This document shows positions 1-17,537 of a stretch of DNA of 17,537 bases, piece after piece. Below the pieces are notes generated by a model. That model worked only from the letters and a program-made list of their open reading frames with translations. It had not been told where the DNA came from and searched no databases. The translations under genes were made by a program, and so were the position numbers. Within the stretch, counting starts at the first letter, position 1. Each line of letters starts with the position of its first letter. This stretch comes from an uncultured bacterium. GTDB taxonomy: Bacteria; BMS3Abin14. The DNA is taken from the NCBI GenBank assembly GCA_965603295.1, contig CBFDCL010000043.1, forward strand, positions 1-17,537, in the 5' to 3' direction.

Positions 1-23
1 TTGGGCGTTAGGCTTTGGGCTGG

Positions 24-2270
24 CTATACAATTTCCAGATTCGCGTATTTCGCCACCAGCTTTTTCTTTCCGCCCCTGGGAAAATAGACAGTGATGCGCG
101 CGTCCGGGCCGTGGCCTTCGACGTGCATGACCTGCCCCTGGCCGAACATGGGGTGCCTGACCTGCATCCCGGGCTGGAGGAAGTCCTCCCCCTCCATAGG
201 CTCCGGAACGAAGGTGAAGTCCCCGATAGCCACTTTCCCCGTTTCCGGTCCCGGCTCCGGTGGCTGATAACCTCCCACACCGGGGATGGGGAACGCGGTT
301 TCCTCGTGCATCCGGACGTTGTCTGGCGACAGCTCCAGGAAGAACCTGCTTGGAAAGGTGCTGTCATATTGCCCGAACAGGCGCCGCCGCCTGGCCATGG
401 TAAGAAAAAGCCTCTCCTTTGCCCGTGTCATGCCTACGTAACAAAGCCGTCTTTCCTCCTCCATTTCGGCCGGTTCTCCCTGGGCCCTGTAATGGGGCAG
501 GAGATCCTCTTCGACCCCGGCGATAAATGCGACGGGAAACTCGAGGCCTTTCGCAGTGTGAAGGGTCATGAGGGTAACCGAGGAGTCTTCCTCCTGCCAG
601 TTATCGATGTCCGATACCAGGGACACCTGGTCCAGGAATGCAGCCAGGGTTTCCACACCTCCCGCTGAGCTCCCGGCTGAGTCGTCGAGAAAATCCGCAA
701 CCACCGCGAGAAATTCGTGCAGGTTTTCCACCCTGGCCCGTGATTCGTCGGTTCCTTCGTCCCTCAGGGCCCGCAGGTAGCCGGTCTCCTCGAGAACTGC
801 CACTACCAGTTCGTCGAGGCCGCTGTGGACCATCTTTTCCCGAAGGCCCGTTACGGTTTCCAGAAATCGCTCGGCCGACAGAAAGGCTTTCCCACTGATG
901 GCCTGTTTTTCCAGAACGCTCCTCGATGCTTCTTCCGGGGACAAACCCCCGGCTCCGGCCTGCCTTATCTTCTCGATGGAGATTTTTCCGATCCCGCGCG
1001 GGGGAGAATTGATGACCCTTTCAAAGCTTCCCCAATCCGCAGGGTTCAGGAGAAGACGGAGGTAGGAAATGATGTCCCTGATCTCCTTCCTGTCGTAAAA
1101 ACGGACTCCGCCGACAATGACATGAGGGATGTTCATCCTCCGAAAGGATTCCTCGATGGCCCGGGACTGAGCGTTGATCCGGTAAAAGACAGCGAAATCG
1201 TCGTGTTTCAGGGATTCTTGCCGCATGAGGTTATGGATGGTTGCGGCGATAAAATCTCCCTCGTCACGTTCATCCAGGGCGGCAAAAGCGGTCACTTTCT
1301 GGCCGGTGGGCCGGACCGCCAGAAGCTCTTTTTCCTTCCTGCCCGTGTTGTGCCTGATGAGGCAGGAGGCAGCCCCGAGAATATGGCCCGTTGACCGATA
1401 GTTCTCCCCGAGGGTGACCACCAGGGCTTCCGGGAAATCTTTCTCGAAATCCAGGATGTTGGTGATGTCGGCTCCTCTCCACCGGTAGATGCTCTGGTCA
1501 TCATCCCCCACAACGCACAGGTTCCGGTGTCTGGATGAGAGGTTCCGGATGATCTGGTACTGGGCGTGGTTTGTATCCTGGTATTCATCTACCAGAATGT
1601 ACCTGAGCAGATCCTGGTAGGACTCCCGGATGTCGGAGTGTTCCTCGAAAAGCCTCCAGGTGAAGAAAAGCAGGTCATCGAAATCCAGAGCTTCGGAACG
1701 CCTCAACCTTTCGTCGTAAAGCCTGTAGGCTTGCACGATCTTTTCGAAAAGGGGGTCCCTCCGGATCTCCCCCTGTTCCTCCATCAGGTCGGGTTCGACG
1801 AGGGCGTTTTTCGCGCGGCTGATAAGATAGGAGACCCTGCGGGGCGGCAGGATCTTCTGATCCACATTCATCTCCGTCAGGACTTCCTTGATCAACCGGG
1901 ATGTGTCGTTCTCGTCGAAGATGGAAAAATGTCGGCTGATCCCGAGCTTTTCGACGTGCTGCCTGAGGATCCTCACACAGGCGGAATGAAAGGTGGAGAT
2001 CCACACGGCCTTGCCGTCCCTTCCGGCGAGCGCGACCACCCGCTCCCTCATCTCCCCGGCCGCTTTGTTGGTAAAGGTGACGGCCAGGATGGCGTAAGGG
2101 GGGACTTTGCGCTCCTGGAGGAGGTAGGCGATGCGGTAGGTGATGACGCGTGTCTTTCCGCTCCCCGCCCCGGCCAGAACCAGAAGAGGGCCCTCAGTTC
2201 GGGTCACCGCTTCCGTCTGATTGGGATTGAGGCTCTCGAGGGGAAAGGCAGCTTTACCCTGTTTTTTCAT
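24..2270 (-). CDS. pcrA: ATP-dependent DNA helicase, UvrD/PcrA/Rep family
   Basis: The N-terminus carries the Walker A motif LVLAGAGSGKTRVITYRIAYLL. The LESLNPNQTEAV N-terminal motif, the helicase motifs (DEYQDTN, TLxxNYRS) and the Tudor-like C-terminal tail (RHPMFGQGQV...) match UvrD/PcrA. The 5' end overlaps the 3' end of the upstream ClC gene by 17 nt. Confidence 0.9.
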   Translation of the reverse strand: MKKQGKAAFPLESLNPNQTEAVTRTEGPLLVLAGAGSGKTRVITYRIAYLLQERKVPPYAILAVTFTNKAAGEMRERVVALAGRDGKAVWISTFHSACVRILRQHVEKLGISRHFSIFDENDTSRLIKEVLTEMNVDQKILPPRRVSYLISRAKNALVEPDLMEEQGEIRRDPLFEKIVQAYRLYDERLRRSEALDFDDLLFFTWRLFEEHSDIRESYQDLLRYILVDEYQDTNHAQYQIIRNLSSRHRNLCVVGDDDQSIYRWRGADITNILDFEKDFPEALVVTLGENYRSTGHILGAASCLIRHNTGRKEKELLAVRPTGQKVTAFAALDERDEGDFIAATIHNLMRQESLKHDDFAVFYRINAQSRAIEESFRRMNIPHVIVGGVRFYDRKEIRDIISYLRLLLNPADWGSFERVINSPPRGIGKISIEKIRQAGAGGLSPEEASRSVLEKQAISGKAFLSAERFLETVTGLREKMVHSGLDELVVAVLEETGYLRALRDEGTDESRARVENLHEFLAVVADFLDDSAGSSAGGVETLAAFLDQVSLVSDIDNWQEEDSSVTLMTLHTAKGLEFPVAFIAGVEEDLLPHYRAQGEPAEMEEERRLCYVGMTRAKERLFLTMARRRRLFGQYDSTFPSRFFLELSPDNVRMHEETAFPIPGVGGYQPPEPGPETGKVAIGDFTFVPEPMEGEDFLQPGMQVRHPMFGQGQVMHVEGHGPDARITVYFPRGGKKKLVAKYANLEIV

Positions 2271-4032
2271 ACCGGAAGATCGCCTTTTTATAGGCAGAGA
2301 TGATGTCCCGGCGGGTCAGGATTCCCAGGATCCTGCGTGGATCCTTCGGGTCCAGAACGACGAGATGCTCCACATTTCGGTAGGCCAGTTTGCCGAGGGC
2401 ATCCTTGAGACTGTCCGAAGGGGCGATTGTGATGACGTTGTGCATGTTGGCGACGTCCTTCGCCACGATGAGGTCTTCCAGTTCCGGTTCGAACACGTGC
2501 TCACGCACGTCCTGGAAAGACAGGATCCCAACCAGGTGGTCATCGTTATCCACCACCGGGAAACTGGAATATTTGCTCTTGGTGATGTGCCTGACGATCT
2601 CCCCGAACCGCATCCCCTGGGGGATCCTTTCCACGTCGAAAGTCATGGCGTCCTTCACCTTCAGTTCCTGGAGAAGGGTGGCCTCCACCCCGGCTTTGAC
2701 GTTGATGCCTTTTTTGTGGAGCTTGAGGGTATCGATGGAGTGCGGGAAAATGCCGCGAATGGTCAGGTTGCTCACGATGCAGGCCACCATAATGGGCAGG
2801 ATAATATGGTAGTCTCCCGTGATTTCGAAAAGGAGCAGGATGCTCGTCAAGGGTGCGTGGCAGGCGGCTCCGCACAGGGCCCCCATCCCCACCAGGGCGT
2901 AGGCCCCTTTGGTCGCGGTTATCGCGGGAAAGAGAGTATGGACGACGCTTCCGAAAGTGCCCCCCACCATGGCTCCGATATAGAGGGTGGGAGCGAAGAC
3001 CCCCCCCGATCCTCCCGAGCCGAGGGTCAGGGATGTGGCGATGATCTTTAAAAATATCAGTACAAACATGAGCCCGAACGCCATGTTGCCCATCAGGGCT
3101 GTCCCCATGGGACCGTAGCCGTTCCCGAAGATCTGGGGGAAAGCGAGGCCGATGAACCCCAGGATCAACCCCCCGAGTGCCGGTTTGAGCCAGGGATGGA
3201 TTTTCACCTTCCCATTAAAGAAAGTTTCAAACCGATCCTGGGTCAGGATGAACAGAAGGGCCGTCAGACCGGTCAGGATGCCCAGAACGATGTAAAGGCC
3301 GATCTCCATGGGGTTGACCAACTGGTAGTAGGGAACATCGAAGGCGTGAATGTTGCCGTGGATGTACCTCCCCACGGTGGTGGCGACCACCGAGGACATG
3401 ATCACCGGGCTGAAAGCCGCTGCGTGCCATTCACCGAGAATGATCTCCAGGGCGAAAAGGGTGCCCGCGAGAGGAGCGTTGAAGGTGGCTGCGATGCCCC
3501 CCGCGGCACCGGCCCCGAGCAGGGTCCTCGTGTTGTTGGTGGACAGTTTGAAGACCTGGGCCGTGTAGGACCCCACCGCGCTGCCGATCTGGGCGATAGG
3601 CCCTTCCCTCCCGGCGGAGCCCCCGGAACCGATGCAGATGGCGGATGTGAAGAGCCTGATGAAAATGGTTCGCATCTTCAGGATGCCACCCCGCATGATC
3701 ACCGATTCCATGACCTCGGGGACCCCCTGACCCTTGGCTTCGCCAGGGAACAGGCTGCCGATGGGTCCTGCCACGAGTCCGCCGATGGCAGGAAGAAGGG
3801 GAATCAGGAGGACCTTCAGGTCCCCGGGGGTATACCCCGTAAACACCCCTCCCCATGGGATCCAGAATATCTCGCGGAACAGGGCAATCAGTTCGATAAA
3901 GCCCACGGCCCCGAGGCCGCTGAACAGCCCGATGACGATGGCCAGCATCAGAAGAATGGTGTCTTCGCTCCGGAGAGTGTTCATCAGGGCGTCGTGCGGC
4001 GTCCGGATGATCATCTTCATTTTTTGTTTCAT
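2254..4032 (-). CDS. ClC-family chloride channel / Cl-/H+ antiporter with C-terminal CBS-domain pair
   Basis: The 592-aa product has multiple TM helices and the ClC motifs GREGP and GVFAPT. A GDY Tyr-containing segment is present. The C-terminal ~130 aa form two CBS-like repeats (VVDNDDHLVGILSFQDV, VLDPKDPRRILGILTRRDI). ATG at 4030-4032 is preceded by AGGGG. Confidence 0.85.
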   Translation of the reverse strand: MKQKMKMIIRTPHDALMNTLRSEDTILLMLAIVIGLFSGLGAVGFIELIALFREIFWIPWGGVFTGYTPGDLKVLLIPLLPAIGGLVAGPIGSLFPGEAKGQGVPEVMESVIMRGGILKMRTIFIRLFTSAICIGSGGSAGREGPIAQIGSAVGSYTAQVFKLSTNNTRTLLGAGAAGGIAATFNAPLAGTLFALEIILGEWHAAAFSPVIMSSVVATTVGRYIHGNIHAFDVPYYQLVNPMEIGLYIVLGILTGLTALLFILTQDRFETFFNGKVKIHPWLKPALGGLILGFIGLAFPQIFGNGYGPMGTALMGNMAFGLMFVLIFLKIIATSLTLGSGGSGGVFAPTLYIGAMVGGTFGSVVHTLFPAITATKGAYALVGMGALCGAACHAPLTSILLLFEITGDYHIILPIMVACIVSNLTIRGIFPHSIDTLKLHKKGINVKAGVEATLLQELKVKDAMTFDVERIPQGMRFGEIVRHITKSKYSSFPVVDNDDHLVGILSFQDVREHVFEPELEDLIVAKDVANMHNVITIAPSDSLKDALGKLAYRNVEHLVVLDPKDPRRILGILTRRDIISAYKKAIFRYEKTG

Positions 4033-4039
4033 GAGGCCC

Positions 4040-5869
4040 CTATTCCACGGTTACGCTCTTGGCCAGGTTCCTCGGTTGATCAACATCCGTTCCCTTGAGG
4101 ACAGCCACGTGATAAGCGAAGAGTTGGAGTGGTATCGTGCTCAGAATGGGGGTGAGCATCGGGTCAGTCTGGGGGATGCGGATCAGGTGGTCCGCTTTTT
4201 CCTGTAGCTGAGGGTCATCGTGATCGGCCACCGCGATAACGATCCCTCCCCTTGCCTTAACTTCCTCGATGTTGGAAAGGACCTTCTCGTAAACGCTGTC
4301 CTTCGTCGCCAGGAACAGGACGGGCATGGTTTCGTCAATAAGGGCGATGGGGCCGTGCTTCATCTCTCCCGCCGGGTACCCTTCGGCGTGGATGTAGCTG
4401 ATCTCCTTGAGTTTTAAAGCTCCTTCCAGGGCGATGGGGAAGTGGATCCCCCTCCCCAGATAGAGGAAATCGGGGTGCTGATAATAAAGACCGGCTAACT
4501 CCTCGATGGCCCCGCTGCCGCTCAGGATTTTCTCAACCTGGTGGGGCAGGGCTAGAAGGGAGTCCATGAGCCCCATGGCCTTTTGCTGGTCAAGGGTGCC
4601 GCGGCGCCTCCCAAGAAATATGGAAAGAAGGAGAAGGCAGACGATCTGGGTTGTGAACGCCTTGGTGGACGCGACCCCGATCTCCGGCCCGGCGTGGGTA
4701 TAAAGAACAGCGTCCGACTCCCTGGTGATCATGCTGCCCACAACGTTGCAGATGGATAGTACCGTGGCTTTTTTCTCACGGCACTCCCGGATGGCGGCCA
4801 GGGTGTCGGCTGTTTCACCGGACTGGCTGATCGCAACGGCCAGGGTGTTCTTGCCGATGACCGGATCACGGTAGCGGAATTCGGACCCGTAATCGACCTG
4901 CGTGGGGATCTTCGCCAGCCCCTCCAGGAGGAACTGGCCTACCAGTCCGGCATGCCAGGATGTGCCGCACGCGATAAGGGTGCACCGGTCCACATCCTGG
5001 ATGAAAGCATCCTCCAGGTGGATATCGTCCAGAGTAATGCGCCCGTTATCCTCGGAGTATCGCCCTCTCAACGTGTCGGCCAGGGCCTCGGGCTGTTCGT
5101 GGATCTCTTTCAGCATGAAATGCTTATAGCCGCCCTTTTCGGCGCCGATGGGGTCCCAGGGGACGAGAATGGGCTCCCGCTCGATTTCCCGGCCCTCCAG
5201 GTCGGTGATGCGGATTCCCTCGGCGAAGAGGGTTATCACGTCGCCATCATCGAGGTAGAGAAAACGCCGAGTATGATGCAGGACCGCGGGGATATCGGAA
5301 GCGACGAACATCTCCCCCTCACCAAAACCGACGACCATCGGGGGACCGCTGCGGGCCGCGACGAGCCTGTCCGGACAATCCGCATGGACGACGACAAGAG
5401 CGTAAACTCCGACGACTTCTTTAAGAGCCTTTCGGACAGCCTCTTCGAGGTCACCCTGGAAGTGTTCCTCAACGAGGTGGGCGATAACTTCGGTATCGGT
5501 TTCCGAGGCCATGGTGTGGCCTTTAGAAACAAGGCCCTGGCGGATGGTCCTGTAGTTTTCGACGATGCCGTTGTGAACAACCACCAGGCGTCCCGTGCAG
5601 TCGCGGTGAGGGTGGGCGTTTTCCTCGCTGGGTTTGCCATGTGTGGCCCAGCGCGTGTGACCTGCTCCCAGATGTCCCCAGAGAGGGTTTTTCCGGACAA
5701 CTTCACCCAGATCGTGGATTTTTCCGGCACTTCGGCGAAGGGCGATCTCCCCATCCCGGACCACAGCCACTCCCGCGGAATCGTAACCCCGGTACTCCAG
5801 CCGGCGGAGCCCCTCGAGAAGCACATCGGCAGCTTCCTGTTTCCCGATATAACCGACGATCCCGCACAT
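4040..5869 (-). CDS. glmS: glutamine--fructose-6-phosphate aminotransferase (isomerising)
   Basis: The true N-terminus is MCGIVGYIG, with the Cys2 nucleophile of class-II amidotransferases. Two SIS domains follow and the protein ends ...KSVTVE. The ORF-track entry 4040-6127 includes an in-frame 86-codon upstream extension with no homology. I place the start at ATG 5867-5869, with GGAGG 10 nt upstream inside the glmU 3' end. The glmU stop and glmS start overlap as TGATG. Confidence 0.9.
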   Translation of the reverse strand: MCGIVGYIGKQEAADVLLEGLRRLEYRGYDSAGVAVVRDGEIALRRSAGKIHDLGEVVRKNPLWGHLGAGHTRWATHGKPSEENAHPHRDCTGRLVVVHNGIVENYRTIRQGLVSKGHTMASETDTEVIAHLVEEHFQGDLEEAVRKALKEVVGVYALVVVHADCPDRLVAARSGPPMVVGFGEGEMFVASDIPAVLHHTRRFLYLDDGDVITLFAEGIRITDLEGREIEREPILVPWDPIGAEKGGYKHFMLKEIHEQPEALADTLRGRYSEDNGRITLDDIHLEDAFIQDVDRCTLIACGTSWHAGLVGQFLLEGLAKIPTQVDYGSEFRYRDPVIGKNTLAVAISQSGETADTLAAIRECREKKATVLSICNVVGSMITRESDAVLYTHAGPEIGVASTKAFTTQIVCLLLLSIFLGRRRGTLDQQKAMGLMDSLLALPHQVEKILSGSGAIEELAGLYYQHPDFLYLGRGIHFPIALEGALKLKEISYIHAEGYPAGEMKHGPIALIDETMPVLFLATKDSVYEKVLSNIEEVKARGGIVIAVADHDDPQLQEKADHLIRIPQTDPMLTPILSTIPLQLFAYHVAVLKGTDVDQPRNLAKSVTVE

Positions 5870-7299
5870 CAGCTTCTGTCCTCCTTTTTGCCAATAGCCA
5901 GTTTCCGGCGGCGTTCCGCCGCCCAGCCTTCTTTGGAGGACTGGCGTCCTCTTGCCACGGCTAGAGCATCCGGGGGCACGTCTTTGGTGATGGTCGAACC
6001 TGCAGCCACCAGGGATCCCTCCCCGAGAACGACAGGAGCGACAATCATGGTACCGCTGCCGACGAAAACTCCGTCCCCGATCTGCGTCCGGTGTTTGGCG
6101 AACCCGTCGTAGTTGCACGTAACACACCCGGCGCCGATATTGACGCCGCGGCCGAGCTGGGCATCCCCGATGTAAGTCAGATGGGAGACTTTGCTCCCCT
6201 CACCAATGATCGCTTCCTTCGTCTCGACGAAGTTCCCGATCCGGGCGGATGGCCCAATGTTGGATCCGGGCCTCAAATGGGAAAAAGGCCCGACCGAAGC
6301 CCCATTTTCCAACCGGGCCCCGGTGATAACACAGAAAGGGCGGATCTCCACATCCCGGCCGATAATGGTGTCGGTAATGACAGCGCTTGGCCCGATAGTG
6401 GAACCGGATCCGATTCGGGTATCCCCGTGGAGGAACGTCATGGGTCGAATCTCGGCACCCGGCTCAATTACCACCGATGCATCGATCCAGGTGTTGTCCG
6501 GGTCGAGGATCCTGACCCCGGAGTCCATGAGTGTTAGAACATGTTTTTGGTTCATTTTCGCCTCCATGGCGGCCAGTTCGCCCAGCGTATTGATCCCCCT
6601 GGCTTCATCGGGGTCCGGGGCGATGCACGTGATCACTCCCGACCCGGCAGCAACGGCGGATCTCACCAGGTCAGTGAGGTAATATTCCCCCTGGGCGTTA
6701 TCGTCGGTCAGACGGGGAATCTCCCTTTTCAGGAAGGCGGCGTCAAAGGAATAGACACCCAGGTTCACCTCGTCGATCCCCTCTTGGGTTTGGTCGAGAT
6801 CTTTTTGTTCACGGATCTCCGAAATCCGGCCCTGGCCATCTGTGAGAATCCTTCCGTAACCGGTGGGGTTTTCCAGGCGGCCCGTCAATAAAGCGACGTC
6901 GGCGCCTGCCCGGATCCTTTCCCCGGCAAGGTGAGCAAGGGTCCGGGGGCGTACGCAAGGCGTGTCCCCGGACAGGACCAGAACAGTTCCTTCAAAATCG
7001 TCCAGAGCCGGGAGACATTGGGCCACGGCGTGGCCGGTACCCAGCTGGGGGTCCTGCCTGACTGTTTCGGCTGTGATCTCTCCGGGCCATCGATGGAGGC
7101 TGCTTTCGACCTCGTCGGCCCCGTATCCGGTTACGATGATAAGCCTGACAGATCCCAGTTCCCGGATGGAATCCAGGAGATGGTGGAGGAGGGGTTTCCC
7201 TCCGAGTTTGTGAAGGACTTTCGGGACCCCGGAATTCATCCGGGTCCCCTTGCCGGCGGCAAGGACAATCACGGCGGGGATGGAGGACAGGGAAAGCAT
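5869..7299 (-). CDS. glmU: bifunctional UDP-N-acetylglucosamine pyrophosphorylase / glucosamine-1-phosphate N-acetyltransferase
   Basis: The N-terminal nucleotidyltransferase motif is VIVLAAGKGTRM. The C-terminal left-handed beta-helix hexapeptide repeats end in the acetyltransferase tail. No clear SD precedes ATG 7297-7299, so the exact start is less certain. Confidence 0.85.
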   Translation of the reverse strand: MLSLSSIPAVIVLAAGKGTRMNSGVPKVLHKLGGKPLLHHLLDSIRELGSVRLIIVTGYGADEVESSLHRWPGEITAETVRQDPQLGTGHAVAQCLPALDDFEGTVLVLSGDTPCVRPRTLAHLAGERIRAGADVALLTGRLENPTGYGRILTDGQGRISEIREQKDLDQTQEGIDEVNLGVYSFDAAFLKREIPRLTDDNAQGEYYLTDLVRSAVAAGSGVITCIAPDPDEARGINTLGELAAMEAKMNQKHVLTLMDSGVRILDPDNTWIDASVVIEPGAEIRPMTFLHGDTRIGSGSTIGPSAVITDTIIGRDVEIRPFCVITGARLENGASVGPFSHLRPGSNIGPSARIGNFVETKEAIIGEGSKVSHLTYIGDAQLGRGVNIGAGCVTCNYDGFAKHRTQIGDGVFVGSGTMIVAPVVLGEGSLVAAGSTITKDVPPDALAVARGRQSSKEGWAAERRRKLAIGKKEDRS

Positions 7300-7463
7300 A
7301 CGAACCAGTGTGGGCTCCAGGCAAAAGGTTAATGAATTAGGGGCTGCTGGCCACAGATGTCAGGTTGGCATGAATGTCACGTTCAGCGGTCTGTGAAGGT
7401 CCAAAAATACCCTAATGTCAGATTATTTCAATGGGTTTAAGGGTGTCAAGAAAAGAGAAAACG

Positions 7464-7498
7464 GTTTGATGTTTGATGTTTGAAGTTTGAAGTTGCGA
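7464..7498. repeat. heptamer tandem array GTTTGAT/GTTTGAA x5
   Basis: Direct reading gives gtttgat gtttgat gtttgaa gtttgaa gttgcga. Confidence 0.9.
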
Positions 7499-7502
7499 AA
7501 TG

Positions 7503-7549
7503 GATCCAAGATCTTTAGATCCAAGATCCAAAATCCAAGATCCAAAAAA
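7503..7549. repeat. GATCCAA-type tandem array (~5 units) containing five GATC sites
   Basis: Direct reading gives gatccaa gatcttta gatccaa gatccaaaa tccaa gatccaaaaaa. Confidence 0.85.
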
Positions 7550-7554
7550 GGAAC

Positions 7555-7582
7555 GTTAAACAATAAACTTTAAACGATAAAC
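7555..7582. repeat. heptamer tandem array NNTAAAC x4
   Basis: Direct reading gives gttaaac aataaac tttaaac gataaac. The same unit family recurs at 17256-17290. Confidence 0.85.
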
Positions 7583-7593
7583 GTATATCCCCT

Positions 7594-7628
7594 CTGAACA
7601 CTGAACTCAGAACTCTGAACTCAAGATA
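7594..7628. repeat. heptamer tandem array CTGAACT x5
   Basis: Direct reading gives ctgaaca ctgaact cagaact ctgaact caagata. Confidence 0.9.
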
Positions 7629-7687
7629 ATTCCCCTCCGTGTCTCCATGTCTTCGCGTCTCCGTTTCAACCTGTTCAGGTTTACTTA

Positions 7688-7708
7688 TCACCAATCACTA
7701 ATCACCGG
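7688..7708. repeat. heptamer tandem array ATCACYA x3
   Basis: Direct reading gives atcacca atcacta atcaccg. It is related to the units at 14601-14637. Confidence 0.8.
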
Positions 7709-7717
7709 TGCTTTTTC

Positions 7718-7752
7718 TCAATTCTCAACCCTCAACCCTCAATTCTCAATTT
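7718..7752. repeat. heptamer tandem array CTCAAYY x5
   Basis: Direct reading gives ctcaatt ctcaacc ctcaacc ctcaatt ctcaatt. Confidence 0.9.
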
Positions 7753-7761
7753 TACTATTGC

Positions 7762-7791
7762 TTGGCAATTCCCTTTTTCCTCTGTTATCAT
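7762..7791 (+). promoter_or_regulatory. candidate sigma70-type promoter for the SPFH/NfeD operon
   Basis: TTGGCA (7762-7767), an 18-bp spacer, then TGnTATCAT (extended -10 at 7783-7791). This sits ~50 nt upstream of the first gene's ATG at 7840, immediately downstream of the heptamer-repeat arrays. The assignment rests on motifs only. Confidence 0.25.
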
Positions 7792-7839
7792 TTTTAACCG
7801 AAAGGAAAATACACTTAATCTCCGGCCGGGCGAGAGGTT

Positions 7840-8400
7840 ATGGAACAGAGGATTCGTCAGCTCGAAAAGGATGTCCAGAGGTTAAAGACGGCCTACGATC
7901 AGTATTTTGCCGGGGTGGAGCGCAAAGCCCCGGAAAAGCTGGCTGATAGCGTCGCCAGGGAGGTCCGTTCCCTGACCGGCACCCTGATCAACAATACGGC
8001 ATTGCGTTTCCGGGCCCAGCAGGCCATTTCCCGTTATCAGACCTATCATACTTTCTGGCAGAAAAACCTGAAGGACATCGAGGAAGGGAGAAAACCGCGG
8101 CGCCGGGTTACGGGAAGGGCGGCCGCCTCGGGGGAGAAACGTCCCCCCGGCGTCTTTGAGATATCCACCTCCAAGGTGGAAAGAGGCGAAATGGAGAAAT
8201 TTTTTTCCGCTCTGACAAAGGAATACCGCCTTGCCGGCGCGGGCAAAGTTCCCGACATGGGGCGCATACGGGAGGCGCTGGAGGAGCAGACCAGGACTAT
8301 TCGTGAGAAATACGGCTGCGAGAAGGTTGCGTTCAAAGTGGTAAACGAGGGCGGCCAGGTCAAGATAAAGGCCTCCCCGGTTGACAGGGAAAAGACATGA
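7840..8400 (+). CDS. hypothetical protein (186 aa), coiled-coil N-terminus, basic central linker
   Basis: The ORF is long, GC3-rich and codon-biased. AGAGG sits just upstream of ATG 7840. Its stop overlaps the next gene's start as ATGA (8397-8400). I recognise no family. Confidence 0.6.
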   Translation: MEQRIRQLEKDVQRLKTAYDQYFAGVERKAPEKLADSVAREVRSLTGTLINNTALRFRAQQAISRYQTYHTFWQKNLKDIEEGRKPRRRVTGRAAASGEKRPPGVFEISTSKVERGEMEKFFSALTKEYRLAGAGKVPDMGRIREALEEQTRTIREKYGCEKVAFKVVNEGGQVKIKASPVDREKT

Positions 8401-8909
8401 CGAAATCGAGAGTCGCATCGCTTTTGGAAAAGATATCCAAGATCGTCCCCGGGGTTGCGGGGTACCAGGACAGGGAACGGCGCCGGGATGCCGACAAGGC
8501 CGTTCGTAACAAGATCGTGGCGTCACTGACCCGCTGTCGGCACCGGCTTTCGAATGGGATGAGCGATATTTCCCGGGCCGGAGGGCGGGGCAGTCTGAGT
8601 GCGGTGGGGAACCTGGAAAGGGTTAATACCCGGCTCGAGCGCATTGAGGACGAGATCAGATATGCTCCCCATGGGTACGCGGGGTGGTTCGACCGTGAGG
8701 GTGTCGCCCTGGAGGACCTGGAGAGGCTTTATGAGCACGACCTGTCTCTCCTTGAGATTGCCGAAAGGATGGTTGAACTGGTCGGGCCCGTCGAGGCCCT
8801 CGGTTCCGAAAGGGACTGGATGCAGGATCTCGGGCGGGAACTGGAGGCGTTAAGACAGGCTCTTGATAACCGGATGTCCGTTATCAGGGGAGGGGAGGAA
8901 CCGCGTTGA
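8397..8909 (+). CDS. hypothetical protein (170 aa), Arg/Glu-rich predicted helical
   Basis: It is translationally coupled at both ends: ATGA with the upstream gene and TTGA with the downstream gene. I recognise no family. Confidence 0.55.
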   Translation: MTKSRVASLLEKISKIVPGVAGYQDRERRRDADKAVRNKIVASLTRCRHRLSNGMSDISRAGGRGSLSAVGNLERVNTRLERIEDEIRYAPHGYAGWFDREGVALEDLERLYEHDLSLLEIAERMVELVGPVEALGSERDWMQDLGRELEALRQALDNRMSVIRGGEEPR

Positions 8910-10042
8910 GTGAGTTCATCGAGGTCCTGGAATGGGTTGATAATACCGGCAAGGAGATGGTTCACAGGGTCCCTCTGGACGGAACAGGGGAGATCAAGTT
9001 TGGTGCCCAACTTGTGGTCAATGAGAATCAGGCGGCCGTTTTCTTCCGCGACGGAAAGGCCCTGGATGTCCTCGGGCCCGGAAGGCATACCCTGACCACG
9101 CAGAACCTGCCACTTCTCACGAAAGCCCTCAGCCTTCCCTTCAACTTCAAGAGCCCTTTCAAGGTGGCGATCTATTTCGTTTCCATGAAGACCTTTACGA
9201 ACCTCGCCTGGGGCACGCGGGATCCGGTGGCGTTCCGGGATAAGGAACTCGGGATGGTTCGCCTGAGGGGGCACGGCGTTTACACCATCCGGGTCGTTCA
9301 ACCGATGCTCTTCGTCAACGTTCTAGCGGGGACCCAGGGGATTTTCACGACAAAGGAGATCGCGGATTATCTCAGGGCGGTCATTATCTCCCGTATCAAC
9401 GACCTCCTCGGGGAGAACGTCGAATCCCTCCTGGAGCTTCCCCAGGTTTACGAGGAGCTGGGGGCCGCTGCGAAGGCCCGGGTGCGGGACGATTTCCTGA
9501 AATATGGAATTGAGTTGCGAGACCTGATCATCCGGGCGATCACCCCCCCCGATGACGTCCAAAAGATCATTGACGAGCGGGGAAGCATGACCGCTGTCGG
9601 AGAACGGGATTACCTTCGGTTCAAGGCGGCGCAGTTCATGGGGGAGGCCGGCAAGGGAGAAGGCGGAGGGTCCTCTACCGCCGAATCGGGGATGGGCCTT
9701 GGCCTGGGAGCCGGGTTCGGGATGATGGTCCCCGCTTTCCTTCGGTCCGCCATGGAAGGAAAGGATGCTTCACCGGCCCCGTCGAAAGAGACCTGTCCCC
9801 AATGCCGGGCCGGTCTTCCCGCTGACGCGAGGTTCTGTTTCCGCTGCGGGACTCCCGTTGTGAGAGGGCAGGTGTGCGCCTCATGCGGTCAGGATCTGCC
9901 CTCGGATGCGCATTTTTGCCACCGCTGCGGGCAGGAGATGAAGAAAAACAAGCCGGTCTGTTCCCATTGCGGCAACAAGGTCCCGGAAGGGGCGCACTTC
10001 TGTCTGCACTGCGGTGAGAAGATCGAGACGAGCACCCCCTGA
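8906..10042 (+). CDS. SPFH/Band-7 protein of the YdjI type (Band_7_1-like) fused to three tandem zinc ribbons
   Basis: The N-terminus MSEFIEVLEWVDNTGKEMVHRVPLDG...NENQAAVFFRDGKALDVLGPGRHTL matches the YdjI/Band_7_1 family. A Gly/Met-rich linker (GGGSSTAESGMGLGLGAGFGMM) follows. Three repeats of CxxC-x10-FCxxCG (CPQC..FCFRCG, CASC..FCHRCG, CSHC..FCLHCG) close the protein. It uses a TTG start at 8906 with GGAGG 9 nt upstream. Confidence 0.8.
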   Translation: MSEFIEVLEWVDNTGKEMVHRVPLDGTGEIKFGAQLVVNENQAAVFFRDGKALDVLGPGRHTLTTQNLPLLTKALSLPFNFKSPFKVAIYFVSMKTFTNLAWGTRDPVAFRDKELGMVRLRGHGVYTIRVVQPMLFVNVLAGTQGIFTTKEIADYLRAVIISRINDLLGENVESLLELPQVYEELGAAAKARVRDDFLKYGIELRDLIIRAITPPDDVQKIIDERGSMTAVGERDYLRFKAAQFMGEAGKGEGGGSSTAESGMGLGLGAGFGMMVPAFLRSAMEGKDASPAPSKETCPQCRAGLPADARFCFRCGTPVVRGQVCASCGQDLPSDAHFCHRCGQEMKKNKPVCSHCGNKVPEGAHFCLHCGEKIETSTP

Positions 10043-10044
10043 AG

Positions 10045-11361
10045 GTGACACAGGTCAACTACGTCAACCATTGCTGCTCCCAATGCGGCGGTGAAGTGGT
10101 TTTCGACCAGGAGGCCACCGGAACGCGCTGTCGCTACTGCGGGGCTGGTCTCATGATTCTGGGTGCCCGTTCCTCCTGGTTGAACTTTCTGCTGAAACCG
10201 GGGATCACAGTTCCGGATACCGCCCGCGAAGTGACCCGGATTGCCCAGGGAAACGGATGGAAACCTCCCCTTCTCAGATCCGTCCTGCCTTTTTATTATC
10301 CGTTTTTCAGAACCATCGGGCATGCCATCAAGTGGGTCAGGGGGGATGCTCCCGGCTCCGGGGATGGTACCGATCACGTTGAAAAGATCCTCACTCGTTA
10401 CGTCGACCTGATGCGCCCGGCTCATGCCGACCTGTCACCGGGGCTTTTTTCCCCTGGGTATCGGGCCCAGTCCCTTAACCTTTATCTCGCCACAAGGAAT
10501 AACGCGGGGAAGATCCCGTTCCTTCCCATTCAGAAAGACAGGAATGAGCACATGGGGAACATGGAGGACGATTTCTTCGACGGGATGCCGGATCCGGGGC
10601 TTCGGGTCCGGGAAAAGCGACTTTTTAAACTCTGGGAGAGAAACTCTGTCCTTTTCTTTCCCCTCTCCCTGGTGGAGATCCGTGAGGGAAGCCAGATCAG
10701 GCTCCTGTTGCTCGACGCCATCGGGGGATCTCTCATCAGGCAGATTGGCCATGAGGAGATGGAAAAACTCCTCGACAACCTGGACCTGGAAAAGAGCCGT
10801 TCCCCCGGCGAAACCCGTTTGAAACTGGCACCCCTGATCTGTCCGGAATGCGCGGGAGACCTGGACCCCGATCCCAGGGCCTTTGTCCGGTTCTGCCGTG
10901 CCTGCGGACGGGGGTGGGAACCGCTGGGGGGAAGGCTACGGGAAAGGGAGTGCCTGTGGGCGGGAGCCAAACCCCAGGCCAGGGACGCGTCGGCGATCTT
11001 TCTGCCGTTCTGGAGGAAAGAGACCGATGGGGAGGCTCTGCACATCCCCGCCTTCGAAATACGCTCTCCCCGGCTTCTTTACAACCTGTCGGTCCGGTAT
11101 TACCATGCAAACTTCCCCGCCGAGCCGATCCCTTATGAAAACAGGCTCCAAATGCGTTCTCTCCCGGCGGGCCTGCCGCCCGAAGGGGCGGATGAAATGG
11201 CGGATGTGGTGGTACAGACGGGAGCAAGGCCGGTTTCACACCCCAGGAAAGGCAGTTATGCCATTGTCCTGGTTCCGTTCTTTCGCAAGGGGCCGGATCT
11301 CGTGGAGCCGTTTCACGGGCTGGCTGTTCCCATTTCCAGCCTGGAGGTGAAGGTAGGATGA
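10045..11361 (+). CDS. hypothetical zinc-ribbon protein (438 aa) with two CxxC-x14-CxxCG modules
   Basis: A GTG start lies 2 nt after the upstream stop. The N-terminus has CSQCGGEVVFDQEATGTRCRYCG and a second module CPECAGDLDPDPRAFVRFCRACG sits near residue 247. Each module is followed by a hydrophobic LPF(Y/W) segment, which suggests an internal duplication. The stop overlaps the nfeD start as ATGA. Confidence 0.6.
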   Translation: MTQVNYVNHCCSQCGGEVVFDQEATGTRCRYCGAGLMILGARSSWLNFLLKPGITVPDTAREVTRIAQGNGWKPPLLRSVLPFYYPFFRTIGHAIKWVRGDAPGSGDGTDHVEKILTRYVDLMRPAHADLSPGLFSPGYRAQSLNLYLATRNNAGKIPFLPIQKDRNEHMGNMEDDFFDGMPDPGLRVREKRLFKLWERNSVLFFPLSLVEIREGSQIRLLLLDAIGGSLIRQIGHEEMEKLLDNLDLEKSRSPGETRLKLAPLICPECAGDLDPDPRAFVRFCRACGRGWEPLGGRLRERECLWAGAKPQARDASAIFLPFWRKETDGEALHIPAFEIRSPRLLYNLSVRYYHANFPAEPIPYENRLQMRSLPAGLPPEGADEMADVVVQTGARPVSHPRKGSYAIVLVPFFRKGPDLVEPFHGLAVPISSLEVKVG

Positions 11362-12854
11362 AAAAAACCCGACGCTTCATGATCCTGCTAATCCTCGTCT
11401 CTCTTGTTCGCATGGGTACCGGAGTCCTGGCAGAGCAGGTTTCCCCATCGGGGACGAGCGTGGTCAGGATCGTTGTGGACGGCCCTATCAGCCCGGTCAC
11501 AGCCGATTATATCGAGAGGGGGATCGAAAAAGCCCTGGAGGAGGATGCCTCTCTCCTTATTCTCGAACTGGACACACCGGGGGGCCTCATGACGTCCACG
11601 CGCCAGATCGTGAAAGCCCTCCTGGGAGCTGAAGTTCCCATTGCGGTCCACGTCGCTCCGCCAGGTGCCAGGGCGGCATCCGCGGGCGTCTTCATCACGA
11701 TGGCATCCCATGTGGCGGTTATGGCTCCCGGAACCAATATCGGGGCAGCCCACCCGGTCAACGTGGGGGGAGGGAACCCGCTGACCCCGAAGAAAGAAGA
11801 CCGGAAGGAAAATAACGGAAAGAGGAAAGAGCAAGGGGCGGAGGATTCGAAACCGAACGACGGAAAGAGTGTCTCCGGCGAAGACAAAAAAGAAGGATCA
11901 GATAAGGAGGACAAATCCGGGAAGGAAGAAAAGGAAGACGACCCGAGCGTAATGTCCCAGAAGGTCCTCAACGATGCCGTGGCTTTCGTACGGTCCATTG
12001 CCCAGAAAAGAGAACGGAACGCCGACTGGGCGGAAAAGGCTGTCCGGGAGAGTGTTTCGGTGACCGAAAGGGAGGCACTCGAGCTTAACGTGGTAGACTT
12101 CATCGCCGAGAGCACGGAAGACCTCCTCGCGGCGGTTCACGGGCGGACCGTGGAGATCGCGGGGAACGAGGTTACCCTGAATGTGGCCGATGCCAGGGTC
12201 GTGGAATATCCCATGGGCTGGAGGCACAGGGTACTCATGGCTCTTTCCGATCCCAACATCGCCTACATTCTCATGATGTTGGGGATTTACGGCCTTTTCT
12301 TCGAACTTTCCAACCCCGGGGTGATCCTTCCCGGTGTCCTGGGCTCCATTTTTCTCATCCTGGCTTTTTTCTCCTTCCAGGTGCTGCCCATCAATTACGC
12401 CGGGCTTCTTCTCATCATCGTAGCCCTTGTCCTGTTCATCCTTGAAGTGAAGGTCGTCTCCTATGGAATGCTGTCCGTGGGGGGTGCCGTTGCCCTTTTC
12501 CTGGGGAGTATTATGCTTTTTGAATCCGCAGAGCCCTACTACCGTCTTTCTTTAAAGCTGGTGGTCAGTATGACCGCCCTGACTGTCCTGTTTTTCGCGG
12601 TGATCCTTGGATTTGCCATCCGCATCCAGCGCCGGAAACCCACAACGGGTCTGGAGGGCTTGTTGGGGGAACCCGGGGTGGTAACGGTGGCCCTGAATCC
12701 CGAGGGGAAGATCAAGGTCCACGGGGAGATCTGGACGGCCTGGTCGGACAGCCCCCTTCCGAAGGGCACCCGGGTCAAGGTCACAGAGGCCGAGAGGATG
12801 AAACTGAAAGTGGTAAAAGAAACCGAAAAAGAGGTCCTAAGTCCTAAGTCCTAA
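11358..12854 (+). CDS. NfeD-family membrane-bound ClpP-class serine protease (long form, stomatin operon partner)
   Basis: A signal peptide/TM precedes the ClpP-like domain (LELDTPGGLMTSTRQI, PPGARAASAGVFI, APGTNIGAAHP). A multi-TM segment and a C-terminal OB-fold (VVTVALNPEGKIKVHGEIWTAWS) complete the protein. A ~55-aa K/E/D/G/S-rich insertion interrupts the protease domain. SD GGAGGTGAAGGTAGG precedes ATG 11358. Confidence 0.85.
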   Translation: MKKTRRFMILLILVSLVRMGTGVLAEQVSPSGTSVVRIVVDGPISPVTADYIERGIEKALEEDASLLILELDTPGGLMTSTRQIVKALLGAEVPIAVHVAPPGARAASAGVFITMASHVAVMAPGTNIGAAHPVNVGGGNPLTPKKEDRKENNGKRKEQGAEDSKPNDGKSVSGEDKKEGSDKEDKSGKEEKEDDPSVMSQKVLNDAVAFVRSIAQKRERNADWAEKAVRESVSVTEREALELNVVDFIAESTEDLLAAVHGRTVEIAGNEVTLNVADARVVEYPMGWRHRVLMALSDPNIAYILMMLGIYGLFFELSNPGVILPGVLGSIFLILAFFSFQVLPINYAGLLLIIVALVLFILEVKVVSYGMLSVGGAVALFLGSIMLFESAEPYYRLSLKLVVSMTALTVLFFAVILGFAIRIQRRKPTTGLEGLLGEPGVVTVALNPEGKIKVHGEIWTAWSDSPLPKGTRVKVTEAERMKLKVVKETEKEVLSPKS

Positions 12855-12861
12855 GTTCCAA
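12834..12861. repeat. heptamer tandem array GTCCTAA x3 plus degenerate unit, overlapping the last 6 codons and stop of nfeD
   Basis: Direct reading gives gtcctaa gtcctaa gtcctaa gttccaa. It encodes ...VLSPKS*. Confidence 0.9.
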
Positions 12862-12874
12862 GTACTTCTTATCT

Positions 12875-12908
12875 CTCAGGACTTATCGCGTAGAACTGGG
12901 TTTTTTTT
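12875..12908 (+). terminator. weak hairpin plus T8 run between nfeD and the stomatin gene (possible attenuator/terminator)
   Basis: A run of eight T at 12901-12908 follows CGCGTAGAACTGGG. Only an imperfect upstream stem can be drawn (AAGTCCTAAG/CTCAGGACTT). Confidence 0.2.
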
Positions 12909-12935
12909 ATTAACCCGTTTGTCAGGGGGTGAGCC

Positions 12936-13715
12936 ATGTTTCCGATGAGCTATTTGATAATCAGTGCGATCATCCTGGTGGTCATGTTCCTCTCTTCCGC
13001 CATCAAAATCCTGCGGGAATACGAGAGGGGTGTCGTTTTCTTCCTGGGACGCCTGGTGGGTCCCCGGGGGCCGGGGCTGGTGATCATCATCCCCGTCCTC
13101 GAGAAGTTGGTCCGCGTCAGCCTGAGACTCGTGACGATGGATGTGCCTCCGCAGGACATTATCACCAGGGACAACGTCTCTGTGAAGGTGAACGCGGTGG
13201 TCTATTTCCGGGTGATGGACCCTAACAAGGCCATCGTCGAGGTGGAGGATTTCTTCTACGCAACGAGCCAGCTGGCCCAGACAACCCTCAGGAGCGTCCT
13301 GGGTCAGGTGGAACTGGATGATCTGCTCTCGGAGAGAGAAAAGATCAACCACCAGCTGCAGGAGATCCTCGATACTGCCACCGATCCGTGGGGAGTCAAG
13401 GTTACGACGGTGGAAGTCAAGCACGTGGACCTTCCCACCGAGATGCAAAGGGCCATGGCGAAGCAGGCGGAGGCCGAAAGAGAGCGCCGGGCCAAAGTCA
13501 TCGCTGCGGAAGGGGAATTTCAGGCAGCCGACAAGCTGGGCCAGGCAGCGGCCATCATCTCCGCTCACCCGCAGGCCCTCCAGCTTCGATACCTGCAGAC
13601 CCTGGCGGAAATTGCCACGGAAAACAATTCCACCACGCTCTTTCCGATCCCCATGGACCTGATCAGCGGTTTCATGAATCTCGTCCAAGGAGGGAGCCGG
13701 AAAGAGGAAAAATAG
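12936..13715 (+). CDS. stomatin/prohibitin-like SPFH (Band 7) protein, YbbK/QmcA type
   Basis: An N-terminal TM helix precedes the SPFH core ([28 protein letters not shown]) and a coiled-coil C-terminus. The NfeD gene lies immediately upstream, which is the conserved NfeD-stomatin pair. GGGGTG precedes ATG 12936. Confidence 0.85.
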
Positions 13716-13735
13716 GGCGGGAGGCCTGAGACGCC

Positions 13736-14422
13736 ATGTCACGAATATTCGCCTCGGTTATCGCCGGATTCAGGTACGTGTTTTTCCTGGCAGTGCTGGC
13801 TTTGGCTGCCCTTTCCCTGGTTTCTCTGGTGAGGGGAATGGGGGAAATATTGTTTCTCTTCCATGGCCGCGGTCTGACCGTGGGGCCCGGGAGTGGCGTC
13901 GCCGCGGTCCACTGGTTTTTCCAGGCGTTTTTCCTGTATTTTCTCGCGGTGGCTCTCTGCTCGCTCCTGGTTGCCGAAACTCCTGTTCCCCAATGGATGG
14001 TGGTTAGAAACCTTTTCCAGTTCCGGAACAAGGTCCTGACCATCGTTTCCGTTATTCTGCCCCTGGCGTTTCTGGGAAAAGTGATGAAGGCGGACGTGTC
14101 CGGCCCTGGTCTCCTCTTTTCGGGGGGCGGTGTCTTTCTTGTCCTTGCGGGGATTTTCCTCCTGACCAGGTTCGGTTCTCCTGCAGGGGATGAGGGGATG
14201 GCCCGGGAAGGGAACCGGTCCCCTGATCGGACAGGACGAAGAGACCGGAAAACCACACACCCCGGAGGACGGGATTCCCGCAAGGACCGGAACTGGCAGG
14301 AAAAGCCGAAGGAGGATCCCTCGCGAAGAGCGGAGGGAGATCCGGATGCCTCATCCGAATTCCGGAAAAACGGCAACGTAACGGTCAAGCCGGGACCAAG
14401 AAGGCCGAGACAGCGGCGATAG
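13736..14422 (+). CDS. YqhA/UPF0114-like integral membrane protein with Arg/Asp-rich C-terminal tail
   Basis: The N-terminus MSRIFASVIAGFRYVFFLAVLALAAL resembles the YqhA family. It has 4 predicted TM helices and a ~80-aa low-complexity basic/acidic tail. GGGAGG lies 12 nt upstream of ATG 13736. Confidence 0.5.
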   Translation: MSRIFASVIAGFRYVFFLAVLALAALSLVSLVRGMGEILFLFHGRGLTVGPGSGVAAVHWFFQAFFLYFLAVALCSLLVAETPVPQWMVVRNLFQFRNKVLTIVSVILPLAFLGKVMKADVSGPGLLFSGGGVFLVLAGIFLLTRFGSPAGDEGMAREGNRSPDRTGRRDRKTTHPGGRDSRKDRNWQEKPKEDPSRRAEGDPDASSEFRKNGNVTVKPGPRRPRQRR

Positions 14423-14551
14423 CCGCCTCGCCTCCAGACGGGTGGTTGGACGCGGAGAAAGGGAGACCCGCCTTCGCAAAAGCTTCGGGGTAGCAAGCAC
14501 GGTGACGCGGAGAAAATCCTACGACCTGGCGGCAGGGAGATAGGAAAATCA

Positions 14552-14616
14552 CGTTTAACGTGGAAAACTTGTGACTTGTGATTGTTGACTGGAATATACG
14601 AATCACCAATCACCAA
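14552..14616. repeat. left copy of ~64-bp inverted repeat (built from heptamer units CTTGTGA x2-3 and AATCACC)
   Basis: cgtttaacgtggaaaacttgtgacttgtgattgttgactggaatatacgaatcaccaatcacca is ~90% identical to the reverse complement of 17207-17270. Confidence 0.85.
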
Positions 14617-14637
14617 TCACGAATCACCAATCACAAA
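14601..14637. repeat. heptamer tandem array AATCACC x5
   Basis: Direct reading gives aatcacc aatcacc aatcacg aatcacc aatcaca. Confidence 0.9.
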
Positions 14638-14660
14638 TATCTTTCAGATGGAATTTCTCC

Positions 14661-15452
14661 ATGCGGATTCATTTTGTTCATCCAAAATTCCTGAGCGATG
14701 CACTCCTTGAGGAGGAACACGATTTCCTTCACAGGCTCTTTGACGCCCTTTCGGAAGGGGAGAAGGGAAGCATAGACCACCCTGACCTTTTCCGCTACAG
14801 GGGGCGAAGGGGGCAGCTGTACATTCGCCACAGGAAGATCGCCGAAGAGTTAGGGATACGGGGCCTGCCGCACGAAACGTTCTTCGATCGCCGAAACATT
14901 GAACCGGAAGAGTGGGAGGAGCCTGGAATCTCTCCCGAGACGGTTTTTGCCGATGCGGGGGAAGTCCGGGATGCGGGTCCCGGCAGGGTGATATTGCCGG
15001 AAACGGAGAACCCCGAGGATATCGTCTGCCCGAGAGACATCTGTTCGGCCATCCCGGGCAAATTGGAGGTGGATATCCTGAGGGAACTGTGGAGGATCTA
15101 CCGGTACGTGGTTATGGAGCGATCCTATGGGCGTTATCGGTCACTGACGGACCCGGTCCAGGGGCGGGGGAAGGGGTCGGTCTGGATGCTCTTTGACCTG
15201 ATGATGGAAGAGGCGTTCGCCCAACTGCCCGAGGAACGGGCCCCGGCAATCGCCTACGAAACCATATGGGAAGCCATGCAGGGGGAGGCGACGGATGATG
15301 AGGAGAAGGAGCATGCCCGTCTTGCCGCTGCCCTCGAACCGGGGAAGGTCAGCCTGGCAATGAGACGATTTCTTGCCGCAGTTGCCGAAAGACAGGGGAA
15401 CGGGGATTTAACGGTCTCGGCGTTGCTGGTGCCTTACTTGAAGGACGATTAA
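14661..15452 (+). CDS. pyrimidine-dimer DNA glycosylase (T4 endonuclease V/DenV-like, Pyr_excise) family N-domain with acidic C-terminal extension
   Basis: The N-terminus MRIHFVHPKFLSDALLEEEHDFLHRLFDAL...GSIDHPDLFRYRG parallels the bacterial family consensus MRLWSLHPKYLD..GLVALWRE.LLA..VL.G.TKGY.NHPQL.RF. The C-terminal ~130 aa are Glu/Asp-rich and match no family I recognise. There is no SD. Confidence 0.5.
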   Translation: MRIHFVHPKFLSDALLEEEHDFLHRLFDALSEGEKGSIDHPDLFRYRGRRGQLYIRHRKIAEELGIRGLPHETFFDRRNIEPEEWEEPGISPETVFADAGEVRDAGPGRVILPETENPEDIVCPRDICSAIPGKLEVDILRELWRIYRYVVMERSYGRYRSLTDPVQGRGKGSVWMLFDLMMEEAFAQLPEERAPAIAYETIWEAMQGEATDDEEKEHARLAAALEPGKVSLAMRRFLAAVAERQGNGDLTVSALLVPYLKDD

Positions 15453-15550
15453 ATATTCAACATTCAAGATTCAAAAAAAAATCGAAAAAGGATTTTCTGG
15501 AAAAAATGAACGAGGGAGGAATGATTTTTTGAATATTGAATCTTGAATAT
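15453..15550. repeat. 26-bp imperfect inverted repeat (24/26) with 46-bp spacer; arms are heptamer arrays ATTCAAN x3
   Basis: atattcaacattcaagattcaaaaaa (15453-15478) pairs with ttttttgaatattgaatcttgaatat (15525-15550). It lies directly after the stop of the 14661-15452 gene. Confidence 0.8.
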
Positions 15551-15566
15551 GAAAATTGAAGTTGCC

Positions 15567-15610
15567 GTGCGTATGAAATCAGAGCCAACAGGCTCTGTTT
15601 TCATACGCAC
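15567..15610. terminator. bidirectional rho-independent terminator hairpin between the convergent hypothetical gene and zwf
   Basis: GTGCGTATGAAATCAGAGCC-AACA-GGCTCTGTTTTCATACGCAC forms a 19/20-bp stem with a 4-nt loop. The inner GC core CAGAGCC/GGCTCTG is followed by TTTTCAT on the plus strand and by ATTTCAT on the minus strand. The right arm contains the zwf stop codon. Confidence 0.6.
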
Positions 15611-17136
15611 TGATCCAGCATCAACTCTTTCAACTGCTGGGCCGCCGGAGGACCTTGCGAGCCGGCTTCGTAGATGTGCAGGAGGCGGTCTTTCCCGGCA
15701 CACGTCTCGCACTGGCGTAAAACGGGGTCGATGAACGCCCAGGCGAGATCGATGCCCTCCCTGTGCCAGAAAAGCATCTGGTCGCCGTTCATGCAGTCGA
15801 GAAGGGCCTTCTCATAGGCGGTAAGGGCGGGGCCGGTGTATCCACTTTGAAAATCCCAGTTCATTTCCACCGTTTCTAAACACATCCTTGCCCCAGGGCT
15901 TTTGGTCTGAAAGGAAAGGGTGATGTGTTCCCCAGGCTGGATGCCGATGGTCAGCACATTGGCGGAGATGCGTTCTCCCAGTTCATCCCCGAACATCGTT
16001 ACGGGCACCTCCTTGAACCTGATGGCGATCCGGGTGAGTTTGTTCCCGAGACGTTTTCCGCTGGTCAGAAAGAACGGGACTCCCTTCCACCTCCAGTTGT
16101 CGATGAAGATCCGCATCATGCCGAAGGTGGGGGTCATGGATGAGGGGGAGACCCCCTCTTCTTCCCTGTAGCCCCGAACCGGCTCCCTGTCCACGATGCC
16201 CGGACCATATTGGCCCAGGACCAGGTTTTCGAAAAGGTTGTCCACCGGGAACGGGCGAACGGACTGGAACAGCTTGATCTTCTCATCGTGCACGGCATCC
16301 GATTCGAACCGGTTGGGGGGTTCCATTGCCGTCAGGGCGAGGAGTTGGAGCATGTGGTTCTGAAACATGTCCCGGAGCACGCCCGATTGTTCGTAATAGC
16401 CGGCCCGTTTTTCAATCCCGAGGGTCTCTACAGCGGTGATATCCACATGCTGAATGAAGTTGCGGTTCCAGAGGGGCTCGAAAATGGCGTTGGCGAACCT
16501 CAGGGTCAGGATGTTCTGAACCGTTTCCTTTGCCAGGTAATGATCGATGCGGAATATCTGTTTTTCGTCGAAGCTGAGGTGGACCACCCGTTCGAGATCG
16601 GCCGCTGACTGACGGTCGCTCCCGTAAGGCTTCTCGATGATGAGACGCGTCCACCCGTTGCCGCCAGTGTTCGAGGCGGCAAGCCCGCTGTCCCCCAGCA
16701 GTTCGGCTGTCGTTCCGTACAGGAACATAGGGAGGGCAAGGTAGAAGATGCGGTTGCCGCCGGTTCCAGCTTCGGAGTCTAGATTTCGCAGGTAATCGGC
16801 AAGAGAGCGGAAAGAATCCCCGGAATCGTAAACAAGGGTAACGTAATGAAAGTACTCCTTAAACTCTTCCCATCGAGACGTGTCCTGAACCTCCGCGGGA
16901 GGGGCCACTTTGCTGTGAAATTCCTCATCGGACAGGGAAGTGCGGCCGCATCCGACGATCCGGAACGGATCGGGAAGCCCCCCCTTTCGGAACAGGTTGT
17001 AAAGGGCGGGGATCAGTTTCCGGGAGGTCAGATCCCCCGAGGCGCCCAGAATGACGATGGTGCAGGGATCCGGCGGGGCATCCAGAAGGCACCTTTCGGG
17101 AAGATCTTCGACCTGATCATTGGTACCGTTGCTCAT
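15601..17136 (-). CDS. zwf: glucose-6-phosphate 1-dehydrogenase
   Basis: The N-terminal dinucleotide fold is ILGASGDLTSRKLIPALYNL. The active-site motif RIDHYLAKE is present. The length is 511 aa. Confidence 0.9.
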   Translation of the reverse strand: MSNGTNDQVEDLPERCLLDAPPDPCTIVILGASGDLTSRKLIPALYNLFRKGGLPDPFRIVGCGRTSLSDEEFHSKVAPPAEVQDTSRWEEFKEYFHYVTLVYDSGDSFRSLADYLRNLDSEAGTGGNRIFYLALPMFLYGTTAELLGDSGLAASNTGGNGWTRLIIEKPYGSDRQSAADLERVVHLSFDEKQIFRIDHYLAKETVQNILTLRFANAIFEPLWNRNFIQHVDITAVETLGIEKRAGYYEQSGVLRDMFQNHMLQLLALTAMEPPNRFESDAVHDEKIKLFQSVRPFPVDNLFENLVLGQYGPGIVDREPVRGYREEEGVSPSSMTPTFGMMRIFIDNWRWKGVPFFLTSGKRLGNKLTRIAIRFKEVPVTMFGDELGERISANVLTIGIQPGEHITLSFQTKSPGARMCLETVEMNWDFQSGYTGPALTAYEKALLDCMNGDQMLFWHREGIDLAWAFIDPVLRQCETCAGKDRLLHIYEAGSQGPPAAQQLKELMLDQCV

Positions 17137-17170
17137 TCAAGGTCCTTTTTTTCTCAGAGTACAAACAGTA

Positions 17171-17198
17171 ATTTCACATTTCAAATTTCAAAATAACC
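17171..17198. repeat. heptamer tandem array ATTTCAA x3-4
   Basis: Direct reading gives atttcac atttcaa atttcaa aataacc. Confidence 0.8.
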
Positions 17199-17206
17199 AT
17201 TGGTGA

Positions 17207-17270
17207 TGAGTGATTCGTTTATTCCAGTCACCAATCACAAGTCACAAGCTTTTCACGTTTAACGTTAAAC
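17207..17270. repeat. right copy (inverted) of the ~64-bp repeat; contains TCACAAG x3
   Basis: This is the reverse-complement match to 14552-14616. It lies in the gnd-zwf spacer. Confidence 0.85.
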
Positions 17271-17290
17271 ATTAAACGTTAAACCAATAA
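17256..17290. repeat. heptamer tandem array CGTTAAA x5
   Basis: Direct reading gives cgtttaa cgttaaa cattaaa cgttaaa ccaataa. It contains GTTAAC palindromes. Confidence 0.85.
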
Positions 17291-17336
17291 ATGATCGCCC
17301 CGTCGTTCTGTCGCCAAGTCGCCCGGTCGGTTTCTG

Positions 17337-17537
17337 TTACTCCTTCTTTTGCACCGCGTGTCCTCCGAAAGCCCTCCGGAGGGATGCCAGTACCCGGTTG
17401 GAAAAGGAGCTATGCTGGCGTGAACGGAAGCGGGCGAAGAGGGAGGCGGTAATGACCGGCGCAGGAACGGCGGTGTCGATTGCCTGCTGAACCATCCAAC
17501 GTCCCTCCCCGGAGTCATCCACGTAACCGGTAATATC
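17337..17537 (-). CDS. gnd: 6-phosphogluconate dehydrogenase (decarboxylating-like), C-terminal fragment; gene continues beyond window end
   Basis: The C-terminal sequence SGEGRWMVQQAIDTAVPAPVITASLFARFRSRQ...LRRAFGGHAV matches 6PGDH family C-termini. The TAA stop is at 17337-17339. The gene lies upstream of zwf on the same strand. Confidence 0.7.
   Translation of the reverse strand, partial: DITGYVDDSGEGRWMVQQAIDTAVPAPVITASLFARFRSRQHSSFSNRVLASLRRAFGGHAVQKKE

Follow-up and report, generated by a model that had tools for sequence, protein, structure and literature searches.

Short tandem arrays of diverse heptanucleotide units crowd the spacers of a BMS3Abin14-related bacterium and probably arose by slippage in unconstrained DNA

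How do the spacers of a bacterium come to be built of adjoining short tandem arrays, each with a different 7-nt unit? This question is raised by a contig of 17,537 nucleotides (the whole stretch analyzed, hereafter the window) from an unclassified lineage that shares synteny and 70% GlmS identity with "bacterium BMS3Abin14." A preliminary description of the window had named heptamer arrays in the divergent spacer between glmU and an SPFH operon (the main spacer) and in other spacers, and all of these were recovered when arrays were called with TRF (Table 1). Three further features had escaped that description, i.e., the TTGAATA array in the right arm of the inverted pair, the short GGTGATN pair, and the period-8 array of the main spacer, which TRF reports on the opposite strand only.

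Table 1. Arrays, predicted promoters, and associated elements in the 17.5-kb window
Feature	Position	Strand	Remarks
Predicted glmU promoter, TTGACA-16-AATAAT with TG	7422-7449	-	Best promoter-like site (11/12); left edge of array block
GTTTGAT/GTTTGAA ×4.4	7464-7494	+	TRF; 14 bp upstream of predicted glmU -35
GATCCAA ×6.0 (minus strand TTGGATC)	7503-7545	+	TRF; missing in L094 ortholog
NNTAAAC (CGTTAAA type) ×4.6, 14-bp super-period (TRF row 7552-7583)	7552-7584	+	TRF
CTCTGAA ×4.4	7592-7622	+	TRF; missing in L094
Period-8 array GTCTCCNN ×3.8	7637-7666	+	TRF, opposite strand of strain-level contig L096 (563-592, ACGGAGAC ×3.8)
WATCACY ×3.3	7683-7705	+	TRF
YYCTCAA ×5.3 (minus strand TTGAGRR)	7715-7751	+	TRF; single TTCAACC in L094
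Predicted SPFH-operon promoter, TTGGCA-18-TATCAT with TG	7762-7791	+	10/12; right edge of array block
GTCCTAA ×3.3	12834-12856	+	TRF; encodes last residues of NfeD (VLSPKS) and stop codon
67-nt composite element, copy 1	14551-14617	+	Holds CTTGTGA ×3.4 (14567-14590) and start of AATCACN array
AATCACN (AATCACC) ×5.4	14598-14638	+	TRF (14601-14638): period 7, score 62; 21-bp super-period ×2, score 75
Inverted pair, left arm: ATTCAAN ×3 and A-run	15453-15478	+	Directly after stop of DUF1722/Pyr_excise-family gene; TRF row 15455-15474 ×2.9
Inverted pair, right arm: T-run and TTGAATN ×4.7	15525-15560	+	TRF (15529-15560, TTGAATA ×4.7)
Separate 20-bp hairpin, probably a terminator, not array-based	15567-15610		95% complementary; between convergent genes; terminator-like match 15580-15597
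ATTTCAA ×3.3	17170-17192	+	TRF; upstream of zwf (minus strand)
67-nt composite element, copy 2	17199-17265	-	90% complementary to 14551-14617; holds TCACAAG/TCACCAA array 17226-17248 (×3.3, TRF)
Short GGTGATN pair	17203-17216		Absent from preliminary description
CGTTAAA ×4.3	17255-17290	+	TRF (17255-17284); related to 7552-7592

To express this excess quantitatively, we compared the five spacers of the window (1,173 bp in total) with 200 dinucleotide-preserving shuffle sets. The spacers gave 13 period-7 TRF rows against 0.055 per shuffled set, and their mean identity at lag 7 was 0.414, compared to 0.265 ± 0.015 in the shuffles. When segments were defined by GC content, individual spacers reached lag-7 identities of 0.35-0.42, while the rest of the window stayed at 0.25 and had codon (lag-3) periodicity only. 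The 16.4 kb outside the spacers yielded two weak period-7 rows, one at 11817-11831 (×2.1) and one corresponding to the segment of the 12834 array that lies within the NfeD ORF, and every array of at least 2.8 copies lies within the five spacers, one of them running over the last 7 NfeD codons. Arrays occupy 39% of all spacer DNA; in the main spacer, they account for 73% of the 312 bp that separate the two promoters. Their density in the window, 0.74/kb, is ~22 times the 0.034/kb found at 80 GlmU loci of other bacteria (1,295 kb), where the commonest period was likewise 7. An assembly artifact is excluded as the source of the arrays by their recurrence in independent assemblies: those of the main spacer are identical in three more (L081, L086, and L096), and those of the other spacers, up to position 16895, are unchanged in L081.

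The period had been described as strictly 7 nt, but 7 is only the dominant value. Apart from the single 8-mer array and the 14- and 21-bp super-periods of 7-mer arrays, TRF found no other period in the spacers. Across ~160 kb of clade loci, which approximate a genome-wide test, period 7 was enriched 8-fold and period 8 ~6-fold, whereas periods 6 and 9 were not enriched. The size preference would therefore be intrinsic to the process that makes the arrays, and not merely the result of a frameshift filter.

In the main spacer, the six 7-mer arrays and the 8-mer array are confined between the two predicted -35 hexamers (7450-7761), upstream of both predicted promoters and 90-375 bp from the start codons. 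Both promoter blocks, that of glmU and that of the SPFH operon (GCTTGG..CTCTGTTATCATTT), are conserved in L094, L083, L087, L089, and L082; the DNA between them ranges from ~55 to 310 bp among relatives and is unalignable. Arrays that occupy the DNA between divergent promoters could be structural, acting through phased bending or as a nucleoid-organizing or insulating spacer, and three units do span 21 bp, about two helical turns, with TRF 21-bp super-periods in some arrays. However, a 7-bp unit does not match the helical repeat, the A/T tracts are not phased with the helix, and the range of inter-promoter distances indicates that neither length nor content is constrained; we regard a structural role as highly improbable. 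Phased bending, which had been suggested for this DNA, is rejected on the identity at lags 10-11, which was at background (0.20-0.29) in all spacers.

We then considered how the arrays differ between relatives, a comparison of orthologous spacers for copy number that the preliminary description had proposed. In the main spacer of L094 (78% protein identity), GTTTGAT ×2 stands in place of the ×4.4 of the window, and one TTCAACC in place of CTCAAYY ×5.3; L094 also contains CGTTAAACATTGAA ×2, which is related to the array at 7552. L094 has neither a GATCCAA nor a CTGAAC array, and carries its own CAGGTTA ×3.4 at a site that is array-free in the window. Between the near-identical relatives L087 and L088, 16.7 kb of sequence show 6 substitutions and a sole indel, one GTCCAAT unit (3 vs. 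4 copies). In addition, the L088 leader holds CTGAAAC ×4.3 where the conserved leader of L083 has a single GAAACTGAAAAAAC stretch. None of the window's main-spacer arrays was found in the orthologous spacers of L083, L082, L087, or L089, and the close relatives L082 and L099 have no arrays at all; array density is strongly unequal between relatives. Among complete chromosomes, CP070698.1 and CP070719.1 carry arrays, whereas the 20 kb sampled from CP070682.1 and from BDTG01 (BMS3Abin14) had none. Within the window's own lineage, and counting against an origin by slippage, no copy-number change was detected in 14 arrays compared with L081 (99.76% identity), or in the main-spacer arrays compared with L096 (99.77% identity) and L086. 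The mutability of the arrays is thus modest: those of the window are constant among strain-level assemblies, and only one slippage event is directly observed, in a relative.

A mutational origin is best supported because L094 has seeds where the window has expanded arrays, L087 and L088 differ by one unit, and the arrays are confined to non-conserved DNA. On balance, the arrays are probably heptanucleotide (some octanucleotide) simple-sequence repeats (SSRs) that are born in situ, expand by slippage, and decay in unconstrained DNA. A short local sequence would first be duplicated; the copies would then gain or lose whole units as strands slip or misalign in the course of replication or repair; and the arrays would finally collect point changes and decay. 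Such a process presumably acts on all DNA, its products surviving only where an indel of 7 or 8 bp is harmless, i.e., in unconstrained spacer DNA (leaders, 3' flanks, and the stretches between divergent promoters) and over the extreme ends of ORFs. If array birth is frequent or removal slow in this lineage, adjacent independent arrays would come to tile the free DNA, and most individual arrays may well lack a sequence-specific function and be neutral.

Read in this way, the arrays are members of a known bacterial repeat class that is unusually dense here, and not a new type of element. Heptanucleotides are the commonest class of long SSR in most prokaryotic genomes, with polymerase slippage proposed as their cause, according to the accounts of Mrazek 2007 in PMC4679880 and PMC4692102. 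As summarized there, the long SSRs of Mrazek, Guo & Shah (2007) resemble ours in having few head-to-tail 7-nt units, in being mostly intergenic, in favoring period 7 over the range 5-11, and in varying in length between close relatives. The window arrays likewise have units within 5-11 nt repeated head to tail above chance, and, with units that are not multiples of three, lie mainly in non-coding DNA. The earlier idea of a lineage-specific mutational process is therefore sustained for its mutational part (seeds, unit indel, and confinement), but not for its lineage specificity, since such arrays are known from most prokaryotes and occur in our control loci too; what differs between lineages is array density. 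The host lineage itself lies outside the phyla for which long SSRs have been reported so far. The STR survey PMC12699852 contained nothing specific to heptamers.

The units themselves are strikingly diverse, with at least 12 in the 17.5-kb window, six or seven of them in the main spacer alone, and about 29 canonical units among 33 arrays of the clade. This diversity is hard to fit to one motif, as had been argued earlier against a single protein-binding site. TTG or CAA occurs in 9 of 14 units, compared to an expected share of 0.20 (p about 3e-4), and independent variants within arrays fell on the same unit position in 10 pairs, where 4.9 were expected (p about 0.02). Neighboring units showed no significant excess of similarity over units farther apart, the arrays being too short for this test. 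Together with a 21-mer shared between the window and L083, the inverted pairs at an orthologous site, and the 67-nt element (all described below), the TTG/CAA bias and the one-position variation suggest sequence preference or selection on some arrays.

Such preferences could also be the footprint of a specific, lineage-variable tandem-duplication process instead of generic slippage, for instance through a change in a replicative or repair polymerase or in a flap-processing enzyme, or through the loss of loop repair. Each step would then add 7-8 bp, with TTG/CAA seeds favored and one error-prone position left in each unit, giving the "6+1" look of AATCAC-N, CTGCGT-N, and N-GAAACGG; the process would be on in the lineage of the window, L083, and L088, and off in L082 and BMS3Abin14. 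Its products might sometimes be co-opted, with repeat-armed hairpins kept at an orthologous 3' site while their units are replaced. We consider this version unlikely. To our knowledge, the 7-bp preference of bacterial tandem repeats has been a minor puzzle since 2007, and the sole proposal on record is a speculative polymerase footprint. The clade therefore offers a natural contrast, with syntenic relatives whose spacers are full of 7/8-bp arrays in some cases and array-free in others, and comparing the replication and repair genes of these relatives could reveal the determinants of the rate and of the unit size.

Alternatively, the arrays might be cis-regulatory DNA, i.e., reiterated sites for DNA-binding or nucleoid-associated proteins that polymerize on AT-rich heptads, with copy number tuning expression. 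At ctxAB of Vibrio cholerae, AT-rich TTTTGAT heptads, whose copy number varies between strains, lie directly upstream of the -35, and the GTTTGAT array resembles them in both its unit and its placement immediately upstream of the core promoter, here the predicted and conserved one of glmU. The arrays have a GC content of 0.34, compared to 0.46 in the remaining spacer DNA, and a regulatory reading could equally accommodate the richness in TTG/CAA, the variation centered on one unit position that leaves a 6-nt core intact, and the 67-nt element that lies upstream of two genes in like orientation. Moreover, arrays of TTGGATY, TTGAGRN, and AATCACN were encountered in more than one clade member but were nearly absent from 1.27 Mb of control sequence. 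However, ctxAB has just one functional array, to which H-NS, ToxT, and ToxR bind, while the window arrays combine many units in one spacer and have not been retained in orthologous spacers, L094 keeping 2 units and L083, L082, L087, and L089 none, with close relatives being array-free. Arrays also occur in all classes of non-coding DNA and beside unrelated genes, including 3' flanks, the inside of an operon, and a stop codon, and the analysis yielded no candidate for a protein that binds them. A regulatory role for the arrays thus seems unlikely.

Contingency loci provide another comparison. In Haemophilus influenzae, 7-bp promoter repeats of hmw1A and hmw2A are changed by slippage and make these genes phase-variable. 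Repeats of that type are long, perfect, hypervariable, and located at surface-protein genes, whereas those of the window are short, imperfect, constant among four assemblies, and located beside housekeeping genes. None of the main arrays falls between a predicted -35 hexamer and its gene, and the 12834 array alone reaches into an ORF, over its last codons. A phase-variable contingency SSR was ruled out on the occurrence of arrays outside promoter spacers and the absence of variation among the four assemblies.

The STRR sequences of cyanobacteria, which Mazel is said to have described in 1990, reportedly consist of heptanucleotide units. In classical STRRs a few unit sequences are reiterated at many loci genome-wide, which is unlike the abutting arrays and the many units found here. 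The GGGAATC repeats of Xanthomonas and GGGGAYT repeats of Nostoc are intergenic heptamer arrays of mostly about 4 units (Rehm et al. 2015, PMC4692102), but with one G-rich unit per genome and G-quadruplex potential, in contrast to the diverse, AT-rich units of the window (GC 0.34-0.39), which have none. In Xanthomonas, array length also differs between close species (PMC4692102). Several different units were reported for the Nostoc heptamer repeats near recF/recO (bioRxiv 10.1101/2022.06.06.494920). These and the TAACTGA repeats of marine Beggiatoaceae (MacGregor 2015, PMC4679880) are similar in forming many short intergenic arrays in environmental bacteria, but TAACTGA is a single unit that precedes start codons by a few nucleotides, unlike the main arrays of the window.

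Since the preliminary description had regarded the arrays as a dispersed repeat family, we looked at how far sequence is shared between them. Unit similarity in the clade concerned 4.2% of pairs, barely above the 2.4 ± 0.85% of random units with the same composition, and what remains of that claim is a few duplicated segments. The 67-nt composite element is present twice in the window (90% identity), in the same orientation relative to the respective downstream genes; the distance from the end of the element to the start codon is 44 bp for copy 1 (ATG at 14661) and 63 bp for copy 2 (zwf ATG at 17136, minus strand). An array with its TAC flank at 7682-7705 is 88% identical over 24 nt to 14597-14620, and 7552-7592 is 76% identical over 41 nt, flank included, to 17261-17301. 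Furthermore, the 21-mer TTGGATCTTGGATTTTGGATC of the GATCCAA array is found identically in L083 (4837-4857) at a non-orthologous site. Segments of this kind might be the remnants or cargo of small MITE- or REP-like elements, mobile or dispersed, that were copied between spacers and not made in place. However, most arrays have a unique unit without a second copy, sharing of units is near random expectation, the seeds in the orthologous spacer of L094 indicate expansion in place, and terminal inverted repeats, target duplications, and a transposase were not found. This origin is therefore very unlikely.

We finally examined the folding of the arrays, since a subset could act in RNA, either as inverted pairs that terminate or stabilize transcripts or as leader arrays that bind protein or ribosomes, as proposed for the TAACTGA leader repeats of Beggiatoaceae (PMC4679880). 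In the window, the two arms of the 15453/15525 pair (26 nt, 92% complementary) folded with a z of -3.9 as DNA and -3.6 as RNA. Inverted pairs occupy the orthologous 3' site, directly after the stop of the DUF1722-family gene, in the window, L083 (RNA z -4.0), and L089 (24-bp stem, dG -59.5 kcal/mol, z -10.5, followed by T8), with a different unit in each. No other clear inverted pair turned up among the 48 period-7 or period-8 arrays of the clade, so that all three are at one orthologous site. Xanthomonas likewise has inverted heptamer pairs between convergent genes (PMC4692102), and the CTGAAAC array of L088 ends 35 nt before the ATG, as a leader repeat might. Conversely, the hairpin of the window is AT-rich and not followed by a U-tract, and a separate, conventional terminator-like hairpin adjoins it. 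Folding was no better than in shuffles for the L088 pair (z +0.3), the two 67-nt copies (z -1.9 and -1.0), and the 12834 region. The main-spacer arrays are upstream of both predicted promoters and hence probably untranscribed. Covariance models of Rfam gave zero matches at gathering score in the whole window, and membership in a known structured RNA was ruled out on this result. An RNA role, even for a subset, appears rather remote, and would be compatible with an origin of the arrays by slippage.

Arrays born by slippage would enlarge and destabilize spacers, extend into the ends of ORFs, and may mislead searches for motifs or small RNAs. The three inverted pairs also illustrate that hairpins can retain their structure while their sequence turns over.

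Every array listed in the preliminary description of the window was recovered by TRF, together with two that had been overlooked: a TTGAATN array at 15529-15560, inverted relative to its partner ATTCAAN, and one of period 8 at about 7637-7666. Because of the latter, period 7 is dominant but not strict, contrary to what had been claimed; otherwise TRF gave only period 7 in the spacers, along with 14- and 21-bp super-periods within those arrays. When the 1,173 bp of spacer DNA was set against 200 dinucleotide-preserving shuffle sets, 13 period-7 TRF rows were observed versus 0.055 expected, and mean lag-7 identity was 0.414 versus 0.265 ± 0.015. By segment, lag-7 identity reached 0.35-0.42 in each low-GC spacer segment, compared to 0.25 in the rest of the window. 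Arrays account for 39% of the spacer sequence (GC of 0.34, versus 0.46 for the remaining spacer), and their density is 0.74 per kb, versus 0.034 per kb in 80 GlmU loci of other bacteria used as controls. The arrays of the glmU/SPFH-operon divergent spacer (the main spacer) showed no difference in three other independent assemblies, and those of the remaining spacers, as far as 16895, were unaltered in one of these (L081). Since the arrays recur identically in independent assemblies, an assembly artefact was ruled out.

Genes and array features of the window, with inverted array pairs of its relatives (gene map from Pfam scans and gene calls on a near-identical contig)
Feature	Position	Strand	Content or context
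uvrD/pcrA	24-2270	minus	
CLC channel	2254-4032	minus	
glmS	4040-5869	minus	
glmU	5869-7299	minus	
Seven-gene operon	7840-14422	plus	two unknown proteins, SPFH/zinc-ribbon protein, unknown 438-aa protein, NfeD, second Band_7 protein, 228-aa protein
Pyr_excise/DUF1722-family gene	14661-15452	plus	
zwf	15601-17136	minus	
Last gene, past zwf	continues beyond window end	minus	
GTCCTAA array	12834-12856		spans NfeD last codons and stop
Arrays	14567-14638 and 17170-17290		leader or upstream region
Arrays	15453-15560		3' flank between convergent genes
Inverted pair, window	15453-15560		ATTCAAN/TTGAATN; RNA z -3.6
Inverted pair, L083	17868-17936		AAATCTC/ATGAGAT; z -4.0
Inverted pair, L089	16870-16968		GGATTGA/CAATCCT plus T8; -59.5 kcal/mol, z -10.5
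Inverted pair, L088	18267-18340		period 8, weak; fold not significant

Just five spacers are longer than 80 bp (7300-7839, 12855-12935, 14423-14660, 15453-15600 and 17137-17302). The first of these, the main spacer, holds one sigma-70-like site on the minus strand (TTGACA-16-AATAAT, 7449 to 7422) and one on the plus strand (TTGGCA-18-TATCAT, 7762 to 7791), which are the two best such sites in the right-hand 10 kb and both carry an extended -10 TG. Across relatives with 62-78% adjacent-protein identity, conservation within the spacer is limited to two blocks, which coincide with these sites and support their prediction as promoters of glmU and of the SPFH operon. Of the 312 bp that separate the two -35 hexamers, 228 belong to arrays, six with 7-mer units and one with 8-mer units; the corresponding stretch in relatives varies in length between about 55 and 310 bp and cannot be aligned, so the arrays occupy the unconstrained part of the spacer. 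They are probably not transcribed from the two predicted promoters. Strand composition flips across the middle of the spacer (7401-7800; GC skew from +0.06 to -0.49, AT skew from +0.20 to -0.27), the gene-sense strand upstream of each divergent promoter being pyrimidine-rich and G-poor. Phased bending, which had been offered as one reading of the arrays, was not supported. Downstream, the GTCCTAA array supplies the final six residues of NfeD (VLSPKS) plus the stop codon, and since NfeD C-terminal tails vary between relatives, arrays are capable of reshaping reading-frame ends.

The operon itself is conserved and syntenic beside glmU throughout the clade. No significant Pfam match was obtained for four of its seven products, the 228-aa protein giving only a sub-threshold UPF0114 hit, and a homolog of the first protein is labelled 'MXAN_5187 C-terminal domain-containing protein' in one source. 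The window lineage is unclassified: the best match of its GlmU in species-representative genomes, among the matches listed, has 55% identity, and 'bacterium BMS3Abin14', classed in NCBI as unclassified Bacteria, has the same glmU-glmS-uvrD synteny and a GlmS with 70% identity.

Array birth and change could be followed across relatives. In the orthologous spacer of L094, a relative with 78% protein identity, GTTTGAT is present in 2 copies versus 4.4 in the window, a single TTCAACC stands at the position of CTCAAYY (5.3 copies), and a related CGTTAAACATTGAA doublet is found, while the GATCCAA and CTGAAC arrays are absent; conversely, L094 carries CAGGTTA in 3.4 copies where the window has no array. 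Likewise, within an otherwise conserved leader, CTGAAAC is repeated 4.3 times in L088 versus a single related stretch in L083. L087 and L088, near-identical contigs of one relative (99.92% identity), differ by six substitutions and a sole indel of exactly one GTCCAAT unit, which is a direct slippage event. Copy-number variation between strains, a check that had been suggested, was seen in this pair and not among the strain-level copies of the window: no copy-number change was found in L081 or L096 (99.76-99.77% identity, with 39 and 18 substitutions, respectively) or in L086, which has the same main spacer. Although mutable, the short, imperfect arrays of the window are therefore not hypervariable.

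Over 125 kb of clade loci, period 7 was enriched 8-fold and period 8 6-fold over controls, and no enrichment was seen for periods 6 and 9; the 7-8 bp size preference is therefore intrinsic to the process. Arrays are dense in L083, L088 and the window lineage; in L082 (CP070682.1) and BMS3Abin14 (L099, BDTG01000041.1) their density is close to zero. The latter two share the gene neighborhood, yet the roughly 20 kb covered in each contain essentially no 7- or 8-bp arrays, so the trait differs sharply inside the clade, and the old question of 'why seven?' becomes approachable by comparison. Together, these comparisons support a scheme in which an array would arise in situ, expand or contract by whole units, and then decay. 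We consider turnover of heptanucleotide and octanucleotide SSRs by slippage in unconstrained DNA the best explanation, and a reasonably probable one. The proposed mutational origin is accordingly upheld by the seeds and expansions in L094 and the one-unit indel; its restriction to this lineage is not, heptanucleotide SSRs being widespread and 7 being the commonest period in the control loci as well.

As cited in PMC4679880 and PMC4692102, Mrazek et al. 2007 described heptanucleotide repeats as outnumbering every other long-SSR class in most prokaryotic genomes and suggested that slippage is favored by about 7 nt interacting with the polymerase. In Xanthomonas and Nostoc, intergenic heptamer arrays number in the hundreds, include inverted pairs between convergent genes, and have a length little conserved across species (PMC4692102); like these genera, the window has intergenic heptamers and an inverted pair between convergent genes. 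In Nostoc, several different heptamer units lie near promoters and start codons (bioRxiv 10.1101/2022.06.06.494920). Functional heptad arrays are known as well: the TTTTGAT repeats of ctxAB are bound by H-NS, ToxT and ToxR, and their copy number influences expression. Since heptamer arrays are already known elsewhere, those of the window belong to a known kind, of which they are a very dense case, new for this lineage within the literature searched.

Simple slippage fails to account for five effects, each modest and drawn from small samples that are not fully independent, and these keep alive a protein-binding or specific-enzyme reading of some arrays. First, a 67-nt composite element occurs in two copies of 90% identity and opposite orientations (14551-14617 and 17199-17265), which end 44 bp (DUF1722/Pyr_excise-family gene) and 63 bp (zwf) upstream of start codons and are oriented equally relative to the downstream gene. 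It has no significant fold and may represent an operator or promoter region common to both genes, or else a small dispersed element. Second, TTG/CAA occurs in 9 of 14 window units (fraction expected, 0.20), and in 48% of clade units versus 17% in controls. Third, independent variants fell at a shared unit position 10 times versus 4.9 expected (p about 0.02). Fourth, several clade members share arrays of TTGGATY, TTGAGRN and AATCACN, which hardly occur in 1.27 Mb of controls. An identical 21-mer, TTGGATCTTGGATTTTGGATC, internal variant unit included, is found at 7518-7545 of the window (minus strand) and at 4837-4857 of L083, at non-orthologous sites in two species with about 64% identity between neighboring proteins; the L083 copy adjoins a TTGAGAT array, a unit type also present in the main spacer. 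The notion of a dispersed repeat family holds for a few duplicated segments and not otherwise.

The fifth effect is the inverted pairs. The 48 period-7 and period-8 arrays of the clade include only three clear ones, each located immediately 3' of the orthologous DUF1722-family gene's stop codon, and three of four pairs (window, L083 and L089, not L088) folded significantly better than shuffles. Hairpin structure is kept at this site while unit sequence gets replaced, which fits an ancestral hairpin with co-evolving arms; we infer that the arms co-evolve through stem selection or template switching between them. Facing arrays also occur in L017, a control locus from a Thermoanaerobaculia MAG, where GATGATT-type heptamers, which also show a super-period near 35 bp, form two inverted repeats of about 105-112 bp each (6632-6743 and 6908-7012), lying about 165 bp from each other within a non-coding gap; much larger than any in the window, these may be a different kind of element, e.g., iteron-like or mobile. 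Next to the array-armed hairpin of the window, a second, nearly perfect hairpin of 20 bp that carries a short T-run (15567-15610), between the convergent DUF1722-family gene and zwf, looks like the actual terminator.

Follow-up and report, generated by a model that had tools for sequence, protein, structure and literature searches.

Layout and products of the operon

The window analysed here, a stretch of 17,537 nt, carries a plus-strand run of seven co-directional ORFs. When we rechecked ORF coordinates, overlaps, gaps and Pfam matches, the genes, junctions and domain calls of an initial annotation were borne out. ORF1 and ORF2 share an ATGA overlap (8397-8400) and ORF2 and ORF3 a TTGA overlap (8906-8909), a 2-nt gap (10043-10044) separates ORF3 from ORF4, and a further ATGA overlap joins ORF4 to ORF5 (11358-11361); ORF5 is followed by gaps of 81 nt before ORF6 and 20 nt before ORF7. 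All seven ORFs show frame-specific codon bias comparable to that of the flanking housekeeping genes. The upstream neighbours are pcrA, glmS and glmU, zwf and gnd lie downstream together with a gene resembling pyrimidine-dimer glycosylase, and this synteny is stable across the uncultured lineage to which the window belongs. A sigma-70-like promoter candidate, a consensus match only (7762..7791, plus strand; TTGGCA-18 nt-TATCAT with a TG extension), is located 49 nt 5′ of the ORF1 start within a 540-nt divergent intergenic region, a position compatible with transcription starting near 7798. As first described, the genes form a single tight operon that encodes two distinct SPFH paralogues. The added claim that the junctions imply stoichiometric co-translation of a complex is more than stop/start overlaps can show: because tight gene junctions are normal in operons, they do not by themselves demonstrate stoichiometric complex formation.

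ORF1 (7840..8400, plus strand; 186 aa) encodes a soluble protein whose N-terminal region is helical and conserved and whose C-terminus holds an MXAN_5187_C domain (aa 142-181; NCBIfam NF041621, 38.1 bits; cut-off, 30). Its description as a protein of no recognisable family holds in that Pfam gave no match and the domain is uncharacterised, but not in that the NCBIfam model passes its cut-off. ORF2 (8397..8909, plus strand; 170 aa) is soluble and leads the conserved core described below. An AF2 model (pLDDT 87.4, pTM 0.85) comprises five helices, with a short helix (residues 5-16) preceding a long helical hairpin, and predicts a compact helical bundle in place of the coiled coil originally suggested. 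A distant, full-length relation to the NCBIfam family LIMLP_15305_fam was detected (26 bits; 32-47 bits for relatives), and since these scores fall far under the equivalog cut-off of 210, we regard ORF2 as belonging to a related family and not as a LIMLP_15305 member.

ORF3 (8906..10042, plus strand; 378 aa) is a cytosolic SPFH protein of the YdjI/SamI type, in which a Band_7_1 domain (PF13421, 205 bits) is followed by a Gly/Met-rich linker and then by three zinc ribbons at the C-terminus; DZR/Zn_Ribbon_1 also match. Full-length similarity to Bacillus subtilis YdjI (BLASTP, E 2e-18) agrees with its earlier assignment. No transmembrane segments were found in ORF1-ORF4; in ORF3 the KD19 maximum is 1.35 and falls within the G/M-rich linker.

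ORF4 (10045..11361, plus strand; 438 aa), which had been called unassignable, is a soluble double zinc-ribbon protein that resembles YdjG/SamG but lacks a membrane anchor. It belongs to a family of 1,513 representatives (E<=1e-3) for which Pfam has no model, and the eight cysteines of its two CxxC...CxxC ribbons are all invariant. The N- and C-terminal halves align with each other at 97.4% (hhalign), and ORF4 is an internal duplication of a unit consisting of a zinc ribbon and an alpha/beta domain. Comparison with YdjG gave 91.9-94.2% probability in hhalign, spanning the zinc ribbon and the next helix and strand, and 46 bits over three colinear segments in hmmsearch; in the reverse direction, YdjG used as a phmmer query on 6,671 locus ORFs matched 44 proteins, every one an ORF4-family member. 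The analogy with Bacillus YdjI/YdjG is therefore apt and stronger than initially proposed, ORF4 being itself YdjG-like (92-94%). Most of the similarity between ORF4 and YdjG is carried by the zinc ribbons, and with the ribbons removed the hhalign probability went down to about 34%.

ORF5 (11358..12854, plus strand; 498 aa) is an NfeD1b/STOPP membrane protease in which the NfeD1b_N, NfeD_membrane and NfeD models all score above their cut-offs. These correspond to a ClpP-like N-domain, a membrane domain with several spans and an OB (NfeD) domain at the C-terminus; a K/E/D-rich insert, about 60 aa long, interrupts the N-domain. The protein matches PH1510 at E 6e-31, and its Ser108 and Lys202 align with residues that we take to be the Ser97/Lys138 dyad. 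ORF6 (12936..13715, plus strand; 259 aa) is a PH1511/QmcA-type stomatin (Band_7, 134.9 bits) that begins with a hydrophobic hairpin, and matches human stomatin (E 5e-74), the PH stomatin (2e-67) and QmcA (3e-37). Both assignments confirm the annotated NfeD-stomatin pair, which is of the canonical PH1510/PH1511 (NfeD1b-stomatin) type. Stomatins form membrane-anchored SPFH assemblies, and NfeD, which can process stomatin, binds it via the OB domain.

ORF7 (13736..14422, plus strand; 228 aa) encodes a membrane protein with four spans and a charged tail, and its likeness to YqhA/UPF0114 is below threshold (20.1 bits, and 22.7 bits for an orthologue in locus L096, against a cut-off of 23.1). Its final 79 codons show no codon bias, but an orthologue preserves this tail. 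In L096 the orthologue shares 41% identity and occupies the same position; ORF7 is present in two of six lineage loci and absent from L002, L003, L004 and L095. It is a real but variable accessory gene, outside the conserved unit.

A widespread core with lineage-specific additions

In 67-69 of 82 loci, spread over at least eight phyla, an ORF3-like gene lies directly 5′ of an ORF4-like gene; the median gap is 20 nt. Hosts include Nitrospirota, Methylomirabilota, Binatia, Acidobacteriota, Chloroflexota, Dormibacterota, Ignavibacteria, Zixibacteria and others. ORF2-like genes sit directly 5′ of the SPFH gene in 34 other-phylum loci (median gap, 9 nt), and precede ORF3-ORF4 in these and in five loci of the lineage itself. 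Since the order ORF2-ORF3-ORF4 is conserved, the failure of gene order outside this genome, which the initial annotation had named as grounds for rejecting its proposal, is not what we observe. What recurs across phyla is only ORF2-ORF3-ORF4 (8397-11361) or ORF3-ORF4, and the seven genes do not make up a single conserved module. This three-gene set is widespread yet undescribed.

The remaining genes follow a different distribution. ORF1 is present in 8/8 lineage loci and in none of 80 loci of other phyla, and all 85 of its homologues come from uncultured relatives; it is lineage-specific. The order ORF1-ORF2-ORF3-ORF4-NfeD is kept in all eight lineage loci, down to 50% ORF4 identity. ORF5 starts inside the end of ORF4 (4-nt overlap), an arrangement found in seven of the eight and replaced in L095 by a 34-nt gap, and ORF6 is present in six of the seven lineage loci that extend to its position. 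Outside the lineage, NfeD follows ORF4 in 0/80 loci and no NfeD-stomatin pair lies beside the core in any of them. In L001, a complete genome of the lineage, ORF1-ORF4 are intact, but the NfeD gene is truncated and no stomatin gene lies nearby. The seven-gene set is a composite of a widespread three-gene core and an ordinary NfeD-stomatin pair.

A proposed role and its alternatives

We favour, with a probability of roughly 0.6, the reading that this genuine operon consists of two separately evolving units, A (ORF2-ORF3-ORF4, a SamGHI-like scaffold) and B (ORF5-ORF6), that were fused in this lineage. By analogy with SamGHI, we infer that ORF3 forms an oligomeric SPFH scaffold at the cytoplasmic surface of the membrane, where ORF4, and probably ORF2, would serve as docking or regulatory partners through ribbon-mediated contacts. 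Unit A might thus organise or monitor a membrane region during envelope stress without a dedicated PspA. Because the two units appear to have been joined in a single operon with translational coupling, headed by the lineage-specific ORF1 and sometimes followed by the YqhA-like ORF7, they would be co-expressed, and the membrane-embedded NfeD-stomatin pair may provide the anchorage that YdjG and YdjH give in Bacillus. Any physical link between the units would not be indispensable: the lack of co-occurrence in 80 loci outside the lineage and the truncated NfeD of L001, with no stomatin nearby, imply that unit A can work without an A-B complex.

It is also possible, if distinctly less probable, that the units are functionally independent. 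The NfeD-stomatin pair would have landed 3′ of the core in the lineage ancestor and would share its promoter, with no dual-SPFH complex and no shared substrate. The same 0/80 count and the intact ORF1-ORF4 of L001 agree with this, as does the 34-nt gap in L095, and NfeD-stomatin is considered a self-sufficient two-gene operon across prokaryotes in the account of Green et al. 2009, as cited in PMC9239133. Against independence, the ORF4/NfeD overlap has been kept in 7/8 lineage loci during a divergence that took ORF4 to about 50% identity, which suggests selection for co-expression, and unit A has no membrane anchor of its own.

That ORF4 is a signalling or nucleic-acid-binding protein seems improbable. 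In such a role it could relay membrane status to gene expression via TFIIB-type ribbons, with ORF3 as its brake, much as SamI is proposed to restrain SamGH signalling (2026 preprint, bioRxiv 10.64898/2026.02.06.704340). Several ORF4-family members show faint matches to the TFIIB zinc ribbon (PF08271), and a potential for DNA binding has been ascribed to the YdjG ribbon (PMC9239133). However, Pfam and NCBIfam searches revealed neither an HTH nor any other domain for DNA binding or output, and the alpha/beta domains are, weakly, PepSY/YpeB-like. Zinc ribbons of this type, moreover, mostly mediate protein contacts.

The initial annotation was right that PspA is absent; its suggestion that the unassigned proteins substitute for PspA fared poorly. 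ORF1 and ORF2, either or both, would on this proposal be ESCRT-III-like membrane remodellers recruited by the SPFH protein, and they are indeed small, soluble and helical, are encoded just 5′ of the YdjI-like gene in a manner reminiscent of Bacillus pspA, and in ORF2 include the short helix ahead of a long hairpin. We consider this very unlikely, as hhalign of their family profiles against B. subtilis PspA returned 0.1-0.2% probability, Pfam PspA_IM30 and Snf7 were not matched even at E<=1, a profile search of PDB sequences found nothing, and ORF1 is restricted to one lineage. SPFH and zinc-ribbon genes with unknown partners do sometimes occur in defence islands, but nothing ties this locus directly to defence, and a membrane-acting anti-phage or abortive-infection system, as once suggested, is extremely unlikely given PADLOC matches to 0/8 proteins, only zinc-ribbon noise in PHROGs, stable housekeeping synteny throughout the lineage, ordinary metabolic or regulatory neighbours in other phyla (trpC, arsC, glnE, a GGDEF regulator), and the absence of nuclease, NTPase, toxin and mobile-element genes. 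No similarity to PspA, TPM or defence families was found at the locus. By analogy, it is most likely a relative of the SamGHI membrane-stress module of Bacillus that lacks PspA, and not a defence system.

Relationship to known systems

Two of the products resemble families named without known function: the C-terminus of ORF1 scores above the cut-off for the C-terminal domain of MXAN_5187 (Myxococcota), and ORF2-family proteins align over their full length with the LIMLP_15305 family of Leptospira. The counterparts of unit B are better defined. ORF5 has the three-domain NfeD1b architecture of Pyrococcus horikoshii PH1510, with the Ser/Lys dyad positions conserved, and differs in the insert in its protease domain. 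ORF6 is a close stomatin homologue, and the two genes lie side by side in the order known from P. horikoshii PH1510-PH1511 and Escherichia coli YbbJ-QmcA. Unlike PH1510-PH1511, ORF5-ORF6 are translationally coupled to an upstream SPFH/zinc-ribbon unit, an arrangement seen in this lineage and in none of the loci examined outside it.

Unit A is best compared with the B. subtilis pspA-ydjGHI (samGHI) system, the function of which has been addressed previously (PMC8581546; bioRxiv 10.64898/2026.02.06.704340). In both, an SPFH protein and a ribbon protein share one operon. YdjI/SamI and ORF3 are alike as cytosolic Band_7_1 SPFH proteins without their own membrane anchor, with a low-complexity Gly/Met-rich linker and C-terminal zinc ribbons, one in YdjI and three in ORF3. 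Similarly, leading TFIIB-type zinc ribbons are followed by a YpeB/PepSY-like alpha/beta domain in both YdjG/SamG and ORF4, although ORF4 has no transmembrane segment and contains a second ribbon-plus-domain unit. PspA and the TPM-domain protein YdjH, which characterise the Bacillus system, are absent here, a point against the analogy, and the gene order differs, running helical protein, SPFH protein, ribbon protein. Whereas pspA-ydjGHI belongs to Firmicutes, the unit described here includes an additional conserved helical-bundle partner, ORF2, and extends across Nitrospirota, Methylomirabilota, Binatia, Acidobacteriota and other phyla.

Operon organisation and genomic setting

Seven genes lying in the same direction on the plus strand, from 7840 to 14422, form a tightly packed operon that brings together a YdjI-type SPFH protein, a protein with a duplicated zinc ribbon, a helical-bundle protein and an NfeD1b-stomatin pair. 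The ORF coordinates proposed in the initial annotation agree exactly with ours for all seven genes, and the junctions that it described are all present: an ATGA overlap at 8397-8400, a TTGA overlap at 8906-8909, a 2-nt gap at 10043-10044 and a second ATGA overlap at 11358-11361. Further downstream the gaps are 81 nt (ORF5/ORF6) and then 20 nt. Frame-specific codon bias is evident in all seven ORFs, at levels comparable to those of the flanking housekeeping genes, and a sigma-70-like site, TTGGCA-18-TATCAT, is found at 7762-7791. The housekeeping genes upstream of the operon encode PcrA/UvrD, a ClC channel, GlmS and GlmU on the minus strand; downstream lie ORF8 (14661-15452), a gene with Pyr_excise and DUF1722-like regions, and beyond it a minus-strand gene for G6PD. 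No Rfam families or tRNAs were detected in the window.

Several features of the surroundings merit mention in their own right. The N-terminal region of the ORF8 product resembles pyrimidine-dimer DNA glycosylases (Pyr_excise, 27.8 bits) and its C-terminal region falls just under the DUF1722 cut-off (21.1 against 22.5 bits); the gene follows the operon in all six loci of the window's lineage that extend that far. Because a 238-nt repeat-rich spacer parts it from the operon, ORF8 probably has its own promoter. The longest GlmS ORF (695 aa; 4040-6127, minus strand) overlaps the GlmU gene (5869-7299, minus strand) by 259 nt. In relatives GlmS has 609 aa and begins directly at the GlmU stop, so the true start probably lies near 5866, with glmS and glmU abutting.

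Short tandem arrays with a 7-nt period occur in every sizeable intergenic region (7464-7751, 12834-12856, 14567-14638, 15529-15560 and 17170-17284), with units that differ from array to array (GTTTGAA, GATCCAA, AACGATA, CTCTGAA, TTCTCAA, AATCACC, TTGAATA, ACGTTAA and others). Thirteen arrays of at least three copies fall within the approximately 1.4 kb of non-coding DNA in the window, and six of them fill the divergent glmU/ORF1 promoter region; shuffled intergenic regions gave none, the one array found per shuffle lying partly in unshuffled ORF5 sequence. Similar 7-8-nt arrays with different units are present in a relative, L002. The arrays are similar in kind to the heptanucleotide STRR repeats known from heterocystous cyanobacteria.

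Proteins encoded by the operon

The product of ORF3 (8906-10042; 378 aa) matches Band_7_1 (PF13421) over profile positions 9-210 of 211 with a score of 205.3 bits against a cut-off of 24, and B. subtilis YdjI itself scores 146.9 bits. Its C-terminus carries three CxxC-x(9-10)-CxxC zinc ribbons, matching DZR/Zn_Ribbon_1, after a Gly/Met-rich linker, and it has no intrinsic membrane anchor, the maximum KD19 value (1.35) being located in that linker. Alignment with B. subtilis YdjI/SamI, whose sequence was taken from a metagenome contig via a primer sequence printed in PMC8581546, is full-length, running through the linker and ribbon (E 2e-18). Judged by both its Band_7_1 domain and its anchorless architecture with linker and ribbons, ORF3 is classed as a YdjI/SamI-type SPFH protein. 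Plasmid copies of ORF3-like SPFH genes provided no useful context, and a tblastn search for ORF4 on plasmids found no match.

ORF4 (10045-11361; 438 aa) gave only zinc-ribbon noise and no family in Pfam and NCBIfam, and a Pfam family was likewise absent from ten diverse members of the ORF4 family that were checked; faint PF08271 matches occur among its relatives. An exhaustive HMMER search with the family profile recovered 1,513 representative proteins at E<=1e-3, of which 613 pass the stricter limit of E<=1e-10. The protein contains two four-cysteine ribbons, none of whose eight cysteines varies among 46 diverse family members, and its N- and C-terminal halves are homologous (hhalign, 97.4%); by this comparison, therefore, ORF4 is a tandem duplication of a unit composed of a zinc ribbon and an alpha/beta domain. 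Its maximum KD19 is 1.19, with no terminal hydrophobic segment, as compared with 1.56 at the YdjG C-terminus, and where hydrophobic stretches were flagged in the family, in 12 of 149 representatives, they lie inside the protein rather than at a terminus. No segment in ORF1-ORF4 reaches the hydrophobicity of a transmembrane helix.

The two genes preceding ORF3 encode small proteins without Pfam matches. The C-terminus of ORF1 (7840-8400; 186 aa) passes the NCBIfam model MXAN_5187_C (38 against 30 bits), a name that we did not find in the searchable literature. ORF2 (8397-8909; 170 aa) shows a distant, full-length relationship to an uncharacterised Leptospira family, LIMLP_15305, scoring 26 bits, with relatives from other phyla at 32-47, against a cut-off of 210; in the literature and supplements this Leptospira family bears 'hypothetical' labels alone. 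The AlphaFold2 model of ORF2 is a compact five-helix bundle (pLDDT 87.4, pTM 0.85). We also considered whether ORF1 and ORF2 are paralogues, and rejected the idea at an hhalign probability of 0.4%.

ORF5 (11358-12854; 498 aa) combines a ClpP-like N-domain, a multi-span membrane domain and a C-terminal OB (NfeD) domain, with scores of 65.6 against 40 bits for NfeD1b_N, 91.1 against 26 for NfeD_membrane and 61.2 against 29.1 for NfeD. With this architecture, a neighbouring stomatin gene and a match to the PH1510 protease (E 6e-31), it is an NfeD1b/STOPP protein of the PH1510 type. The positions of the Ser-Lys dyad are predicted to be kept, as Ser108 (in GARAASAG) and Lys202 align with Ser97 and Lys138 of PH1510 (phmmer against 2deo_A; numbering offset inferred). 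A low-complexity insert of ~60 aa, rich in Lys, Glu and Asp, interrupts the protease domain at residues 140-205 (11775-11970), between the catalytic-Ser segment and the Lys segment; PH1510 has no such insert. Immediately downstream of the 81-nt gap, ORF6 (12936-13715; 259 aa) scores 134.9 bits with Band_7 (PF01145), has hydrophobic segments at residues 1-30 and 48-67, and is close to human stomatin (E 5e-74) and PH1511 (E 2e-67). With its Band_7 domain, N-terminal hydrophobic hairpin and proximity to solved stomatins, it can be assigned as a stomatin. NfeD-stomatin pairs are textbook associations.

The last gene, ORF7 (13736-14422; 228 aa), encodes a four-span membrane protein that scores 20.1 bits with UPF0114/YqhA (PF03350), below the cut-off of 23.1. 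We entertained the idea that it is spurious or specific to the window, as it is missing from the related loci L002-L004 and its tail has no codon bias. This was overturned by an orthologue in another related locus, L096, which occupies the same position, is 41% identical, conserves the charged tail and scores 22.7 bits against the same cut-off, both proteins covering nearly the whole profile. By this comparison ORF7 qualifies as a real gene.

A conserved core and a lineage-specific addition

Comparison with related loci defines which parts of the operon travel together. In the window's own lineage, represented by the window, L001-L004 and L094-L096 (ORF4 identity down to 50%), the order ORF1-ORF2-ORF3-ORF4-NfeD is found in all eight loci, the ORF4/NfeD junction is overlapping in 7/8, and the housekeeping flanks are syntenic throughout; in L003, ORF3 seems to be lost only because of a 100-N scaffold gap. 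The stomatin gene comes next in six of the seven loci that extend to its position, and ORF7 is present in 2/6. Outside the lineage, searching one genome per GTDB species with an alignment of the ORF4 family yielded 80 loci, from Nitrospirota, Methylomirabilota/Rokubacteria, Binatia, Acidobacteriota, Chloroflexota, Dormibacterota, Ignavibacteria, Zixibacteria and other groups, whose neighbouring ORFs were clustered with HMMs and BLAST. In 67-69 of 82 loci the ORF4-like gene is immediately preceded by an ORF3-like Band_7_1/zinc-ribbon gene, contig ends truncating most of the others, and in 34 loci the ORF3-like gene is in turn immediately preceded by an ORF2-like gene. Median gaps are 20 nt between ORF3 and ORF4 (n=72) and 9 nt between ORF2 and ORF3 (n=34). 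ORF1, NfeD and stomatin adjoin this core in none of the 80 loci, where no conserved genes were found downstream of ORF4. The counts within and outside the lineage therefore define the conserved unit as the ORF2-ORF3-ORF4 set (8397-11361) or the ORF3-ORF4 pair, to which the NfeD-stomatin pair has been added in one lineage. Other recurrent upstream neighbours were set aside: clade-specific housekeeping genes such as those for TrpC, ArsC, a GGDEF regulator and a PepSY-TM protein, along with a gene for a small lipoprotein-like protein that is likewise limited to a single clade.

For some core-bearing loci (L062, L011 and L037) the source MAG bears the label of the archaeon Nitrosotalea, of Enterobacteriaceae or of Verrucomicrobiia. 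By sequence these loci group with versions from Methylomirabilota or Nitrospirota, and the labels look like mis-binning or mislabelling rather than real phyletic spread.

The absence of NfeD-stomatin alongside the core outside the lineage favours the main rival to a coupled assembly, namely that the core and the NfeD-stomatin pair are merely co-transcribed and functionally independent. The same is true of L001, from a closed 2.16-Mb genome (CP070682.1), in which ORF1-ORF4 are intact but NfeD (11314-12302) stops after ~340 residues, without the C-terminal membrane and OB part, and stomatin is missing from the surrounding 10 kb; the locus represents either a natural uncoupling of the two units or a rearrangement or assembly artefact. 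A defence role, one of the readings suggested in the initial annotation, found no support and was rejected: none of the eight proteins matches PADLOC-DB at E<=0.1, PHROGs contained nothing relevant, and the context is stable and housekeeping.

Possible function and significance

SPFH proteins are universal membrane organisers. Our functional reading of the operon is entirely inferential, and draws on SamGHI and on SPFH proteins in general. By that analogy, ORF3 would oligomerise under the membrane, ORF4 and ORF2 would dock or regulate it, and the three together would organise or monitor a membrane region during envelope stress. In the window's lineage, co-expression with NfeD-stomatin would couple this core to an SPFH/protease assembly embedded in the membrane, and that assembly may also anchor the core. 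A more elaborate version, which we regard as unlikely, is that the core represents a distinct class of PspA-independent SPFH machine, spread over many poorly cultured phyla, in which the duplicated zinc-ribbon/PepSY-like protein and a helical-bundle adaptor would serve to assemble or dock the soluble Band_7_1 oligomer. Within the window's lineage the machine would dock physically on an NfeD-stomatin cage, giving a two-SPFH assembly with a membrane-embedded ring, a cytosolic ring and a built-in protease.

To our knowledge, the only member of the soluble Band_7_1 branch studied experimentally is YdjI/SamI of B. subtilis, which is tied to PspA. The distribution described here indicates that the pairing of YdjI-like and YdjG-like proteins goes back much further, and extends much more widely, than the PspA operon of Firmicutes, that it usually occurs without PspA, a TPM protein or a membrane anchor, and that it has a third conserved partner. 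The individual domains are already known. What appears to be new is the recognition of ORF2-ORF3-ORF4 as a widespread operon, its apparent standing as a PspA-less, anchor-less relative of SamGHI, and the ORF4 and ORF2 families themselves, for which there is no Pfam model at present (the former comprising >1,500 representative clusters); we found no description of the set in the searchable literature. Two uncharacterised families thus gain a context, and a defined set of two or three proteins becomes available for asking how SPFH proteins that have no anchor get to membranes and act there, with the fusion to NfeD-stomatin in one lineage offering a natural test of SPFH cross-talk.

In B. subtilis, YdjI/SamI is a soluble SPFH protein that is taken to the membrane by YdjG/SamG and YdjH/SamH and is required for PspA foci (PMC8581546), and SamGH signalling is restrained by SamI (bioRxiv 10.64898/2026.02.06.704340). 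YdjG consists of two zinc ribbons, a YpeB-related NTF2-like domain and a transmembrane segment, YdjH is a TPM-domain protein, and YdjI combines a band-7 domain with a C-terminal zinc ribbon (PMC11237479). PspA_IM30 matched no operon ORF, and a phmmer search with B. subtilis PspA found no match in the window or in 85 loci. The earlier proposal that ORF1 and ORF2 substitute for PspA also found no support, as hhalign gave <=0.2% for either protein against PspA. TPM_phosphatase and a phmmer search with YdjH likewise gave no match in the operon.

The ORF4 family profile aligns with YdjG (hhalign, 91.9%, E 7e-7) across the ribbon, the next helix and a 'YxPFW' strand, with 92-95% over the ribbon regions. 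By hmmsearch the match reaches 46 bits in three colinear segments, in which the 'YxPFW' and 'PVWMV...G.TG.V' strands align colinearly. When YdjG was searched by phmmer against all 6,671 ORFs of the loci, 44 proteins were matched, all 44 belonging to the ORF4 family. Because the hhalign value falls to ~34% once the ribbons are removed, homology beyond the ribbons is suggested rather than established. The Bacillus pspA-ydjGHI operon has PspA, a TPM-domain protein (YdjH) and the YdjG anchor, whereas the window operon is without all three. ORF4 thus differs from YdjG/SamG in having no C-terminal transmembrane anchor, and resembles it in carrying TFIIB-type zinc ribbons.

Follow-up and report, generated by a model that had tools for sequence, protein, structure and literature searches.

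A probably duplicated heptamer-array spacer module ahead of a glycosylase-like gene and zwf in an uncultured bacterium

The 17,537-nt stretch of DNA that was analysed here, hereafter the window, contains an inverted repeat pair around a glycosylase-like gene and zwf, which a sequence-only reading had considered as the possible borders of a mobile or invertible segment. The pair most probably represents a duplicated spacer module made of heptamer arrays, which neither moves nor inverts: its arms would be paralogous copies of one short spacer module built of 7-nt tandem arrays, and the copy in the gnd-zwf spacer would have been added recently in this species. That the module also provides a transcribed regulatory leader common to both genes is a tentative reading of its sequence, and the explanation taken whole, descriptive and functional parts together, we rate at about even as a compromise between the two. 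From the earlier interpretation, the judgement that the pair is not an insertion sequence and the plausibility of exchange between the arms survive; the bracketed mobile or invertible segment and the insertion do not.

Genes of the locus

The 19 main ORFs of the window were screened against Pfam or NCBIfam (one library each, two ORFs in both), which gave names to PcrA, ClC, GlmS, GlmU, the SPFH/NfeD proteins, the glycosylase-like protein and Zwf. No regulator gene was found among the screened ORFs. The features at the locus are as follows.

13736-14422, plus strand: upstream membrane-protein ORF, 228 aa, weak UPF0114 match only, co-directional with the glycosylase-like gene
14661-15452, plus strand: glycosylase-like ORF, 263 aa; N-terminus a marginal match to Pyr_excise (T4 endonuclease V family), C-terminus DUF1722-like
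15567-15610, unstranded: bidirectional terminator-like hairpin, 20-nt arms, 95%, z −8.6, overlapping the last zwf codons
15601-17136, minus strand: zwf (glucose-6-phosphate dehydrogenase), 511 aa, profile match
17337-17537, minus strand: gnd (6-phosphogluconate dehydrogenase-like), 3′ end only, as the window stops within the gene; stop codon at 17337-17339

The glycosylase-like ORF scored 27.8 bits against Pfam PF03013 (cutoff 23), over residues 1-73 only, and BLASTP against T4 endonuclease V gave an E value of 0.67, with the catalytic Glu23 opposite Phe22. Residues E19, H20 and H24 are invariant in the glycosylase-like family, for which a sequence search of the PDB returned no relative. The closest named relatives of zwf belong to Desulfobacterales or ‘Deltaproteobacteria’ MAGs (~58-62% identity), and exact-protein look-up of the window’s zwf and glycosylase-like proteins returned no record. 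The next gene upstream of zwf was identified as gnd by its C-terminus, which aligns with the gnd of two relatives, L013 and L004, that match Pfam 6PGD.

The repeat pair

The repeat search located the inverted pair at 14551-14617 and 17199-17265, with arms of 67 nt each that are 90% complementary (60/67) and stand 2581 nt apart. The earlier left-arm position (14552-14616) and the inverted identity of about 90% therefore stand, and the right arm, which had been placed at 17207-17270, exists at a position that was off by ~5-8 nt. As had also been described, the arms bracket exactly the Pyr_excise-like ORF, zwf and the strong hairpin terminator at 15567-15610. The spacer pair bearing the arms had a local alignment score of 49.5, versus at most 17.5 for every other spacer pair of the window in both orientations and a best score of 27 in 2000 shuffles that kept 7-nt blocks. 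A 29-nt core, allowing up to three mismatches, occurs exactly twice in the window where none is expected, and the longest perfect tract common to both arms there is 17 nt. Both arms recur in unchanged arrangement in an independent ENA contig (L003, 99.2% identical), and the left arm recurs in a JGI contig (L012, 99.2% identical), so that the pair is not an assembly artefact; it lies far above chance.

Structure of the module

The two arms and the arrays within and beside them are listed below.

14551-14617, plus strand: left arm, apparently the older module copy (repeat search, alignment)
14567-14590, plus strand: (ACTTGTG) heptamer array, approximately the reverse complement of NAATCAC and the 5′ half of a predicted hairpin
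14598-14638, plus strand: heptamer array of NAATCAC units, three of which (21 nt) are duplicated in tandem (repeat search, TRF)
17170-17192, minus strand: heptamer array separating the right arm from the zwf start, AATTTCA on the plus strand and ATTTTGA in the sense of zwf
17199-17265, minus strand: right arm, apparently the secondary module copy, in the gnd-zwf spacer (repeat search, alignment)
17255-17284, minus strand: ACGTTAA/ACGTTTA heptamer array that covers the right arm’s distal end and runs past it (TRF)

The left arm begins 128 nt past the stop of the upstream membrane-protein ORF and ends 43 nt ahead of the glycosylase-like ATG, and the right arm, in the sense of zwf, lies 71 nt past the gnd stop and 62 nt ahead of the zwf ATG. 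The arms thus have equal gene-relative orientation at similar distances from the start codons (43 and 62 nt), and they are inverted to each other because the two downstream genes converge. Read in the sense of the downstream gene, the module consists of ACGTTWA units with a small hairpin, three GTGAYTN units, an 8-nt junction and NAATCAC units, the last approximating the reverse complement of the GTGAYTN units; in the left arm these parts are ACGTTTA-type units (small hairpin CACGTTTAACGTG), (CTTGTGA/GTGAYTN)x3, the junction GAATATAC and NAATCAC units. Both arms keep a 7-nt register except at the 8-nt junction, and both have a palindromic element at the distal end. The NAATCAC array at 14598-14638 carries the left module past its homology with the right arm and supplies the 3′ half of the predicted left hairpin (19 bp, RNA z −3.1). 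A hairpin of 25 bp (RNA z −4.4) is predicted for the orthologue of the left module in the relative L007, and the right module is predicted to form a weak one (12 bp, DNA z −1.2; RNA z −2.5 for the whole spacer).

Copy history and strain variation

In L007 (87% aa identity in the glycosylase-like protein), the array architecture upstream of the glycosylase-like gene is as in the window and constitutes a diverged orthologue of the left module. The 90-nt gnd-zwf spacer of L013 (84% aa identity in zwf) keeps the proximal ATTTTGA array without the module, and the window’s array at 17170-17192, being orthologous to it, is the older part of that spacer. Neither gene is preceded by such a module in the more distant relatives L004 and L014; in L014 (a 74% zwf relative), the region upstream of zwf is partly N-masked and gnd is not adjacent. 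The absence of the right module from the L013 spacer points to a recent secondary copy, and the arms differ by 10%, whereas spacer and third-codon sites of the window and L007 differ by ~25-28%, which would make the copying younger than the split between the two. By these sequence comparisons, the copy before the glycosylase-like gene is judged the older of the two. The copying itself probably took place between neighbouring repeat-rich spacers, through ectopic gene conversion or template switching.

The left arm is identical in three strains, and of the 21 substitutions that separate L003 from the window, four fall within the 67 nt of the right arm. Three of these four make the right arm of L003 identical to the left arm over 34 nt, a clustering that hints at gene conversion between the arms, so that the two copies may still exchange sequence; the recombination between the arms that had been suggested earlier is plausible to this extent. 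L003 also carries one additional 7-nt unit in the ACGTTAA/ACGTTTA array, after window position 17271, as a single event, and array length was not polymorphic among the same-species contigs L007, L008 and L009 or among L004, L005 and L006, which are identical within each set. Between the window and L007, the left module has 74.8% identity and third-codon positions 71.6%, which we count as no higher in the module and hence as no sign of purifying selection on it.

Heptamer arrays across the window

TRF detected 15 period-7 arrays in the 17.5-kb window, among them 14567-14590, 14601-14638, 17226-17248 and 17255-17284 in or beside the arms, and all but one of the 15 fall within or directly beside the ~1.2 kb of non-coding sequence, with arrays in all five of the window’s spacers longer than 80 nt. 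Their units are NAATCAC, ACTTGTG, ACGTTAA, ATTCAAC, GTTTGAA, GATCCAA, CTCTGAA, TTCTCAA and GTCCTAA, and period-7 arrays are also present in the relatives L004, L007, L011 and L013. NAATCAC arrays stand on the sense strand upstream of three gene starts within the 17.5 kb. Two further features outside the arms are of the same kind.

7552-7706, plus strand: third spacer, ahead of the SPFH/NfeD operon, with partial relatives of both array types of the module
15453-15550, unstranded: inverted heptamer arrays (ATTCAAN)3 ... (NTTGAAT)3 between the convergent genes (repeat search, TRF)

The third spacer holds AACGTTA-type units at 7552-7584 and NAATCAC units at 7682-7706, in the same order and strand sense toward the downstream genes as in the module and without the 67-nt homology. 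The inverted arrays between the convergent genes are 26 nt long, 92% complementary and 46 nt apart (z −4.5), and units of this ATTTCAA/TTGAAAT family surround the terminator between the glycosylase-like gene and zwf at orthologous positions in L007, L011 and L013. The window had no Rfam match at gathering thresholds; permissive thresholds gave only a miRNA-model match on the terminator hairpin, which we regard as spurious.

Possible function of the module

A consensus scan found no sigma-70-type promoter in either spacer, and no sigma-54-like −24/−12 match was seen by eye. Given this lack of a recognisable sigma-70-like promoter and the co-directional gene that precedes each of the two, transcription of the modules is the likeliest reading, in one case as the 5′ leader of the glycosylase-like gene and in the other as an intercistronic region between gnd and zwf. 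As transcribed sequence, the arrays could act as a hairpin, as reiterated 7-nt binding sites or as both, with effects on mRNA processing, stability or translation, and the copying would have given zwf the post-transcriptional handle of the glycosylase-like gene, partly uncoupling it from gnd. Shared regulation of the two genes is what we infer from this arrangement.

The module could instead be a neutral by-product, a slippage-prone stretch of spacer that was copied into its neighbour by gene conversion or template switching and persists without function. We hold this to be somewhat unlikely. It accords with the match between module conservation and third-codon identity from the window to L007, with the degraded hairpin of the right copy, with the absence of the module from L013, L004 and L014, and with a unit indel and clustered changes between strains that are 99.2% identical; however, the array unit families persist at orthologous positions down to 65% aa identity, which argues that arrays in general are maintained or regenerated, and the three gene starts preceded by sense-strand NAATCAC arrays also speak against it.

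A more specific version of the regulatory reading, which we consider doubtful, would have the module serve an uncultured Desulfobacterota-like lineage as a portable cassette for post-transcriptional control, whose copying into the gnd-zwf spacer brought zwf into the stress regulon of the glycosylase-like gene. Whether or not accompanied by their inverted partner array, NAATCAC units in the mRNA would attract an RNase or an RNA-binding protein of 7-nt periodicity, and gain and loss of units by slippage would tune expression. If true, this would amount to contingency regulation like that of hmw in a free-living environmental bacterium and would offer a functional explanation for the heptamer arrays in that bacterium’s spacers.

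Control might also be exerted on DNA, by a transcription factor that binds the near-palindrome CACGTTTAACGTG or the GTGAYTN/NAATCAC units and co-regulates the DNA-repair-like gene with zwf, much as SoxS co-regulates nfo and zwf in Escherichia coli. The equal orientation and similar distance of the block to both starts, the palindromic element at the distal end of both arms and the tight conserved pairing of the two genes, which suggests a functional link, are compatible with such an operator. It is nevertheless quite improbable: the CACGT/ACGTG half-sites lack a constant spacing, standing 3 nt apart in the left arm and farther apart, with arrays filling the gap, in L007 and the right arm, a 7-bp periodicity is ill-matched to the DNA helical repeat, and the scans detected no sigma-70-like promoter nearby and no regulator gene in the window.

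Mobility and inversion

On the preferred reading, the arms neither bound a mobile element nor form a programmed switch for inversion. The screen of 19 ORFs matched no transposase or recombinase family, which bears out the earlier statement that the pair is probably not an IS. The idea of a MITE pair bracketing a segment found no support, as each arm lies 5′ of its own gene in equal gene-relative orientation and has neither terminal inverted repeats nor target-site duplications: the two ends of the homologous block (ACGTTTAAC... / ...ATCACCAAT) do not form an inverted repeat, and the flanks (left GAAAATC/CACGAAT; right TGTTTA/GGTTATT) contain no duplication. Synteny likewise contradicts an insertion. 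At least seven other lineages share the order of glycosylase-like gene (plus) and zwf (minus), and six of them also have gnd upstream of zwf; the enclosed segment is ancestral, its orientation is fixed in those lineages, and because gnd and zwf are still adjacent here, nothing has been inserted to split them.

Further copies, which the earlier reading had proposed to look for, were sought in the JGI metagenome, GTDB genome and viral collections, where, beyond the same locus of a sister strain, only three chance matches of 21-30 nt were found. A 24-nt core matched nothing but that sister-strain locus in 241 million JGI metagenome records; the GTDB scan (of a collection without the source genome) and the viral scan used a 21-nt core pattern. 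The two GTDB matches, in an alphaproteobacterial MAG and an Oscillospiraceae MAG, are as many as expected by chance, and the sole viral match (L015, 22-30 nt against the arms) lies inside a long ORF of an unrelated contig and is likewise attributed to chance. BLAST against plasmids returned only low-complexity matches to the AATCAC array, and the window holds no third copy of the module, so that the copy number of two covers 17.5 kb of the source genome and the public metagenome assemblies. These results, together with the lack of terminal inverted repeats or a target-site duplication at either copy, make it rather improbable that the arms are two members of a REP/BIME- or MITE-like dispersed family that inserted independently into two spacers, even though both arms show partial self-complementarity, L013 lacks the right arm that the window has, and contigs of relatives (L010, L012) often break at these spacers.

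No second orientation occurs in the assemblies, two of which span both junctions and one more the left junction, L003 at both and L012 at the left being oriented as in the window. That the 2.6-kb segment inverts by way of the pair, through RecA-dependent recombination or an unlinked invertase, and so swaps the gene that follows gnd, is highly improbable, since the inverted 67-nt arms, the 34-nt perfect tract between them in L003 and a geometry that would leave both genes co-directional with new upstream neighbours are set against the want of a recombinase in the window, the orientation fixed across lineages and strains, the perfect tract of only 17 nt in the window and a segment of housekeeping genes without promoter or alternative gene ends.

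Comparison with known systems

A role as post-transcriptional sites has been proposed for TAACTGA repeats that lie intergenically just before start codons in Beggiatoaceae, Cyanobacteria and Bacteroidetes (MacGregor 2015, PMC4679880), and in Elizabethkingia nearly identical repeat-rich spacers occur at two loci, where assemblies break (PMC4679880). The arrays described here resemble these and the cyanobacterial STRR repeats in their 7-nt units, set in arrays of 2-6 copies, nearly all intergenic, often just before start codons and with different units mixed per spacer; within the 17.5 kb the arrays have about three or more copies, lie in or beside spacers with one exception and vary in unit number between strains (a single event). 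They differ in that their units (NAATCAC, GTGAYTN, ACGTTWA, ATTCAAN and others) are not the published ones (TAACTGA; STRR1-3), none being TAACTGA, in that they often form inverted pairs able to fold into hairpins, and in their host, an uncultured lineage with Desulfobacterales/‘Deltaproteobacteria’ zwf relatives. This lineage lies outside the Cyanobacteria, Beggiatoaceae and Bacteroidetes in which intergenic heptamer arrays were described, and our literature search found no report of heptamer repeats in Deltaproteobacteria.

In the 5′-UTR of Haemophilus influenzae hmw, a transcribed heptamer-repeat hairpin controls expression via RNase III, and the repeat copy number of hmw1A and hmw2A, with at least 11 units in natural strains, is linked to expression (PMC12721329). 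As there, one element with a strain-variable unit number stands ahead of two loci, and a heptamer array upstream of the gene is predicted to pair with a complementary arm into a hairpin, of 19 bp in the left copy and only 12 bp in the right; however, the arrays here have 3-5 units, transcription and RNase III cleavage were shown for hmw, and the organism there is a host-adapted pathogen, not an environmental anaerobe-like lineage. In Nostoc PCC 7120, heptamer repeats upstream of recF and recO affect expression, and deleting contiguous TTTTGAA/TTCAAAA heptamers alters that of a reporter (bioRxiv 10.1101/2022.06.06.494920). Both systems place heptamers within ~100 nt of start codons, DNA-repair genes included, and the Nostoc units are similar to GTTTGAA, ATTTTGA and ATTCAAN here; Nostoc belongs to another phylum, and its expression effect is experimental, unlike anything read from the window.

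With the REP/BIME elements of enterobacteria the module has in common that it is short, imperfectly self-complementary and inside an operon spacer (gnd-zwf), a place from which an element of this sort could make the upstream mRNA more stable or alter expression downstream. REP elements occur in many copies with a conserved consensus, whereas the module is known in two copies only and is built of heptamer arrays. The likeness to Hin/Gin/Fim-type switches ends at inverted repeats flanking a ~2.6-kb segment, as no recombinase, no internal promoter or alternative gene ends and no second orientation were found here and gene order is fixed across the clade. The locus thus fails as a candidate mobile or invertible segment and should not be carried forward as such.

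What the locus does offer is a clear, datable case of one heptamer-repeat spacer module copied between the upstream regions of two genes 2.6 kb apart. If the arrays are functional, the copying would be a simple rewiring of post-transcriptional control, tying zwf and its supply of NADPH to a DNA-repair-like gene; neutral arrays would still leave the locus as a record of slippage and gene conversion in spacers rich in repeats. Such spacers also explain why metagenome assemblies of this clade break there: contigs of relatives often end at them, L010 beginning 27 nt before the gene and L012 stopping before the right arm. In JGI sample 3300042731, the gnd-zwf spacer is ~230 nt long in two of three contigs.

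A duplicated module ahead of two facing genes

The inverted repeat that the sequence-only reading placed around a 2.7-kb segment is a heptamer-array module present as two paralogs, one ahead of each of two convergent genes; such arrays fill the spacers of this lineage. A repeat search of the window returned it as the one outstanding pair, with arms of 67 nt each at 14551-14617 and 17199-17265 that are 90% complementary and lie 2581 nt apart; the ~64-bp pair of that reading was thus borne out, its left arm correctly placed and its right arm off by about 5-8 nt. Aligned in inverted orientation, the two arm spacers gave a local alignment score of 49.5, against at most 17.5 for all remaining spacer pairs in the window in either orientation and a maximum of 27 in 2000 shuffles that kept 7-nt blocks intact, and a 29-nt core allowing up to three mismatches occurred exactly twice in the window, with no occurrence expected. 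The pair is therefore far above chance, although both spacers consist of short repeats. It is also no assembly artefact, since an independent ENA contig from a sister strain (L003; 99.2% identity over 3604 nt) contains both arms in the same arrangement, and a JGI contig from another (L012; 99.2%) contains the left arm. Strains at 99.2% identity are present in the samples ENA ERZ25073472 and JGI Ga0114922.

Features between and around the arms
13736-14422, + strand: 228-aa ORF, upstream of the glycosylase-like gene and co-directional with it
14661-15452, + strand: glycosylase-like gene, 263 aa; marginal Pfam Pyr_excise hit over residues 1-73 (27.8 bits, cutoff 23)
15453-15478 / 15525-15550: inverted pair of heptamer arrays between the glycosylase-like gene and zwf
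15567-15610: strong hairpin between the convergent glycosylase-like gene and zwf
15601-17136, - strand: zwf (glucose-6-phosphate dehydrogenase)
Stop at 17337-17339 by frame analysis, - strand: 3' end of gnd (6-phosphogluconate dehydrogenase-like), upstream of zwf

The left arm begins 128 nt past the upstream gene and ends 43 nt ahead of the glycosylase-like ATG, and the right arm is found 71 nt past gnd and 62 nt ahead of the zwf ATG. Because the two arms are oriented alike with respect to the genes they precede, the "inverted repeat" is one upstream block ahead of two facing genes. Split into 7-nt units, the left arm reads GTGACTT, GTGATTG, TTGACTG, GAATATA, CGAATCA, CCAATCA and so on, preceded by ACGTTTA-type units; three GTGAYTN units are joined by an 8-nt junction to NAATCAC units that approximate the reverse complement of GTGAYTN, so that each arm could fold on itself. 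The predicted left hairpin has 19 bp (RNA z -3.1) and the predicted right hairpin only 12 bp, its entire spacer scoring z -2.5 when folded as RNA and its module z -1.2 when folded as DNA. In the left module, three units (21 nt) are duplicated in tandem at 14598-14638, where homology to the right arm stops.

The label "UV-repair-like" for the glycosylase-like gene is weak, the Pyr_excise match being marginal and N-terminal only. The C-terminal half of the protein is DUF1722-like, slightly under the cutoff; BLASTP against T4 endonuclease V gave an E value of 0.67, with the catalytic Glu23 facing a nearly invariant Phe22, and E19, H20, and H24 do not vary across the family, whose 72 hits come exclusively from metagenomes and MAGs. 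Two mechanically called ORFs on the - strand were set aside: one of 79 aa immediately beyond the right arm (17279-17518) is spurious, with no family hit and out of frame with the gnd C-terminus, and one of 314 aa spanning the left arm (13672-14616), likewise without a family hit, looks spurious.

Tests for a mobile or invertible element

A mobile or invertible reading of the segment was not supported. Low-frequency, RecA-dependent inversion is possible; the longest perfect tract between the arms is 34 nt in L003 and only 17 nt in the window, and no alternative orientation was seen in two to three strains. That same single orientation, together with the lack of a recombinase among the screened ORFs, speaks against the proposed inversion switch. 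The absence of an IS, as first suggested from the lack of a transposase, held up, in that no transposase or recombinase family matched any of the 19 main ORFs (Pfam or NCBIfam, one library each; both for two ORFs). The suggested MITE-like pair was not supported, with neither terminal inverted repeats nor a target-site duplication at the arm block; on the features tested, membership failed for both the invertible switch and the MITE.

Searches for further copies in JGI, GTDB, viral, and plasmid collections, which do not include the source genome, gave none elsewhere. A 24-nt core pattern retrieved one record from JGI metagenome contigs, being the same locus in a sister strain; matches in the GTDB genome and viral scans were short and attributable to chance, and plasmid BLAST matches involved low-complexity arrays only.

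Comparison with relatives

The glycosylase-like gene converges on zwf in every contig with visible neighbours (NTZAF, sDUw, 1mCAx, L011, L004/5/6, L013, and L014), six of these lineages have gnd immediately upstream of zwf, and gnd and zwf overlap in L004, a more distant relative. The synteny check thus contradicted the idea of an insertion between gnd and zwf: given this convergence and gnd-zwf order, the 2.7-kb segment is no insertion, and it has kept one orientation throughout the clade. Counted by G6PD domains in the neighbouring gene, the family converges on zwf in all eight contigs examined. The host lineage is uncultured; the closest zwf relatives with a name (~58-62% identity) come from MAGs that carry the labels Desulfobacterales, Desulfobacteraceae, or Deltaproteobacteria.

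The whole SPFH/NfeD cluster is common to L004 and the window. Its six genes (window 7840-13715, L004 764-6609), encoding two small proteins of unknown type, an SPFH protein bearing a double zinc ribbon, a 438-aa protein to which no domain matched, NfeD, and a Band_7 protein, show conserved synteny at ~75% DNA identity; the 228-aa membrane ORF between this cluster and the glycosylase-like gene is extra in the window relative to L004.

Two one-sided comparisons, with L007 informative for the glycosylase-like side only and L013 for the gnd-zwf side only, indicate that the left copy is older and that the window's species gained the right copy recently. Upstream of its glycosylase-like gene (87% aa identity), L007 has the left-arm architecture of ACGTTTA units, GTGAYTN-like units, a loop, and NAATCAC units, predicted to fold into a hairpin of 25 bp (z -4.4). 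The gnd-zwf spacer of L013 (zwf 84% aa identity) is 90 nt long and retains a proximal ATTTTGA array orthologous to 17170-17192, with no trace of the module. Divergence between the two arms is 10%, against about 25-28% between the window and L007 at positions in the spacer and at third codon positions.

Differences between strains

Among 21 substitutions between the window and L003 in ~3.6 kb, four are within the 67 nt of the right arm (17199, 17249, 17253, and 17260), and the left arm has none across three strains. Three of the four turn the L003 right arm into left-arm sequence over a 34-nt tract. Adjoining them, the ACGTTAA array at window position 17271 has one extra 7-nt unit in L003 (3332-3338; TTAAACG on the + strand), the sole indel over the 3.6 kb and direct evidence of unit slippage. 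The clustered pattern possibly arose through gene conversion from one arm to the other, combined with slippage; an alternative is that the right arm simply changes faster, neutrally.

Separately, L012 carries 12 differences from both the window and L003 within 120 nt of 5' zwf near its contig end (2857-2975; window 16851-16969), against ~11 in its remaining 2.9 kb; this cluster may reflect recombination with a less closely related strain, or the contig end may be chimeric.

Heptamer arrays in spacers

Tandem Repeats Finder identified 15 period-7 arrays in the 17.5 kb, together covering about one third of the non-coding bases; 14 of them are within or border the ~1.2 kb of non-coding DNA. Arrays were present in all five spacers longer than 80 nt (7300-7839, 12855-12935, 14423-14660, 15453-15600, and 17137-17336), built from units as varied as GTTTGAA, GATCCAA, AACGTTA, CTCTGAA, ACTAATC, TTCTCAA, GTCCTAA, ACTTGTG, AATCACC, ATTCAAC, and AATTTCA.

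Array-packed stretches of the window
7464-7751
12834-12863
14567-14638
15455-15560
17170-17284

A further spacer besides those of the arms, upstream of the SPFH/NfeD operon, contains AACGTTA-type units (7552-7584) and NAATCAC units (7682-7706) that are partial relatives of the arm array types, in the same order and sense with respect to the downstream genes. Inverted array pairs also recur, at window 15453-15550, at about 50-110 in L011, and at 15406-15489 in L004.

The 290-nt stretch 7464-7751 by itself contains six different arrays. At 12834-12876, a (GTCCTAA)3 array begins in the last NfeD codons and overlaps the stop codon, and TAAGTCCT is complementary to AGGACTTA ~30 nt downstream, forming another array-built hairpin. 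Directly after the glycosylase-like stop, inverted ATTCAAN/NTTGAAT arrays are separated by 46 nt (fold z -4.5). Array-packed spacers are likewise found in L004, L007, L011, and L013, and barely in the more distant L014. The spacer between zwf and the glycosylase-like gene in L013 (3147-3555) spans 406 nt, versus 148 nt in the window, and carries another repeat type, with several G/C-rich self-complementary copies (CCCTCCCCTGGTGGGAGGG-like). Ends of metagenome contigs from the clade tend to fall on or close to repeat-rich spacers (L010 1-27, beginning 27 nt ahead of the glycosylase-like ATG; L011 1-143; the end of L012, at window 16992; and the end of L003), which is consistent with arrays or inverted arms breaking short-read assemblies.

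The closest known kind is the intergenic heptanucleotide tandem repeats of the STRR or TAACTGA type, the latter described from Beggiatoaceae, Cyanobacteria, and Bacteroidetes, where they sit shortly ahead of start codons (PMC4679880). The arrays share with these the 7-nt unit, intergenic confinement, frequency, and unit-number variation, but the published unit sequences are absent from the window's arrays.

Possible roles of the modules

No sigma-70-like promoter was detected in either arm spacer, and both genes follow co-directional genes, gnd and zwf forming an operon-like pair in relatives; we infer from this that the modules are probably transcribed, as a 5' leader and an intercistronic region. 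As hairpins or reiterated 7-nt binding sites, they may influence processing, stability, or translation. In Haemophilus influenzae, the hmw 5'-UTR contains a transcribed (ATCTTTC)n hairpin that is cut by RNase III (PMC12721329), which the modules resemble in their predicted anatomy, and in Nostoc the deletion of heptamer repeats near recF and recO alters expression (bioRxiv 10.1101/2022.06.06.494920). Against a selected function of the modules, conservation of the left one between the window and L007 (74.8%) is no better than that of third-codon positions (71.6%); moreover, the right hairpin is weak, and more distant relatives are without the module. A function of arrays in general is favoured by the recurrence of inverted array pairs and by the ATTTCAA / TTGAAAT families around the glycosylase-like/zwf terminator, whose persistence at orthologous positions in L007 (1641-1720), L011 (927-1040), and L013 (3533-3555), down to 65% aa identity, suggests that these arrays are maintained or regenerated.
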